This document shows positions 1 to 64,000 of a DNA stretch of 64,000 nt, one piece after another (positions within the stretch are counted from its first letter, which is position 1; each line of letters starts with the position of its first letter). This DNA comes from a bacterium (lineage in GTDB: Bacteria > UBA8248): positions 2,240,001 through 2,304,000 of the forward strand of contig OY843592.1 of NCBI GenBank assembly GCA_963692865.2, read 5' to 3'. The notes beneath the pieces are model-generated. The model did not search any database and was not told the DNA's origin. It saw only the letters and a program-made list of their open reading frames with translations. Position numbers and translations under genes: made by a program.

Positions 1-1
1 C

Positions 2-892
2 CCGTCGTGCGTAACGGCCCTCGACCACCATGATCCGATCGCGGAGTCTGCGCGAATTTTGGAGAAGCTCTTTTCGGACGGCAACAACGACGCTGTCCCC
101 GATGATTCGGATGAGGCCGGTTTTTGGAATAAGAGGGCCGAGGGAGGCCGCTCGGAGCGAGCGAATGCTCCGGGCCGGCTTCGTAGTACCGGGACGGGGT
201 TCTACGTCGCGCCGAAATATGTCCTGACCAACAGACACGTCGTGGAGAATTGCAACGTAATTCGGACGGGAGTGTCGCGCGTGCCCGATCCGAGCAGCAA
301 CGTAAGAAAAGGAGGAAAGGGGACGGACCTGGCGCTGATCCGCGTCCGGGAGAAAAGGGACGGGGCGGCCCGGGATTTCGAGTTCGCCATGGTCGGAGAC
401 CGCGTTTACGTTTTCGGTTATGATAGATTGCTGGATTTATTCCCTATCATACAGCCGCGAATGTCGGACGGAATCGTCGGTGGGTGGTCGTATCGGAACG
501 AAAAACATGAGAGAGCGATGGATCATGGAAATTACCTCCTGTACACCGCGAGCACCTACCCCGGAAACAGCGGGGGGCCGCTCATCAACGAAGCAGGACG
601 CGTCGTCGGCGTGGTGACGGGAGGAGGTACGGAAAACGAAACCACCGGGTTGGCCATTCCGGCGAACGAGATGCTGTTTTTCCTGTGGAGCGTAGCGAGA
701 GACTGGAAAAACGAAGAGTTGGAGAAGTTGTCCCAAAAGAAGATTGGCGGTGCCTATGAGTCGATGAGAGCGAGGCTGCAATCTGACTACAAGCTCAAGG
801 GCGAAATGTTCAGCGCGCAGGTCATCAGCGATCTGGCGCGCGAATTCGTAGTACCGATCACCTGCTGGGAGCAAGAAAAAAAGAAGAAATAG
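2..892 (+). CDS. Trypsin-like (S1) serine protease, 5'-truncated by the window edge
   Basis: Frame is open from position 2. Catalytic triad motifs TNRHVV (His), DLALI (Asp) and PGNSGGPL (Ser), plus STGTGF. Confidence 0.85.
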   Translation, partial: PSCVTALDHHDPIAESARILEKLFSDGNNDAVPDDSDEAGFWNKRAEGGRSERANAPGRLRSTGTGFYVAPKYVLTNRHVVENCNVIRTGVSRVPDPSSNVRKGGKGTDLALIRVREKRDGAARDFEFAMVGDRVYVFGYDRLLDLFPIIQPRMSDGIVGGWSYRNEKHERAMDHGNYLLYTASTYPGNSGGPLINEAGRVVGVVTGGGTENETTGLAIPANEMLFFLWSVARDWKNEELEKLSQKKIGGAYESMRARLQSDYKLKGEMFSAQVISDLAREFVVPITCWEQEKKKK

Positions 893-1179
893 GGGGCTGG
901 CCGGCATCGGGGTTACGGTGCGCGGAATTCGCTTGTGGCTGGCCTGATGATTGGCGTGATGGAGAATGTGGGAGAGGGAGGGGGTAGCGAGCAGGTGATA
1001 CAGCAGGGATCCCCCCCGTGGTTGTCTTTTCAGTTTGGATATGAGCCGGACAGGCGCGGAGGCCAAAACAGGCCGAGGGTCTCTCCGGCTACGGAGTATG
1101 GCAATCCTCCGATTCAAAATTGAAATTTCGCCCAATGCCGGGAGATTTATCGAACGCTCACGGCTAGAATGCGCGCGCT

Positions 1180-2325
1180 TCACGAACCCGCGGGCACGCA
1201 GACCATCCCTTCCATGAGCCTTCGCGCCGTGCGGTAGACGATCACCTTCTCGGCCACGGGGCCTTCGGGCGTCCCGGAGACCACCGCGTTTATCGTCTGC
1301 ACGCCGGATGGGTGCCCGAGCCGGATGTCGCCCGCCCCGCTTCGGGCGGCCTCGTGCGTCAGCGTCCCCGGTATCCGCGCGGCGACGGCGAGGCACATCG
1401 CGCCCGTGAGGGCGAAGGCGCGGTGGGTCTTGCCCATCGAGACGATGCGGGCCGCTATGTCGCAATCCTCCGCCGAGACGATATCGCCCTTCAAGTCCAT
1501 GTATTCCAGGGGCGGGGCGACCATCACCACCTTGGGAACCGCCTGCACGCTCTCCGAAGCCTCTCTCCTGTCGCGCGCAAGCCCCATGCGCACGGCGGCC
1601 TCCGCGCGGATCTGCTCCAGATTCACCATCACCTCGACTTGGGCGTCGATGCGGCCGGGGCCTTCCCCGCCGGCCAGCCCCAAATCCCCGGCGCGCACGA
1701 AGACCATCGGGTTGGTGGCGTCCACCATGCTCGCCTCGACCCTGCCGATTCCCTCGATCTCGAAGGCGTCCACCGCGTTGCCCGAGGGCAGCAGCTTTCC
1801 GGTAGCCGCGCCGCCCGGGTCCATGAATTCGAGCGTGATGCGCGCGCCGGCGCCCGATACGCCGGGAAGCTCGTACGAGCCGCCGACGCCCGCCGCGCCG
1901 TCTTCCACCGGGAAGCGCGCGTGGTAGGTCTTGCCCGTGTTCGTGTTGTAGACGCGCACGGCGGCGGTTCCGTCTTTAACCTCCACCAACCCCTCGTCCA
2001 CGGCGAACGGCCCGACCGCGCTCGATATGTTCCCGCACGTGCCGACGTAGTCCACGGTCTCGTCCGTTACGCCCACCTGCGCGAAGGTGAAGTCCACGTC
2101 CGCGTCCGCGCGCGCGGACGGCGCCACGACCGCGATTTTGCTTAAAGACGATATCCCGCCGCCCAGACCGTCGAGCTGGCGTCCGTTCGGGTCGGGACTG
2201 CCCAGCGCCTTGAGGAATACGGCGTCGCGCTCGGCTTGATCTCCGGGCAGGTCTTTTTCGTGGAAGACGATGGCGCGGCTCGTGCCCCCGCGCATGAAGA
2301 CGGCCGGATATTTCCTTTGGCTCAT
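1180..2325 (-). CDS. prpF: PrpF/FldA family isomerase (2-methylaconitate / methylitaconate isomerase-like)
   Basis: Starts MSQRKYPAVFMRGGTSRA; contains GSPDPNGRQLDGLGGGISSLSK, CGNISSAVG, GHPSG and RTARRLMEG. Start moved to ATG 2325, just after the aconitase stop. Confidence 0.9.
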   Translation of the reverse strand: MSQRKYPAVFMRGGTSRAIVFHEKDLPGDQAERDAVFLKALGSPDPNGRQLDGLGGGISSLSKIAVVAPSARADADVDFTFAQVGVTDETVDYVGTCGNISSAVGPFAVDEGLVEVKDGTAAVRVYNTNTGKTYHARFPVEDGAAGVGGSYELPGVSGAGARITLEFMDPGGAATGKLLPSGNAVDAFEIEGIGRVEASMVDATNPMVFVRAGDLGLAGGEGPGRIDAQVEVMVNLEQIRAEAAVRMGLARDRREASESVQAVPKVVMVAPPLEYMDLKGDIVSAEDCDIAARIVSMGKTHRAFALTGAMCLAVAARIPGTLTHEAARSGAGDIRLGHPSGVQTINAVVSGTPEGPVAEKVIVYRTARRLMEGMVCVPAGS

Positions 2326-2326
2326 G

Positions 2327-4300
2327 TCAAGGGCCGTCCCGCGTTTCGGCGGGAGAGGCGCCTCCCCCCTCGATGCGCGCGAGCGCGAGCGCGCCGCCCG
2401 CCTCGAGCATGCGCCGCTCGCGCTCGGTGAGGGGACACTCGGCGCTGAATGTGTCGCCTGTCTCCAGGTTTTCGACCCGGAAAAGGCCCGTGGCGAGGGA
2501 ATCCTGGATGTCGGATATGGAGAGCTTCTGGCCGGCGTCCACTTTTTCGTAGTCCTCCTCATCGGTGAACGTCAAAGGCAGGATGCCCCAGTTGATCAGG
2601 TTCGCCCGGTGGATTCTCGCAAAACTCTTGGCGATGACGGCGCGCACGCCGAGTATCATCGGGCAGATGGCCGCCTGCTCGCGGGCAGAACCCTGCCCGT
2701 ACGTCTTCGCCCCGACGATGACGCCGCCGCCCGCCTCTCTCGCGCGTAAGGCGAACGTCTCGTCCACGCGCCTGAAGGTGAAATCGGCGAGCGCCGGCAT
2801 GTTCGTCCGGTAGGTGATGGCCTCGACCCCCGCCGGGCTGATGTGGTCGGTCGAGACGTTGTCGCCCAGCTTGATGAGGATTTCTCCCGCCCAGGAATCG
2901 CCGATAAACGCTCCCACGGGCACGGGCCGGATGTTCGGCCCCCGGATGATCTCCACCTCCGCCGGGTCATCGGCGGGCGCGACGATGCCCGTCCTGTCGC
3001 TCGCGAAGCGGTAGGGGAGCAGGACTTCCGGCGCTCTTCCCTCGTCCCTCGGGTCTCTTATCTCGCCGTGCAGGGCGGCGACGGCGGCGAGTTCGGGACT
3101 CGCGAGATACACGGCGTCCTCGCTCAGCCCCGAGCGGCCCTTGAAGTTTCTGTTGAAGGCGCGCAGGGAGTTCATGCCCGGCGCGGGGATGTGGGCGTAG
3201 CCGGGGCAGGAACCGCAGGTGGATTCCGACACGCAGACGCCCGCGGCGAGCAGATCGGCCAGGTGGCCCTCTCTCGCGAGTTCCTCGAACGCCTGTCGGC
3301 TGCCCGGAAAGACGATCGCGTCGACGCCGTCGGCCACCTTGCGGCCCCTCAGCACCTGCGCGAAGGAGGCCACGTCCGTGAACGTGCCGTTCGTGCAGCT
3401 TCCGATGATGACCTGGTGGACCGGCGTGCCGACGGCTTCCGCGACGGGAACCACGTTCTCGGGGTTCGAGGGCAGGGCGACCAGGGGCTGGACGTCTCCC
3501 AGATCGAGGTCGATTCTCTCGTCATACTCGGCGTCGGCCTCCGCTTCCTGGGGCTTCCAGTCGGCGATGCGCCCGATGCGCTCGTAGAACGTCCTGGTCT
3601 GCGCGTCGCTGGGGAAGATGCTGCCCGTGAGGCCGAGTTCGGTGCCCATGCTGGCGATGGTGAAGCGCTCCGGCACCGAGAGCGCGCGTAGGCCCGGCCC
3701 CGTGTATTCGAAATACTTGCCGATTCCCCCCCGCGCGCCCAGGCGGCGCAGGAGTTCGAGAATCAAGTCTTTCGCCGTGGCCCAGGCGCCCGGCTTCCCG
3801 GTGAGACGAACCTCGACGATAACCGGACGCGGGATGATGGTCGCCCCCGTCGCCATGGCGGTCGCCACGTCCATGCCGCCAGCGCCGATGGCGAGCATCC
3901 CTACCGCGCCGCCCTGGGGGGTATGCGAATCCGTGCCGAGGAGGCTCTCGCCGGGGACGGAGAATTCCTCCAGATGCACGTTGTGGCAGATGCCGTTTCC
4001 CGGTTTGGAGAAATGGATGCCGTGCTTGCGGCAGAAGCCGAGCATGAAGCGATGGGCGTCGGTGTGGAGGCTGTTGACCTGGATGGTCTGGTGGTCGCCG
4101 TACATGACGGCTATCTTCTGTTTCACCCGCGCGAAGCCCATCGCCTCGAAGTGGAGCAGGGCGGTGGGGCCGGATGCGTCCTGCAGAAGCGCCTGGTCGA
4201 TTCGTATCTCGACCTCCTCGCCCGGCGTTCTCGCGGCGCCCGATACCAGGTGCGCGTCGATGAGCTTTTGGGTGAGGCTGCGCGCGCCCTGCTCAGCCAC
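2327..4300 (-). CDS. Aconitase-family [4Fe-4S] hydratase, single chain of about 657 aa
   Basis: Motifs QDASG, GNGICH, GTDSHT, GSCTN, CGSCPG, NRNFKGRSG, STDHISP, GQGSAREQAA and ARIHRANLIN. Confidence 0.9.
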   Translation of the reverse strand: MAEQGARSLTQKLIDAHLVSGAARTPGEEVEIRIDQALLQDASGPTALLHFEAMGFARVKQKIAVMYGDHQTIQVNSLHTDAHRFMLGFCRKHGIHFSKPGNGICHNVHLEEFSVPGESLLGTDSHTPQGGAVGMLAIGAGGMDVATAMATGATIIPRPVIVEVRLTGKPGAWATAKDLILELLRRLGARGGIGKYFEYTGPGLRALSVPERFTIASMGTELGLTGSIFPSDAQTRTFYERIGRIADWKPQEAEADAEYDERIDLDLGDVQPLVALPSNPENVVPVAEAVGTPVHQVIIGSCTNGTFTDVASFAQVLRGRKVADGVDAIVFPGSRQAFEELAREGHLADLLAAGVCVSESTCGSCPGYAHIPAPGMNSLRAFNRNFKGRSGLSEDAVYLASPELAAVAALHGEIRDPRDEGRAPEVLLPYRFASDRTGIVAPADDPAEVEIIRGPNIRPVPVGAFIGDSWAGEILIKLGDNVSTDHISPAGVEAITYRTNMPALADFTFRRVDETFALRAREAGGGVIVGAKTYGQGSAREQAAICPMILGVRAVIAKSFARIHRANLINWGILPLTFTDEEDYEKVDAGQKLSISDIQDSLATGLFRVENLETGDTFSAECPLTERERRMLEAGGALALARIEGGGASPAETRDGP

Positions 4301-5429
4301 GGCTTCTCATGGTCCTGTAGGGCCGCTTGCCCGGGCCGGTGTAGCGCGCCCGGGGGCGGATGAGGCGGTTGTCGGCCTGCTGCTCGAGGATGTTGGCCGT
4401 CCAGCCCGCGACGCGCGACATGGCGATGATGGGGACGAACAACTCCATGGGGATGCCCAGCCCCTGCCACAGCGGCGCGGAATAGAAATCCACGTTCGGG
4501 ATGACGCCCTTCCGGCTCTGCACGGCGTGGTCGAGCGCGCGCGCCATGTCGAACCACTTGGCGTCGCGCCCGGGCCGGCGGCAGACCTCCTCGGCCAACT
4601 CGATGAGCACGCCCGCGCGCGGGTCGCCGCTCTTCGTGTAGACTCGGTGGCCGAAGCCCATGAAGAGCCTTTTCCTGGCGAGCGCCGCCTCGACGAAGGG
4701 CTCCACGTTCTCGATGTCGCCGATCTCCCTCAAGGTCTCCATCACCGCGAGGCCCGCGCCCCCGTGAAGCGGGCCCTTGAGCGCGCTGATGCCCGCCGTG
4801 ACGGCGGAGTAGATGTCCGACATGGTGGAGGTGACGACGCGCGTCGCGAAGGTCGAGGCGTTGAACTCGTGCTCCGCGTAGAGCACCAGGGTGGCGTCGA
4901 GCGCGCGGGCGTCGATCTTCTCGGGCGCCCGGCCCGTGATCATGTAGAGGAAATTCGCCGCGTGGCCGAGTCCCCGGCGCGGGTTCAGCGGCTTGAGACC
5001 CGCCGCGAGGCGGTGCTGGGCCGCGACGATGGTGGGCATCTTCGCGGTGAGACGGAGCGCCTTTCTGCGGTTCGCCTCGGGCGAGTCGTCTTCCGCCTCA
5101 GGGTCGAACAGCCCCAGAATCCCCACGCCGCCCCTCAGCGCCGCCGTTCTCTGCTCGCCGGGGGGTATCTGCTTGAGAGCGCGCATCATCCCGGGCGAGA
5201 GCGCGCGCTCGGCCTTCATGGCCCCGCCGAATTCCTTGAGCCTCTCGCGGGTGGGGAGCTCTCCGCGCCACAGGAGATAGGCGACCTCCTCGAAGGTGAC
5301 CTTCTTTCTCACCATCTCGGGCACGTCGTAGCCGTAATACCCCAGAATCCCGTTCACGCCGTCCAGGGAGCATATCCGCGTGTCGGCCGCGATGACGCCC
5401 TCAAGCCCTCTGACGGGTGCATCTTCCAT
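4293..5429 (-). CDS. Citrate / 2-methylcitrate synthase family protein
   Basis: Motifs GLEGV, EHEFNASTF, GPLHGGA, GFGHRVY, DPRA, PNVDFY and LIRPR. Overlaps the aconitase start. Confidence 0.92.
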   Translation of the reverse strand: MEDAPVRGLEGVIAADTRICSLDGVNGILGYYGYDVPEMVRKKVTFEEVAYLLWRGELPTRERLKEFGGAMKAERALSPGMMRALKQIPPGEQRTAALRGGVGILGLFDPEAEDDSPEANRRKALRLTAKMPTIVAAQHRLAAGLKPLNPRRGLGHAANFLYMITGRAPEKIDARALDATLVLYAEHEFNASTFATRVVTSTMSDIYSAVTAGISALKGPLHGGAGLAVMETLREIGDIENVEPFVEAALARKRLFMGFGHRVYTKSGDPRAGVLIELAEEVCRRPGRDAKWFDMARALDHAVQSRKGVIPNVDFYSAPLWQGLGIPMELFVPIIAMSRVAGWTANILEQQADNRLIRPRARYTGPGKRPYRTMRSRG

Positions 5430-5452
5430 CGTGAATCTCCTCTGCGGCGCGT

Positions 5453-6409
5453 TTACTCGTAGATTTCGGGATTGGCGAGCGAGGTGACTTTCTCACCCTC
5501 CACCGCCCGCTTGATATTATCGCACAAAAGCCTGTAGCTCTCACGCTGGACGCTCTCGGTCTGGGCGGCGTTGTGGGGCGACATCACGACGTTGGGGAAA
5601 CCGTGTAAGGGATGATCCTCAGGCAGGGGGTCCGGCTCCACCACGTCGAGGCCCGCGCCCGCGATTTTACCCTCTCTTATGGCGTCGGTGAGCGCGTCGG
5701 TATCCACGTGGGGGCCGCGCGAGACGTTGACGAGACAGGCCGTGTCTTTCATGAGTTCGAGTTCCCGCGCGCCTATCATGCCCGTGTTCTCGGGCGTGAG
5801 GGGCAGGGTGAGCGCAACGAAGTCGGTGCGCGGCAGCAGATCGTGCAGCGTCTCCACCTCTTCCACCTCGAAGCCTTGCGATTTGAATTTCCCCCGCGTG
5901 CGCGTGTAGGCGCATATGTTCATCTCGAAGGCGGCGGCGCGCCTGGCGAGCGCCCCCCCGATGTTCCCGAGTCCCACGATACCCAGCGTCGCGCCCTGAA
6001 GCTGGAAGTGGAGCCTGCGCTCCCCGATAGGCCAGAGCCAGGGCCTCCTGGCCATGATGAGGGTGAGCGTCATCGCGTGCTCGGCCACGGGGACGCAGCG
6101 CATCCAGCCGGGCGCGTTGGCGACGGGGATGCCGAGTTCGGTGGCGGCGGCAACGTCGATGTTGTCCACGCCGGTGCCCACCTTGCCGACGACTTTAATT
6201 TCCGGCCCCGCCTCCATCATCTCCCGCGTGATGGGGGCGAACCCGGTAGTGAGCGCGCACGCGCCCGCGGCCGCCTCGAGCAGGGAGGCGTCGTCGAAGG
6301 ATTCCGGCTCCACGAACGCATAGCCCTCGTGCAGGTATTCCTCCATGAAAATCCTGCGGGCGGGCTGCGTTTTCGTGCGCTCATCCACGCTCAGGACGCG
6401 GTGCGTCAT
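5453..6409 (-). CDS. D-isomer-specific 2-hydroxyacid dehydrogenase (SerA/GhrB-like)
   Basis: Motifs GTGVDNID, VAEH, GLGNIG, NVSRG, GAGLDV and SPHNAA. GGAGG RBS lies upstream of ATG 6409. Confidence 0.9.
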   Translation of the reverse strand: MTHRVLSVDERTKTQPARRIFMEEYLHEGYAFVEPESFDDASLLEAAAGACALTTGFAPITREMMEAGPEIKVVGKVGTGVDNIDVAAATELGIPVANAPGWMRCVPVAEHAMTLTLIMARRPWLWPIGERRLHFQLQGATLGIVGLGNIGGALARRAAAFEMNICAYTRTRGKFKSQGFEVEEVETLHDLLPRTDFVALTLPLTPENTGMIGARELELMKDTACLVNVSRGPHVDTDALTDAIREGKIAGAGLDVVEPDPLPEDHPLHGFPNVVMSPHNAAQTESVQRESYRLLCDNIKRAVEGEKVTSLANPEIYE

Positions 6410-6443
6410 TTTGATGATTTCCTCCATTGATTCTTTGCATCAT

Positions 6444-6744
6444 GGGAATGTTGGAAAAGCCTTTACGGGACCGACCAGAACATTCTCCCCTTGTAGAATG
6501 CCCGACAACCACTCCCCCCTTGAGGGTCTGGCTTCCCGAGGGGAAAGCCAGACGAAGAGGCCGAGCCACCGGCGAAGGCCGATTCGGTGGGGGGAGATTC
6601 ATTCTGTGGCATGTCCCCCACCGGTTCGCTTGCGGGCTTACGCCCTTACCTCACCGACTCCCCCTCAAGGGGGGAGTGGTTTTCCACCCTCCTGGGTCGG
6701 CTTCATACACCGAATCACACTATCGGGGGTTATTCAACAACCCC
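6444..6744. repeat. TIR-bounded MITE-like element enclosing an ACTCCCCCCTTGAGGG...CCCCTCAAGGGGGGAGT REP-like doublet
   Basis: Degenerate left end GGGAATGTTGGAAAAG and right end TTATTCAACAACCCC. The internal ~170 bp palindromic unit has an inverted near-copy at 50857-51025. Confidence 0.7.
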
Positions 6745-6745
6745 T

Positions 6746-7378
6746 CTACGAAGAGGGCCGGCCGAATTTCTCTTTCGCGTCCGCCATGCTCGATACGCCG
6801 GGCCGCCAGGCGGGGGGCGGGTCGGCGTCGTCGCGCGAGTATCCGTCGCGCTCGAGCCGGTCACGGAACCACGCCTCGTTCACGCGGTTGGTGTCGGCGT
6901 CCATTCTGGCGAGGTCGCAGAAAATCTCGATCCCGTTTCCGCACGGGTCGTGAAAGTAAAAGGCGCGGTTCTCGCCCAGCGTGCCGTCGCCCTCGGGATG
7001 CATGGGGCTGTGGACGAGCGGCCCCGCGGCGATCCGGATGCCGTGTGAGCGGACGTGCGCCGCCCAGGCTTCGAGTTCTTCCTTGGAGCCGACCTCGAAG
7101 GCCACGTGGTGCAGGCCGACTTCCGGTTTTCGCATGCCGCCCTCTTTGGGCGCGAGGCCGGCTTCCTTGGGAAAGGCGATGAGGGATACCTCGTGGTGGC
7201 CCTCGCCGCAGCGCATGAAGCATATTCCCCACGGGCTGTGGGGGTTGTCGCCCGGTTCGTAGCGGTCCGACACCTTAAGCCCCATGACGTCGCGGTAGAA
7301 GGCCACCGCCTCGTCCAGGTCGTGGACCTTTAAGCCCACGTGCTGGATGCGCCTGAGAGCCGGAGGGGTTGCGCCCAT
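6746..7378 (-). CDS. VOC/glyoxalase family protein (extradiol dioxygenase-like)
   Basis: Motifs IQHVGLKV.DL, FYRDVMGL, HHEV, GLHHVAFEV and FYFHDPCGNGIEIF. Confidence 0.85.
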   Translation of the reverse strand: MGATPPALRRIQHVGLKVHDLDEAVAFYRDVMGLKVSDRYEPGDNPHSPWGICFMRCGEGHHEVSLIAFPKEAGLAPKEGGMRKPEVGLHHVAFEVGSKEELEAWAAHVRSHGIRIAAGPLVHSPMHPEGDGTLGENRAFYFHDPCGNGIEIFCDLARMDADTNRVNEAWFRDRLERDGYSRDDADPPPAWRPGVSSMADAKEKFGRPSS

Positions 7379-7406
7379 GACGCCTCCTTCTCGGGATTGG
7401 CCGAAA

Positions 7407-9875
7407 TTACGCGGGTTCGGGGTCCACGCCGCCGCGCGTGCGCTGTAAGACGAACACGGCTATCAAGGCTACGATGCCCGTGGCGTAGGAGAGATACCTC
7501 AAATCCCCTTCCAGCGGGGTAATGAATACCACGAAATTCCCCACGGGCAGGAGGAGGCATACCGAGCCGATGAACATCAGGGCGCGCTCCAGCCCGTTCG
7601 CGTGCCGCGTCATGAAGTTCTCCATCCATCCGGCCCAGCCGACGATGCCGATGAGGCACGCCCCGAAGGTGATGGCCACCTCTGTCCTTGTGCCGTCCAG
7701 AAGAAGCGGGGTATAGACGAACAGGAACGGCATGATGAAGAGCCACGAGGCGAGTTTCAGGGCCTGGAAGCCGGTCTTGACCGGGTCCGAGACGGCGATG
7801 GCGCTCGCCGCGTACGCCGCCAGGGCGACCGGCGGGGTCACGGCGCTCACGACGGCCACCCAGAAGCAGATGAGGTGCGCGTGGACGGTCGGCACGCCCA
7901 GGTTGGTGAGCGCGATGACGCCGAAGATGACCAGCACCACGTAGCTCGCCGTGATGGGCAGGCCCATGCCGACGATGTAGCCCGCGATGATCACCCAGAG
8001 GATGGTGAGCGGCAGGAGACCGAAGCTGAACTCGGTCAGCAGGATGGAGATGCGGCCGGACAGGTCGCTTTGCGTCGCGCAGGAGAGCAGGATGCCCAGC
8101 ACGCACGCGATGCACCCGATGACGAGGGTGTTCCTCGCGCCCGCTTCCAGGGAAATCCAGGTGATCTTGACGATATCCACCACGAGTTCCCGAAGCCGCC
8201 TGAAGAGAATCGGCCCCGTCTCGTATTCGGCCTCTCCGGTTTCCGCCCGCATCGCGGTCGAGAGGATTTCGGCGAGTTTCAGGACGATGAACGCCGCTAC
8301 CGTCCAGAACAGGGCGTCTCCCCAGTTCATGCCGCGCAGCGTGTCCGCGAACCAGGCGAACGGCGCGCCGACCGTGAGGCCGAAATAATAGGAGAAGACG
8401 CCGAAGGCGATGGAGACGGCGAGGAACGGGCGGGCCGTCTTCTCGGCCGTCGGGACGTTGATGTTCGAGAGCAGCTCGCAGGTTTTGAGCATCACGATGA
8501 GGCAGATGGTCTTGAACGCGGCCAGGAACGCGGAATCGCCGATGACGAGGTAGTACACCATCACGGGGATGGGCAGCAGGAAGTGGAGGCGCGGGATGAT
8601 TCTGCTCCAGGGAGGCAGCTCCGAGGGGTCGACGCCGTGGAGCCCGCGCCGCACGGCGCGGATGAAGACCATGTAGCCCACCGAGAGATAGTAGAGAATG
8701 GCCGGGAGCGTCGCGATCTTGACGATGTCGAAATAAGAGGTTTCGGTGAGTTGCGCGACCAGGAAGGCCCCGCCCGCCATGATGGGCGGCATGTAGGCCC
8801 CTCCCGTCGAGGCGGCCGCCTCGACCGCGCCCGCGAACTCGGGGCGGTAGCCCACCCGCTTCATGAGGGGGATGGTGAACGTGCCCGTCGTCACCACGTT
8901 GGCCACGCCGCTGCCCGAGATCATGCCGAACAGCCCGCTCGACATGACGGCCGTGAGGCCGGGGCCGCCCGTCTTCTGGCCCGTCACCCGGTAGGTGGCG
9001 TCGATGAGGAATTCGCCCAGACCCGTCTTTTCCAGAAAGGCGCCCAGGACGACGAAGATGACGATGTAGGTGGCGAACACCTCGACGATGAGGCCGGTGA
9101 TGCCGTCGGCCTCGAGCATCAGGAACTCGGTTACGCGGTCGAGCCCGAAGCCGTCGTGAAACAGGAGGCCCGGCGATATCTGCGCGATGGGCTTGAAGCT
9201 GTAGATCAGGAACAGGAAGCCGATGAACGGGATGACGGGGCCGATGACGCGCCTCGCGATGTCGAAGCTCACCGTTGTGAGCAGCAGCGTGTAGATCACC
9301 ACCGACGTGGGCACGGGGCCGCCGATGCGCGTGGTGAGTTCGATGTTGTAGATGTTCCACCAGATGATGGGGGCGACGGCCGATATGATGAACAGCCAGT
9401 CCGAAATCGTGGGAAGTTCCGCTACGCGCTCTACGGTGGCTTCCAGCCGGTAAAGGAAAGCGCCGAACAGTCCGCCGCCCAGCATGACCAGATACGCCCC
9501 GCCGCTCAGGAATTCGCTCCACAGCACGTCGCCGAAGAAAACGCCCCAATACGCCCACAGGGCCAGGGAGCCGCACATGGCGACGATGGCGAGGAACGAG
9601 AAGATTTCATCCAGATAGGAGAACCCTTCGCGGACGGGCCTTTGCCTTCCTTTATAGACGAGGACGCACAGCGTGGCGGTCGCCAGAATGTAGGCGCCCT
9701 TGAAGATTTCCGAACGCGGTGGACCGAAGTATGAGATATGAACGAAGAAGTAGGAAAACGCGACGGAAATAATGGAAACGACGATGCGCGAAAAACCCCG
9801 CAGGTCGCGCGGGACGACCATCTCGTCCGATATGAGGCCGAGCTTCATCAATATGGGCAAGAGATTTCGAAACAT
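7407..9875 (-). CDS. TRAP transporter fused 4TM/12TM permease (TAXI-associated)
   Basis: Motifs GMISGSGVANVVTTGTFTIPLMK, GAVEAAASTGG..MPPIM, GMGLPITASY and VTPPVALAAYAA; strongly hydrophobic. Confidence 0.93.
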   Translation of the reverse strand: MFRNLLPILMKLGLISDEMVVPRDLRGFSRIVVSIISVAFSYFFVHISYFGPPRSEIFKGAYILATATLCVLVYKGRQRPVREGFSYLDEIFSFLAIVAMCGSLALWAYWGVFFGDVLWSEFLSGGAYLVMLGGGLFGAFLYRLEATVERVAELPTISDWLFIISAVAPIIWWNIYNIELTTRIGGPVPTSVVIYTLLLTTVSFDIARRVIGPVIPFIGFLFLIYSFKPIAQISPGLLFHDGFGLDRVTEFLMLEADGITGLIVEVFATYIVIFVVLGAFLEKTGLGEFLIDATYRVTGQKTGGPGLTAVMSSGLFGMISGSGVANVVTTGTFTIPLMKRVGYRPEFAGAVEAAASTGGAYMPPIMAGGAFLVAQLTETSYFDIVKIATLPAILYYLSVGYMVFIRAVRRGLHGVDPSELPPWSRIIPRLHFLLPIPVMVYYLVIGDSAFLAAFKTICLIVMLKTCELLSNINVPTAEKTARPFLAVSIAFGVFSYYFGLTVGAPFAWFADTLRGMNWGDALFWTVAAFIVLKLAEILSTAMRAETGEAEYETGPILFRRLRELVVDIVKITWISLEAGARNTLVIGCIACVLGILLSCATQSDLSGRISILLTEFSFGLLPLTILWVIIAGYIVGMGLPITASYVVLVIFGVIALTNLGVPTVHAHLICFWVAVVSAVTPPVALAAYAASAIAVSDPVKTGFQALKLASWLFIMPFLFVYTPLLLDGTRTEVAITFGACLIGIVGWAGWMENFMTRHANGLERALMFIGSVCLLLPVGNFVVFITPLEGDLRYLSYATGIVALIAVFVLQRTRGGVDPEPA

Positions 9876-10025
9876 GGCGTCCTTATCCCGGCCCGGGCGT
9901 TCGGGCCGTCAATTCCCGGATATACCGTGAAGCGAAAGAATCCCGGGGAGAAGGAGATTTTTCTCGGTTTCTCCTCCTCCCCGGGCGCGGCTTTTCGCCG
10001 GATTTCCTCATCCGGGTTGCGGGGT

Positions 10026-11018
10026 CTAGTAGCCTTTCACGACCTCGGCGGGCACCTTCACGCCGCGTTCTTTCCAGTAGCGCGCGGCGGCGGGGTGCAC
10101 CCAGATCTTGTGGACCTTGAGGGCGTTGAAGTTGCCGCTCAGGTCGCGCCAGTAGCGCGCCGTCTTGGTCAACTGCTTGAGGTTGTTGGGATCCGCGATG
10201 ACCTTGAGCATGTTGTAGATGGCGTCGTTGGACATCTTCTTGTGGGCGATCCACCAGACGTCATAGGCGATGGAGCGCGCGGGATCCTTCATCCCCTTGA
10301 CTTCCTTCTGCGGGGGGATGGTGATCGGCACGTAGAACTTGTGGTTGCCGGTCACTTTTTTCTGTTCGGCCTCGGTGAGGCTGATGTAGCGCACCGGCTT
10401 CTGGATGGAGAGCCGGGTGAGGGCCGGGATGGTGAAGGGCGCGCCTGCGGAGCAGTACACGTCGATCTGGCGATCGCCCAGGGCGCGGCCCGAGGCGGCG
10501 AAGCCCAGGTAGCGCGGCTTGATCTTGTCGAGGATGCCGACGGCGGCGAACATGTTCTTGCAGTTCACGTGGCTGCCGGTCCCCTGTTTGAGCAGGTTCA
10601 CCCGCTTGCCGACCATGTCCATGTAGGACTTGATGGGGCTGTCCGCCAGCACGGCGATGATCTGCGACTGCGCGCGGACGTTGGCGACGATGCGGAAGTC
10701 CTTGCTGGCGCCGTCTTTCTTGAACAGGCCGGTGCCCGTCCAGGACTGGTAGACCTGGCCGACGTGGCCCCAGGAGGTGCCGAACTCGCCCAGGCTCACC
10801 CGGCGGACGTTGGCCACCGAGCCGGCCGAGGAGGTGTACTGGAAATAGAACTTCTTGCCGAGTTTTCTGTTGAGAAGCTGGGTGCCTGCGCTGATGGCGG
10901 GATGCCAGCCGCCGCCGGAGGGGCCTCCGCCGAAGCGATGACGCTCGACGGCGTCCGCCGCGCCGATCGTGAACGCCACGGCCGCCGCCACTGTTGCCAG
11001 GAATGCGAATTTCTTCAT
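10026..11018 (-). CDS. TAXI family TRAP solute-binding protein
   Basis: Signal peptide, GGPSGGGW, SAGSVANV, GKRVN..GTG and C-terminal HPAAARYWKE; GGAG RBS. Confidence 0.92.
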   Translation of the reverse strand: MKKFAFLATVAAAVAFTIGAADAVERHRFGGGPSGGGWHPAISAGTQLLNRKLGKKFYFQYTSSAGSVANVRRVSLGEFGTSWGHVGQVYQSWTGTGLFKKDGASKDFRIVANVRAQSQIIAVLADSPIKSYMDMVGKRVNLLKQGTGSHVNCKNMFAAVGILDKIKPRYLGFAASGRALGDRQIDVYCSAGAPFTIPALTRLSIQKPVRYISLTEAEQKKVTGNHKFYVPITIPPQKEVKGMKDPARSIAYDVWWIAHKKMSNDAIYNMLKVIADPNNLKQLTKTARYWRDLSGNFNALKVHKIWVHPAAARYWKERGVKVPAEVVKGY

Positions 11019-11364
11019 TACGGACTCCTTTTGATGTTGAAGACTTGCGCGAATTGATGGTGATGACGCCTCATCACCGGATGAAACGGAAGAGTTCCCC
11101 GTGAACTCATTTCTTCTTTCCTGCGCTATTCTCCGCCCCTCGTGCGCACGAGCAGGGCGCGCGTCTTTGCCTGCGCTGATGAGAATGCCTCATTATCTCC
11201 GCTGAATACTCCGTGTCAAGGCCTGCGGCCACCCGCGCGCGCAACCCGGAAGCGAGAGCATTTTCTCTTCATGTGTGGTAAGGAATAGGCATCGAACGAT
11301 TCCCTTGGTCTATTTTTGAGATAAAAACGAGGCGCATGACGCCCCAATTCGACGGGAGAACAAG

Positions 11365-12345
11365 ATGAAGGCGATACACGTGCATGAATTCGGCGACCCC
11401 GAGGTGATGGCGCTCGAAGACGCGGCGGACCCGACGCCCGGCGCGGGCCAGATCCTGGTGGACGTGAAGGCGGCGGGCGTGAACCCCGTGGACACCACCT
11501 TCCGCTCGGGCGCGCATCCGCTCTCCAAAAGCCTGGCCCTGCCCTGGACGCCCGGCGTCGACGCGGCGGGCGACGTACTGGCCGTGGGCGAGGGCGTGAG
11601 CGGCTTCTCCCCCGGCGACAGGGTTTTCGGCGCGGCGGTGAGCGGCTCCTACGCCGAAAAGGCGCTCTTGAGTTCCCTCCGCACGGCGAAACTCCCGGAC
11701 AACCTCTCCTATGAAGAAGGCGCATCCCTGCCGGTGGTCTTGTACACCGCCTACTACGCGCTGATATACAAGGCGGGTCTCAAGGCGGGCGAGACGGTTC
11801 TCATCCACGCGGGCGCGGGCGGCGTGGGCTGCATCGGGATTCAGATCGCCAAGGCGGCCGGGGCGCGCGTCATCACGACGGTGAGTTCGGAAGAGAAAGC
11901 CGCGTTTTGCCGCGGGTTCGGCGCGGACGTGGTAATCAACTACCGCGAGGAGGATTTCGCCGAGCGCTGCCTGGCCGAGACGGGCGGGGTCGGCGTGGAT
12001 TCGGTTATCGAGATGGTGGCGGTCGAGAACTTCGGCGACGACTGCCGGGCGGTGAAGAAATACGGCTGCATCGTCGTGCTCGGCGCGGGCACCGGCAAGA
12101 ACCCCGTGGGTTCGGTGAACTATCCGCCGTTCTATTCCAAGGACATCGACGTTCGGGGGATGAGCCTGTTCAATTCCGACCCCGTATTCCCGGAAATGGT
12201 GCGCCAACTGGATCCCATGCTGGCGGACGGCCGGGTGCGCGCCTCGGTGGGGGAGACGATGCCGCTCGCAGAGGCCCCGCGCGCCCACGACTTACTGATG
12301 ACCGGGAAAATCTTCGGGAAAATCGTGCTTACGATGGGCGGCTAA
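11365..12345 (+). CDS. qor: NADPH:quinone reductase (zeta-crystallin/MDR family)
   Basis: Motifs MKAI.V.EFG.PEV, AAGVNPVD, PGVDAAG, HAGAGGVG and GKIVL. Confidence 0.9.
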   Translation: MKAIHVHEFGDPEVMALEDAADPTPGAGQILVDVKAAGVNPVDTTFRSGAHPLSKSLALPWTPGVDAAGDVLAVGEGVSGFSPGDRVFGAAVSGSYAEKALLSSLRTAKLPDNLSYEEGASLPVVLYTAYYALIYKAGLKAGETVLIHAGAGGVGCIGIQIAKAAGARVITTVSSEEKAAFCRGFGADVVINYREEDFAERCLAETGGVGVDSVIEMVAVENFGDDCRAVKKYGCIVVLGAGTGKNPVGSVNYPPFYSKDIDVRGMSLFNSDPVFPEMVRQLDPMLADGRVRASVGETMPLAEAPRAHDLLMTGKIFGKIVLTMGG

Positions 12346-12371
12346 CCGTCTCGATAATCGGGTGAACCCAC

Positions 12372-12788
12372 ATGAGTGAAGACGCGATTCAGCCGGGGCT
12401 TGCGGGGGCGTATTCCGTCGTCGTGGCGGATGAGCACGTGCCATTGCACCTCAGGGGCACGAACGCCGAGGTGGTGGCGACGCCGGAACTCGTGCGTTTC
12501 ATGGAAAAGGCCGCCATGGACGCGCTTGCGGAACACCTGGACGCCGGGCAGACGAGCGTGGGGACGAAGGTATCCCTCACCCACATGGCGGGAACGCCCA
12601 AGGGGATGCGCGTGGAGGCGCGGGTGAGGCTGGTGGAGCGCGAGGGCAGGCGCTGCGTATTCGAGGTGGAGATTCATGACGAGGTGGAACTCGTCGCCCG
12701 TGGGACGAACGAGCGCTTCATCGTCCCCCGCGAGCGTACGAACGAAAAACTGATGCGGAAGATAGAAAAAGTAAATAATAGAATATAA
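12372..12788 (+). CDS. Fluoroacetyl-CoA thioesterase (FlK)-like hotdog thioesterase
   Basis: V.ATP.L..FME.AA and SVGT.V.LTH.A.TP.G carry the Thr-Glu-His triad pattern; G..ERF.V at the C-terminus. Confidence 0.85.
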   Translation: MSEDAIQPGLAGAYSVVVADEHVPLHLRGTNAEVVATPELVRFMEKAAMDALAEHLDAGQTSVGTKVSLTHMAGTPKGMRVEARVRLVEREGRRCVFEVEIHDEVELVARGTNERFIVPRERTNEKLMRKIEKVNNRI

Positions 12789-12833
12789 ATCAGTGATATA
12801 AAATATATACTTCAAGTGATTTCAAGGAATAAA

Positions 12834-14006
12834 ATGGACGGTTTGGAAGGAATTCGGGTGCTGGACCTCACGCATTACGTGGCGGGTCCGTTCTGTACGC
12901 TGATGATGGGGGACGCGGGCGCGGACGTGGTGAAGCTCGAACCGCCCGAGGGCGATCGGGTGCGGAATTTCCCTTCTTCTTTCCCCGGAGAGAGCAGGCT
13001 GTTCCTGGGACTGAACCGCAGCAAGCGCAGCTTCGCCCTCAACCTGCGCGAGGAGAAGGGCCGCGAGATAGCCAGGAAGCTCGCCGCGCAGATGGACGTG
13101 TTCGTGGAGGGCTACCGACCCGGCGCGGTCGAGAAGTTCGGGCTCGGAGCCGACGACCTGATGCGCGAAAACCCCCGGCTCGTCTACCTCTCGGTCTCCG
13201 CCTACGGGCAGGGAGGGCCCCTGCGCGAACGCCGGGGCATCGACCCCATCATCCAGACCACGGCGGGCATTCCCGCCGAGCAGGGCGGGGGCGGCGCGCC
13301 CGAACTCGTGCAGGGTTCTTTCGTGGATTACATGACGGGCGCGCTCGCGTACGGCGCGGTGATGATGGCGCTCTACGCCCGCGAGCGCACCGGCGAGGGC
13401 CAGCGGGTCGACGCCTCGCTCCTGGGCGGGGCCACGGCCATGCAGTTCGGCCGCCTCTTGTGGGCGAGCGACTCGGAACCCGTCTCGGACGTGGTGGACG
13501 CCCTGAACGACCGCATCGCCCGCGTCTACGAGGTTTCGGACGGCCACATCTATCTCTACATGGACGTGGACGGCTTCTGGGAGAAATCCTCCGAGATTCT
13601 CGGCCTTCCCGAGTTGCTCGAAGAAGAAGCCTGGCGAACCTTTCGCGGAAGGCACGAGGCGCGCGAGGAAATCATCCCCATCGTGCAGAGGGTGCTGCTC
13701 ACGGCGACCGGGGAGGAATGGGTGCGCAGGTTCGAGGGCGAGGGCGTGCCCTGCGCGCGCGTGCGGAAGCCCACCGATCTGTATGAAGACCCCCAGATGA
13801 AGGCGATGGGCTATCTCGCGCAGGCGGAGCATCCCGAATACGGGGTATTGCGGCTGGGCGGCATCCCGGTCAAGTTCGACAAGACGCCGTCTTCCGTGCG
13901 CAGGCCGCCGCCCGTGTTGGGCCAGCATACGGATGAGGTGCTGGCGGAGCTCGGCTTATCGGTTGAGGAGATAGCGGCCCTCAGGAGGGAGGACGTCGTC
14001 CGCTAG
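12834..14006 (+). CDS. CaiB/BaiF class III CoA-transferase
   Basis: Motifs LEGIRVLDLT...AGP, GADVVKLEPPEGD, NRSKRS, GQRVDASL and PPVLGQHTDEVL. Confidence 0.93.
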   Translation: MDGLEGIRVLDLTHYVAGPFCTLMMGDAGADVVKLEPPEGDRVRNFPSSFPGESRLFLGLNRSKRSFALNLREEKGREIARKLAAQMDVFVEGYRPGAVEKFGLGADDLMRENPRLVYLSVSAYGQGGPLRERRGIDPIIQTTAGIPAEQGGGGAPELVQGSFVDYMTGALAYGAVMMALYARERTGEGQRVDASLLGGATAMQFGRLLWASDSEPVSDVVDALNDRIARVYEVSDGHIYLYMDVDGFWEKSSEILGLPELLEEEAWRTFRGRHEAREEIIPIVQRVLLTATGEEWVRRFEGEGVPCARVRKPTDLYEDPQMKAMGYLAQAEHPEYGVLRLGGIPVKFDKTPSSVRRPPPVLGQHTDEVLAELGLSVEEIAALRREDVVR

Positions 14007-14134
14007 CGGATTTTATTTCAAGTCGGGTGGATTCCCCGGTGAATGCCGGCGCGCCCGGCATTCCGCCCGAATCCGAAAGACAGGAAAATTTCTCGGCGAA
14101 ACTTTTTTGCCATTTTTCAAACGTGGAGAGGAAA

Positions 14135-15355
14135 ATGATTCGCAAACTACGCACCGAAAGAGACAACCAGCAGTGGATGCTCGACCTGGCCCTGAACATG
14201 AGGGGCCGCGTCCAGAACTTCGAGCGCGATTACCTCGAAGTCCCCCAGGGCAAGCGCGCGCACAACTACCAGATGCTCCCCAAGGTCTGGCGCGAGTCCG
14301 CGGAGTTCCACGAAACACTCGGCAAGAAGGCCCAGAGAGAGGGTTTCGACGCTACGGCCACGGAGCACTACGACCACGCCATCGAGGCCTACCGCATGGC
14401 GCAGCACCCGATTTTCTTTGACGACAACCCGGTGAAGATTTATCTCTGCAACAAGCTGAAGGAAATGGTGGACAGGCGCTCGGAGACGGCCTCCTACCCC
14501 ATCGAGCGCGTCGAGGTGCCCTTCGACGACGGCAAGACGATCTCCTGCCTCCTGCACCTGCTGCCCGACCGCAGGAAAGCGCCGTGCATCATCTACGTGC
14601 CGGGCATGGACCAGAGCAAGGAAGTCTTCCCCCACGCGCGGCACAACGTGGCGGCGGACAGGGGTTTTCACGTACTGGCGATGGACGGTCCGGGGCAGGG
14701 CAATTCCAACATCCAGAAGATCCGCGCCGTGGGCGACAACTACGAGCGCGCGGGCGCCGCGGTGATGGACTACCTCCTGGGGCGCGAGGAGGTCGAGCCC
14801 ACCAAGATCGGCATCTACGGCATCAGCATGGGGAGTTTCTGGTCGCTCCGCCTGGCGAGCTACGACCACCGTGCGGCGGCGGTGGCGAGCGCGGTGGCGT
14901 GCTTCAACCCGAACAACACCATCTTCACGCAGTCCTCGCCGCGTTTCAAGCAGGTGTTCATGTACATGGCGGGCATGGACGATGAGGATGCGTTCGACGA
15001 GATGGCGCGAAACATGACCGTCAAGGGCTACATGGACAAGGTCCAGTGTCCCACGCTCCTGGTGACGGGCGAGTTCGACCCGCTCTGCCCGCTCGAGGAC
15101 GCCATCGAGGTGTATGAGGACCTCACCTGCAAGAAGGAGATGTGGGTGTTCGAGAACCAGTTTCACCCCCTGGTGAGCCTCTCGAACCTGGGCGGCGTGG
15201 ACAACCACCAGTACATTCTCGACTGGCTCCACCGCGCCCTGATCGGCGAGAGCGTGAACGACGACCGCATCGCCTACGTCAAGGAAAACGGCGACGGGCC
15301 GTTCGGCCAGTGCGAGTGGACGCCGCCCGTAAGGCCGGGCGAGGTGTATTTCTAG
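14135..15355 (+). CDS. Alpha/beta hydrolase of the FrsA / 2,6-dihydroxypseudooxynicotine hydrolase type
   Basis: Motifs PGMDQSKE, DGPGQG, nucleophile elbow GISMG, GEFDPL and QFH. GGAGAGG RBS precedes ATG 14135. Confidence 0.8.
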   Translation: MIRKLRTERDNQQWMLDLALNMRGRVQNFERDYLEVPQGKRAHNYQMLPKVWRESAEFHETLGKKAQREGFDATATEHYDHAIEAYRMAQHPIFFDDNPVKIYLCNKLKEMVDRRSETASYPIERVEVPFDDGKTISCLLHLLPDRRKAPCIIYVPGMDQSKEVFPHARHNVAADRGFHVLAMDGPGQGNSNIQKIRAVGDNYERAGAAVMDYLLGREEVEPTKIGIYGISMGSFWSLRLASYDHRAAAVASAVACFNPNNTIFTQSSPRFKQVFMYMAGMDDEDAFDEMARNMTVKGYMDKVQCPTLLVTGEFDPLCPLEDAIEVYEDLTCKKEMWVFENQFHPLVSLSNLGGVDNHQYILDWLHRALIGESVNDDRIAYVKENGDGPFGQCEWTPPVRPGEVYF

Positions 15356-15414
15356 GGGGAGCGCATAGGCGAAACGACAGAGTGTTTTTTCGCCGCCGTT
15401 ATGGGCGTTCGGAC

Positions 15415-15921
15415 TTCACTCCCTCCTTGCGGAGGAGTGTCGAAAACCCCTTTGCGGTCCGGTCGGGGTTCTATTGCAGGGACAGGTCGCGACCTGTCCC
15501 TGCCACCTCGCAAACGCCGAATGTCGGAGATTTCGCAGGGTCCGACATATATGTCTGACATACATGCGGCCTGCTTCGTGGAGAAAGACAAGGTTGCATA
15601 TATGGGCCTGTTGAAAAAATCCCACAGAAGGAGCGCGCTGAATTTCACTCCCCCCTTGCGGAGTTTGTTGAAAAAGCCCCCCTGACAAGGGGCTGTTGAA
15701 AAAGTCCTTCTGAGGAGAGGGTGTAGGGGACGCATATATGCGTCCCGGCCTTTTTTCGCCGCCCGTCATGGGCCGCATGTATGCGGCCCCTACACTCCGC
15801 CCTCGTTCTTTCGGGCCATTCGGGCGGACACACAGGTCCGCCCCTACGCAAAACGAGATGGGGTTGTAGGGGCGGACCTGTGTGTCCGCCCGCTCGTGAA
15901 ACAGGCTTTTTTAACAACCCC
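15415..15921. repeat. Compound repeat mosaic of stacked TIR ends and GTAG-type REP doublets
   Basis: GTTGAAAAA-type left ends near 15434, 15604, 15661 and 15689; right end 15907-15921. GTAGGGG...CCCCTAC palindromes at 15723-15891. Modules are shared in inverted form with 51010-51066 and 59949-60094. Confidence 0.8.
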
Positions 15922-15963
15922 ATATACGACCACTATGAATGGCCGGGAAAGAGGCGGGTGTCG

Positions 15964-16674
15964 TCAAGAACGTCTCGCCCGCGCGGCGTCCACCTCCTCG
16001 TCGATCAGTTCAAGGAGTTCCCCTCGGTCATACCGGGCGTTGCGTTCCTTGACTCGGCTCTGGGGCAGCTTCCGAAAATCGACCTCGCTCGATACGACCG
16101 GCTTCCGGTTGCGCCAGAATGGCCCTTGGCGGGGGCGGCCGCGGCGCGGGTAGGCTTGGGCGTAGAGGGCCGCGGCCTCGATCTGCGCCTTCGTGAGGGT
16201 GGGGTAGGCCGCGCGGACGGCGTCCACGGCGTCGCCGTTGGCGAGCATTTCGGCGATATCGTGTGCGGGTATGCGGGTTCCCTTGATGCACGCCGCGCCG
16301 GAGAGAACGGCCTCATCCGCCGCGATCATCTTGCGCGCCCTCGCCAGCCTGGAAAGCCCTCTGCGGACTTGCTCCTTCATGGGCCGCACGTCGACCGACA
16401 CGTTGTTCTCGCGGGCCGTCGCGGCCCTGGGATTCTCGAGAAGATAGCGCACGAGCCGACGGCGTCCGTCGAGGGTGAGGGTGTCCGTCGTCTCGTGGGC
16501 GAGCTTGAGGCCCACCAGGCCGTCTCGAAGGACGAAGCGGGAGCCCTTGTGGCTTTTCGCGGCGGCGCCCAGGAGGCCCGAGTCGATGATGCGGTGCACC
16601 TGTTTCAGGGGCACGCCGGTGACGCAGGCCGCCTCGTTCGCCGACATGTTCGGGACCGCAATGTTCGTCGCCAT
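15964..16674 (-). CDS. DUF433-domain putative antitoxin with N-terminal HTH-like region
   Basis: DUF433 core AVLSGAACIKGTRIPAHDIAEMLANG.......AYPTLT..QIEAA.LYA followed by RRGRP; GGAGG RBS. Confidence 0.85.
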   Translation of the reverse strand: MATNIAVPNMSANEAACVTGVPLKQVHRIIDSGLLGAAAKSHKGSRFVLRDGLVGLKLAHETTDTLTLDGRRRLVRYLLENPRAATARENNVSVDVRPMKEQVRRGLSRLARARKMIAADEAVLSGAACIKGTRIPAHDIAEMLANGDAVDAVRAAYPTLTKAQIEAAALYAQAYPRRGRPRQGPFWRNRKPVVSSEVDFRKLPQSRVKERNARYDRGELLELIDEEVDAARARRS

Positions 16675-16911
16675 AATCTTTCCTCCATTCTGGAAGAATA
16701 TACCCCATCCCGGACCAAAATGCCAGCTCGCTTACGTCGTGGGCCGGCTTCCTGTGTGCGGGTCGAGGTGAAGAGGGGTCGGATCCGCATGACGCCCCGT
16801 GACATATGAAAGGGCTGGCCGTCCCGACGCACGCTTCCCTCAATGCGGGCGGCGCATTTTACCCCCCTGGTGTAGAATTGCGCGGAGCCGGTCATAACTC
16901 GTGAGGCGCTC

Positions 16912-17421
16912 ATGTTCTCTTTCGTCCTGAAAGCGCTGCTTCTCTCGCTCGTCATCGCCGGAGGCGCGTCCGCCGCCGATCCCGTCTCCGAATGCAATCC
17001 GGCGATGATCGGCGAGTGGATTTGCGGCGAAACCCGCTACTTGAAAATATCCCATGCGATGGGTGAGGACGGCGTCCCGAGAGTGACCTTCGTTGACAGG
17101 TGGCTTTCGGGAGGCGATCGCAAAACGCACACGGAAATCGTGGACGGGAAGGTTCACGCCTTGAAGAACGGCACTCGATACGCGTCTTCGTGCAACCATA
17201 GAATCGGCCCCCGGGGCTACAGGATTTATCGGCGGGCCGCCCGGGATGATACCACCGGAAGGGTTTTGATCGGGGATTACATCGTCCTGGAAGACGGGAG
17301 AATGCTCATCGGCCTGTTCGGCAACGGAACGATGGAGGGCTACGATGTCAGAAACTCCTCCAGGCCGGGCGAGCCGGACCGCATCGTCGAGTGCGTCAGG
17401 TCTAATAAAGCGGGCTGCTAA
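16912..17421 (+). CDS. Hypothetical exported protein
   Basis: GAGG RBS, Sec signal peptide with ASA-A cleavage site, and paired Cys residues. No recognisable domain. Confidence 0.65.
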   Translation: MFSFVLKALLLSLVIAGGASAADPVSECNPAMIGEWICGETRYLKISHAMGEDGVPRVTFVDRWLSGGDRKTHTEIVDGKVHALKNGTRYASSCNHRIGPRGYRIYRRAARDDTTGRVLIGDYIVLEDGRMLIGLFGNGTMEGYDVRNSSRPGEPDRIVECVRSNKAGC

Positions 17422-17755
17422 GGCTGTGCGTGCGGCCCGTGATGAAGCCGGCGGCGTTCGCGATGCGGAGGACGCCGCCCGACGCCATCGACGGGGTAGT
17501 TTGGGCGTGAATCCATTCCTCCAGATTTCTTGCATCTGCCTTTTCCAGAGCCGGTAAGTCTTCTTCTTGGCTCACCACCTCGCATAGCTTAAAGTTTTGC
17601 GTCGTCGGTTTCGTTCGCGCGGGTCCGGCTGATGGAAGAGGAAGTACCGGTGCGGCGAAAATGGGCCGGATCGATTCTGCTCTCTTGCGGCACGGCGATC
17701 ATCGCCTGGGCGTGCGCGTAGGCGAAATGGTAAAAGCCTGAATTTGGAGAATTCC

Positions 17756-18631
17756 TTGAACCCCTTGCTGGCCTCGTTATTCGCGCTCGCCTCGTCGGTG
17801 CTGTTCGCCGTCTTCAGCGTCATGGCGCGAAGGAACATGCGCCACGCGAGCGCCTTCACGGGCAGCCTCATCACGCTGAGCATCGGGACGGTGGCGCTTG
17901 TCGCGATCTCCGCCTCTCTCTCTCCGTGGAGCGAACTCACCCTGCCGGTCGCCCTGTGGTTCCTGGCGGGCGGCGCGCTCGCGCCGGGCTTGGCGCAGGC
18001 GCTCATGTTCCTGAGCATCGGCTATATCGGCGTGGGCCGCGCCATGCCGCTCATCACGGTGACGCCTTTTTTCTCCACCCTCGTGGCGATGGTCTGGCTC
18101 GGCGAGCGCCCGGGCGTCGTGGTTCTGGCGGCGACGAGTCTGGTGGTCGCGGGATGCGTTCTGATCGCCTTGAGGAGGGAAGGGGAAAAGCCCTGGCGGC
18201 GGGTATTCATCTTCATGCCGTTTGCGCACGCCGTCTCGTTCGCCTTCGCCGCATCCATCAGAAAACACGTGCTCGCCCTCATGCCCGAACCGCTGCTGGG
18301 CGCCACGCTTTCCTATGCGATTTCCATCCCCGTGCTGTTCCTGTTCTATCCCTTCCTGCCGCAAGGCGAGCGCCTCTCCTTCAACCGCGCGGGCGTAAAG
18401 GGGTTCGCGCTGGCGGGCTCGATTCTCACGCTTTCATTTTTCTGCCATTTCACGTCGTATCGCTACGGGGACGTTTCGATCATCGCCCCCATCGTGTATA
18501 CGGCGCCGCTGTTCTCGCTGCTGCTGGCGCGGATATGGCTCAAGGGGGAAGAAGAGATCACCTGGCAGAAAACGGCGGGCGCCGTCTTGTTGTTCATCGG
18601 CATGGTGGTGATCATCTGGCAGGCGGCGTGA
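17756..18631 (+). CDS. DMT/EamA family transporter
   Basis: About 10 TM segments in two EamA repeats (LGERP; GDVSIIAP; EEITW). TTG start after GGAG. Confidence 0.88.
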   Translation: MNPLLASLFALASSVLFAVFSVMARRNMRHASAFTGSLITLSIGTVALVAISASLSPWSELTLPVALWFLAGGALAPGLAQALMFLSIGYIGVGRAMPLITVTPFFSTLVAMVWLGERPGVVVLAATSLVVAGCVLIALRREGEKPWRRVFIFMPFAHAVSFAFAASIRKHVLALMPEPLLGATLSYAISIPVLFLFYPFLPQGERLSFNRAGVKGFALAGSILTLSFFCHFTSYRYGDVSIIAPIVYTAPLFSLLLARIWLKGEEEITWQKTAGAVLLFIGMVVIIWQAA

Positions 18632-18739
18632 GGTCAGTCCTGAACGAAAGACGAGGTATTAAAAATTACTCCCCCTCAAGGGGGTAGTAAACAAGAAACA
18701 CTCCTGCTTCTATGCAACCGTATAAACCCGGTCGGGTTT

Positions 18740-19711
18740 CTAACCCTTCACCCTATCCAGAATACCCGTCGCCTCCAGGTCTTTGCGGAACGCGTCCTTC
18801 TCCTGTTGCGTCAAGGGCACGATGGGCGGACGCGGCTCTCCGGCGGGCAGGCCGAGCAGCTTAGTCCATTCCTTCAGGTACGCCGTCGTGCGTCCGTTCG
18901 GACCCGTCGTGAAATACTTCTTGCGAACCGCCCGCAGGGGTTCGAGCGAGTAGTTGATCTGCCAGGCCTTCTCAACGTCGCCCGCCATCGCCGCCTCGTA
19001 GTAGTCGCGGATCGGCGTGTAGCCCGGCGCCTGGAACAGATACGGAACGGGCGAGGACATGTGCACCTGCATCCCCAGGTGGAGGAGACTTACCAGAAAG
19101 TGCTCCTCGTTCGGGTCGCAGACGACGATCTCATCCCCCACGCGGCGGCGCACCTCGCTCTGGTGCGCCATGCTGGGCACGGCGTTCTTGATGCAGCAGA
19201 TGTTCTCGATCGTGCAGAGCCGCTCGATGAGTTCGGGGCTGAGCGTGGTTCCCGATTTGGGCTGGTTGAACAACGAGAGCCCGATCTCTATCTGGTCGCA
19301 GATGGTCTTGAAGTAGAGGAAAATCTCGTCGTCGTCGTGCGCGCCGTAGACCGGGTTGATCATGATGGCGTAATCCGCGCCCACTTCCTCGGCGTGCTTG
19401 GTGAGTTCCACCGCCTCTTTGATGTTGATGTGCGGCGTGTGGGGGATGGTCTGCGCGCCGCCCCGGCTCTCCTCGCAGACGATGTGCTGAACGCGCTTTC
19501 GCTCCTCGGGCGACAGCGACCAGAACTCGCCCATCAGTCCGTTGCAGAAAAACCCGTCGATCTTGAGATCGTCGATGCAGGTGCGGACGATCTTGCGGAG
19601 GCCCTCCTCGTCGAGTTCGCCTTCCGGCGTGAAGGGTGTCGTGAGAGCCGCCCAGACGCCCGTCATGTGTTCCCTGCAATACGCTTTCGCTTCCGGTTTG
19701 GTGTATTCCAT
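18740..19711 (-). CDS. Dihydrodipicolinate synthase / class I aldolase family protein (non-DapA paralog)
   Basis: Motifs GVWAALTTPF, NGLMGEFWSLSPEERK, GADYA...NP, Schiff-base Lys in CCIKN, and G.PRPP. Confidence 0.87.
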   Translation of the reverse strand: MEYTKPEAKAYCREHMTGVWAALTTPFTPEGELDEEGLRKIVRTCIDDLKIDGFFCNGLMGEFWSLSPEERKRVQHIVCEESRGGAQTIPHTPHINIKEAVELTKHAEEVGADYAIMINPVYGAHDDDEIFLYFKTICDQIEIGLSLFNQPKSGTTLSPELIERLCTIENICCIKNAVPSMAHQSEVRRRVGDEIVVCDPNEEHFLVSLLHLGMQVHMSSPVPYLFQAPGYTPIRDYYEAAMAGDVEKAWQINYSLEPLRAVRKKYFTTGPNGRTTAYLKEWTKLLGLPAGEPRPPIVPLTQQEKDAFRKDLEATGILDRVKG

Positions 19712-19897
19712 CGTGCGCTCCTCGTGCAAGACGATGCGGAACCAAAGTAACCCACATGGCCGGGCTCGACTCGGCCGGCGTTTATTCTCCTGAATATCTT
19801 TTCATCATATCTTTTTACCCAAAATAACTCACCCAGGGTGCTACCGTCGTGCCTACGACATCCCGATCATTCACCAAGGCCGGTCATCGTTTTTCGC

Positions 19898-21316
19898 CTA
19901 CTCGCCCATCTTCTTGACCAGGGCATCGAAGGCTTTTTGGAACGGCGCTTCCGGCGCGCGGAGGACGCCCGCGCCTATCTGGCCGACGCCCGGTTCGCGG
20001 TGGGCGATTCCGGTGTTGATGACGGGGTAGATGCCCGTCTCGATCACACTGCGCACGTCGATCCCCGTGGGCGCGCCCGCGAAATCAAGGGCGGGCAGGG
20101 TGTAGTCGCGGCTCCTCGCCCAGGTGATGCCGTACATCTCGTTCGTCGCCTGAAAGGCCTCGGCCGTCGAGCCGCCCACGAACTCGACGATGGCGGGCGC
20201 CGCGGCCATCGCGAAGCCGCCCACGCCCAGTGTTTCCATGATGGCTGAATCGCCGATGTCGGGATTGGCGTCCTCTTGTGAGAATCCCGGAAAGAACAGG
20301 CCGACGGGATTCTTCGCGGGCGCCGTGAACCATGCATCCCCCAGGCCGGCGACCCTGATACCGAAATCCGTGCCGTTGCGCGACATGGCATAGACCAGGG
20401 AACAGCCCTCGACCCCCGCCATGGTGTCGAGACTCGCCTTGGCGGCGGGCATCGCCAGGTTCAGGAAGAAGTGATCGTTTCCGGCGAGAAAATCCGCCAC
20501 GCGGGAGAGCACCCCGGTGTCGCTCACGGTCTCCGCAAGGCGGGGCATGATGGCGCGGGCGACCGTCGATGTGGCCGCGACGTTTCGGTTGTGCGCCTCA
20601 TCGCCCATCTGCAGGGCGCGCGCGACGACGTTCTTGATGTCCAGGCCTTCCGGCATAGCGCGGAGCGCCGCGCGCAGGGCGGGGGCGAGTTCGCCCGCCA
20701 TCCATCTCAGGCGCGCCAGCACGTCTTCCGAATACGCCCCGTAGCGCAGCACCTTCCCGAGACCCTCGTTCAGCGTGCAGCAGGCCCTCCCGCCGCCGCC
20801 GAGTTCTTCAGGCGCCCGGTTTTCGATGATGCTCACCGGCATCGAGGGCGACACCACGCCCGCCATCGGCCCCACCGCCGAGTGGTGGTGACAGGGTTCG
20901 AAGGAGATTTCTCCGCTCGCGCAGAGTTTTTCCGCCGCTTCCGCATCCTGCGCCCAGCCTTCCAGAAGAGCCGCGCCGATCATCGCGCCCTTGAGCGGCC
21001 CGGACATGTGTTCCCAAGCGATGGGAGGGCCGGCGTGGAGGAGGGTGCGCTCGCCCATGCCGGGCACCTCCTCTATAGCCACGCCGACGTCCACCCACAC
21101 GGGCCTGGCCGCCTGAAGACGTTCGATGGCGATGTCGTTGGCCGCATCGCAAGAGGTCAAACTGTCGAGGCTTATCGTCATCTCGGGGTCTCCTCCGGCG
21201 GGGGGACGCCAGTCCACCTGCACCACGGGGGCGTTCTGCGCGGCGATGCTTTCGGCGAACAACCCCGCGCCGACGTTGGCGACGCGGACGCCCTCCAGTA
21301 AATTTTTCGCGCTCAT
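19898..21316 (-). CDS. yahG: DUF1116 family protein (YahG/YlbE, AllG-like)
   Basis: YahG-type N-terminus ANVG..LF.E.....VDWRPP; motifs LLHAGPPI, PCHHHSAVGPMAG, NEGLGKVLRYGA, ALQMGDEAHNRN, RNGTDFGI, DIGDSAIMET.G and INTGIAHREPGVGQIGAG. Confidence 0.92.
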   Translation of the reverse strand: MSAKNLLEGVRVANVGAGLFAESIAAQNAPVVQVDWRPPAGGDPEMTISLDSLTSCDAANDIAIERLQAARPVWVDVGVAIEEVPGMGERTLLHAGPPIAWEHMSGPLKGAMIGAALLEGWAQDAEAAEKLCASGEISFEPCHHHSAVGPMAGVVSPSMPVSIIENRAPEELGGGGRACCTLNEGLGKVLRYGAYSEDVLARLRWMAGELAPALRAALRAMPEGLDIKNVVARALQMGDEAHNRNVAATSTVARAIMPRLAETVSDTGVLSRVADFLAGNDHFFLNLAMPAAKASLDTMAGVEGCSLVYAMSRNGTDFGIRVAGLGDAWFTAPAKNPVGLFFPGFSQEDANPDIGDSAIMETLGVGGFAMAAAPAIVEFVGGSTAEAFQATNEMYGITWARSRDYTLPALDFAGAPTGIDVRSVIETGIYPVINTGIAHREPGVGQIGAGVLRAPEAPFQKAFDALVKKMGE

Positions 21317-22863
21317 CGGTCGATGGCCTCAAGCGCACTGGCGGCCGCGAGGCACGCGCCGGCGTGCGTATCCGCCACCACGACGCCCGCCTTTTTCAAC
21401 TTCTGGCGCTGGGAGTCCAAACCCTGCGGGTCGCCCCTCGTTCCCGTGACGGAGGCGATGAACAAGACGCCGGGGCTTGGGGCTTCCTCGATTGCTCTCG
21501 CCGCCTCTCCCGCCGGGTCCTCATGCGCGCCGAGCCCTAGTACCACGTCGAAGAGCACCACCGCCGTTTCTGGGGCACGGGCCTCCTGGACGATGCGCGC
21601 GCTTCTGGGCGCGGGGTCGATCATGGGATGGGGTTTTCCCCGCGTGAAAAGATCGTCGCCCAGGTCCACCACCGCGTGGCCCTCGGATTTCATGGAATTA
21701 GCCATCATGCCTTGGCTCTTGTCGAGGGGCGCGTTGGAGCGAATGTCCGCTACCGAACTGCCGACGATGGCCTGCGCCTCGGCGCACAGCGTCCCGCCCG
21801 TGTAGACGCCGCGCAGGAACCGGCGGCCTCTCTCTCGCGTGCGGCTCCATCCGGCGATCCTTTCTCGCGTTACGGAGTCGAGTTCCGGGGGCGTAGCTTC
21901 GGCGCGGCCCTCGACGAGCGAGACGGCGAGCCTGCCCGCTCCGGCGAGCGAATCCGCCGCGTAAAGACCGGGATACGCCAGGACATCCTCGCTCCGGCCT
22001 CCGACGAAGTGGATGACGGCGGGCTTTCCGCACCGCGCCGTTGCTTTGAGTATCTTCTCCAAAGCGGCGGGCTCTGGCGGTTTTCCGAGAACGAGGAGAA
22101 CTTCCGTCGCGACATCATTCGCGAGGGTCTCGATAGCCTGGATCATGGCGAGGCCGCCTACGGCGTCGGACACGTCGCGCCCGCCGGTCCCAAGCGCGCA
22201 GGAGATTCCGCCGCCCGCTGAGTCGACCGCGGCCATGGCCTCCTGAATCCCCGTGCCGGCGGCGCCTGCGATCCCGATTTTTCCCGGCCGCACCACGTTG
22301 CAAAAACCGAGTCCCACGCCGCCTATGTGAGCCGTTCCGCAGTCGGGGCCCATGACGAGCAGCCCCCGCTCGCGTCCCATGCGTTTAAGCGCCACCTCGT
22401 CTTCAATGGGCACATTGTCGCTGAAAATGAGGCAGTGGAGGTCCTTCTTTAACGCGCGTTCGGCCTCGCGGCGCACGCTCGGACCGGGAATCGAGAAAAG
22501 GGCGAGGTTGATCGCGGGGTCTTTACCGAGGGCGGCTTCGAGCGTGGGCGCCGAGAGATTCATGAACGCGCCCGCTCCGCCGCCTGCGCGGGGCGCAGTG
22601 AGCGCCGCTTCCATCATGGCGAGTTCTTCCTGCGCCTTCTGCGCGTCTTGCGCATCGACGACCAGTACGAGGTCGTTCGGTCCTGCTTCTTTCGCTTCAC
22701 CTGCGAGGAGGCCGCTGGCTGCCAGTTGTTCGAGATTCATCGGCGTGCCCATGAGGGCCGCCGCTTGCCTGATGTGAGCCTTCTCCGAGGCGGCGGCGCT
22801 GATGCGCATGAGCTTCACCGAGTCGTGGTACGCGCCCGATAAGACGCGGACGGCCAGCGCCAT
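21313..22863 (-). CDS. fdrA: Acyl-CoA synthetase-like FdrA (YahF / AllF-like)
   Basis: Motifs YHDSVKLM, MGTPMN, FSDNVPIEDEVALK, MGPDCGT, GTGIQE, GTGGRD, GGTLCAE and DLGDD.FT.GKPHPMIDP. Stop overlaps the DUF1116 start. Confidence 0.92.
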   Translation of the reverse strand: MALAVRVLSGAYHDSVKLMRISAAASEKAHIRQAAALMGTPMNLEQLAASGLLAGEAKEAGPNDLVLVVDAQDAQKAQEELAMMEAALTAPRAGGGAGAFMNLSAPTLEAALGKDPAINLALFSIPGPSVRREAERALKKDLHCLIFSDNVPIEDEVALKRMGRERGLLVMGPDCGTAHIGGVGLGFCNVVRPGKIGIAGAAGTGIQEAMAAVDSAGGGISCALGTGGRDVSDAVGGLAMIQAIETLANDVATEVLLVLGKPPEPAALEKILKATARCGKPAVIHFVGGRSEDVLAYPGLYAADSLAGAGRLAVSLVEGRAEATPPELDSVTRERIAGWSRTRERGRRFLRGVYTGGTLCAEAQAIVGSSVADIRSNAPLDKSQGMMANSMKSEGHAVVDLGDDLFTRGKPHPMIDPAPRSARIVQEARAPETAVVLFDVVLGLGAHEDPAGEAARAIEEAPSPGVLFIASVTGTRGDPQGLDSQRQKLKKAGVVVADTHAGACLAAASALEAIDR

Positions 22864-22883
22864 GTCACTCGCTCCCCCGGAGG

Positions 22884-23603
22884 CTAGTCGTTGATGATCG
22901 CCACCGCGCGAATGGGGGAGCCCGACATGCCGCGGAACTTGATGGGCAGCACCGAGAGCTTGAACCCGTGGGACTTGGGGATGAGGTTCAGGTTTATCAT
23001 GTTCTCGATGTGGCAGTAGTCTTTCTCCAGCATGACCCGGTGGGCCTCCCAGTAGCTGCGCGTCTCGTGCATCTTCCAGATAGGCACGTCCCAGCCGCTC
23101 GCGTCGATCCCCATCACGCGGACCCCGTTGTCGATGAGGTAGTGGGTCGCCTCCGCGCTCATGCCGGGCTGGTTCATCGTGTAGTCGGGGTTCGTCTGCC
23201 AGTCCACGCTCGCATCGGTGCGGATGAGCACGATGTCGAGCGGCTTGAGCGCGTAGTCGATTTTCTTGAGCGCGCCTTCCACGTCCGCCGCCGTGATGGC
23301 GTAGCCCGATTCCCTGTCGGTGAAATCGAGGACGACGCCGTCCGAGAGGCACCATTCGAGCGGGATGCGCTCGGTCGTGAAGGCGTCGGGGTTGTTGTGC
23401 CAGGGGGAGTCGATGTGCGTGCCGGTGTGGTCGCTCATGAAGATGACGCAGTGGTTGGTCACGATGGGGGCGCCGTAGTCGATGGCGCCCGTCCGCCTTG
23501 CCACGGTGTCCCAGTCCTCGTCGACGGTGAGGGAGGGGCCGGGCAGGTCCGGGTAAATCGGCATGTCCCGGTATATTTCCATGCTCAGATCGATCAATTC
23601 CAT
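22884..23603 (-). CDS. Cyclase family metal-dependent hydrolase (kynurenine formamidase / isatin hydrolase-like)
   Basis: HTGTHIDSPWH metal motif, DIVLIRT, GIDA, HIEN and GSPIRAVA. Confidence 0.9.
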   Translation of the reverse strand: MELIDLSMEIYRDMPIYPDLPGPSLTVDEDWDTVARRTGAIDYGAPIVTNHCVIFMSDHTGTHIDSPWHNNPDAFTTERIPLEWCLSDGVVLDFTDRESGYAITAADVEGALKKIDYALKPLDIVLIRTDASVDWQTNPDYTMNQPGMSAEATHYLIDNGVRVMGIDASGWDVPIWKMHETRSYWEAHRVMLEKDYCHIENMINLNLIPKSHGFKLSVLPIKFRGMSGSPIRAVAIIND

Positions 23604-23751
23604 CTCGGAGGTCTCCTATAGGAGGAAGAAAAGAAACGATCTCCATCTTGAGTGGTCGGTTCATCATGGGAAGCGTATGCAATGCGCGCATTATGTATGA
23701 ACCCGAAGCGGCGGGCAACGCATCCGCTTTCGTCGCGAACAGGATGCGACG

Positions 23752-23970
23752 GGGGTTGTTGAAAAAGCCGGACCTGGGAGCGAGCGCGTTTGTAGTTCGT
23801 CGTATGGCCACCGTATCGACCTCATCCTGAGTAGCCGCCGAAGGCGGCGTATCGAAGGATGGGAGGCGCTTCTCCGCGAACTTCGCCCTTCGATACGCGG
23901 CTTCCGCCGCTACTCAGGGTGAGGGTGTTGGGGACGGCGGAGCCTGCCCTGAGCGAAGTCGAGGGGGCGG
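23752..23970. repeat. TIR left end plus CCTGAGTAG...TATCGAAGG / CCTTCGATAC...TACTCAGG REP-like doublet
   Basis: GGGGTTGTTGAAAAAG starts at 23752. The inverted pair at 23826-23923 closely matches 51112-51224. Confidence 0.75.
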
Positions 23971-24198
23971 CTGCTCGGGGTAAGATCCATACAGCGGCCA
24001 AGTAGGGCGAGGGGACGGGCCGCAGGGGAGGGGAATCCGCGTTACAAGCCGGAAACATAAAACCCGTATATTTTGAATTTGAGAATACATAAGGCATACT
24101 GGCTGCATAGCGACAAGGATAAAACCTGAGTCTCCCGAGCGGCGGCGCGCGGAGACGAGTTTTCGCATTTTCACACCACATGCGGGGAGTGCGCCTTC

Positions 24199-25140
24199 TT
24201 GTCTCTCTTGTTCGACATATCCCTGTTCCAGCTCACCATGCTCATGATGGCGCCCCTCATCATCGCGTGCCTGGGCGAGACCATCATCGAGCGCTCGGGG
24301 ATTCTGAACGTCGGCATCGAGGGGGTCGTGACGCTCGGCTCGGTGACGGGTTTTCTGCTCACCTACTACTCGGGCAGCGCGTTCATCGGCTGTCTGGTCG
24401 CGGCGCTCTCGGGGAGCGCCCTGACGCTGCTTCTGGCGTATTTCTCCATCACCCTTCGTGCGAACCAGATCGTGATCGGGCTGGGGATTTTTGTCCTGGG
24501 GCTGGGGATATCGCCCACCATCTACCGGTTGGCGGTAGGGGTGGTTCAATCGATTCCCCAGGTGCCGACGTTGAAAGAGATAAGCATCCCCGTTCTGGGC
24601 GGCATCCCCTTCATCGGCGAGATTTTCTTCCGGCAAAACGGACTCGTCTACATGTCCTATTTCCTGGTCGCGGCGGTGAGTTTTTTCCTCTTCAAGACGC
24701 CGCTGGGTCTGAGGCTGCGCGCCTGCGGGGAAAACCCCCGCGCGGCGGACACGGTGGGCATAGACGTCGCCCGCATGCGCTACGGCGCGTGCGTGGTGGG
24801 CGGGCTTTTCCTGGGCGTGGCGGGCGCCTACCTGCCGCTCGTGATATCGGGTTCGTTCACGGACAACATTGTGAACGGAAGAGGTTGGCTCGCCCTGATG
24901 CTGGTGATCTTCGGGCGCTGGGTGCCGGTATGGTCGTTCGTCGGCGCGCTGCTCTTCGCGTACGTGGACGCCTTCCAGTTCAAGGTGAACGCCCTGCCGC
25001 AATACGCCAAGATCATACCGCCGCAGTTTTTGCTGATGCTGCCGTACGTGTTCGCCATGATAGTTCTGGTCCAGGTCGCGCGGGGCGCCGAAAGCCCGCG
25101 CGCGCTCACCAGGCCATACGACCGTGAAGCCCGGGATTGA
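24199..25140 (+). CDS. Nucleoside/purine-type (BMP-associated) ABC transporter permease
   Basis: Motifs ERSGILNVGIEG, GLRLRACGENPRAA, GRGWLAL..VIFGRW and MLPYV. Confidence 0.9.
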   Translation: MSLLFDISLFQLTMLMMAPLIIACLGETIIERSGILNVGIEGVVTLGSVTGFLLTYYSGSAFIGCLVAALSGSALTLLLAYFSITLRANQIVIGLGIFVLGLGISPTIYRLAVGVVQSIPQVPTLKEISIPVLGGIPFIGEIFFRQNGLVYMSYFLVAAVSFFLFKTPLGLRLRACGENPRAADTVGIDVARMRYGACVVGGLFLGVAGAYLPLVISGSFTDNIVNGRGWLALMLVIFGRWVPVWSFVGALLFAYVDAFQFKVNALPQYAKIIPPQFLLMLPYVFAMIVLVQVARGAESPRALTRPYDREARD

Positions 25141-25183
25141 ACCCATGTCCGGGATATTGTGTTTCTCATCGAGGAGGTATGAC

Positions 25184-26185
25184 ATGAAAACCAAATGGAC
25201 ACGCCGATTGTTCTTCGCCGCCGCCGCGCTCGCGGCCCTTGCCCTGATCGCACCCGGCCAGGCGCTCGCCGCGAAGGCCCACAAGTTCGCCGTCATCCTG
25301 CCCGGACCCATCGAGGATGCGGACTACAACTTCCGCGGCTATGAAGTCGCCCAGGACATCAAGAAGAGGTTCAAGATCGAAACCTCCTACTCCGAGCGCA
25401 TCTCGCCGGCGGACGCCGAGCGGGTGGCGCGCGAGTACATATCCTCGGGCTTCACCATCATCGGCTTCCACGGCGGGCAGTACGTCCGGCTCGTGCAGAA
25501 GCTGGCGCCGAAATTTCCCGACACCATTTTCGTCATGGAGAGTTCGGGCAAGTTCAAGGTTCCCAAGAACGTCTGGAACATTCACCGCCACTATTTCGAG
25601 GCCTTCTATCCCTTCGGCGTGCTGGCCGGCCTCTCGACCAAGACGAACAAGGTGAGCGTCATCGCGGGAATCCCGCTGCCGGACTTCAAGGCTTCCATCA
25701 ACACCATCTCGGACGCGCTCAAGGCGACCAACCCCAAGGCGCAGCTCACCTACGCCTTCACCGGAAACCAGAACGACCCGGTCAAGGCGCGCCAGACCGC
25801 CGACGCCATGATCGCGAACGGCGTCGACTTCATCATCAACATGGTGAACCTGGGCGTGTACGGGGTCGCCGAGGCCGCCAAGAAGGCGAAGCGCAAGGTG
25901 CTGGTCACCACCTTCTACACCGACAAGACGGACAAGGCGCCCGAGCATTTCGCCGGTACGCTGATCATCGATTTCCGGCCTCCCTACCGGCAGGTCATGG
26001 CGGGAGTCATGAAAGGCGCCAGCGGGGGTTATGTCGCCATGCGTTCGGGGAACGGCTTCGAGCTCGGTCCGATGTCCAACGTATCCGCCGAGGCCATCAA
26101 AAGAACCAAGGAGACGTATGAAAAAGTCCGTAGCGGAGCGATCAAGCCCCGGCTCGCAATGAAGAAGGTCATGTTGGCGAAATAG
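25184..26185 (+). CDS. BMP family ABC transporter substrate-binding protein
   Basis: GAGGAGG RBS, signal peptide, PGPIED.DYN, G.LAG..TKTNKV and FTG..NDP.KA. Confidence 0.87.
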   Translation: MKTKWTRRLFFAAAALAALALIAPGQALAAKAHKFAVILPGPIEDADYNFRGYEVAQDIKKRFKIETSYSERISPADAERVAREYISSGFTIIGFHGGQYVRLVQKLAPKFPDTIFVMESSGKFKVPKNVWNIHRHYFEAFYPFGVLAGLSTKTNKVSVIAGIPLPDFKASINTISDALKATNPKAQLTYAFTGNQNDPVKARQTADAMIANGVDFIINMVNLGVYGVAEAAKKAKRKVLVTTFYTDKTDKAPEHFAGTLIIDFRPPYRQVMAGVMKGASGGYVAMRSGNGFELGPMSNVSAEAIKRTKETYEKVRSGAIKPRLAMKKVMLAK

Positions 26186-26240
26186 GGCACCTGAGCGCCC
26201 CGCCGCTAGCTGGGTGGGGCGCCTGGAACGGAAGAATGTA

Positions 26241-27791
26241 ATGACGGAAAAAACCGCCGCTTGCGTCGAGATGCACGGCGTCAGCAAGTCTTTCGGGCAG
26301 GTCCGCGCCTTGGACGCGGTCGACTTCGAGGCCGCCAAGGGGGAGATCCACGCCCTCCTGGGGGAGAACGGCGCGGGCAAGACCACGCTCATGAACATCC
26401 TGAGCGGCCTCTACCGCATGGACGAGGGGCGAATCGCGGTCGAGGGGCGCGAGGTGGATATCCACTCCCCGCAGGATGCCATCGCGGTCGGCGTCGGGAT
26501 GGTGCACCAGCACGTGGAGTTGATCGGCAACTTCACCGCGCTCGAGAACATCCTGCTCGGCCGGGAGGGCTCGCGCTGGAAGCTCGACGTCGAGGCCCGG
26601 CGAAGTTCCGTGGAGGAGCTTGCGGCGAATTACGGCCTCTCCATCCCTCTGGACGAGCAGGTGAAGACCCTGCCTGCCGGGATTCAGCAGAAAGTCGAAA
26701 TCCTGAAGGCGCTATATCACGGCGCGGACATCCTGATTCTCGATGAGCCGACGACCATGCTCACCCCCCACGAGGTGGACGGGCTGTTCTCGATCCTCAA
26801 GTCCTTCGCCAAGGGGGGGCTGACGGTCGTCTTCATCACGCACAAGATACAGGAGGTCCTGGACAACTGCGACAGGATCACCGTGTTCCGCGGCGGGCGG
26901 AAGATCGACACCATCCTCCGCGATGAAGCCACCCGCGAGCGGCTGGTCCAGATGATGATGGGCGAGCGCGGCATGCCGCCAGAGGGCGAGCGGCCGGCCG
27001 GACCCTCGGCGGCCCGGGAGGGGGGGGCCGCTCTTTCCGTCCGGGGAGTGCGCACCTCGGCGAAGTGGGGGGTTCCTCTCAGGGACGTCGCCTTCGACGT
27101 CCCCCGGGGGCTCATCGTCGGCATGGCGGGCATCTCGGGAAACGGACAGAAGGAACTGGCGGAAGCCCTGGCCGGAATCATCGAAGTCGAAGCGGGCGAG
27201 GTCCACATAGACGGCGAGGAGGTATCCAGCCTTTCGGTGGCCGGGCGCATCTCGCGGGGAATGAGCCTCCTGCCGCAGGACAGGATAGAGGAGGGGATTC
27301 TGCCGGGGCTGAGCCTGGCCGAGAACTTCGTGCTGGGCCTCCACCCGCACATCTTCAAGCGTCGAGGAATTTTCGAGCGCGAGGCCGCCTTTGAACTCGG
27401 CAGAAACGCGATTGCGGAATTCAACATCCTGGCGAGGAACGAGCACGCGCCCGCGGCGCATCTATCGGGCGGAAACATCCAGAAGACCATCGTGGCGCGC
27501 TCGGTCATGCTCGCCCACAAGACGGGCGGGAAGGTGATGATCGCCAACAACCCCACGCGGGGGCTCGACGTCATGGCCGCCTCGTTCGTGCACGGCCGCC
27601 TGAGCGAGCTTCGCGCGGGCGGCGCGGGCGTCCTGCTGATATCCGAAGACCTGGACGAGCTCTGCCTGATGAGCGACCGCATCGTCGTGATCTATGCGGG
27701 GGAGATTCTGGGCGCCTTCGACGGCCCCGAGTACGACATCTACCAGATAGGCGCCTTGATGGCGGGCCAGAAAAAGGGGGCGGGTTCTTAA
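26241..27791 (+). CDS. ABC transporter ATP-binding protein (two-domain, carbohydrate/nucleoside type)
   Basis: Walker A GENGAGKT, GMVHQH, LILDEPT, LSGGNIQK, PTRGLDV and ISEDLDEL. Confidence 0.93.
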   Translation: MTEKTAACVEMHGVSKSFGQVRALDAVDFEAAKGEIHALLGENGAGKTTLMNILSGLYRMDEGRIAVEGREVDIHSPQDAIAVGVGMVHQHVELIGNFTALENILLGREGSRWKLDVEARRSSVEELAANYGLSIPLDEQVKTLPAGIQQKVEILKALYHGADILILDEPTTMLTPHEVDGLFSILKSFAKGGLTVVFITHKIQEVLDNCDRITVFRGGRKIDTILRDEATRERLVQMMMGERGMPPEGERPAGPSAAREGGAALSVRGVRTSAKWGVPLRDVAFDVPRGLIVGMAGISGNGQKELAEALAGIIEVEAGEVHIDGEEVSSLSVAGRISRGMSLLPQDRIEEGILPGLSLAENFVLGLHPHIFKRRGIFEREAAFELGRNAIAEFNILARNEHAPAAHLSGGNIQKTIVARSVMLAHKTGGKVMIANNPTRGLDVMAASFVHGRLSELRAGGAGVLLISEDLDELCLMSDRIVVIYAGEILGAFDGPEYDIYQIGALMAGQKKGAGS

Positions 27792-27792
27792 G

Positions 27793-28869
27793 ATGGCTGG
27801 TTCGGGCGCGGCGGGTTTGGCCGAGAAGAAAAAAATAGTCCTCGACTTCGCGGTCACCTACGCGGCGGCGGGCGCGCTGGCGCTGGCGTGCGGGGCCGTC
27901 TTCATCGTCGCCTTCGGAGGCGACGTGCTCGTGGCGCTCGGCACGGTGCTGCGCTCCTCGCTCGGCACGTGGGGCGGGTTCGCGCAGACGCTCAACAAGT
28001 TCTGCCCGCTCCTGCTCGCCTCGCTCGCGGTGGCCTTCGGGATGCGCGGCGGCCACTTCAACATCGGCGTGGACGGGCAGATATACGCGGGCGCGATCGG
28101 CATGACGGGCACGGCCTTCGCGCTTGAGGGCATGAACCTCCCCTGGCCGATCTTCGTCCCGCTGGGACTGCTGGGCGGCGTTCTGGGCGGGTGGTTCTGG
28201 GGCTTCATTCCGGGGATCCTGCGCGTGCGCTTCCAGGTGAGCGAGATTTTCGTGACGGTGATGCTGAACTTCGTGGCGCTCTATCTGGTGGACTACCTCG
28301 CGAACGGCCCCTGGAACGACCCGCTGGCGGGAGAGGCCATCTCGCTCCCGATCCCAGACGCCTCGGTCCTCCCCCAGGTGATGCCGAAGGCGGGCGCGCA
28401 CGCGGGCTTCATCATCGCGCTGGCCGCCGCCGTGGGGATGTACTTCTTCATGACGCGCACCATCGCGGGCTACGAGATCCGCGCGGTGGGCGACAACCCC
28501 CGGGCCGCGCGCTTCGGCGGCATCAACGTCGCGCGCGTCACGCTCATCATCATGCCGACCTGCGGCGCGCTTTCGGGACTGGCGGGCGCGCTCGAGGTCT
28601 CGGGCTTCCACCAGAGCCTGCTGCTCGGCATCAGCGGGGCGGAGGGCGCGCCCAACTACGGCGCGATGGCCATCCTCATCGCCGTCATCGGGCGTAACAA
28701 CCCCCTGGGCGTCACGATAGCGGCCGCGGTGTTCGCGGTGCTGGTGTCGGGTTCGGATTCGCTCCAGAGGAGCATCGGCCTGCCGGGGGCCGCCGTGTTC
28801 GTCTTCCAGGCCATCATCGTGCTCACGGTGGTGTTCGTGCAGGCGCGGCGCGAAATCAGGGCGGGGTAG
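27793..28869 (+). CDS. Nucleoside-type ABC transporter permease
   Basis: Motifs FNIGVDGQ, SEIFVTVMLNF, GYEIRAVGDNPRAA..GI and GRNNPLG. Confidence 0.9.
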   Translation: MAGSGAAGLAEKKKIVLDFAVTYAAAGALALACGAVFIVAFGGDVLVALGTVLRSSLGTWGGFAQTLNKFCPLLLASLAVAFGMRGGHFNIGVDGQIYAGAIGMTGTAFALEGMNLPWPIFVPLGLLGGVLGGWFWGFIPGILRVRFQVSEIFVTVMLNFVALYLVDYLANGPWNDPLAGEAISLPIPDASVLPQVMPKAGAHAGFIIALAAAVGMYFFMTRTIAGYEIRAVGDNPRAARFGGINVARVTLIIMPTCGALSGLAGALEVSGFHQSLLLGISGAEGAPNYGAMAILIAVIGRNNPLGVTIAAAVFAVLVSGSDSLQRSIGLPGAAVFVFQAIIVLTVVFVQARREIRAG

Positions 28870-28881
28870 GGGGGTTGGTTC

Positions 28882-29590
28882 TGTAGGGACAGGCCTCCGT
28901 GCCTGTCCTGATGAAGTCCCCCGCCCCGATGAAGACAAAGGACAACCACGGAGGGTTGTCCCTACGGGGTCGGTGGCCGGAATGACGAGGTGGGCGGACA
29001 CGCAGGTCCGCCCCTACAACCCCATCGCGTTTTGCGTAGGGGAGGACCCATGTGTCCTCCCAGCGCGCGCATTCATGACCCACCGCGGCATCTGCCCGAA
29101 ACGAAAATCGGGCGGACACGCAGGTCCGCCCCTACCATATCATCGTCCACGCCAATCGGGTTTCACCACCGCCGTCATTCCGGCGAATGCCGGAATCCAG
29201 AGCCGATGAGAAGGCCAAATTAAGGCGTTCCATTTCCTCGTTCATTCGCCCGGAACGACGGCCAAAAAACGAAAAAACAAAGTCCCTGGATTCCGGCATT
29301 CGCCGGAATGACGATCCAAACCAGATCGGACAGGTCGCGACCTGTCTGTGGTGCCGGCGCCTTTGCAGGGGACGCATACATGCGTCCCACATGCCACGAA
29401 CCGGTCGGGTCGCATATATGTAGCGCTCCCGAGAAGGGAGCGCTACATACAGAAAACCTGGACCGCCGTAGGGACAGGCCCCTGCGCCTGTCCGGGCGAA
29501 GGACAACCACGGGGGCAGGGCGGACACATGGGTCCGCCCCTACAACCCCATCGCGTTTTGCGTAGGGGAGGACCCATGTGTCCGCCCGCA
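28882..29590. repeat. BIME/REPIN-like cluster of GTAG-type REPs plus a GTCATTCCGG...CCGGAATGAC doublet
   Basis: Repeated GGGCGGACAC.CAGGTCCGCCCCTAC / GTAGGGGAGGACCCATGTGTCC pairs with the conserved spacer AACCCCATCGCGTTTTGC; GTAGGGACAGG...CCTGTCC pairs; inverted 28-bp pair near 29173-29200 and 29287-29313. Confidence 0.85.
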
Positions 29591-29593
29591 TCC

Positions 29594-30697
29594 CTACGCC
29601 GCCCGGACGACCACCGCGACGGGTCCGCCGCCGGGAGGCCCCTGGTGCTCGGCCCCGCCGGAGACGTAGGTCATCGGCTCGCCCACGACGGAGGAGACCA
29701 CGGCGTTCACGACCGCGCGCGCGTGGCGCGTGTTGTTGATGTCCGAGTCATCGAGCATGGTGTGCCTGCGCCCGCGCACGAGGCCGTCGGGTGAGGCCTC
29801 GCACTTGGCGAAGACGTTGACGATCCTCGCGCGCTGCTCATTTGTGAGCGACCAGTCGAACCCGACGCCCGCGTTCACTAATGCCGAGCGCACCGCGTCG
29901 CGGTCGATGGCGTCCTGCATGACGCTGTGGCCGACCACCAGGTCCCCGCCCCAGGCCGCGCTGTTTCCGATTATCATCACCTCGTTGCACATGAGCTCTA
30001 TCCCCGCCGAAGTCGAGGCGACGCCGGATTGCAAAGACCAGTCCCTGCAGACCACCTCGTCGCTCAGTTGGCTCTCATCCAACTCGCCCGCCGCGAGCGC
30101 CACGCCGAGCGCGGATGCGCCGCGCGAGTAGCCCATGGATTTATACGTGTCCTCCGTGCAGACGCTCTTCCCGCGCGCTAAAGCCTCCGCCATGCGATCG
30201 CCCGTCAGGAGGGGGCACTTCACCTGTACGAAATGGAGGTCTTCCGCGCTCTCTATCTGCGCTTCCGCCATCAGCCGACGCACGAGGTCCGCCGTCGCGT
30301 GGACCTGCGCCATACGGCCCATTTCCTCGGGCAGAAAATCCGCGGTGTGGCCGGATGCGATGGCGAGGCGCTTCGCGCTCCCGTCGCCGCTTCCGCTATC
30401 GGACTTCGTGAACACCGAGAAGTGCGGACACATGACTCCTTCCGTTCCGCCGGACATGATGAGGGCGATCTGCGCCTCCACCTCCTCGCGTGGTTTTCCC
30501 ATCGTTCTTGAAAAATAATCGAGCAGGACGAAGTTGCTGAACCCGCGCGAAAAATCGTTCACGCAGCCGTTGCCCTCGGTCTTGCCCATGATTCCGACGA
30601 TCTCTTCGGGCCGGCATTTGCCGTCTTCGATGAGAGCGGCCACGCCGGAGATGTCGTCGGGCGAGTCCATCGCCACGCGGAACAAGTCGGCCTGCAT
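29594..30697 (-). CDS. atzD: Ring-opening amidohydrolase, cyanuric acid amidohydrolase (AtzD/TrzD) / barbiturase family
   Basis: Motifs GKTEGNGCVNDFSRG, MSGGTEG, HFVQVKCPLLT, SMGYSRGASALG, STSAG, RRHTMLDDSDINNTRHARA and YVSGGAEHQGPPGGGP. Confidence 0.9.
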   Translation of the reverse strand: MQADLFRVAMDSPDDISGVAALIEDGKCRPEEIVGIMGKTEGNGCVNDFSRGFSNFVLLDYFSRTMGKPREEVEAQIALIMSGGTEGVMCPHFSVFTKSDSGSGDGSAKRLAIASGHTADFLPEEMGRMAQVHATADLVRRLMAEAQIESAEDLHFVQVKCPLLTGDRMAEALARGKSVCTEDTYKSMGYSRGASALGVALAAGELDESQLSDEVVCRDWSLQSGVASTSAGIELMCNEVMIIGNSAAWGGDLVVGHSVMQDAIDRDAVRSALVNAGVGFDWSLTNEQRARIVNVFAKCEASPDGLVRGRRHTMLDDSDINNTRHARAVVNAVVSSVVGEPMTYVSGGAEHQGPPGGGPVAVVVRAA

Positions 30698-30854
30698 CTT
30701 GCGTCCCCCTTTTGCGTAAGGCGCGCCCACGCGCGCTGGTGGAAACCGGAATTGTTTATGGAAAAAAAACGTAGCACCCAATCCTAAGCCTGTCCAAAGG
30801 GGGGCGCTATAGAAGCAGGGAAGGGAGTGTTTTCCGACCTTCGGGATTGCTCTC

Positions 30855-31014
30855 CGTCATTCCGGCTTTCGCCGGAATGACGAACAAGGGCGTAGAGGAA
30901 AAACAAATAGAGCCCGCAGCCCCTCTTGCCTCGACTGGAAAACCAACCCTCCTGTTCCCCCTCCTCAGGGGGTAACGGCGATACTCCCGACAAAGGCTTT
31001 ACCAACAACCCCCC
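30855..31014. repeat. Collapsed REP hairpin plus MITE-like right-end module
   Basis: CGTCATTCCGGCTTTCGCCGGAATGACG hairpin; 30932-31012 resembles 60386-60493 and ends in TTTACCAACAACCCC. Confidence 0.6.
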
Positions 31015-31100
31015 ACTCGCGTTTGACGAGGGGGGGCTTCTTTTTTACAGTAGTGAGCATACGCGAGGATTCCAATCGACCCGACTCCGGGGAGATGCGC

Positions 31101-31379
31101 ATGACGACGTACGAATACCTCAACCTCATCGCTTCCTACGGCGGCCTCGCGCTCATCTACTACGGCATCCGCGAGATGGCCAGGGGGGCCGACAGGCGCT
31201 CCGCCGACTCCGAACGCAAGCACGCCGAGGCGATGGCGGAATCCCGCCGCAGGAAGGGAGATGGCATCCGTAAACACGAAGAAGCGATGCGCAAGCATGA
31301 CAAGGAGATGGCCGACTCCGAGCGCAGGCACGAGGAGTCTATGGCGGCCCTGCGCGCGCTCATCGAGCGAACCGGCTGA
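31101..31379 (+). CDS. Small membrane-anchored coiled-coil protein with an internal repeat
   Basis: GGGGAG RBS, N-terminal hydrophobic helix, repeated DSER(K/R)H.E.MA unit, host-like codon usage. Confidence 0.7.
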   Translation: MTTYEYLNLIASYGGLALIYYGIREMARGADRRSADSERKHAEAMAESRRRKGDGIRKHEEAMRKHDKEMADSERRHEESMAALRALIERTG

Positions 31380-31396
31380 TCGAAACCGACCGAGAC

Positions 31397-31595
31397 GGGG
31401 TTGTTGAAAAAATTCGTATGTGATCCTTGCACACCGCCAACGCCTCTTTCCTCACCCTGAGCAGCCGCCGGAGGTAAAACGCGACTGAGAAAGGAGCGTT
31501 TGTATCGAAGGGCGCTCCCTCGATACGGCGCGCAAGCGCGTCTACTCGGGATGAGGGGGTAAATTCCGCCCGAGGATGACTTTTTCAGCAACCTC
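31397..31595. mobile_element. Non-autonomous MITE-like element of about 200 bp
   Basis: TIRs GGGGTTGTTGAAAAA and TTTTTCAGCAACCTC. Internal and terminal modules are shared with 51295-51480. Confidence 0.7.
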
Positions 31596-31655
31596 GTTAT
31601 GATGGCGTATTCGTTCAGGTGATGTTGCCGAGACTTTTTCCGGGAGAAGACGCGG

Positions 31656-32573
31656 ATGCCGATTGAACTGAAGGACGTTTGGGATTTTCATACCGATCTG
31701 CGCTTTCTGGCGGATTTGTCCGGTGAGAACGCCTACATTTTAGAGCAGATAGACATCCCCACGGCGGCGAAGCTGGGCGGGGTTTTCTCGGCCCTGGGCA
31801 GACTGGCGGGTGCCTCGCAGAAGGTGCAAATCACGGCGCTCGAACGCGACTTGAGACTGGTTCGGGAATCAGAGGGTCTCGACGCCGTCCTCACCCGGAA
31901 GGACCTGGAAGGGGCGGGGAAGCAGGTGATCCACGCGGAAGGCGTCTATTTCATTGAGACGGAAGGCGACTTCAAAGGCCTCGAATGGCTCTGGGAGGAG
32001 GGGGCGCGGAGCGTCGCGCCGCTTTACAACGAGGACAACGCGCTGGGCGGCGGCGCCCAGGGCGACCCCGCCCGCGGCCTCACCCCCCTGGGCCGCGATT
32101 TCCTGATGGAGGCCTGGCGGACGGGTTTCATGGTGGATTGCGCGCACGCGAACCACCAGACGAAATCGGACATGATCGATCTCGCCCTCGTCACCGGCCA
32201 GGAGATGCACTACTCCCACGGCCATCTGGACGATCCGGTGTTGCCCTTCTTCGGCGAACGCGGGTTGCCGCGCGATATGGCGAGGCGGCTGCTGGAGACG
32301 GGCGCGCTCATCGGCCTTACGCCGTACCCCGAGTTCGTGGACGAGTTCGAGCGTCACCTGGAGGAAATCGAGTTCCTTGCCGAAATCGCCGCCCATCAGG
32401 TCGTGCTGGGCAGCGATTTCGCGGGCATCAACCGCGTGTTCGATGAATTCAGGGGCATCCGGGCGATAGGGGACTTCGCAGGGCGTCTCGCCGCCGCGCA
32501 CGGGGAGGATTTCGCCCGCTCCTACTGCGGCGGCGCGCTCAAGGCCTGTCTCGAACGCTCCTTGCCGGAGTGA
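31656..32573 (+). CDS. Membrane dipeptidase (M19)-like amidohydrolase
   Basis: Motifs DFHTD, HAEG, YNEDNALGGG....RGLTPLG, VDCAH, YSH and LGSDF. Confidence 0.75.
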   Translation: MPIELKDVWDFHTDLRFLADLSGENAYILEQIDIPTAAKLGGVFSALGRLAGASQKVQITALERDLRLVRESEGLDAVLTRKDLEGAGKQVIHAEGVYFIETEGDFKGLEWLWEEGARSVAPLYNEDNALGGGAQGDPARGLTPLGRDFLMEAWRTGFMVDCAHANHQTKSDMIDLALVTGQEMHYSHGHLDDPVLPFFGERGLPRDMARRLLETGALIGLTPYPEFVDEFERHLEEIEFLAEIAAHQVVLGSDFAGINRVFDEFRGIRAIGDFAGRLAAAHGEDFARSYCGGALKACLERSLPE

Positions 32574-32626
32574 TCGGGAGGGGAGTGTGGGCCGATTCTC
32601 TGACGCTGATTTGAGTATCGTACAGG

Positions 32627-35230
32627 TTATGACGCCGCGGGGCTTGCGGAGGCTCCGCCTTCGTCCTTCGCGCTCATGAACTGGATGGAGATCATGACGG
32701 CCATGACAGCGGCGCCCGTTATCTTCATCCACGGCACGTAGAAGAACAGCAGGCCGCCCGCCACGGCGAAGACCACCCGCTCCCAGATTTCGAGTTTTCT
32801 GCGCATGTAGCCCTCAAGCGAGGCCGATGTGCAGAAAAAGCCCATGAAGCCGCTTATCCACACGACGAGGATGTCGAACCATGCCGCGCCCTCCGTGATG
32901 TTGATAGGGGTGTAGGCCATGAGGAAGGGGACGATGTAAAGCGCCTTGCCGAGCTTGAGCGAGGCAAAGCCGGTGCGCATCGGGTCGGCCCCCGCCACGC
33001 CCGCCGCGATGAAGGCGCCGAGCGCGAAGGGCGGCGTGAGCGAAGCGTCCTGGCTCAGCCAGAGGATCATGAGGTGCGCGCTCAGGAGCGGGACGCCGAG
33101 TTCCACCAGCGCCGGCACGGCGAGGATCGAGAGAAGCACGTAGCTCGCCGTGATCGTCATGCCCATGCCCATGATGTAGCTGGCGATGGCGCAGAGCAGA
33201 ATCGCCACCGGTAGAGTCGTTCCCGTGATGCCGAAGGTGTTGTCGATGATGGCGGCGTAGCCCAGGATGATCGAGGAGAACTTGATGCCGAGGCCGGGCA
33301 TCGAGACGCCCGCGAGCACGATGCCCATCACGCCCGCCGTCACGCCGATGATGAGCGAGTTGACGGCGCCTCGCTCCAGCCCGTCCAGAACGCGCGGAGA
33401 GGAGAATATCGCCGTTCCGAGAAGCGCCCAGAAAATCGCTTCAGGTATGGAGTGTCCCGCCATCGGCAATACGATGAGCAGCCCCAGCCCGGCGAGCAGG
33501 GGCCAGTTCTCCAAGAGCGGGTTTCCGGGCGGGTCGGCCTTCGCCGTTTCCAGGTAGGTTCCCGCCTCCGCGTCGGCAACTTCCAGGCTTTTGCCCGATT
33601 CCATGAGTTTCTTGTGGTGGTTCGCGGCCTGGTATTCGAGCCTGTCGTTCCTTGTGCTCCATCCGGGCCGGCCCACCAGGCGCGCGAGCACCGGCGGCAG
33701 GGCCAGCAGGCGGGTGTCCTCCCGGAAAAATCCCAGAACCATGGCCAGGACGATGGACCAGAGCGCCGCGTCGAAAGGCGAGCGCCCGATGATGAGCCGG
33801 AAGATGAGCAGCACCACCGGGAGCAGCAGGTAGCCCTCTTTCTTGAGAAGGGGCAGCAGTTCGGGCAGTTCCTCTTTCGAGAGGCCGTGGATGCCGTCCA
33901 GCCCCGAGCGGAAGTGCACCGACATGTAGACCGAGAAGTAGTACATCAGCGCGGGCACGAGCGAGATGAGCGCTATCCACCCGTAATCCGTCTCGGTGAA
34001 GGCCGCCACGAGAAATGCCGCCGAGCCCATGATGGGGGGCAGCAGATGGCCGCCGATGGAGGAGACAGCCTCGACCGCTCCCGCGTAGTGGGGCTTGTAG
34101 CCCGCGCGCTTCATCAGGGGAATCGTGAAGGTGCCCGTGATGACGATGTTCGCCGCTCCGCTTCCCACCACCGAACCCACCATGCCGCTCGACACGACCG
34201 AGGCCTTGGCGGCTCCTCCGCGCAGGCGCCCCACCAGGGCGTAGGAGAGATCGATGAATACGTCGCCGACTTTCGTCTTTTCCAGAAAAACCCCGAACAG
34301 GATGAACAAAAACACATAGCTCGCATATACGTTGGCGATGACGCCGAAGATGCCCGAGGTCCCGTATATGAAGTTCACCACCTCGTTATAGGAAAACCCC
34401 TTGTGCAGGAGGCGTCCGGGGAACTGGTTGCCGTACATGGCGTAGTAGAAAAAGAAGAGTCCCAGCAGCGGCAGCACCCAGCCCAATATCCGGCGGCACA
34501 TCTCGATCGAGACGATGACGGCGATCGTGCCCATGGCGACGTCCGTCCAGAGGACGAGGCCCGCCCGGTCTCCGCGGTCGGCGAAGTTCATGATGTATTC
34601 CACCGTGAAGACGACCACGCCCGCGCAGAGGAGAAGGTCCACGGCGGAGGGCCTGTCCCTCGGAGCGCCCGCCCGCGCCGGGTAGAAGATGAATGTCAGG
34701 ATGGCGGTGAAGATTACGTACAGGGGCAGATAGAAATGAAACGCGTATATGGCCAGCCCCGGGAAGTAGAGCGTCTCCCAAATTGCGGAGAGGGATTTCT
34801 CCATCCCTTCCGTGAGGAGCGGGGAGAGGGCGTAGACGATGACTTCGCCGAATCCCAGGCCGAAATCCACCGGCGCCTTGTTCGCCGCGCCGTAGAGGAA
34901 ATACGATGCGAACGCGAACGAGGAGAGCAGGATAGTCGCCTTCGGCAGAATGCACAGGCCCGACACGTAAAGCCAGATGAGGGCGTAGAGCCAGGCGTCC
35001 AGGGCCGGGAATTCGACCTCCTGCCAGTCCCAGGCGATCTCGTAGGGGAGGTAGAGATTGTACGTCCTGCCGGCGAAGAAGAGGATATAAGCGAGAAGCA
35101 GACAGGAGAGAAAAATGAAGACGGGCAGGTTTTGTTTCTGAAAGCCCGGTTCGATGTCCCTGCGGGTGGCCGACTCCGGGGCGAAGATGAACCGCAACCA
35201 CTCCCAGAGAAAATCGAAAGCCTTCCTCAT
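32627..35230 (-). CDS. TRAP transporter fused permease (TAXI-associated)
   Basis: Motifs GSGAANIVITGTFTIPLMKRAG, AVEAVSSIGG.LLPPIMG, GMGMTITASY and LTPPFALGAF. Confidence 0.93.
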   Translation of the reverse strand: MRKAFDFLWEWLRFIFAPESATRRDIEPGFQKQNLPVFIFLSCLLLAYILFFAGRTYNLYLPYEIAWDWQEVEFPALDAWLYALIWLYVSGLCILPKATILLSSFAFASYFLYGAANKAPVDFGLGFGEVIVYALSPLLTEGMEKSLSAIWETLYFPGLAIYAFHFYLPLYVIFTAILTFIFYPARAGAPRDRPSAVDLLLCAGVVVFTVEYIMNFADRGDRAGLVLWTDVAMGTIAVIVSIEMCRRILGWVLPLLGLFFFYYAMYGNQFPGRLLHKGFSYNEVVNFIYGTSGIFGVIANVYASYVFLFILFGVFLEKTKVGDVFIDLSYALVGRLRGGAAKASVVSSGMVGSVVGSGAANIVITGTFTIPLMKRAGYKPHYAGAVEAVSSIGGHLLPPIMGSAAFLVAAFTETDYGWIALISLVPALMYYFSVYMSVHFRSGLDGIHGLSKEELPELLPLLKKEGYLLLPVVLLIFRLIIGRSPFDAALWSIVLAMVLGFFREDTRLLALPPVLARLVGRPGWSTRNDRLEYQAANHHKKLMESGKSLEVADAEAGTYLETAKADPPGNPLLENWPLLAGLGLLIVLPMAGHSIPEAIFWALLGTAIFSSPRVLDGLERGAVNSLIIGVTAGVMGIVLAGVSMPGLGIKFSSIILGYAAIIDNTFGITGTTLPVAILLCAIASYIMGMGMTITASYVLLSILAVPALVELGVPLLSAHLMILWLSQDASLTPPFALGAFIAAGVAGADPMRTGFASLKLGKALYIVPFLMAYTPINITEGAAWFDILVVWISGFMGFFCTSASLEGYMRRKLEIWERVVFAVAGGLLFFYVPWMKITGAAVMAVMISIQFMSAKDEGGASASPAAS

Positions 35231-35316
35231 CGCCGCCCTTTCTCACCCGAGGCCGATGACAGGCGCTTCGCCGGCCCCCGGAAGGCGCTTCGCCCTCCGG
35301 GGGAGCCGGGAAACGT

Positions 35317-36315
35317 CTAGTTTACGTTATAGCCCTTCGCCTTCCAGTAGCGCGCGGCGCCGGGGTGGAGCTTCATGTTGAAGTTGCCCATCTGCTTGAT
35401 GAACCCGTCCGACTTGGCGGCGAAGTCCAGCCCGATCTTCCAGCCCTTGAAGACGTTGATCAGGAAGTCGCGGTTCGCCTTGTCGTACACCCGCCGCGTC
35501 ACCTCGTGGATGACGTCGTTGGGCACCTTCTCGTTCGCCACGGCGAAAATGGTGTAGGCGACCGTCTTGAACTTCTTGCCCTTCATCCCCTGATAGGGGC
35601 TGGCGTCCTTGTTGTCCTTGTAATAGCCCGAGCTCAGGGCGACGAACTTGTCGCGCACCTTGTCGGGAATGCTCAGGATGCGGAGCGGGCCGCTGCGCGA
35701 GGCGCGCAGAATCGAGGGCGAGGGCACCGGGTTCGGGATGCCGAAGGCGTCGAGCTTGCCGTCGATCATGTTGGTGGCGGCCTGGGCCCAGCCCATGTAG
35801 TCCTTGCGGATCTTGTCGGTGATCCCCAGGTTGTCGGTGATGAACTTCATCATGAACAGCGTGGAGCTTCCCCTCGGGCCCATGTTCACCCGCTTGCCGG
35901 CGAGATCGTTATAGGTCTTGATGCCGGACTTGTGGAACGTCGTCACCTGGAACCAGGAGGTCGACACCGGGCCGATCCCCCGGATGGTCATCATCGCCTT
36001 GCCCTTGTGGAAGGGTTTCTGCTTGCGCTGGATGAAGTCGACGAAAATCCCGTTCGTCATTCCGATCTCCGACCGCCCGCTGGCGACGAGGCGGGTGTTG
36101 GCGACGAAGCCCTTGGACTCGCGGTTGGTGACGTTGACGGTCTTGCTCGTCTTGTTCACCGCCTCGGCGAGGCCCGCCGCCATGCGGAACGCGCCCGCGC
36201 CCTTGCCCGCGCCGACGATGGTGATGTTGGTGGTGGCGGCGCTCGCCAGGGAGGCGACGAAAGCCGCCGCGGCGAAAACGCCAATCGCTGTAATGAATCT
36301 TTTGTGCTTACGCAT
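35317..36315 (-). CDS. TAXI family TRAP solute-binding protein
   Basis: Signal peptide, SKGFVAN, DLAGKRVNMGP.GS and LHPGAARYWK; GGAGGAG RBS. Confidence 0.92.
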   Translation of the reverse strand: MRKHKRFITAIGVFAAAAFVASLASAATTNITIVGAGKGAGAFRMAAGLAEAVNKTSKTVNVTNRESKGFVANTRLVASGRSEIGMTNGIFVDFIQRKQKPFHKGKAMMTIRGIGPVSTSWFQVTTFHKSGIKTYNDLAGKRVNMGPRGSSTLFMMKFITDNLGITDKIRKDYMGWAQAATNMIDGKLDAFGIPNPVPSPSILRASRSGPLRILSIPDKVRDKFVALSSGYYKDNKDASPYQGMKGKKFKTVAYTIFAVANEKVPNDVIHEVTRRVYDKANRDFLINVFKGWKIGLDFAAKSDGFIKQMGNFNMKLHPGAARYWKAKGYNVN

Positions 36316-36523
36316 AGGCTCTCCTCCGTTGGAATCGCAGAGATATAGGTTTTGCCCGTTGAGATGATTCTATCTCATCAACATACTTTCGCAAGCGACG
36401 CTTAGAGCTATTCGCATAATTTCCCCGCAAATCTTGACGCCCGAAGACCCAGGTGCTAGCTATTGCGCGTCTTGCAGGTTTTCTCGCGATAACGCGCCGA
36501 ACGCATTCTATGTGGAGACCCTC

Positions 36524-37738
36524 TTGTCCCGCCTTCTGGAAAACGATTCCCTGACGCTGCTGGGCGAAGGCGGCCTCCCCGTTCCCCGCTTCGAGGTCTG
36601 CACGGACGCAGAAGAAGCCGCCCGCGCGCTGGATCGTCTGGGCGGGCGCGTCGTCATCAAGGCGCTCGTTCCCGTCGGCAAGCGGGGCAAGGCGGGCGCG
36701 GTGAAGTTCGCCGCGAATGCGTCAGAGGCCCGCGCGCGCGCAGACGCCATTCTCGGCATGGAGGTGCGGCGCTTTCCCGTCAGAAAACTAATCGTGATGG
36801 AAGCGCTCGATATCGCGCGCGAGATTTTCTGCTCCATCTCCTTCGATGCGCCGGGAAAATGCCCGCTGATTCTCTTCAGCGCGGAGGGCGGCGTGGACGT
36901 GGAGGAACTGGCCGAACATCATCCCGACAAGCTGCTCGAATGGCCCGTGAACATTCTGGAGGGGCTTGCGCTCGAAGATGCGCTGGAACTGGCGCAAAGG
37001 GCGGGGCTTTCGGGCGGTCTCGCGGAGCAAGCCGCCCGCGCCGTGTGCGCGATGTACGGGGTTTTCTGCGCCCACGACTGCGAGATGATAGAGGTGAACC
37101 CCCTGGCGGAACTGGCAGACGGCCGCGTGGTGGCGGCGGCGGGCGTGGCGCAGCTCGACGCGCAGGCGCTCTTCCGCCATCCCGAACTCGAAGCCAAGCT
37201 GGGCGTGGAAGGCGGGAACGGCTGGCGGCCATTCACGGAACTCGAGATGCGCCTGCGCGAGATAGACGCCATCGACCCCCACGTGGGCGCGATCCGCTTC
37301 AGCGAACTGGACGGCGACATCGGCTTCATGGTCACCGGCGGAGGGTATGGATTGTCGAGCCTGGAGGCGCTTCTGGATGAGGGCGGCAGGCCCGCCACCA
37401 CGTTCGACATCACGCCCGGACGCTATGAGGAGAAAATGCGCCGCGCGGTGAAGGCGGTGCTCTCGAAGCCCGGCATCAAAGGGCTGCTCCTCGCGGGAAA
37501 CGTGAGCAATTTCACCCGGGTGGACATCAAGGTGGCGGGCGTGGTGCGCGCGCTCAAGGAGGCGGCGCTCGATCTCGAAAAATTCCCCGTCATCATCCGC
37601 TACGCGGGTCCGGGCGTGGAGGAGGCCAGACGGCTCATCGCCGAGGTTCCGGGCGTGGAATGGCATGAGGACGAGTCGTCGATAGAAGACCTCGCCAGGC
37701 GGATCGTGGCGCGCAGCTACGGGAGCGATGAGAGTTGA
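36524..37738 (+). CDS. ADP-forming acyl-CoA synthetase beta subunit (SucC / ATP-citrate-lyase-like ATP-grasp)
   Basis: Motifs VIKA.V.VGKRGKAGAV, SAEGGVDVEE, EVNPL, ALFRHP and LDGDIG. TTG start after GGAG. Confidence 0.85.
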   Translation: MSRLLENDSLTLLGEGGLPVPRFEVCTDAEEAARALDRLGGRVVIKALVPVGKRGKAGAVKFAANASEARARADAILGMEVRRFPVRKLIVMEALDIAREIFCSISFDAPGKCPLILFSAEGGVDVEELAEHHPDKLLEWPVNILEGLALEDALELAQRAGLSGGLAEQAARAVCAMYGVFCAHDCEMIEVNPLAELADGRVVAAAGVAQLDAQALFRHPELEAKLGVEGGNGWRPFTELEMRLREIDAIDPHVGAIRFSELDGDIGFMVTGGGYGLSSLEALLDEGGRPATTFDITPGRYEEKMRRAVKAVLSKPGIKGLLLAGNVSNFTRVDIKVAGVVRALKEAALDLEKFPVIIRYAGPGVEEARRLIAEVPGVEWHEDESSIEDLARRIVARSYGSDES

Positions 37739-38628
37739 GCATTCTGCTGGATTCGGATACCCGCGTCCTCGTACAGGGGGCCACGGGGGCGGAGGCGCGG
37801 CGCCTTCTGCCCACCATGACGGACTACGGCACCCGCGTGGCGGCGGGCGTATCTCCCGGCAAAGGGGGCGAGTCGGTGGGCGGCGTGCCGGTATACGGAA
37901 CCGTGGCCAATGCTCTTCGCGACCACGAGGTCGACCTCTCCGTGCTCTTCGTGCCCGCGCGCTTCGTGCGAGAGGCGGCTTTTGAGGCCATCGAGGCGGG
38001 CGTTCCCACCGTGCACATCCTCGCGGAGGGCGTGCCGCACCACGACGCCTGCGCGCTGCTCACGCGCGCGGCCGAGATGGGAACCTTCGTCATCGGCCCC
38101 AACAGCCAGGGCATGGTGAGCCCGGGAAGAGCGAAACTCGGCGGCACGGGCGGCGAGGTGCCCGACCTCATGTTCCGCCCCGGCCCCGTGGGCGTGGTGA
38201 GCAGAAGCGGAGGCATGGGGGCGGAGATTTGTCTCTTCCTGACGCGGGCGGGGATCGGCCAGAGCACCTACGTTGCCCTGGGCGGCGATTTGCTCATCGG
38301 CTCCGCCTTCGTCGAGATGCTCGCCCTGTTCGAGGATGACCCCGAAACCCGCGTCGTCGTCATGTTCGGCGAACCCGGCACGGACAGGGAAGAAGAAGCG
38401 GCGCGCTTCATCGCGTCCGGCGGATTCACGAAACCCGTTGTGGCGATGATCCCCGGAGAGTTCTGGGAAACCTCGCCCACGCCCGCGAGCGTGAGCCACA
38501 CCGGCGCGCTCATCACCCGGGGCCAGGGCGCGCCGTCCGGCAAGAAAAGACTCCTGCGCGAGGCGGGCGTCCTGGTGGCCGAACGCTTCTCCCAGGTCGT
38601 GCCCCTCGTACAACAAGCCCTCGGGTAA
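37735..38628 (+). CDS. ADP-forming acyl-CoA synthetase alpha subunit (SucD-like)
   Basis: Motifs VLVQGATG, AGVSPGKGG, FVPA, IGPNSQG, VSRSGG, GEPG..EE and phospho-His SHTGA. Confidence 0.9.
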   Translation: MSILLDSDTRVLVQGATGAEARRLLPTMTDYGTRVAAGVSPGKGGESVGGVPVYGTVANALRDHEVDLSVLFVPARFVREAAFEAIEAGVPTVHILAEGVPHHDACALLTRAAEMGTFVIGPNSQGMVSPGRAKLGGTGGEVPDLMFRPGPVGVVSRSGGMGAEICLFLTRAGIGQSTYVALGGDLLIGSAFVEMLALFEDDPETRVVVMFGEPGTDREEEAARFIASGGFTKPVVAMIPGEFWETSPTPASVSHTGALITRGQGAPSGKKRLLREAGVLVAERFSQVVPLVQQALG

Positions 38629-38701
38629 GCCTGGAGAAACGACTGAAAGTCCCGGCAAATCCGCGAAAGCCTAAATCCTTCCGTAGAGGCCGCATGCATA
38701 T

Positions 38702-38923
38702 GAGGTAGTTGAAAAACCCCTCCTCGATCGGAACTGACCACCGCCGTCATTCCGCCGAAAGCCGGAATGACGATCAAAACCGCACCGCCTCTTGTAGTGG
38801 GCCATTCTTGTGAGCGGCCCAAGATCGCGACCTCGGACAGGCGCATGAGCCAGTCCGCTACGGACCCTCTCCCCAGGTGGTTCTGGTCGCCAAATCACGG
38901 AACCAGGGTTTTTCAACAACCCC
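38702..38923. mobile_element. MITE-like element apparently inserted within a GTAG-type REP palindrome
   Basis: TIRs GAGGTAGTTGAAAAA and TTTTTCAACAACCCC. The first ~65 bp match the element at 43608. Confidence 0.7.
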
Positions 38924-38965
38924 GTATGCAGCCCCGACAGGTGAGATAATCGCCAGGTTCTCAAC

Positions 38966-39331
38966 ATGGCGCGGGAAATTCCCGTTTCTGGGATATTGGG
39001 GGATATTGAAGATCGTGGGGAACGGGGCGGATTGCTTTATATCGCCCAGGCCGAAGTCAAGCCGGTGATCGCGAAAGCGGACGCGGAAGTCAGAAGACTC
39101 GACGCCATGGACGGGCAACTTCAGAAACAAGTCACCGAAGTCAAATTGAATCTGAGAGAGAGGCTAAAGCAGATCAATACGGACCTGAACGCGTTCAAGG
39201 CCCAAACGCATGCTGATTTCAAAACGGTGGCGACCAAAGATGACCTGAAAAATCTGAGAGAAAAACTTCTCACCCCACAACAGCTTCGAAGCATCATGAG
39301 AGAAGTGCTGGAGGAACAACGCGCGCGATAA
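38966..39331 (+). CDS. Hypothetical coiled-coil protein
   Basis: 121-aa ORF with heptad-rich sequence and an ATKDDL motif, lower GC than its neighbours, followed by a terminator. Confidence 0.6.
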   Translation: MAREIPVSGILGDIEDRGERGGLLYIAQAEVKPVIAKADAEVRRLDAMDGQLQKQVTEVKLNLRERLKQINTDLNAFKAQTHADFKTVATKDDLKNLREKLLTPQQLRSIMREVLEEQRAR

Positions 39332-39364
39332 GGCCAAGCAAGTTATCAAATGCTCTATCCACAC

Positions 39365-39398
39365 AATCGCCCCTGGCCAAAAACAGGGGCGATTTTTT
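39365..39398 (+). terminator. Rho-independent terminator
   Basis: AATCGCCCCTG-loop-CAGGGGCGATT stem followed by a T-run, between convergent genes. Confidence 0.75.
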
Positions 39399-39463
39399 GT
39401 GGAAGCCGGAATATCCGCCTGTCCAAGCCAAAATCCGTAAGAGTGGCGAGAGAGTCTGCGTTC

Positions 39464-40219
39464 TCACACCATCGTCGCGCCGCCGTTCACGTCGAGCGTG
39501 ACGCCGGTGATGTAGCCCGCCTCCCTGCTGCAAAGGAAAACCACGGCTTCGGCGATTTCGTGGGGTTCGGAGAGTCTGCCCGCGGGCGATGATTTCTCGA
39601 TGTGGGCGATGCGCTCGGGCGTCCTGATGCCGAGCGTCCTGGGCGTGCGCACGTTCGCGGGCGCTACGGCGTTCACGGTGATTCCGTGCGGGCCGAGTTC
39701 GCGCGCCGCCTGGCGGGTCAGGCCGAGCACGCCCGCCTTGGCGGCGGTGTAATGCGGCGGATTCGGGTTCACGCCGCTGCGCGCCGCCATGCTGGAGAGG
39801 GTGACGAAGCGTCCGTATTTCGCCTCTACCATCAGGGGCGCTACGGCCTTCAGGAGATAGAACATCGACTTGAGGTTCGAGTCGACCACGCCGTCCCACG
39901 CCTCCACGGGGCAGTCCAGCAGGCTCACGTACTGCGGAAACCCCCCTGCGCTGTGCACGAGAACTTCAATACTGCCGACACGGCTATTCACCTCGTTTAC
40001 CGAGGCGAGGGTCGCCTTCCAGTCGGTGAGATCGACCACGGCGGCGTGGGCCGCGCCACCGCTTTCGTTGATGGATTCGGCCACCGCTTCGGCGCCTTCG
40101 GCGTTGAAATCCATCACGGTCACTTCCGCCCCTCTTTGGGCCAGGATTCTCGCCGTGGATTCGCCGATTCCCGTCGCAGCGCCCGTAACGATGGCGCTTT
40201 GCCCCTCGAAACCGCTCAT
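39464..40219 (-). CDS. Short-chain dehydrogenase/reductase (FabG-like)
   Basis: Motifs TGAATGIG, SS, YTAAK and VNAVAP. Confidence 0.92.
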   Translation of the reverse strand: MSGFEGQSAIVTGAATGIGESTARILAQRGAEVTVMDFNAEGAEAVAESINESGGAAHAAVVDLTDWKATLASVNEVNSRVGSIEVLVHSAGGFPQYVSLLDCPVEAWDGVVDSNLKSMFYLLKAVAPLMVEAKYGRFVTLSSMAARSGVNPNPPHYTAAKAGVLGLTRQAARELGPHGITVNAVAPANVRTPRTLGIRTPERIAHIEKSSPAGRLSEPHEIAEAVVFLCSREAGYITGVTLDVNGGATMV

Positions 40220-40286
40220 TGCGCTTTCCTTTTCTCGAAAAAACGGCGCGCGGCGACCCGTAAGCCGCCGCGCGCCGACGGATTGA

Positions 40287-41300
40287 CTAGCCTTCCTGCA
40301 TCTTCAGGATGCGGTTGATGAGGTCGATGCCGCCCACCTTGTCGGCGAACATCTTGTGGACGGGCCTTACGGCCGCGCGGAAGGGCTTGAGATCCGGCGT
40401 TGCGATCGTGAGTCCCTTCGCCGCAAACCCTTTCATGATGTCTTTTTCGTTTTCTTCCGCATAGGCGTTCGCCCAGGCGATGGTGTCGCGCGCGGCCATG
40501 AGGACGGCCTTCTGCATGGCTTTTGGCAGCTTGTTGTAATACTTGTCGTTCATGATGAGCGCGCCGGCAACGAGCTGGTGCCGGGTGATGGAGAGGTATT
40601 TCTGCACCTCGTAGAGTTTCATCGCCCACGCCCAGCTCGACCCGCCGTCGTGGCCGTCCACCGTTTTGGTGCTGAGCGCGCTGAAGAGCTCCGTCGGCGC
40701 CATGCCGATGGTGCTGCCGCCGAGCGCCTTGTACGTTTGCACCATGATGGGGTTTTTCGCGATCCGCATGCGCAAGTCGCCCAAATCGGCGGGCTTCATG
40801 ATCGGGTGTTTGCTGTTCATCATGTTCCGGAAGCCCGTGGCGACGAAGCCGAGCACGCGGATGCCCGATTTCTTGCGGAAATTCTCTCCGATGGTTCGGC
40901 CGATGTCGCTGTTGAACACCTTGGCGGCGCCCTTGAAGCTGCCGAACATGAAGGGCAGGGTGAAGATGTCGAGCCGCCTGTCGAATGCCGTGATGTTGTT
41001 GGACGCCACGATCTGCATCTGTATGGAGCCGAGCTGCACCTTCTTGGCGGCCACGCGGTCCTTGCCGAGCTGGGAGGAAGGGAATATCTGGATGTCGATG
41101 TCCCCCCTGGAATAGACCTGCAGGTTCTTCTGCATGGTGAGAGCCGTAGCCTGGTAGAGAAGCTGCGGCTTGGGCGGGTTGTTGTGGGCGAACTTCATCA
41201 CGTACTTGGCCGCCTCGACCTCGGGCGCGGCGAAGCCGACGAGGCCCGCGATGAGGATGACGCTCACCATGACCGTGAACCCTTTTTTCAGATGTCGCAT
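40287..41300 (-). CDS. dctP: TRAP transporter solute-binding protein DctP
   Basis: GGAGG RBS, signal peptide, IFPSSQLG, LPFMF, GFRN, DL..LRMR and ELFSAL...TVDG. Confidence 0.92.
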   Translation of the reverse strand: MRHLKKGFTVMVSVILIAGLVGFAAPEVEAAKYVMKFAHNNPPKPQLLYQATALTMQKNLQVYSRGDIDIQIFPSSQLGKDRVAAKKVQLGSIQMQIVASNNITAFDRRLDIFTLPFMFGSFKGAAKVFNSDIGRTIGENFRKKSGIRVLGFVATGFRNMMNSKHPIMKPADLGDLRMRIAKNPIMVQTYKALGGSTIGMAPTELFSALSTKTVDGHDGGSSWAWAMKLYEVQKYLSITRHQLVAGALIMNDKYYNKLPKAMQKAVLMAARDTIAWANAYAEENEKDIMKGFAAKGLTIATPDLKPFRAAVRPVHKMFADKVGGIDLINRILKMQEG

Positions 41301-41326
41301 GTCTTGCCTCCTTTTTGTTCGTCTCC

Positions 41327-42613
41327 TCATCTGCCGAGAATCAGGTTCGGCAGTATCAGGGAGATGATGGGGAAATACGAGAGTATGATAATGCAAAGGA
41401 ACATGGTCGCGATGAAGGGAAGGACGGCCTTGGCGATGGCGCCCAGCGTGGTGTCCGCGATGCCCATCGCCACGAACAGGCTCGTGCCCAGAGGCGGCGT
41501 GAGGTAGCCGATCTCGCAGTTCACCACGAACACGATGCCGAAGTGGATGGGGTCTATCCCCGCCGCCAGGATGACGGGCAGGAACATCGGCGTGAGGATG
41601 ATGACCTGCGCCATCGTGTTCAGCCACATTCCCACGAAGGTGAGGAAGAGGCTGATGAGCATGAGGATCAGGAACGGCGAAGTCGTCACGCGCTGGATGA
41701 AGGCCGTCACCAACTGGGGAATCTGGTGGATGGTGATGAGCTCGCCGAATGCGAGCGACGCTCCCCAGATGATGGCGATGGTTCCGGTGACGAGCGCCGC
41801 GATTTCGAGACACTCGCGCGTTCTTCGCCAGTCGAGTTCCCTGTAGACGAACATGCCGACCACCCAGCCGTAGAGCACGGCGATGACGGCGCTCTCCGTC
41901 GGCGTAACGAAGCCGCCGTAGATGCCTCCGATGATGACGCCGGGCGCCAGGAGCGCCCAGCGCGAGTCCCAGATGGTGCGAAGCGTGCGCGCGACGGAGA
42001 AAGGCTCGGAATCCGATTCCACCGTCATGAAGCGCGCCATGATCGTGGCGCAGCACATCAGCATGCAGCCCAGCAGGATGCCGGGGAGAAAGCCCGCGAT
42101 GAACAGCCGCGTCACGGACTGATCGGCGCTGACGCCGTAGACGATCAGGGTGATGCTCGGCGGTATGAGGATGCCGAGCGTCCCCCCGCAGGCGGAGACG
42201 GCGCCCGAGTAATTCCTGTCGTACTGGCGTCTGAGCATGGTGGGGATCATGAGACCGCCCACGGCGGCCGTCGTGGCGGGGCCGGAACCCGATATGGCCG
42301 AGAAAAGCATGCACGCGAGTATGGTGACGTGGGCGAGGCCGCCCTGCACGTTGCCCACGAAGCAGTCCGCCACCGAGATGAGGCGCTTGCTGATGCCGCC
42401 TTTCTCCATGAGCGCGCCTGCGAGCAGGAACATGGGCACGGCGATGAAGGGGAACTTGTCCAGCCCGTCGTAATAGGAGAGCGCCAGGCTCTCGAAATGC
42501 TCCCCGGTGGCGTAGTAGACGAGAATCGAGGCCAGCCCCAGGGAGACGCCCACGGGCACGCGGATGAAGAGGAACACCGCGAGTGAGCCGAGCAGCAGGA
42601 GAGGCATGTTCAT
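41327..42613 (-). CDS. dctM: TRAP transporter large permease DctM
   Basis: Motifs AVPMFLLAG, SGSGPAT, LIPPSI, TPTES, GIDPIHFG and TPPLG. Confidence 0.93.
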   Translation of the reverse strand: MNMPLLLLGSLAVFLFIRVPVGVSLGLASILVYYATGEHFESLALSYYDGLDKFPFIAVPMFLLAGALMEKGGISKRLISVADCFVGNVQGGLAHVTILACMLFSAISGSGPATTAAVGGLMIPTMLRRQYDRNYSGAVSACGGTLGILIPPSITLIVYGVSADQSVTRLFIAGFLPGILLGCMLMCCATIMARFMTVESDSEPFSVARTLRTIWDSRWALLAPGVIIGGIYGGFVTPTESAVIAVLYGWVVGMFVYRELDWRRTRECLEIAALVTGTIAIIWGASLAFGELITIHQIPQLVTAFIQRVTTSPFLILMLISLFLTFVGMWLNTMAQVIILTPMFLPVILAAGIDPIHFGIVFVVNCEIGYLTPPLGTSLFVAMGIADTTLGAIAKAVLPFIATMFLCIIILSYFPIISLILPNLILGR

Positions 42614-43104
42614 CGCTCTTCCTCCTGCTTTTCGACCTCGTAGACCACTTCGGGGCCGCCCTGGACGTAGACGCGGTACATGTACTGGGCGAGGCGTATG
42701 GTCATCAGCCCGAACCCGATGGGGATGATGGCGTGCACGGCGGCTTCGGGTATCTGGAGGATGTCGGTCTCCGACCAGACGTCGATTTCGCTTTTCACGA
42801 AAAGGAAGCCGAAGTACGTCATCAGGACGTTGAAAGCCATCCACAGGCAGTCGGAGAAAAAGACTATCGGGCGCGCCCAGGAGGCGGGCGTCAGCATCTC
42901 GATGGCGTTCACGCGGATGTGGCGGCCCTGGAGGATGATCCAGCTGATCGTCAGGTAGATGAACCAGATGAAGACGATGCGCGAGAACTCCTCGATCCAG
43001 CTGATCGAGGTGAAGAAGATGTAGCGCGCGATGACCTGGGCGGTGAGCATGAGGGTGAGTGATAGAAGAAGAATCCAGGAGAGGTTTCGTTCGATGTTTC
43101 GCAC
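42610..43104 (-). CDS. dctQ: TRAP transporter small permease DctQ
   Basis: QVIARY, WIEE.SR..FIW and HIRV; 4 TM segments. Start position is approximate. Confidence 0.85.
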   Translation of the reverse strand: MRNIERNLSWILLLSLTLMLTAQVIARYIFFTSISWIEEFSRIVFIWFIYLTISWIILQGRHIRVNAIEMLTPASWARPIVFFSDCLWMAFNVLMTYFGFLFVKSEIDVWSETDILQIPEAAVHAIIPIGFGLMTIRLAQYMYRVYVQGGPEVVYEVEKQEEER

Positions 43105-43315
43105 GATTGGCTTTCCCGTCTTGCTCGAGGAATGGAGCCCTTGCACGCCTGTATGTGATGAATAAATCCAGTCTAGTTTGTTTCGACTCGGATGGTCAAT
43201 GCGAGAAGGGTTTTCGGGATGGGGCGTGAGTAGGCTGAAAGGGCGGGGTCGATACGGCGGCATACGATTGTGAAATGACCCTCAAAGGGAGAGGGAATTC
43301 GAACGCGCACCCCAC

Positions 43316-43868
43316 CGTAGGGGCCGTTCGAGAACGGCCCTCCTCGGAGGAGAGGGTACTTCACGAAGTGCCCCTACGGGTTCGGTTTGAAACGCGACAG
43401 GCACGGAGGCCTTCCCCTGCGGCGGGCGAAGCGGCGTATCGAAGGCCTGTCCTGAGCCTCTCGGAGGGGGTGTTCACGGGTCCGCGCCCTTCATTGCGGC
43501 GTCGTTGCCGCTCCTGTTGTAGGGGCCGGGTTCGACAGGAGCGAGAGGAATCGTCTGCGCCGCACGCGAATCAAAAACCACTCCTCCTTGCAAGCCCCCC
43601 CCTTGAGGGGGTTGTTGAAAAACCCCTCCTCGCTCGAAATTGGCCTTTGCCGTCATTCCGGCGAAAGCCGGAATCCATTTGCGGATGCGGGTGAATGAAC
43701 GACGGCATTCCATTCCCCGCCGATGCGCAGGAACCCTGACGAAAGGCAAAAGGCGTAAAAATGGATTCCGGCTTTCGCCGGAATGACGGTGAACACTCTC
43801 GATTGGGGGTCAACAACTCCTCCCCGGTCGGGTTCGACCTTATTCATTGAGACTTTTTCAACAGACCC
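43316..43868. repeat. REP cluster plus a TIR-bounded MITE-like element (43608-43868) carrying a GTCATTCCGG doublet
   Basis: GTAGGGGCCG...GCCCCTAC at 43317-43377; TIRs at 43608 and 43854-43868; inverted pair near 43651-43678 and 43762-43788. Confidence 0.78.
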
Positions 43869-44462
43869 TCATAAGGCGAGTTTTTCTCGTCTCGAAGGTG
43901 GTTGCTCGGTTCTAGGCTGGTCGGCGAGTGAATTCCTCTCCCAGAAAACGCCGTCAGCGTATCCTTGAATTTTTTGATCCGAGTCGGCCATCTCCAGACG
44001 CTTGAGCGCCCAGCAGCAGTATTCCTCGTTGATTTCTATGCCGCAATAATTTCTGCCCGGCTTTTTGGCGACTGCGGCGGTAGTTCCGCTGCCCAGAAAC
44101 GGGGCGATGAGGGTGGACGTTTTCCAGTCGGAGCATACATATACCGATGCGGTCGGCTTGAGCGTCGGGGTCAGAAGCGCGAGAGCGCGCTCGAACCATT
44201 CCCGGTAATCCGCCTTGCCCTTTTCCTTGAAAAGGCGGTCGCCATAGTTTTTGGACAGGTTGTATGGGGGGTCGAGAACGAGCAGATCGATGAACCCCCG
44301 GGGAAGGTTTTCCGCTACCTCGAACGTGTCCCCGCAAATGATTCTTCCGCCGACACTCCCGGTTCGGGCCAGTTCATCGGGGTAGAGGATTTTGGCCGCC
44401 AGACGAGCCTTTTCCTCCGGCGCGCACGTCAGCGTTCGGTTTCTCGGGGCCCTTCGCTTCAT
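43869..44462 (-). pseudogene. Beta-class N4/N6 DNA methyltransferase with an apparent in-frame internal deletion
   Basis: IICGD, DLLVLDPPYN (motif IV), PFLGSGTT (motif I) and GIEINEEYC are present. Only 54 residues separate motifs IV and I, and the HPTQKP segment is absent. Confidence 0.75.
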
Positions 44463-44636
44463 GTCGAGCCACGCTTCGGTTTGTGGGGCGGTTTGGTCAT
44501 CGTCGGGCTAATATGATGCAGGATATTCTAACTCCCGTCGTCGAAAAGTCCAAGGCGCGTCCTTTGAAGGCGCGACCGGTCGAAAGAGCGCGACCCCGGC
44601 GCTTTCGCGGCTATCTTCGTGTGAGGCGCGAACTTC

Positions 44637-45818
44637 TCAACCGAAGGTTTCACCGAAGGATTCCCACAGCCCTTCCTTGGTTTCGGCGATCACCAAGTCG
44701 ACCACCTGGCGCAGGGCTTCTTCCTCGCTGTCTCCCTCCAGGCGGCGGAGACGGTAGAGATCGGCCTGACGATCCGCGCCGCTGCCCTCGCGGATGATGG
44801 TGAGCGCGCGGCGGATTTCGGCCTCGCAGCCTAGCGCGCGGGCGTCGGGCTCGAGTTTCTCGACGAGTTCGCGCATGAAGTCGTCGATGTCCACCCGCGC
44901 GTTCTCGCGCGTCGTATCGCCGAAGAAGGAGAGCGTTCCGTAGCGCTGGGCGACCCAGCGGTTCTCTGCGATGATCTCGGTGAGCGGTTCGGGCGGCAGC
45001 GCGCCCGCTTCGTCCTCGCGCATGAGCCGGCGCAGGAGGGAGGCGTAGAGCGCCGTGATGCAGACGGCGTCCTCGATGCGGGGGCAGATGTCGCAGATGC
45101 GAAGTTCCACCGTCGGGAAGGCGTGGGCGGGGCGGATGTCCCACCAGAGTTCGGAGCCGCTCTCGATGAACTTCATCTGCCGGTATTCGTCGAGGATTTC
45201 CTCGTATTCCGCCCGGGAGCGCAGCGGGCCGGGCAGGCTGGTGCGCGGGAGGCCGCCGAGGAGGTTGAGACGATAGGACTTGTAGCCCGTGTCGTGTCCG
45301 CCGTTGAAGGGCGAGGAGGTGGAGAGCGCGTGGAGGGCGGGCAGGTAGCGGCGCATCGCCGTCATGACCCGGATGCGCGATTCGGGGTCGCCGAAGCCCG
45401 CGTGGATGTGCATTCCGCCGATGACCATGCGGCGGATGGTCTCCTGAAACGTCACCGCGAAGCGCTCGTAGCGCTCCTTCTGCGTGACCGCCAGCGACCG
45501 CCACTGCGCGAAGGGGTGGGTGGAGGCGGCCATCACCGAGGCTCCGTGCGCCTGCGCCGCCTCGATGACGACCCGCCGGGTCTCGCGCAGCGCCTCGCGC
45601 GCCTCGGCCACCGAAGCGCACACCCGGGTGTTGGTCTCTATCTGGGAGCGAAGCAATTCCCGCGTGATCTTGTGCGGCCCCATCCCGGCCTCGCAGGCCT
45701 CGAAGATGGCCGAGTCGGGGTCGATGAGGAGATCGCGCGATGCGGGGTCGATGAGAAAGAACTCCTCCTCCACCCCGAGGGTGATCGCTAGGTCTTCCCG
45801 ATTCTCGGCGTCGCTCAC
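44637..45818 (-). CDS. ybdK: Carboxylate-amine ligase (YbdK / GCS2 family)
   Basis: Motifs TLGVEEEFFLID, QIETNT, STHPF, GMHIHAG, SSPF, WWDIRP...FPTVELRICD and ENRW.AQRYG. GTG start after AGGAG. Confidence 0.92.
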   Translation of the reverse strand: MSDAENREDLAITLGVEEEFFLIDPASRDLLIDPDSAIFEACEAGMGPHKITRELLRSQIETNTRVCASVAEAREALRETRRVVIEAAQAHGASVMAASTHPFAQWRSLAVTQKERYERFAVTFQETIRRMVIGGMHIHAGFGDPESRIRVMTAMRRYLPALHALSTSSPFNGGHDTGYKSYRLNLLGGLPRTSLPGPLRSRAEYEEILDEYRQMKFIESGSELWWDIRPAHAFPTVELRICDICPRIEDAVCITALYASLLRRLMREDEAGALPPEPLTEIIAENRWVAQRYGTLSFFGDTTRENARVDIDDFMRELVEKLEPDARALGCEAEIRRALTIIREGSGADRQADLYRLRRLEGDSEEEALRQVVDLVIAETKEGLWESFGETFG

Positions 45819-46070
45819 GTCAATCTCCTTTCGGGCGGCGCGGCCCAGCCGCCAGTTGGTGCTTTGCGCGCGCAAAGTCGCGGGTCGGTTCGCTCCAGTA
45901 TCTTGCGCGACCGGGTCGGGCGGAACCCGAATCTTTCGCCTCGGGCAGGCGGCCGCCCGATCCTTCTCCCGTCTCCGGAAGGCGCGCCCGGTCGAATCCA
46001 CCGAGAGCGCTAAGACTACTCTATCATTTCCGGCATTCGTGAATCCAGGAATCAGGGCGGAGCGAACCGC

Positions 46071-47303
46071 TTACGAATGATGAACCGCCCTCTCTCTCGT
46101 CCCGCCGAGGCTCGTGAGGGCGAAGGGCAGCATGAGAAGCGCCGCGACGACGCCCACCCCCACCAAGCCGAAGGCGTCCACGCAAAGGCCGATGGTGGGA
46201 GCGAGCGCCATGGCGAGAATCGATTTCGCCTGCGTCTCCACGGAGAGTATCGTCGCGCCCGCCTCGGGCGTGCTGTGGGCGTCGATGCGGCTGATGAGCA
46301 CGGGGCGCCAGAAGTTCTGGAGCACCGCCAGGGCGACGAAGCCCGCGATGACCACCGACTCCCAGCCCGTCCACAGCCCCCAGGCGAGAGCCGCGTAGAT
46401 GAGGGCGGTGGCGCCCCAGAGCGATTTCGCGGCCGATTCCTCGGAACCCGTGGCGGCGACCAAGCGGTGCCCGCCGCGCGAGGCGAAGCTCGACAGCAGG
46501 TGCAGGACGAAGTAGACCGTCCCCATCAGAATGGCCACGCGCTGTTGCTGCTGCCAGGCGGCGAGCAGGGCCAGCCCCAAGGCGGCCTGCTGGATGACGG
46601 GCTGGATGTAGTCCTTCGCCACCTTGTAGGTGCCCTCGTAGCTCATGGACTCCACAAGGATGCCGCGCAGCGGCCTGTCGGTGAACGCCATGCGCATGGA
46701 GTCTTTCAGGTGTACCCACACGCTCGGGATTTTCGCGTCCGCCGCGCGCGCGCCTTCGAGTTCTTTGGGGTATCCCATGAAGTTCACGATGTTGAGCGCA
46801 TAGGGGATGACGGCGAGCAGGAAAATGTCGCTGTAGCGCGCGCCGGTGAAGATGAACGCGCTCGCTATGACGACCGAGACGGCAGAGCCTATCTTCGACC
46901 AAGAGCGCGTGAAGCCGTAGACGCGGGTGCGCTCCTCTTCGCGGCCCTGAATCCTCAGCCATTCGAATATCATCGCCTTGTGCGTGCCCGTGCGGAACGA
47001 GTCGCCGAGAGCGAAGGCGAACATCGCGAGGAAAAGCGCGGCGAAAGACGCCGAAAGGCCGAAGATGAGGAACGAGGCGATGTAGGCGAGGAAGGAGAAG
47101 ATCATCGAGCGCCTTCTGCCGTAGAGGTCGGCCACCGCGCCGCTCGGTATCTCGAAGATGTTGATGCACACCTCGCGGAAGCCGATGAGAATCCCGATCT
47201 GGAAAAAGGAGAGGTCTTTTTCCAGGAAGGCGAGGATGAGGAAGGGCTCGAAATAGGTCTGGTTCTTGAGGAAGCCGTACAACGAGAACCGGAACAGCAT
47301 CAT
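46071..47303 (-). CDS. MFS transporter
   Basis: EIPSGAVADLYGRRRS (MFS motif A variant) and FRTGTHKA; about 12 TM segments. Confidence 0.9.
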   Translation of the reverse strand: MMLFRFSLYGFLKNQTYFEPFLILAFLEKDLSFFQIGILIGFREVCINIFEIPSGAVADLYGRRRSMIFSFLAYIASFLIFGLSASFAALFLAMFAFALGDSFRTGTHKAMIFEWLRIQGREEERTRVYGFTRSWSKIGSAVSVVIASAFIFTGARYSDIFLLAVIPYALNIVNFMGYPKELEGARAADAKIPSVWVHLKDSMRMAFTDRPLRGILVESMSYEGTYKVAKDYIQPVIQQAALGLALLAAWQQQQRVAILMGTVYFVLHLLSSFASRGGHRLVAATGSEESAAKSLWGATALIYAALAWGLWTGWESVVIAGFVALAVLQNFWRPVLISRIDAHSTPEAGATILSVETQAKSILAMALAPTIGLCVDAFGLVGVGVVAALLMLPFALTSLGGTRERAVHHS

Positions 47304-47534
47304 CGGCCGAACCCTCCTTCCCTCCAATTTCGCGCCCGCGCCCCTCTCGCGCAAGGGCAGGGGGACAAGAGGCGGCCGGCGCGCGCCCGAACTTCATCCC
47401 CCACGGCGCGCATAGGCCATTGTAGCGAAAATTTTCTCGCTTGCGGGATGTTTTTTCGGCGGCCTGGCGTGGGGGGTGAGCGTTTTCCGTGGCGAAGGGA
47501 TGCGCTTGTGGGTTGTTTCGATTCGTAAGGTTTT

Positions 47535-47652
47535 GTAGGGGCGGGCCTCTGTGCCCGCCCGTGTTTTGAAACCTGTAGTCGGGAAACCTGGTTGAATTGT
47601 CTGCTCCTGTGGTTACTACTGGTCAGGACAGGCACGGGGGCCTGTCCCTACG
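47535..47652. repeat. GTAG-type REP doublet
   Basis: GTAGGGGCGGGCCTCTGTGCCCGCCC ... GGACAGGCACGGGGGCCTGTCCCTAC. Confidence 0.75.
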
Positions 47653-47672
47653 CTTCTCCGACGTTTTGTTTC

Positions 47673-48557
47673 TCAGCGGATGCGCCAGCCGATGAGCGCG
47701 GCGCCTATCACCATGCACGCCGTGCCGACGAGGATGGCGGGCGTGATGCGCTCCACGCTCCTGAGCAGGAAGTAGCTCATGATCAGGCTGAAGACGGGGG
47801 CCGTCGAGGTGAGCGGGGAGACGATGGAGAGATCGCCGATGCTTATGGCGGTGAAGTGCAGGAAAAACCCGAGCGCGTTCAGCAGCCCGCACAGCCCGAA
47901 GATGTACCAGGCCTTGGGGCGGTCGAACTGGTCGGGTTTCTGGTCTTTCGGAAAAAGCGGTATGAAGGTGACCAGGAAGACGAATCCCGCCAGCGTCGTG
48001 AGGGTGGCGCCCATGACGGGCGCCTCGACGTGGGCGAAGGCGAGTTTCCTGAAAAGGAACGAGAACGCGGCGGTGACGGCGCTGAAGAAAGCCAGCACGA
48101 GGTGTTTTCTCTTCCACGTGGTGTCGTCCGGCTTCTTGTAGCTGAGGGCGGCGCTGCCCAGGACGATGAAGAGCGTGCCCGCCAGGATGAGCGCGCCGGG
48201 CCGCTCGCCCAGGAAGGCGATGGCGAGCGAGGTGGAGAACAGGGGCGTCAGCGAGACGAACGGCATCGCCCGCGCGACGCCCAGGTAGGAGATGCTCAAA
48301 TACAGAAACACGCGCGACATCGCCGGCCCCGTGAGGCCCGCCAGCGCGAAGAAGAAAAACGCTTGCAAGTTCCACCATTCGGGCTGCCAGTAGTACCATG
48401 TGACGGCGAGCATGACGGGGAGCGAGGTGAACAGGCCGATGAAGACGCCCGTGAGCGCGTTGGCGTGCTCGCCGCCCTTCCTGATGCAAACGCTGAAGGC
48501 GGCGAAGACCACGGCGGTGGACATGGCGTAGGATGCGGCGACGAGCTGGGGGTTCAT
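47673..48557 (-). CDS. DMT/EamA family transporter
   Basis: Two EamA repeats; clearly paralogous to 17756-18631 (GVARAMP, LGERPG, GDLSIVSP). Confidence 0.88.
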   Translation of the reverse strand: MNPQLVAASYAMSTAVVFAAFSVCIRKGGEHANALTGVFIGLFTSLPVMLAVTWYYWQPEWWNLQAFFFFALAGLTGPAMSRVFLYLSISYLGVARAMPFVSLTPLFSTSLAIAFLGERPGALILAGTLFIVLGSAALSYKKPDDTTWKRKHLVLAFFSAVTAAFSFLFRKLAFAHVEAPVMGATLTTLAGFVFLVTFIPLFPKDQKPDQFDRPKAWYIFGLCGLLNALGFFLHFTAISIGDLSIVSPLTSTAPVFSLIMSYFLLRSVERITPAILVGTACMVIGAALIGWRIR

Positions 48558-48680
48558 CCGGTTCTCGGGGTTGAAGGCGTTCTCGGGACGTTGTGCGCAA
48601 TAATTTCGGCGAGCCTCAATCTACAGCCTGCGCGCCCGCTTGGGAAGAGCGGGGCGGAATTGACCCGCGGCCCCTTTCTT

Positions 48681-48736
48681 TTTTCATGAATTTTTTACGA
48701 TTTTGTAACGCGCGCGCCACGGCGGGCCGTTATAAT
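48681..48736 (+). promoter_or_regulatory. Putative Pho-box promoter of phoX
   Basis: 7-mers TTTTCAT, TTTTTAC, TTGTAAC and GCGCCAC at exact 11-bp spacing (48681, 48692, 48703, 48714), then 10 bp to a perfect TATAAT at 48731. Confidence 0.6.
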
Positions 48737-48812
48737 CCGCCCCGATGAAGAGACCGCCCGGAGCAGGCGCGCCTGCGGGCAGGCCCGAATCTCACAACGT
48801 GGGGGATGAGAG

Positions 48813-50726
48813 ATGCGCGAAGACGGAATGCGCGATTTGGCGGAGGAGATATCGCCGGACGAGTTCGACGAGATCCGCTATCCGCGCCCCGGAGCGACTG
48901 ACTTTGAGTTGCTCGTCGATAAGATGATCTCCCGGCGGGGCTTCCTGGGCAAGGGGGCCGCCTTCGCCGCGGCGGCGTTCGTCATGAGCGCGGGCGGTTT
49001 GGATCCGCTCTCCGCGTTTGCGAACTCGACTCGCTTCGGCTTCGAGGCCGTGCCGGCCAATACGCTTGATACCATCACCGTGCCCAGGGGCTACAGCTGG
49101 CGCGTCGTCGCCCGCTGGGGCGACCCCATGTGGACGCGAGGATCTGAGTTCGACCACGCCACGCGCGGCACGGGCGCGAGCCAGGAGCTCGCCTTCGGCG
49201 ACAACAACGACGGCATGTCGCTCTTTCAGGCGGGCGGCAGGAACGTCCTCGCCGTGAACAACGAGTACGTGAACATCGACATCATCCACGGCGGCAGGGG
49301 CGGCGGAAAGCCCGCGACGGCCGACGACGTGCGAAAGAGCAAGGCGGCGCACGGGGTGTCGATTATGGAAATCGCGCAAAAGGGCGGCAAATGGTCGATC
49401 GTCAAGGATTCGGCCTACAACAGGAAAATAACGCCCGACACGCCGATGGAGATCACCGGCCCCGCCCGGGGCCACGCCCTCATGAAGACGGCCGCGGATC
49501 CCAAGGGCGTGCGCAGCCTCGGCACCTGGAACAACTGCGGAAACGGCGCGACGCCCTGGGGGACGTATCTCTCGTGCGAGGAGAATTTTCACGGCTATTT
49601 CTCATCGAGCGATCCCGGGATAAAGGTTTCGGCCGAGTTCAAGCGCTACGGCGTCGGCGCCAAGGGCCGGGGATACGGCTGGGAGATGACGGACGAGCGC
49701 TTCGACATCGCCAAACACGCAAACGAGCCCAACCGCGCGGGCTACATCGTCGAGATCGACCCGCTCAAGCCTGAGTCCACCCCCAAAAAGCGCACCGCGC
49801 TCGGGCGCTTCAAGCACGAGAACGCCGAGGTCGTCCTCGCCGCGAACGGCCAGGTGGTCGTCTACATGGGAGACGACGAGCGCGGGGAGTTCATCTACAA
49901 GTTCGTGAGCGCGGGCCGCTACGCGGAGGGCGGCGACAACTCGAACCTGCTGGAGACGGGCAAGCTCTACGCGGCGAAATTCAAGGAGGACGGCCGGGGC
50001 GAGTGGCTGGAGCTTACGCCCGAATCCACCGGCATGGCCTCACAGGCGGAAGTCTGCATCTATACGCGGGTCGCGGCCTCGGCCGTCAAGGCCACCACGA
50101 TGGACCGCGCCGAGTGGGTGGCGGCGAACCCCAGGAAGGCGGAAGTCTACTGCTGCCTCACCAACAACAAGAACCGGGGCGTGAAGCCCAACAAGGGCGG
50201 CGACCCCACGCCCGTCGGCGGGCCGAACCCCCGGGCGAAGAACCGCTACGGGCAGATCGTCCGCTGGGCGCCGGATGGGGGCGATCATCTCGCAAGCGCC
50301 TTCTCGTGGGACCTCTACGTGATCGCGGGCAACCCCGCCGTCCACAAGGGCGCGAACGCGGGTTCCAAGAACGTGACGCCGGACAACATGTTCAACTCCC
50401 CCGACGGCCTCGCCTTCGACGGGAAAGGGATGCTGTGGATCCAGACCGACGGCGACTACACGAACACGAAGGGTTTCGCGGGCCAGGGCAACAACCAGAT
50501 GCTCGTGGGCGATCCGGTGACGGGCGAGATACGCCGCTTCATGGTGGGACCCAGGCAGTGCGAGGTCACCGGCATCGAGTGGAGCGCGGACGGGCGTACC
50601 ATGTTCGTGGGTATCCAGCATCCGGGCGAAAAAGGCGGCGACAGCCGTTTCCCGGACGGCGGCGACGCCACGCCGCGCTCGGCGGTGGTCGCCATCACGC
50701 GCGACGACGGGGGCGTTATCGGCTGA
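48813..50726 (+). CDS. phoX: PhoX family alkaline phosphatase (Tat-exported)
   Basis: Tat motif SRRGFL; GDNNDGM, VNNEY, NCGNG.TPWGTYLSCEEN, LGRFKHE, GDDE, SPDGL, QTDG and GIQHPG. Start could instead be 48828. Confidence 0.95.
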   Translation: MREDGMRDLAEEISPDEFDEIRYPRPGATDFELLVDKMISRRGFLGKGAAFAAAAFVMSAGGLDPLSAFANSTRFGFEAVPANTLDTITVPRGYSWRVVARWGDPMWTRGSEFDHATRGTGASQELAFGDNNDGMSLFQAGGRNVLAVNNEYVNIDIIHGGRGGGKPATADDVRKSKAAHGVSIMEIAQKGGKWSIVKDSAYNRKITPDTPMEITGPARGHALMKTAADPKGVRSLGTWNNCGNGATPWGTYLSCEENFHGYFSSSDPGIKVSAEFKRYGVGAKGRGYGWEMTDERFDIAKHANEPNRAGYIVEIDPLKPESTPKKRTALGRFKHENAEVVLAANGQVVVYMGDDERGEFIYKFVSAGRYAEGGDNSNLLETGKLYAAKFKEDGRGEWLELTPESTGMASQAEVCIYTRVAASAVKATTMDRAEWVAANPRKAEVYCCLTNNKNRGVKPNKGGDPTPVGGPNPRAKNRYGQIVRWAPDGGDHLASAFSWDLYVIAGNPAVHKGANAGSKNVTPDNMFNSPDGLAFDGKGMLWIQTDGDYTNTKGFAGQGNNQMLVGDPVTGEIRRFMVGPRQCEVTGIEWSADGRTMFVGIQHPGEKGGDSRFPDGGDATPRSAVVAITRDDGGVIG

Positions 50727-50790
50727 ACGCTTTTCGATACCCGGCAGCACGACGCATCGCATCCCATATTAATCGCCTCATCCCCTTGCT

Positions 50791-51480
50791 GGGGTTGTTG
50801 AAAAAGCCTGTTTGCGTGATTCGGCGCATGTAATCGACAGACGAGATAGAAGATTTACTCCCCCCTTGAGGGGGAGTCAGCAAGACGAGGGCGAAGCCTG
50901 AAGTCGCGCTGGTGGGGGGAGTTTTTTCAGTGGCATGTCCCCCCACCGAATCGGCCTTCGTCCAAAGGACCCGGCCTCTTCGTCTGGCTTTCCCCTCGGG
51001 AAGCCAGACCCGCAAGGGGGGAGTGAAATTCGGTGCGCTTCTTCTGTGGACTTTTTCAACATCCCCTCATCACTCGCTTTTGACTCCCTGAGCAACTCAC
51101 CGTCCCGCTTCACCCCGAGTAGCCGCCGGAGGCGGCGTATCGAAGGGCGAGGGGAGTCGAACGCCTCGCGCCGGGGCGAGAGGGCATCCTTCGATACGCG
51201 GCTTCGCCGCTACTCAGGATGAGGTGGCCGGGGAGGATGCTGCGCACCGAATCATACAATCAGGACTTTTTCACCAACCCCGAGGTGCGAGTGTTTGACG
51301 CGACTGACGAAGGAGCGTTTGCGCGCCTCTCATCCTTCGATAGAAACGCTCCTTTTTCAGTCGCGTTTGACCTCCGACGCCTATTCAGGATGAGGGTGGA
51401 GTTGCGGGCGTGGTTTGCAGGGCCTGCTCGGGACGGGGGATGGGTGAATTCCGACCGAGGATGATTTTTTCAACAACCCC
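50791..51480. repeat. Nested MITE/REP mosaic with one left TIR and three right TIR-like ends
   Basis: GGGGTTGTTGAAAAAG at 50791; right ends finish at 51066, 51281 and 51480. Contains copies of the 6.5 kb, 23.8 kb and 31.4 kb units. Confidence 0.8.
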
Positions 51481-51575
51481 CTTGCGGGCGGGGCGTTTTT
51501 TTTCGCAAACTTGGGCGCGATAGGAAAACGCCTGGTTTCGGGTTCATGCAACACGGAGCAAAGGACGCGCGCGGA

Positions 51576-52664
51576 ATGGAAAACGGCAAGCAGCCCATCG
51601 AATACGCCTGGTACCTGCCCTCGAACCAGAGGGGCGACGCCACCCGCCTCGGCACGGGAGAGGTGGAGATACCGCCCGAGATCGACTATCTCGTCCACGT
51701 CGCGAAGACGGCGGAGGCGAGCGGACTCACCAACATGCTCATCCCGTGCAACACCTCGTGCTCGGACGGCTGGCTCCTCGCTTCTGCGATCGCCCGCGAA
51801 ACGCAGAGTATAAAATTCTGCGTCGCCATCCGGCCCGGCCTCACCACGCCGACCTTCGCCGTTCAGCAGGCGAACACGCTCGATTTCATCTCGGGCGGCA
51901 GATTGACGGTGAACGTCGTGCCCGGCGGATCCTCGGTGGACGCGCGCCGCTACGGGGACTGGGCGGATCACGACGGGCGCTACGAGCGCGCCGATGAGTT
52001 TCTGGACATCGTGCGCGCCTTCTGGGCGGATGACGACCGGGTGAACTACGAGGGGGCGCACTACCGGGTGGAGGACGGCTTCGTCTTCCCCGGCCCCGCG
52101 CGGCCGGGCGGGCCGCCGCTTTATTTCGGGGGAAGCTCGCCCGCGGCCAAGAAGGTAATCGCCAAGCACGCCGACGTTTTTCTCAAGTGGGGCGAACCCC
52201 CCTGGCAGATCGCCGAGGAATACGAGGAGGTGAAGCAGATGGCGCGCGAGGCGCATGGCCGCGAGTTGAGACTCGGCGTGCGCTTCCACATCCTCGTGCG
52301 CGAGGACGACGCGCAGGCGAAGGAGGAGGCCGAGGCCATCATCGCGGGCACGGCCTCCTACGGGGAGAGCTCCTCGGTCACCGGCCAGGTGGCCGGGCAA
52401 GTGGAGTCCGTCTCCCAGCAGCGCATGAACGCCATGACGGCGGAGGGGAAGCTCTGGCACGGCCCGGCGCTTTTCTCGGGCATCAACCTCGTGCGGCAGG
52501 GGGCGGGCACCATGCTGGTGGGCAGCCCCGGGGTGGTGGCCGACGCCATGCGCGAATACATCGAAGTCGGCGCGACCACGTTCATTCTATCCGGCTGGCC
52601 GCATGACCAGGAGGCGCGTAATTTCGGGAAATACCTTCTGCCGCTGTTGCCGGAGGCGGTGTGA
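51576..52664 (+). CDS. LLM-class flavin-dependent monooxygenase (SsuD/MsuD-like)
   Basis: Motifs WYLP, AE..G...MLIP, VAIRPG, TLD.ISGGRL.VNVV.G, LYFGGSSPAA, WGEP, LVGSP and FILSG.PH. Confidence 0.9.
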   Translation: MENGKQPIEYAWYLPSNQRGDATRLGTGEVEIPPEIDYLVHVAKTAEASGLTNMLIPCNTSCSDGWLLASAIARETQSIKFCVAIRPGLTTPTFAVQQANTLDFISGGRLTVNVVPGGSSVDARRYGDWADHDGRYERADEFLDIVRAFWADDDRVNYEGAHYRVEDGFVFPGPARPGGPPLYFGGSSPAAKKVIAKHADVFLKWGEPPWQIAEEYEEVKQMAREAHGRELRLGVRFHILVREDDAQAKEEAEAIIAGTASYGESSSVTGQVAGQVESVSQQRMNAMTAEGKLWHGPALFSGINLVRQGAGTMLVGSPGVVADAMREYIEVGATTFILSGWPHDQEARNFGKYLLPLLPEAV

Positions 52665-52670
52665 GGATTT

Positions 52671-53070
52671 TGTAGGGGCGGACCTATGTGTCCGCCCTGG
52701 TTATGGCGAAGAAATTTGCAGGGGCGGTTCGCGAACCGCTCCTACGGGTGGTGGCGACCAACGCACGAGGACAGGCACGGGGGCCTGTCCCTACGGTTTC
52801 GTATTCCCTATGCGCCAGAATTGGAAATCGCCGTCATTCCGGCGAAAGCCGGAATCCAGAGCAGACGGGGATACCGAATCGCAGGACGACCAAGAAAAAC
52901 GATAAGGCCAGAAAAGACAAATACAAAATCAAAGTCCCTGGATTCCGGCATACGCCGGAATGACGACAAACATCATTGGGGAAGTTGGTTTTGTAGGGGA
53001 GAACCTATGTGTTCTCCCGTGCGGAGGTGGATGTCATGAAATTGGGCGGACACACAGGTCCGCCCCTACG
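52671..53070. repeat. BIME/REPIN-like cluster
   Basis: GTAGGGGCGGACCTATGTGTCCGCCC, GGACAGGCACGGGGGCCTGTCCCTAC, a GTCATTCCGG doublet near 52832-52965, and GGGCGGACACACAGGTCCGCCCCTAC. Confidence 0.82.
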
Positions 53071-53106
53071 AGAATCGCAATCGCTCCTTCTTCAGTCGCG
53101 ATTGAC

Positions 53107-54054
53107 CTACCTCTCAATCAAAATATCCCCCGAAATCGACGCCAGATCCTTGCAACCCGCGAGTACCATGGACTTTTCGAGTTCGAACTGCATGAGTTCG
53201 AGCATCTCTGCCACGCCCGCGGGCCCGCCCGCGAACAGGCCGAGCACGAGCGCCCGGCCCGAGGTGACGCCCCTGGCGCCGCGGGCGAGGAGTTTCAGCA
53301 CGTCGTCGCCTCTGCGGACGCCGCTTTCGGCCAGCACGAGCACGTCGTCTCCCACGGCGTCCGCGACTTCGGGCAGGATTTCCATGGGATGCGCCCAGGA
53401 GGGCCCGTGCGCGCCCCCGTGCGTGGTGACGATGACCGCCGCGGCCCCTGCGTCGCGCGCGATGCGCGCGGAATCGGCGGAACCCACCGCCTTGAAGACG
53501 AAGGGAAGCCCCGTGGCCTTCACGTAGCCCTCGAGCGCGTCCGCTCTCTGGGGTTCGCATTCGGGGTTGTAGAAGCCGGACTCGAAATCCATGCCCACGG
53601 CGAAAGCGCCGGTGTCTTCGGCGAGTTTCAAGGACGTAAGCGTGCGCCGCCTGTCGCGCCAGGGCTTCACGATGCGGATAGCGGAGGGAAAGGCGGCGGC
53701 CGCCTCGCGCCAAGCGTCGTCCGTGCAGTCGCCTATCCAGTACTGCGTCCCGAAGTGCGCCGCGCCCTCCGCGACCTGGAGGAACCCGTCCGCCCAGTGG
53801 GCCGCCAGCGTGTTCGCGCTCATCGAACCCGTCATGATGGGGGTTTTGAGCTTCTTGCCGAGGAAGTCGAATTCGGTGTCCGCCGTATCGGTGAGCATCA
53901 GGCGCATCCTGAGGCCGAAGCGCGCAAAGCCGGCGAGCGCGGTCTGCGTGCCGGGCAGGTCGGGACCCAGGATGTCGTAGGGATTCCCTAAGCCCGATTT
54001 TTCCAGGTTCTCACGCGCCCGCTCATAAATCTCCCGATACGCCGCCTCCGTCAT
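53107..54054 (-). CDS. FMN-dependent alpha-hydroxy-acid dehydrogenase family protein (divergent)
   Basis: Motifs FLG..L.TPIMT, LPFVFK, THGG, ESGVRRGDDVLK.LARGA, GR and EL...M.LAG. Confidence 0.8.
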   Translation of the reverse strand: MTEAAYREIYERARENLEKSGLGNPYDILGPDLPGTQTALAGFARFGLRMRLMLTDTADTEFDFLGKKLKTPIMTGSMSANTLAAHWADGFLQVAEGAAHFGTQYWIGDCTDDAWREAAAAFPSAIRIVKPWRDRRRTLTSLKLAEDTGAFAVGMDFESGFYNPECEPQRADALEGYVKATGLPFVFKAVGSADSARIARDAGAAAVIVTTHGGAHGPSWAHPMEILPEVADAVGDDVLVLAESGVRRGDDVLKLLARGARGVTSGRALVLGLFAGGPAGVAEMLELMQFELEKSMVLAGCKDLASISGDILIER

Positions 54055-54211
54055 CTCCGCTTCTCCTTTCTCGCCAAAAACAAGAAATTTCAGGTTCCCG
54101 CCCGCTCTGCCGGCGTTTGGCGGATTCGCGCCCCTGGGCTATCATTCCGCCCAAAAGATTCTTGGACGACAACCCACATCGCCGTTCGGACATCCCGAGG
54201 AGGACATCGCC

Positions 54212-54520
54212 ATGATGATGGTCATTCTACACTATCCCGCCGTCGCGCCCACGCTCGCCGAGGTCCGCGCGGACAAGGAGCAGGCCGCCGCCTTTTTCGA
54301 GAACGAGGTGCCCGGCCTCATCGACAAGACCTGGGGCATGAACGAGGAGACGGGCCGCATGGCGTCGGTCTACCACTTCGAGGACAAGGCCACCGCCGAC
54401 GCCTGGTTCAATTCCGAGAAGCAGCGCAGCTTTCGCCGGGCGAACAACGCGAGCCTCGAATACTTCGACGTGGCCGCCATCGCGTTCACGAAGCCGCTGC
54501 GGGAAGAGGAGACGGCGTAG
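54212..54520 (+). CDS. YdhR-like dimeric alpha-beta barrel protein (putative monooxygenase)
   Basis: GAGGAGG RBS; VPGLIDKTW..NEETG...SVY.FED and YFDV. Confidence 0.75.
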   Translation: MMMVILHYPAVAPTLAEVRADKEQAAAFFENEVPGLIDKTWGMNEETGRMASVYHFEDKATADAWFNSEKQRSFRRANNASLEYFDVAAIAFTKPLREEETA

Positions 54521-54686
54521 GGTTCGTAGGGGCGGAGCTTCTTGGGATAGCGAACCCGGGAAAAGAGAGGTTGCTCCTTGTTGACGTGCTCCCGCGTACA
54601 TGCCCGAAGATTGTTACGCCTTGGTTCGAAGTTTCAAAGCCTTCGATTGAGCGCCGTATCCAAGAAATTCCAGATGGAAAGCATGG

Positions 54687-55943
54687 ATGATTACACTTGT
54701 TGAAGCTCTGAATTATCGCTGTTTGCGGTATGTGTCGAGACCCCTCGATCCGTTTCACGTTCTGGTCGGTCCAAACGCCAGCGGCAAGACGACCTTTCTC
54801 GACGTCGTCGGTTTTCTTCGGGATCTGGTAGCCGAGGGATTGGATGAGGCGTTATCCGGCCGAACCACGAACCCGGAGGAACTCCTCTTTCGGCGTCAGG
54901 GAGAGAAGCTGGAACTTGCCGTCGAGGCCCTTATCCCCGATGAGTTGCGCGAGCAGACGGCGAAACCGGAAATGGGCACGGCGCGTTATGAAGTGGCCGT
55001 CGGTTTCGACGAAACAAAGCGCCAGTTCGAGTTCAAGGCCGAGAAGTTCCTGCTCAAGAAAACTCAGGCCAAAGAACCACCCCAACATTCGCTATTCCCC
55101 ATGCCTCAAGACGCGCCGGTGTCGCTTCTGACGAAAAGCGGATCGAATTACAAAACGGTTGTCAATAAAGTGCCGGGGGGGAATGATAATTTTTACAGCG
55201 AAGTTTACCATCGGAGTGGAAGGGGCTGGACCCCCTCGTTCAAGCTCGGACCGCAAAAATCGGCTCTCGGCAATCTTCCAGCGGACGCAAAGACCCTCCC
55301 GGTAGCTTCGTGGTTTCGAGAATATCTGAGTACCGGTGTGCAGCAGTTTATTCTGAACAGCCTCGCGATCAGACAACCCAGCCCGCCTACCCGGGTTACC
55401 GGTTTTTTGCCCAATGGGTCGAATTTGCCCTGGGTGGTCGCCCGTCTGCGGCAAGAAAACAAAGACAGGCATGGTGACTGGATCGCGCACCTTCGGACGG
55501 CGCTCGACGATCTCGTAGACATCACGACCATTGAGCGTCCGGAGGACAAACATTGCTATATGGTCTATGAGTATATGGGTGGTTTGAAAGTGCCTTCCTG
55601 GATGGTGTCCGACGGCACGCTCCGGCTGACGGCGCTGACCTTGCCTGCTTACCTCGACGAGCTCAAAGGAATCTATTTGATCGAAGAGCCGGAAAACGGC
55701 ATCCACCCACGCGCCGTGGCGACAGTTTATGACTCCCTCTCCTCGGTGTATTCGGCCCAGGTGCTGCTGGCGACTCATTCACCGGTGGTCTTGAGCGAAG
55801 CCGAAATTGACGACGTGCTGTGCTTCGCCAAGGATGATACGGGAGCGACGGATATCGTTCTCGGTTCCAACCATCCCAAGCTACAGCAGTGGCACGGAGA
55901 AGCCGATCTTGGGACTTTGCTCGCCTCAGGGGTTTTGGGTTGA
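54687..55943 (+). CDS. mad3: AAA_21 / ABC-type ATPase resembling MADS defence protein MAD3
   Basis: NYRCLR, Walker A GPNASGKT, GSNLPW, signature VSDGTLRL, Walker B LIEEPENGIHP and LATHSP; lower GC than the flanks. Family name recalled, not searched. Confidence 0.7.
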   Translation: MITLVEALNYRCLRYVSRPLDPFHVLVGPNASGKTTFLDVVGFLRDLVAEGLDEALSGRTTNPEELLFRRQGEKLELAVEALIPDELREQTAKPEMGTARYEVAVGFDETKRQFEFKAEKFLLKKTQAKEPPQHSLFPMPQDAPVSLLTKSGSNYKTVVNKVPGGNDNFYSEVYHRSGRGWTPSFKLGPQKSALGNLPADAKTLPVASWFREYLSTGVQQFILNSLAIRQPSPPTRVTGFLPNGSNLPWVVARLRQENKDRHGDWIAHLRTALDDLVDITTIERPEDKHCYMVYEYMGGLKVPSWMVSDGTLRLTALTLPAYLDELKGIYLIEEPENGIHPRAVATVYDSLSSVYSAQVLLATHSPVVLSEAEIDDVLCFAKDDTGATDIVLGSNHPKLQQWHGEADLGTLLASGVLG

Positions 55944-56551
55944 AAGACCTGGTCATTGTCGTTGCCAACAAAAACCTGGAACATGCCCTGAACGGATTGC
56001 TTTCCAGGCCGGAGGCATTGGGCATCCGGGCCGTCGAAGCGGATATCTACCGACATCCGCAACACGATCCCGGCTGTGCGGCGCACGGTGTTGAATTCAT
56101 TTCCAATTTCGCCGGGCAGTATCGCTACGGTTTGCTCATGTTCGATCATGAAGGAAGTGGAAAGGAGGAAACTACTCCCCAGGCGTTGCAAGAAAGCCTG
56201 AATGAGAGTTTCGCCATATCGGCATGGCTCGAACGGGCCAAGGCTATTGTAATTTTTCCTGAGCTTGAGGTGTGGATTTGGGCCAACTCTCCGCACGTCG
56301 ACGAAGTGGCCGGTTGGCGAGGCCGGGACCCCGACCTTCGCCGCTGGTTGGTCGATCAAGGCTATTGGCAAGAGGGCGAGGTCAAACCTTTGCGGCCCAA
56401 AGAGGCTTTTGAAGCGGCCTTGCGGGAAGCGCAAAAACCTCGCAGCGCTTCCTTGTATCTCCAGATTGCGGAAAAGGTTTCCCTCCGCCGATGCGCGGAT
56501 ACGGCCTTCATGGAATTAAAAAGCATCCTGAGCAATTGGTTTCCTCCCTAG
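55940..56551 (+). CDS. mad4: ATPase-partner protein resembling MAD4 (TOPRIM / DUF4276-like)
   Basis: TTG start overlaps the ATPase TGA. Motifs KDLVIVVA.KN, LL.RPEALGIR, HPQHDPGC, MFDHEG, PELEVW.W, RPKEAFE.AL and C.DTAF. Confidence 0.65.
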   Translation: MKDLVIVVANKNLEHALNGLLSRPEALGIRAVEADIYRHPQHDPGCAAHGVEFISNFAGQYRYGLLMFDHEGSGKEETTPQALQESLNESFAISAWLERAKAIVIFPELEVWIWANSPHVDEVAGWRGRDPDLRRWLVDQGYWQEGEVKPLRPKEAFEAALREAQKPRSASLYLQIAEKVSLRRCADTAFMELKSILSNWFPP

Positions 56552-56686
56552 GAAAAAATTCAACGAGAGGTCGATATGGCAACAAAATATTCGCGGAAGC
56601 CCAGTCATGCCTCCGGGAGGGAAATCATGAAAGATGTATGGAAGAACAAAACGACCGGCGTCTGTGTCAGGCGGCGTCCGGCGGCC

Positions 56687-57793
56687 ATGCGATGGCTCAT
56701 CGCATTGCTGCTCTTGGCGCTCTGCGCCGCGCCGGGATGGGCGGCGGTGCGGCGGACGGCGGCAGGCCCGGTTTCCGTCGAGAAGATGGCGGGGAACCTC
56801 GATACGCCCTGGGGGCTGGCGTTCCTGCCGGGCGGCGCGTTCCTGGTAACCGAGCGCGGGGGCGCGCTGTTTCACTTCGACGCCGAACGCCGGAGGACGA
56901 AAATCTCGGGCGTCCCGAAAGTCTACGCCTGGGGGCAGGGCGGACTGATGGACGTCGCCGCCGCAAGGAATTTTCCCGAAACCCGCGAGATTTTCCTCAC
57001 CTATTCGAAACCCCACCGACGCGGCGGCGGAGGCACGGCGCTGGCCGTCGCCGCGCTCTCGGCCGACAGCAGAAGGCTTGAGAACCTGCGCGTCATATTC
57101 GAGATGGCGGCGCCCTCCCGGGGAGGCCGGCATTTCGGCTCGCGGGTCGTGGAGGCGCCCGACGGCGCGCTTTTTCTCACGCTGGGCGAGCGGGGAGACC
57201 CCGATACGGCGCAGGACCTCTCCCTCCACCACGGCAAGATAATCCGGGTCCGGCGCGACGGGAGCGTTCCGCCGGACAACCCGTTCGTGGGAAAAGCGGG
57301 AGCGCGGCCTGAAATCTGGAGCCTGGGCCACAGGAACCCGCAGGGGGCGGCGCTCGACGCGGCGGGCGCGCTCTGGGCCGTCGAGCACGGCGCGCGGGGA
57401 GGGGACGAGATAAACCGGGTGAGGAAGGGCGCGAACTACGGCTGGCCCGTCATCGCCTACGGCCGCCACTACTGGGGCGGAAAAATCGGCGAGGGCCGCG
57501 CGAAAGAGGGAATGGAGCAGCCCGATTTCTACTGGGACCCCTCCATCGCGCCCTGCGGAATGGCCATCTATTCGGGGCGGCTCCGGCCGGCCTGGCGCGG
57601 GCATTTCTTCGTCGCCTCGCTGAAATACGACCATATCTCCCGCCTCGATCCCAAGGGCGGCTTCCGGGAGGTGGAGCGCATGGCGTTTCCCGAGACGGGC
57701 CGCGTGCGCGACGTGATCGAGGCGCCCGACGGGACGCTCTGGTTCCTCTCCGAGGAGCGGGAGGCGGTCTACAGGATCACGCCTTTGAGGTAG
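56687..57793 (+). CDS. PQQ-dependent sugar dehydrogenase (YliI/Asd, GSDH family)
   Basis: Signal peptide; PWGLAFLP, GQGGLMDV, HFGSR, GHRNPQG, EHG.RGGDEIN, NYGWP, SIAP.G and GRVRDV. Confidence 0.93.
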   Translation: MRWLIALLLLALCAAPGWAAVRRTAAGPVSVEKMAGNLDTPWGLAFLPGGAFLVTERGGALFHFDAERRRTKISGVPKVYAWGQGGLMDVAAARNFPETREIFLTYSKPHRRGGGGTALAVAALSADSRRLENLRVIFEMAAPSRGGRHFGSRVVEAPDGALFLTLGERGDPDTAQDLSLHHGKIIRVRRDGSVPPDNPFVGKAGARPEIWSLGHRNPQGAALDAAGALWAVEHGARGGDEINRVRKGANYGWPVIAYGRHYWGGKIGEGRAKEGMEQPDFYWDPSIAPCGMAIYSGRLRPAWRGHFFVASLKYDHISRLDPKGGFREVERMAFPETGRVRDVIEAPDGTLWFLSEEREAVYRITPLR

Positions 57794-58932
57794 GGGGTGA
57801 AGAGAAGGCGTCGAGGTTCCCCGCCGCCGGTTCAAGCGAGGGATGGCTTTTTTCAAAGAGATAGCATTAGAAAATTGTCAGGTCGTAAGCGTCAGACAAG
57901 GCGTTTATTTCAGAGGCTTTTTGTTCCATAATGGTTTCGATTTGATTGTGAACTTCATTATACTCCTTGCAGTTTGGCAAGTCCCTTCGGCAGGATTCGG
58001 TGGCCAGCAGAACCAGCCTCTTCTCCTCTAAAGGCTGAATAGCTAAAGCCCGCTCTTTTTCAATCTGACAGGATTTTTTGTAAAATTCATAATAGTTGGT
58101 TTTAAAATGCCTCTTTTTAGGAAGGTTGATACAGCGGTTGGCTGACTCAATAGCTTGGATTAAGCTGTCCTGGGTGTAAGGGTTGTATTTGGAAAATTCA
58201 TCTAAATTCCGGTTTCCCTTGTAGCTGACAGACGTCATCAGATGCTTATTATAAAGGCCGTAAAAGCCAAGAATGTATTTCACATTGTAAAGCTGTGGAA
58301 TGCGGTGATAAGCCCTCAACTCCATTTGATTTTTATTTTCATAGATTTTGTAATCAATTGGCTCACTTAGAGGATAACGGGGATCAAAATTAACAAAAGC
58401 CAAAACCCGGCCGTAAGCATGGATGCCCTCGCTGATTTTATCCACATCTACCGGAAGCTCAAAGTCTCCGCCTGACTCTATGTATTCCGCAATAAAAAGA
58501 GCGGCAAAGACATGATTGTATCTGTCTGCAAGATTGTGCATAAGAAACATCCCCTCATGGGGCTTGCCATTGAGAACCAAACAACCGGCATAGTATATTT
58601 GATTATTAACATTTTTTGAGTCACTTCTATAAAGCCTTTCCGCTTCCTCAAAATCCTCACAGGTATATCTCCCCTTAGTGTAGCTTGTCCCCCAGCCGGA
58701 AGAAGCGAAGCACAGGACGAAAGAAGAGACGAGGGCCGTGAGGAGCAAGGAGAATTTCACCGTTTTCATGGTTGCCTCCCGGTGTGCGGCGTTTCGGAGG
58801 GGGCGCGCCGCGCGTGCTTTTGCGTGACGGAATCATTATAGGGCGCGCGGCCCGCGCGGGCAAGACGGGCGCGCTCCGGCTCCCCTCCGGGGAGCGGGAG
58901 GCGGTCTACAGGATCACGCCTTCGAGGTAGGG
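57728..58932. repeat. Imperfect direct repeat of about 68 bp (32 bp exact core) flanking a 1.07-kb insert
   Basis: GGAGCGGGAGGCGGTCTACAGGATCACGCCTT occurs at 57754-57785 and 58891-58922. Confidence 0.9.
57867..58769 (-). CDS. Hypothetical secreted protein with an AT-rich body and possible Sel1/TPR-like helices
   Basis: 300-aa ORF with a GGAGG RBS and signal peptide. Sampled body lines are 32-45% GC against 60% in the signal-peptide line. Confidence 0.8.
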   Translation of the reverse strand: MKTVKFSLLLTALVSSFVLCFASSGWGTSYTKGRYTCEDFEEAERLYRSDSKNVNNQIYYAGCLVLNGKPHEGMFLMHNLADRYNHVFAALFIAEYIESGGDFELPVDVDKISEGIHAYGRVLAFVNFDPRYPLSEPIDYKIYENKNQMELRAYHRIPQLYNVKYILGFYGLYNKHLMTSVSYKGNRNLDEFSKYNPYTQDSLIQAIESANRCINLPKKRHFKTNYYEFYKKSCQIEKERALAIQPLEEKRLVLLATESCRRDLPNCKEYNEVHNQIETIMEQKASEINALSDAYDLTIF

Positions 58933-58980
58933 AGCGCAATACCAAGGCGGGCGGACATTCAGGTCCGCCCCTACAAGACC

Positions 58981-59047
58981 CTCGTTGACTTGAGATCACA
59001 AATTGTGATCTCAAATCGGGGAGGCGGGCGGTATCCGCGTCTTCCGC
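58981..59047 (+). pseudogene. ORF6N-domain gene remnant
   Basis: Translates as LVDLRSQIVISNRGGGRYPRLP, matching the ORF6N motif LRSQ(I/F)V.S..GGRRY.P. No start codon or full ORF. Confidence 0.5.
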
Positions 59048-59111
59048 TCTGGGTTCCGCAAATCGCTTCCTCCTCGGTTGCGATTGACAAGATCGGTTGC
59101 AAGAATGCCTA

Positions 59112-59140
59112 TTTACGCATCGCGTAAAACCCGGTATAGT
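59112..59140 (+). promoter_or_regulatory. higBA promoter with overlapping palindromic operator
   Basis: TTTACGC-ATC-GCGTAAA palindrome at 59112-59128 begins at a TTTACG -35 box, 17 bp upstream of a TATAGT -10 box. The ATG follows 8 bp later, suggesting a leaderless transcript. Confidence 0.6.
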
Positions 59141-59148
59141 TTCATCGT

Positions 59149-59427
59149 ATGATCCGAAGTTTCAGGAACCGGAACACAAGACGATTCTTCGAGGGGCATC
59201 GCGTTGCGGCGTTTCAAGGGTTCGCTGATCAGGCGGTGCGTCGTCTGACTCTGCTGGACAACGCAGAGACGCTCCAGGACTTGGCGGCACTGCGAAGCAA
59301 CCGACTCGAAGCGTTGCGGGGCGATCGTACCGGTCAATACAGCATTCGGATCAATGCGCAGTGGCGCATTTGCTTCCGTTGGGAAGACGACGGACCTTAT
59401 GACGTGGAGATTGTGGACTACCATTGA
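59149..59427 (+). CDS. higB: Type II TA toxin HigB (RelE-like plasmid maintenance killer family)
   Basis: MIRSFR, NRLEALRGDR.GQYSIRINAQWRICF.W and VEIVDYH. Confidence 0.96.
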   Translation: MIRSFRNRNTRRFFEGHRVAAFQGFADQAVRRLTLLDNAETLQDLAALRSNRLEALRGDRTGQYSIRINAQWRICFRWEDDGPYDVEIVDYH

Positions 59428-59439
59428 AGGAACAGGCGG

Positions 59440-59745
59440 ATGAACGCGAAAAACGCCATGAGGCCGGTGCATCCGGGCGAGATACTGCGCGAGGAACTCG
59501 ATGCGCTCGGACTCTCGGCCAATGCGCTCTCGAAGGCGCTGGGCGTGCCGGTGAACCGGATAACGACGATACTGAACGGCCGGCGGGGCGTGAGCGCGGA
59601 TACGGCGCTGCGCCTGGCGCGGTATTTCGGAACCACGCCCGAGCTCTGGATGAACCTGCAGAAGACCTGGGAGCTTCGCCGGGCCGAGATTGCGCAGGGC
59701 CGCCGGATCGCCGAGCGGGTGAAGCCCCGGCGAACGGCGGCTTAG
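59440..59745 (+). CDS. higA: Type II TA antitoxin HigA (XRE-type HTH)
   Basis: HPGEILREEL, LS..LGVP.NRI..I.NG.R.VSADTALRL.RYFGTT...WMNLQ. Confidence 0.96.
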   Translation: MNAKNAMRPVHPGEILREELDALGLSANALSKALGVPVNRITTILNGRRGVSADTALRLARYFGTTPELWMNLQKTWELRRAEIAQGRRIAERVKPRRTAA

Positions 59746-59809
59746 GGAAGCGGCTGCGCGCCGGGGCGTTCACGCGCGGCGGGCGGGCGCGCTTGAACTC
59801 TTCCTCATC

Positions 59810-60493
59810 GGGGTTGTTGAAAGACCTATTCCTCTCGCATCAACCATGTTTTACCCGTAGGTCGGACATATATGTCCGACATATCATGCGACCCGGCCTT
59901 TTCGCCCTTCCGGTGGCGGGCCGCATGATATGCGGCCCCTACGATGAGCTCCCGACCGGCCCGCAAGGGTTTTTTCAACGGCCCCTCAAGGGGGGGAGTG
60001 AAGTTTCCTCACTCACTAGTTGGCTAGATAAACCGAATCACGCGATTAAGACTTTTTCGACAACCCCTATCAGGGGGGCTTTTTCAACAACCCCGTATAC
60101 GATCCCCGCCGCATCCCTCTGGATGACGATTGCAGGGGCGGGCTGCGTATCCCGCCCGATTTTGGTTGCCCCGTTTCTTCAATCCGGCGAAAGCAATCGG
60201 GCGGGAAGCGCGCATTTCCCCGCATCTTCCCGCAATTCCCGTTATCACACTCTCCTCTGGATGCGCCAGAATCCCTCCCGAGGAGGTTTTCCCGGGGGCA
60301 GGCCCGGAGGGCTATCGAGTCTTTGCAGCCTTTTCATGGGGGGTGGAAAAGACCCTTTTTCAGGGGGCAGCGGGGACACCCTTTCCGACTGGAAAAGCAA
60401 CCCCCCTGTCCCCCCTTGTCAAGAGGGTAAAGGCGATGCTCCCCGACGAGGAGGGAGCGTTCGCTCCCTTGCCAAAGGCTTTTTCAGCAGTTC
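59810..60493. repeat. Nested MITE/REP mosaic
   Basis: Left TIR at 59810; right-end variants finish at 59985, 60067, 60094 and about 60493. GTAG REP pair at 59857-59942. Largely an inverted counterpart of modules in 15415-15710. Confidence 0.78.
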
Positions 60494-60751
60494 GATGGGG
60501 TCGGACTCGGTGAAGCATCACATTTTCCGCTGCCGTTTGACAGGAGCAACCAGGTGAAAGGTTTCATCTATCGCATCCGCGGGATGCGCCGGAGGCGGAT
60601 GGGCGCACTCGCGAGGGCGTTTCAGGAATTGTGGATTGGACGCGCGGGCTCCCTCATAGCGCGTGATATGGACGGAGACGCCGGGGCGCGGAAATCCGCC
60701 GGGAGCGCGGTTGGAATCCCGGATTCGGAATTTCTGAAAAATAAGATAAAT

Positions 60752-60877
60752 TTGGATAAATTTCGACAAATTGATGAAAAGTTTCATGTATGCGATAAAT
60801 CGATATTGCTTTATATTACATATATTTACCGGAATATCCTGAAGTACCGCATTGGCGTTTTGTCGAAATTTATCCAA
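60752..60877. repeat. Perfect 19-bp inverted repeat enclosing an 88-bp AT-rich core
   Basis: TTGGATAAATTTCGACAAA at 60752-60770 and TTTGTCGAAATTTATCCAA at 60859-60877. Confidence 0.85.
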
Positions 60878-60916
60878 TTAAAAATTTTTTCGGGACCACG
60901 CATTTCCCCGCATTTG

Positions 60917-62020
60917 CTACGCGAAGCGCATCGGGTCGTACGGCGCCGGGTCGAGCGGCGGGGCGTCGCCCAGATAGAGCGCCGTCGCCAGTTTCACGCT
61001 CGCGGGCGCGGGCCCGACCCCCGAGGGACCGTGCCCTGTGCAGAAGTAGAGGCCCCCGATAGCGCCCCGGCCGATCAGGGGCAGGTAGTCCGACGAGGTG
61101 GGCCGGAAGCCGCTCCAGGTCTCCTCGACGGCGCACGAGGCGATTCCGGGCGCGATACGGATTCCCTCGCTCAGCAGCCAGCAGAGGCCGCCCACGGTGA
61201 GCCTCGGGTCCTCGCCGGCGAACTCCCGCGTCGCGCCCAGCAGAACGCGGCCGTCGGCGCGGGGCACGAGGTAGGGATCGTTCACGGTCAGCACCACGCG
61301 CCTGAGGCCCAGCGCGCGGGCGTCCATGGCGAGCATCTGCCCGCGCTGGGGGGTGATGGGCGCTCTCGGGGCGGCGCCGGGGAGGCTTCGGCTGCCGATA
61401 CCCGCGCAGACGAATACGGCGGACGCCTCGTGGACGCCCGCGTCGGTGCGGACGCCGGCGACCCTCCCGCCCTCGCTCAGGATTTCCTCGGCCGCGCAGC
61501 CGGTGAGCATCTCCACCCCCAGCCGCCGGCAGGCGACCTCGAGCGCGGGCCCCAGCTTTCTGACCTCCAGGTTCCCCCCCGCCACGAGCAGCGCTCCACT
61601 CAATTCATCGGAAAGACAGGGCTCCTCCTCCCTTAAGACGCCGGGCGGCATCCACTCGGCCTCGCCCCATTCGCGGGTTCGGGCCTTTTCCCGGATCGCC
61701 GCCGCCTCTTCCTCGTCCAGGGCGACGAGCAGGACGCCGGTGAGGCGGTATTCCAGGTCCGTACCGCTCTCCTCCCGAAGGGCTTCGGCGAGAAGGGGCC
61801 ATTCCTCGTAGGAGGCGGCCCGCAGCCTGAGGCCCGGAAGGCCGGCGATGTCGGCGGAGCCGCTCGTCCCGTGGGCGGAGACGATGCCCGCCGAAGCCCA
61901 GGTGGCGCCCGCGCCGGGCCGGCCTTTTTCGATGACGGCGACGCTCCTGCCCGTCCTGCGGAGTTCCCGCGCCGTCAGGAGGCCCATGATGCCGCCGCCG
62001 ATGATGATCACGTCGCGCAT
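60917..62020 (-). CDS. thiO: Glycine oxidase ThiO / DAO-family FAD oxidoreductase
   Basis: GGGIMG, AT.ASAG, P.RGQ, YLVPR.DG..LLGAT, WSGFRP...D.LP.IG and TGHG..G...AP. Exact specificity is uncertain. Confidence 0.78.
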   Translation of the reverse strand: MRDVIIIGGGIMGLLTARELRRTGRSVAVIEKGRPGAGATWASAGIVSAHGTSGSADIAGLPGLRLRAASYEEWPLLAEALREESGTDLEYRLTGVLLVALDEEEAAAIREKARTREWGEAEWMPPGVLREEEPCLSDELSGALLVAGGNLEVRKLGPALEVACRRLGVEMLTGCAAEEILSEGGRVAGVRTDAGVHEASAVFVCAGIGSRSLPGAAPRAPITPQRGQMLAMDARALGLRRVVLTVNDPYLVPRADGRVLLGATREFAGEDPRLTVGGLCWLLSEGIRIAPGIASCAVEETWSGFRPTSSDYLPLIGRGAIGGLYFCTGHGPSGVGPAPASVKLATALYLGDAPPLDPAPYDPMRFA

Positions 62021-62121
62021 GAGACGCCTTTCCGTATCGTTGATTCACTGGAGGCCCTGCCGATGGGGTTATAACACGGAGGCTCGGCTCTCCCGCAAGC
62101 GGGGGTGAGATATCGGCAGAC

Positions 62122-62155
62122 GAAAAAACGACGGCCCGGGTGAGCCGTCGTTTTC
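62122..62155 (-). terminator. Rho-independent terminator downstream of the cold-shock gene
   Basis: The minus strand reads AAAACGACGGC-TCACCCGG-GCCGTCGTTTTTT. Confidence 0.78.
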
Positions 62156-62175
62156 GGGTTTTCTCTTGATGGGGG

Positions 62176-62391
62176 TTATTCTTCGGAGCCACCCCCTTTT
62201 GTGACGTTGGCCGCCTGAAGCCCTTTCGGGCCTTGGACAATTTCGAAGTTCACGTTTTGCCCTTCCTCCAGGGTCTTGAAGCCCTCTCCCTGGATGGCGG
62301 AGAAGTGAACGAAAACGTCGTCACCATCCGTCTGTGAAATGAAACCATAGCCCTTCGCGTCATTGAACCACTTCACTGTTCCTTCTGGCAC
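62176..62391 (-). CDS. cspA: Cold-shock protein
   Basis: [24 protein letters not shown] and [10 protein letters not shown]; AGGAG RBS with GTG start. Confidence 0.97.
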
Positions 62392-62608
62392 TTGCTGATC
62401 TCCTGCATGTGTTGGAAATGGGTAGAGATGAATCGGGTGGGGCCTTTCACTCCAAGTACATTTCCAGAAAACTCAAGTTGGCCGCGCCGGCCGCAGCCTT
62501 AGTAATTGCTTATCAAACTAAGCATCGCCTTGCAACCTGCGAAATTCTTATGTAGCAGGTAATTTCACCGTTCCCGATCACGTTGGACGAATAGGAGAAT
62601 CGACGCCG

Positions 62609-63157
62609 ATGACTCGCCTGGTCGAAACGCCGTTCGAGCAGATGACGGACGCGCAGAGAAAACTGCATGATAAAATCGCCTCCGGCCCCAGGGGAGGCGT
62701 GAGAGGTCCGTTTCTGGCGTGGCTCAAAAGCCCGGCCTACCTCGAAAAGCTGGAGGAGACGGGACGTTACCTGCGCTATGACACCCTCTTTGAACCCAGG
62801 CTGAGCGAGTTCGCGATTTTGATCACCGCCCGGTTCTGGGGTTCTCAGTACGAATGGTACGCGCATGAGCCTCTGGCCAGGAAGGGGGGATTGTCGCCCG
62901 AGATCATCGAGGCGGTGCGGGAGAACAGGCGACCGGCTGAAATGGCCGCCGACGAGGAGGCGGTCTATGATTTCTGCGCCGCGCTGCACGAAAACCATTT
63001 CGTGCGCGATGAAGTTTATCGAAACGCGTTCGAGCACTTCGGGGAGCGCGGGCTGGTGGAGTTGATAGGCCTCATCGGGCATTACACGACCGTCTCGATG
63101 ACGCTCAACGCATTTGAGCTCCAGGTTCCGGAGGGCGTAGAGCCTCCGTTAAGGTAG
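62609..63157 (+). CDS. Carboxymuconolactone decarboxylase / AhpD-like family protein
   Basis: RGPF.AWL.SP, E.AIL.TAR....YEW..H..LA and ELIGL.GHY. Confidence 0.87.
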   Translation: MTRLVETPFEQMTDAQRKLHDKIASGPRGGVRGPFLAWLKSPAYLEKLEETGRYLRYDTLFEPRLSEFAILITARFWGSQYEWYAHEPLARKGGLSPEIIEAVRENRRPAEMAADEEAVYDFCAALHENHFVRDEVYRNAFEHFGERGLVELIGLIGHYTTVSMTLNAFELQVPEGVEPPLR

Positions 63158-63171
63158 AGGGGTCATTCGGC

Positions 63172-63927
63172 ATGCGACTCAAGGGAAAGACGGCGTTTAT
63201 CACGGGAGCTTCCGTGGGAATCGGCTCCGCCATTGCGAGGCGTTTCGCCGAGGAGGGTTGTGCGCTGTATCTTGCGGGCGGCCGGAACGCGGACGCCCTG
63301 GAGGCGACGCTCGATTATTGCAAGGCTCAAGGAATATCGGCGGCCGGCGAAGGGATTGACTTATCGAACCTGGCGAATGCCGCTCCGTTGATGAGTCGCG
63401 CGCTGAGGCATCTGGGACATCTCGATATTCTGGTGAACGGCGCCGGAATCCGCTGCAACAAGCCGGTGGAGGAGGTCACGCATGAAGAGGTGGCCGCGCT
63501 GTTTCAGGTCAATGCGATGGCCTCGTTCGTTCTGAGCGGGTTGGCCGCCCGGCGCATGATTCCCGGCTCGGGCGGCCAGATTATCAACATCGGTTCGACA
63601 TCCGGAGAGGCGGGAGTGCCCAACAATTCCCTCTATTGCGCGACGAAAGGCGCCATGCACCTGATGACGAAGGCGCATGCCGCCGAACTCGGGCCGAAGG
63701 GGATTCGCGTCAACGCCATCGCTCCGGGAACGACTTTGAGCGAGGGGACGAAGCATCGCGTGGAAACCGAGGCGGGTAGACGCGAGAGGCTGTTGAGTAA
63801 TATACCGTTGGGACGATTTGCGACTCCGGAAGAAATCGCCGATTGCGCCGTTTTCATGGCTTCGGACGAAGCGTCATACATGAACGGGGCGGTGATTCTG
63901 ATCGATGGGGGCCGATTGTGCCAATAA
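63172..63927 (+). CDS. Short-chain dehydrogenase/reductase
   Basis: TGASVGIG, VNGAG, YCATK, VNAIAPG and DGG. Confidence 0.92.
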   Translation: MRLKGKTAFITGASVGIGSAIARRFAEEGCALYLAGGRNADALEATLDYCKAQGISAAGEGIDLSNLANAAPLMSRALRHLGHLDILVNGAGIRCNKPVEEVTHEEVAALFQVNAMASFVLSGLAARRMIPGSGGQIINIGSTSGEAGVPNNSLYCATKGAMHLMTKAHAAELGPKGIRVNAIAPGTTLSEGTKHRVETEAGRRERLLSNIPLGRFATPEEIADCAVFMASDEASYMNGAVILIDGGRLCQ

Positions 63928-64000
63928 TCGTGATGGAGAGTCCGGTTTTCTGGAAGGGGTTGATATGACGGGTCGCCTCGGGTTTTGGCTTCTCACGTTT

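Follow-up and report, generated by a model that had tools for sequence, protein, structure and literature searches.

A bacterial cyanuric acid hydrolase gene clustered with FdrA/AllG subunit genes may belong to a phosphorolytic ureide-breakdown module

Cyanuric acid is degraded by hydrolytic pathways in which AtzD/TrzD acts first, followed by either AtzEG-AtzH-AtzF or BiuH-AtzF/TrzF. The cyanuric acid activity of TrzD is established, and its authors argue that biuret rather than carboxybiuret is released (PMC5366886), which would change the substrate offered to the downstream enzymes. In Escherichia coli, AllFGH is described as converting oxalurate, an N-acylurea built like carboxybiuret, to carbamoyl phosphate (PMC11326118). 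Published biuret and triuret clusters carry BMP importers, and the paper describing them, the only one we found that mentions both gene sets, treats allFGHK as a separate oxalurate pathway (PMC12625717); we found no paper that couples cyanuric acid hydrolase (CAH) to AllFGH. Here we describe a locus within a 64,000-nucleotide stretch of bacterial DNA (the window) that is probably a module for cyanuric acid uptake and breakdown, with a downstream half that is phosphorolytic rather than hydrolytic. If so, urea-like pieces of the ring would yield carbamoyl phosphate, and hence ATP, rather than being simply hydrolyzed.

Every gene named in the original prediction was found where it had been placed, in the divergent and convergent layout described for it: cyclase, FdrA and DUF1116/AllG form a minus-strand operon, a BMP-type ABC importer diverges from it on the plus strand, and the CAH gene converges on the importer (Table 1). 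The called plus-strand genes also bore out the unusual importer order of permease, binding protein, ATPase and permease. Within the operon, FdrA starts 14 nt past the cyclase stop, and the ATG of AllG overlaps the FdrA stop as ATGA. The listed CAH ORF extends to a TTG at 30781, and homologues and family models begin at 30697; the likely start of the BMP binding protein is MKTKW at 25184, ahead of a signal-peptide-like stretch. Two small ORFs (29132–29527 and 31023–31379) fall within dispersed repeats that occur up to 132 and 67 times in the genome, respectively, and were for this reason rejected as genes. The DHDPS-family aldolase-like gene beyond AllG is a doubtful member of the module: it occurs in the loci of 4 of 11 relatives, directly next to AllG in L025 alone and with other genes inserted between the two in the remaining loci, and it was absent near FdrA/AllG from all 69 non-clade loci examined.

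Table 1. Positions of the cluster's features within the window.
Feature	Coordinates	Strand	Details
DHDPS-family aldolase-like gene, doubtful module member	18740–19729	-	PF00701 160 bits; 168 nt downstream of AllG
DUF1116/AllG-like subunit	19898–21316	-	472 aa; PF06545 311 bits; PDB 3clq 408 bits
FdrA/AllF-like subunit (succinyl-CoA-synthetase-alpha-like)	21313–22869	-	518 aa; NF004760 450 bits (cut-off 433); PF00549 and PF02629; PDB 3dmy FdrA 254 bits
Cyclase-family metal-dependent amidohydrolase (kynurenine formamidase/isatin hydrolase type)	22884–23603	-	239 aa; PF04199 129 bits; first gene of operon
Dispersed repeat, divergent intergenic region between cyclase and permease 1	23752–23984	.	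up to 162 genome copies (blastn); depth spike in 4/4 runs
ABC permease 1	24199–25140	+	PF02653 108 bits; 94–98% identity in relatives
BMP/PnrA-family substrate-binding protein	25184–26185 (ORF opens 25124)	+	PF02608 113 bits
ABC ATPase, two nucleotide-binding domains	26214–27791	+	PF00005 in two stretches, 150 bits
ABC permease 2, BMP-type importer	27793–28869	+	PF02653 125 bits; 92–97% identity in relatives
Dispersed-repeat block, non-coding, permease 2 to CAH gene	28872–29589	.	up to 132 genome copies; very high depth; ORFs without Pfam match
CAH, AtzD/TrzD family	29594–30697	-	367 aa; NF052395 534 bits; PF09663 503 bits
Dispersed repeats upstream of CAH gene	30841–31560	.	up to 67 genome copies; site of carbamate kinase gene in 12 congeners

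Synteny of the cluster extends to 14 genomes in the phylum, with 8.6–14.6 kb between CAH and the FdrA-linked AllG, so the arrangement does not reflect chance. All 15 genus genomes with this CAH also possess a carbamate kinase, which lies within the cluster in 14 of them (adjoining CAH in 12 and ~4.7 kb beyond AllG in 2), and among the 8 congeners that lack this CAH, 7 have no kinase. The sole exception among the 15 is the window's own genome, in which the kinase (NF009007, 322 bits against a cut-off of 266; 39% identical to E. coli AllK) is encoded at C1:2975085, 705 kb from the cluster. Its location outside the window is a point against phosphorolysis.

The same pairing recurs in other bacteria. 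Among 80 independent metagenome loci anchored on CAH, 29 contained FdrA/AllG, 24 carbamate kinase and 22 AllH, and the FdrA/AllG share was 17 of 33 for loci flanked by 10 kb or more and 12 of 19 for those flanked by 15 kb or more. The linked loci, which ranged in G+C from 0.29 to 0.71, were mostly CAH-AllH-FdrA-AllG-carbamate kinase operons, and the FdrA/AllG and kinase genes nearly always shared the CAH strand. FdrA/AllG was absent from 24 CAH rows whose flanks reach 8 kb or more and from an entire 29-row CAH clade, observations that count against phosphorolysis. The characterized TrzD gene itself sits between DUF1116 and carbamate kinase genes: a CAH identical to PDB 5t13 (TrzD) is encoded on plasmid pSR8 of Aminobacter sp. 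SR38, in an fdrA-DUF1116-CAH-arcC operon accompanied by a BMP ABC importer and DUF2877. A CAH-NCS2-DUF2877-fdrA-DUF1116-arcC cluster was found in 47 plasmid records from 9 genera, mostly enterobacterial. In these comparisons FdrA/DUF1116 and the AtzD-family gene behave, as originally predicted, like a single functional unit associated with carbamoyl phosphate, and the predicted phosphorolytic harvest of carbamoyl groups has good support from comparative genomics.

In the window's AllG, the first ~50 residues match the C-terminal tail of the FdrA model for the E. coli type (residues 3–51, corresponding to NF004760 positions 504–552). AllH (DUF2877) is encoded elsewhere in the genome, at C1:2055849, as a single unlinked copy. 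All 22 of 22 congeners retain such a copy, and in 8 genomes it lies 150 kb to 1.2 Mb from the cluster; among the 29 metagenome loci that link FdrA/AllG to CAH, 19 have AllH in cis. Because AllH is a conserved, unlinked single-copy gene, the two-subunit transcarbamylase that had been suggested is not indicated. AllH is required in E. coli, and its position outside the cluster also speaks against phosphorolysis.

Pfam searches of the window's called genes detected no domain of the amidase, isochorismatase, DUF2877 or amino-acid-kinase type, so the absence of AtzE/F, BiuH, DUF2877 and carbamate kinase noted originally holds for the window; it fails genome-wide for DUF2877 and carbamate kinase. 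Likewise, of the claim that biuret and allophanate hydrolases are lacking, the first half extends to the whole genome (best NCBIfam match for BiuH 116 bits, cut-off 370) and the second does not: two amidase-domain-only proteins encoded elsewhere, unlinked and without the C-terminal domain, pass allophanate hydrolase models. No AtzE scored above cut-off in the genome (best 244 against 461), and a urease is present elsewhere. These amidases and the urease could carry hydrolytic flux, which weighs against phosphorolysis.

The locus might instead hold two nitrogen-scavenging pathways that are merely co-located, with FdrA-AllG(-AllH) and carbamate kinase degrading oxalurate from purine or allantoin breakdown, and the CAH product passing to ammonia through spontaneous decarboxylation and hydrolysis by cyclase, amidases and urease. 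The sole characterized member of the family acts on oxalurate (PMC11326118), allFGHK beside biuret and triuret genes has been read likewise where published (PMC12625717), the hydrolytic enzymes just described are at hand, and in sister family f4 (G009, G007) CAH and AllG-carbamate kinase are unlinked, an arrangement that also goes against phosphorolysis. We nonetheless consider co-location unlikely: the window has no allantoin or ureidoglycolate genes, the genome has no match to E. coli AllE, and its AllD-like matches are paralogues of merely 29–33% identity. Moreover, the CAH gene often stands between those for AllG and carbamate kinase within a single operon (L127, L129 and L143), a five-gene CAH-AllH-FdrA-AllG-carbamate kinase operon occurs without any oxalurate-forming gene (L137), the kinase tracks this CAH within the genus, and in a tree of AllG the clade of E. 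coli and Bacilli lacks a CAH link and the window's clade stands apart.

The ring-opening enzyme passes the NCBIfam cyanuric acid amidohydrolase equivalog NF052395 at 534 bits against a cut-off of 360, matches crystallized TrzD (5t13) over its full length at 492 bits and barbiturase (5hwe) at only 275, and shares with TrzD an identical VQVKCPLLT stretch containing the domain-2 catalytic lysine (PMC5366886). By homology it is a cyanuric acid hydrolase, and the choice among cyanurate, barbiturate and parabanate that had been left open is narrowed to the first. The label could be simply the nearest one for an enzyme whose natural substrate is a different cyclic ureide or nucleobase analogue (a substituted isocyanurate, a barbiturate or an azapyrimidine, for example), given that the family of the binding protein is of nucleoside/nucleobase type and offers no equivalog (best NCBIfam match 61 bits, cut-off 400), that related clusters carry xanthine/uracil and cytosine/purine permeases and PucR regulators, and that two distant FdrA/AllG-linked AtzD-like genes (L067 and L090) fall under the CAH cut-off (339 and 320 against 360). 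Against this quite improbable reading stand, besides the scores above, the placement of the window's CAH in a 19-row clade with crystallized TrzD and the passing of the CAH cut-off by all 80 metagenome homologues. That FdrA-AllG is an ATP- or CoA-dependent ligase/synthetase-like enzyme acting on a pathway carboxylate might be suggested by an older annotation, 'acyl-CoA synthetase FdrA', by the domains that FdrA shares with succinyl-CoA synthetase alpha (CoA-binding and CoA-ligase) and by the long separate stem of the window's AllG clade (0.45–0.58). This is very unlikely, since carbamate kinase linkage is recurrent and tight and the characterized homologue is described as forming carbamoyl phosphate without CoA or ATP (PMC11326118).

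For the module that we favor, uptake of cyanuric acid and phosphorolytic breakdown, we infer substrates and reactions alike from gene identities, synteny and co-occurrence. The BMP-type ABC system would bring in cyanuric acid or a close ureide, with the BMP protein as candidate cyanurate or ureide receptor; the ATPase's best NCBIfam match is 'putative B6 ABC transporter ATP-binding protein' (435 bits, under the cut-off of 670). CAH would open the ring to carboxybiuret, from which loss of CO2 can give biuret. FdrA-AllG, most likely with the unlinked AllH, would then transfer the terminal carbamoyl group of an open-chain polyureide (carboxybiuret, biuret or allophanate) to phosphate, and carbamate kinase would convert carbamoyl phosphate and ADP to ATP, NH3 and CO2. 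The cyclase-family hydrolase, which contains HTGTHIDSPWH, has distant PDB matches to metal-dependent hydrolase 8hmo (56 bits), kynurenine formamidase (42) and isatin hydrolase (40), and is kept in 11 of 11 relatives at 94–97% identity, probably takes an amide off the substrate or a leftover amide, replacing BiuH, AtzE or AtzF. The predicted net yield is ammonia and one, possibly two, ATP per ring.

The closest described enzyme is the E. coli oxamate (oxamic) carbamoyltransferase AllF-AllG-AllH with its catabolic carbamate kinase AllK (Kim and Kim, 2024; PMC11326118). The window's FdrA and DUF1116 subunits are homologous to AllF and AllG (38% and 52% identical), its genome also has a DUF2877 protein and a carbamate kinase, and the predicted chemistry, in which an N-carbamoyl amide and phosphate give carbamoyl phosphate and then ATP, is the same. 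Unlike the E. coli system, the window's operon lacks AllH and nearby allantoin genes, is linked to CAH, a BMP importer and a cyclase, belongs to a separate AllG clade, has the C-terminal FdrA tail on AllG, and presumably acts on a polyureide rather than oxalurate. With the hydrolytic cyanuric acid pathways it has in common the ring-opening enzyme (by equivalog and TrzD clade) and the end products NH3 and CO2, whereas the hydrolase slots of the cluster are filled by FdrA-AllG, cyclase and, in congeners, carbamate kinase. The nitrifier triuret/biuret clusters with bmpA-nupABC and allFGHK provide a published collocation of a BMP-type ABC importer with polyureide hydrolases and allFGHK; they start from TrtA/BiuH, with no atzD found among that paper's nitrifier genomes (PMC12625717), whereas the window has CAH as its entry enzyme, contains a cyclase and lacks AllH in cis. 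The pSR8 and 47-plasmid clusters have CAH, fdrA, DUF1116 and carbamate kinase in common with the window's clade, and pSR8 also the BMP importer, but they encode DUF2877 in cis along with a conserved membrane protein that has no Pfam match, and they lack the cyclase, which among CAH clusters is peculiar to the window's clade. Finally, in 20 of 69 non-clade FdrA loci a cyclase directly adjoins FdrA-AllG, as in the window; these loci have AllH but not CAH, belong to a different AllG clade, and combine carbamate kinase with the cyclase only in L035.

s-Triazine herbicides, melamine and pool-chlorine stabilisers all end up as cyanuric acid, a compound whose degradation is conventionally presented as entirely hydrolytic. 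Judged from its gene content, the locus considered here is probably a phosphorolytic, ATP-yielding route for this compound, assembled from known enzyme families. Family-model searches located every gene named in the original prediction, including the AtzD-family gene, hereafter CAH (cyanuric acid hydrolase), and FdrA and DUF1116, hereafter FdrA and AllG. The part set of the BMP-type importer was complete (PF02608 once, PF02653 twice and PF00005 twice, for the BMP protein, two permeases and a double ATPase). Small ORFs at 28856–29119, 29132–29527 and 31023–31379, considered as genes (AtzG/AtzH-like ones included), were rejected because they had no family match and lay inside dispersed repeats, and a DHDPS-like gene 3′ of AllG was left outside the module because it adjoins AllG in L025 alone, one of the relatives' loci, with the remaining relatives either lacking it or carrying it away from AllG. 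A sponge metatranscriptome run, X23, yielded contigs with pieces 88–98% alike that cover CAH, both permeases, the binding protein, the ATPase, the cyclase and AllG; this is a weak trace that we do not claim as expression, because such libraries may also contain DNA and contigs give neither level nor strand. On either side of the region lies a TAXI-type TRAP transporter (7407–11018 and 32627–36315) made up of an NMT1_3 binding protein and a long, fused membrane protein of DctM type; an M19 dipeptidase-like gene is at 31656–32573.

Features of the locus and of loci compared with it (window coordinates, or fetched loci where L numbers are given)
Feature	Position	Strand	Details
Cyclase-family hydrolase	22884–23603	minus	PF04199, 129 bits; first gene of three-gene operon
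FdrA	21313–22869	minus	NF004760, 450 bits (cut-off 433); start 14 nt past cyclase stop
AllG (DUF1116)	19898–21316	minus	PF06545, 311 bits (cut-off 27); ATG overlaps FdrA stop
BMP-type ABC importer	24199–28869	plus, divergent from cyclase operon	order permease, binding protein, double ATPase, permease
CAH	29594–30697	minus, convergent on importer	NF052395 equivalog, 534 bits (cut-off 360)
Dispersed repeat	23752–23984		intergenic; up to 162 genome copies
Dispersed repeat	28872–29589		intergenic; up to 132 genome copies
Dispersed repeat	30841–31560		intergenic; up to 67 genome copies
Membrane protein without Pfam family	L127:2271–3482, L137:268–1500, L166:2835–4136, L145:11139–12440, L132:11133–12413
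BiuH-like isochorismatase with AllH-FdrA-AllG-kinase, without CAH	L075, L079, L084, L088, L089, L093, L095, L097, L098, L042, L045

The ring-opening gene is far closer to crystallised CAHs than to barbiturase, and its product is predicted to hydrolyse cyanuric acid. It covers positions 2–363 of the 364 in the NF052395 model and scored 492–494 bits against PDB structure 5t13, 466 against 6bum and 401–403 against 4bvq, as opposed to 275 against the barbiturase 5hwe. Entry 5t13 is the Acidovorax citrulli TrzD (PMC5366886). The stretch with the domain-2 lysine (VQVKCPLLT), the sole catalytic stretch of the three Ser-Lys pairs that we read from the alignment, is identical in TrzD and the window enzyme. 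In a 92-row CAH tree, the window enzyme fell within a 19-row clade holding TrzD, in which 13 rows were FdrA/AllG-linked, 4 were on short contigs and 2 were unlinked; a separate 29-row clade had no FdrA/AllG link. The genome also encodes a second CAH (C1:3149854–3150939, locus L008:9346–15491; NF052395, 402 bits vs 360), of a type that most of the genus's genomes carry. Its neighbours are a TRZ/ATZ-family amidohydrolase, a RidA-like protein and a flavin amine oxidase, a second cyclase-family gene lies 4.3 kb off, and FdrA and AllG are absent.

The linkage of AtzD-family, FdrA, DUF1116 and cyclase genes that the original prediction described proved to be kept within the clade. Through FdrA we found 11 close relatives, titled Nitrospinota or unnamed bacteria and several of them from sponges, whose proteins are 75–84% (FdrA), 85–92% (AllG) and 94–97% (cyclase) identical to those of the window. 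All 11 retained cyclase-FdrA-AllG, and all seven whose fetched stretch extends far enough retained the importer and CAH. Our wider sampling comprised 51 genomes of the phylum, with which the loci of the 11 relatives partly overlap so that the two sets are not independent, together with 80 metagenome loci and a plasmid collection. The window type of CAH occurred in 27 of the 51 genomes: in 14 it shared a contig with an FdrA-linked AllG at a distance of 8.6–14.6 kb, in 10 CAH and AllG fell on separate, mostly short contigs, in two, both of a sister family, they were clearly unlinked, and one had no AllG.

The pairing extends well beyond this clade. The 80 metagenome loci carry CAH homologues 49–90% identical to the window's, which are its nearest homologues and not a random sample, and their context genes were scored with home-made profiles. 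All 80 passed the CAH equivalog cut-off; FdrA or AllG was present in 29, carbamate kinase in 24, AllH (DUF2877) in 22 and an isochorismatase or amidase in 16. Where the flank was at least 10 kb, FdrA/AllG were present in 17 of 33 loci, and where it was at least 15 kb, in 12 of 19. Linked loci ranged in G+C from 0.29 to 0.71, with the genes almost always on the CAH strand and usually in the order CAH-AllH-FdrA-AllG-kinase or FdrA-AllG-CAH-kinase. A conserved membrane protein of ~400–430 amino acids adjoins CAH in 28 of the 80 and is a candidate cyanurate transporter; it has 7–13 hydrophobic segments, belongs to no Pfam family (one weak Na_H_antiporter match aside) and had no homologue in the window's genome.

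One of these loci, L127, encodes a CAH identical to 5t13 over all 369 aligned residues, and the same protein is encoded by pSR8 (L199), a plasmid of Aminobacter sp. SR38, a soil bacterium in culture. RefSeq gives the gene order on pSR8, an IncP conjugative plasmid, as hypothetical protein, fdrA, DUF1116, ring-opening amidohydrolase, arcC (carbamate kinase), amidohydrolase, BMP protein, ABC ATPase, two permeases and DUF2877, with an IS3 transposase beside the cluster. Another version, CAH-NCS2 symporter-DUF2877-fdrA-DUF1116-arcC, is held at ≥99% identity by 47 plasmid records from nine genera, mostly Enterobacterales, where it adjoins IS26; on the example that we fetched, a Citrobacter freundii plasmid (L200), as on pSR8, the 'hypothetical protein' is the Pfam-less membrane protein. 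CAH-fdrA-DUF1116-carbamate kinase clusters are mobile.

The C-terminal tail of FdrA, as modelled on the E. coli type, is matched here by residues 3–51 of AllG, so that the gene boundary between the two subunits is shifted, an arrangement that would fit a physical complex of both. In a 99-row AllG tree, the window clade formed a separate, well-supported branch, and the CAH-linked label needed at least eight changes, which indicates that the pairing with CAH was formed or kept in many AllG lineages. The genome has further copies of both genes. A second FdrA (C1:2383832–2386837, L114; NF004760, 463 bits) has a UbiX-type prenyltransferase on one side and an amidase-signature gene on the other, with neither AllG nor AllH nearby, and a second AllG (C1:1135594–1138103, L007:8095–10604), lacking FdrA, is directly coupled to a PRK05985/cytosine-deaminase-like amidohydrolase. 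Amidohydrolases of the PRK05985 type are also found in 18 of the 80 CAH loci and after the AtzD-like gene of L067; a search with PF09663 of another 400 genomes from the class to which L067 belongs gave no match, the family being too rare there for a linkage test.

The original prediction had listed AtzE, AtzF, BiuH, DUF2877 and carbamate kinase as absent from the window, which Pfam searches bore out; at the level of the genome, the absence held for neither DUF2877 nor carbamate kinase, each present in one copy 204 kb and 705 kb away, respectively, and allophanate-hydrolase-like amidases were also found. AllH (PF11392) was absent from the window and from the loci of all 11 relatives. The genome's copy (C1:2055849, L006:5794–11110) was found by Pfam profile only, as tblastn with E. 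coli AllH returned nothing in the genome at 1e-5; its neighbours are a MoxR-type AAA ATPase, a 657-amino-acid protein without a family match and a ketopantoate-reductase-like gene. AllH was single-copy in 22 of 22 congeners, never in the cluster, and was kept even by congeners without the cluster, the distance being 150 kb to 1.2 Mb in the eight genomes that hold both on one contig; in sister genera, it adjoins carbamate kinase. A predicted complex of the window FdrA with the unlinked AllH, from two alignments, scored 0.00, which is no answer and bears neither way.

Within the genus, carbamate kinase follows this CAH. It was present in all 15 genomes of the genus that have the window type of CAH and lay inside the cluster in 14, directly beside CAH in 12 and about 4.7 kb beyond AllG in two, and 7 of 8 congeners without this CAH also had no carbamate kinase. 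The exception among the 15 is the window genome, whose copy is at C1:2975085 (NF009007, 322 bits vs 266). The repeat block at 30841–31560 occupies the position that the kinase has in congeners, suggesting a repeat-mediated rearrangement.

The cyclase, found in only two of the 80 CAH-anchored metagenome loci, both clade relatives, sets the window clade apart from other CAH clusters. This clade has an additional cyclase-family hydrolase, and its AllH has been separated from the cluster. The protein is distantly related to kynurenine formamidase and isatin hydrolase and contains HTGTHIDSPWH (HxGTHxDxPxH-like), which we take to be the His/Asp metal motif of the family. The cyclase gene 4.3 kb from the second CAH hints at a CAH-derived substrate, and the most likely role of the enzyme would be amide cleavage, either preceding or following the transferase reaction. 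That a cyclase replaces AllH is unsupported as a general rule, since other lineages hold both as AllH-FdrA-AllG-cyclase; in the window clade, such a replacement may have occurred. Among 69 FdrA-anchored loci outside the clade, 48 had AllH, 22 carbamate kinase and 20 a cyclase. Loci from Chloroflexota, Verrucomicrobiia and Xanthobacteraceae combine AllH-FdrA-AllG-carbamate kinase with an isochorismatase that scored best on the biuret hydrolase (BiuH) model; at 258–293 bits against a cut-off of 370, these are called BiuH-like only. Those that have no CAH, with scores of 258–283 bits, would fit a polyureide substrate for their AllH-FdrA-AllG enzymes too.

In E. coli, AllFGH (AllF being FdrA) uses phosphate to split oxalurate into carbamoyl phosphate and oxamate, and AllK then makes ATP (PMC11326118). 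The open-chain products of CAH can be regarded as N-carbamoyl amides built like oxalurate: carboxybiuret would be oxalurate plus one NH, biuret carbamoylurea, and allophanate carbamoyl-carbamate. Because CAH and the BiuH/TrtA-like hydrolases found beside FdrA/AllG/kinase all yield polyureides, we propose that FdrA-AllG acts on polyureides by phosphorolysis. FdrA-AllG would phosphorolyse at least one of carboxybiuret, biuret and allophanate, probably working with AllH supplied in trans, and carbamate kinase would harvest the carbamoyl phosphate. The authors of the TrzD study argue that decarboxylation to biuret is assisted by the enzyme (PMC5366886); if biuret is released, the products would be carbamoyl phosphate and urea, and the urease present elsewhere in the genome would complete the breakdown.

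Hydrolytic enzymes elsewhere in the genome could take the flux instead. Two near-identical ~459-amino-acid amidases passed the allophanate hydrolase model TIGR02713 (597–599 vs 511), matching its amidase part only and being unlinked to the locus. The search for BiuH gave nothing above the cut-off, the best of four isochorismatases reaching 116 bits against 370, and for 1-carboxybiuret hydrolase (AtzE) the best of the five amidases scanned, of 19 amidase-type matches, reached 244 bits against 461. Contig C3:1–20000 (L022) repeats, in inverted order, the gene series of C1:3338000–3357999 (L020), with three amidases including an allophanate-hydrolase-like one; the repeat is a duplication or redundant assembly, and the genome's contamination estimate is 6.69%. 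The phosphorolytic reading also has evidence against it at the loci themselves, in that AllH (and here carbamate kinase) lies outside the cluster and the link is missing in a sister family and in one large clade of CAHs.

To the extent that comparative genomics can show, phosphorolytic cleavage of the ring-opened ureide to carbamoyl phosphate, as originally predicted, is supported; the points that needed correcting are AllH, carbamate kinase, allophanate hydrolase and what the ring-opening enzyme is. Tentatively, and with slightly less than even confidence in the whole, we propose that AllF/AllG/AllH beside CAHs are polyureide:phosphate carbamoyltransferases whose substrates are one or more of carboxybiuret, biuret and allophanate, with a yield of up to 2 ATP per ring, that they form the commonest context of sampled CAHs, TrzD and the nine-genus plasmid module included, and that the cyclase is a new amide-cleaving step in a sponge-associated clade. 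If so, the pathway would give ATP, which would help to explain its occurrence in anaerobes and energy-limited symbionts; the oxamate carbamoyltransferase family would gain a second, probably more widespread substrate class; and the neighbours of classical trzD would acquire a proposed function. Cyanuric acid or polyureides would then serve a sponge-associated organism as a nitrogen source and minor energy source, and cyanuric acid also occurs naturally, being secreted by Paramecium and measurable in seawater (PMC12342508).

In the open literature (subscription-only papers were outside the scope), the only paper we found treating both gene sets, when pairing cyanuric acid, CAH or carboxybiuret with FdrA/AllFGH or carbamate kinase, was one that places allFGHK and bmpA-nupABC beside trtA/biuH in nitrifiers, reports no atzD in those genomes and reads allFGHK as an oxalurate pathway (PMC12625717). 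The E. coli system differs from ours in its allantoin/oxalurate context (allECD), which is missing here, with none of it in the window and AllE without a match in the genome. The E. coli/Bacilli AllG clade, which includes the characterised oxamate carbamoyltransferase and showed no CAH link in the 99-row tree, is likewise separate from the window clade (13 rows, SH-aLRT 100). Both the AllF and AllG subunits of E. coli AllFGH have counterparts in the window pair (NF004760 and PF06545).
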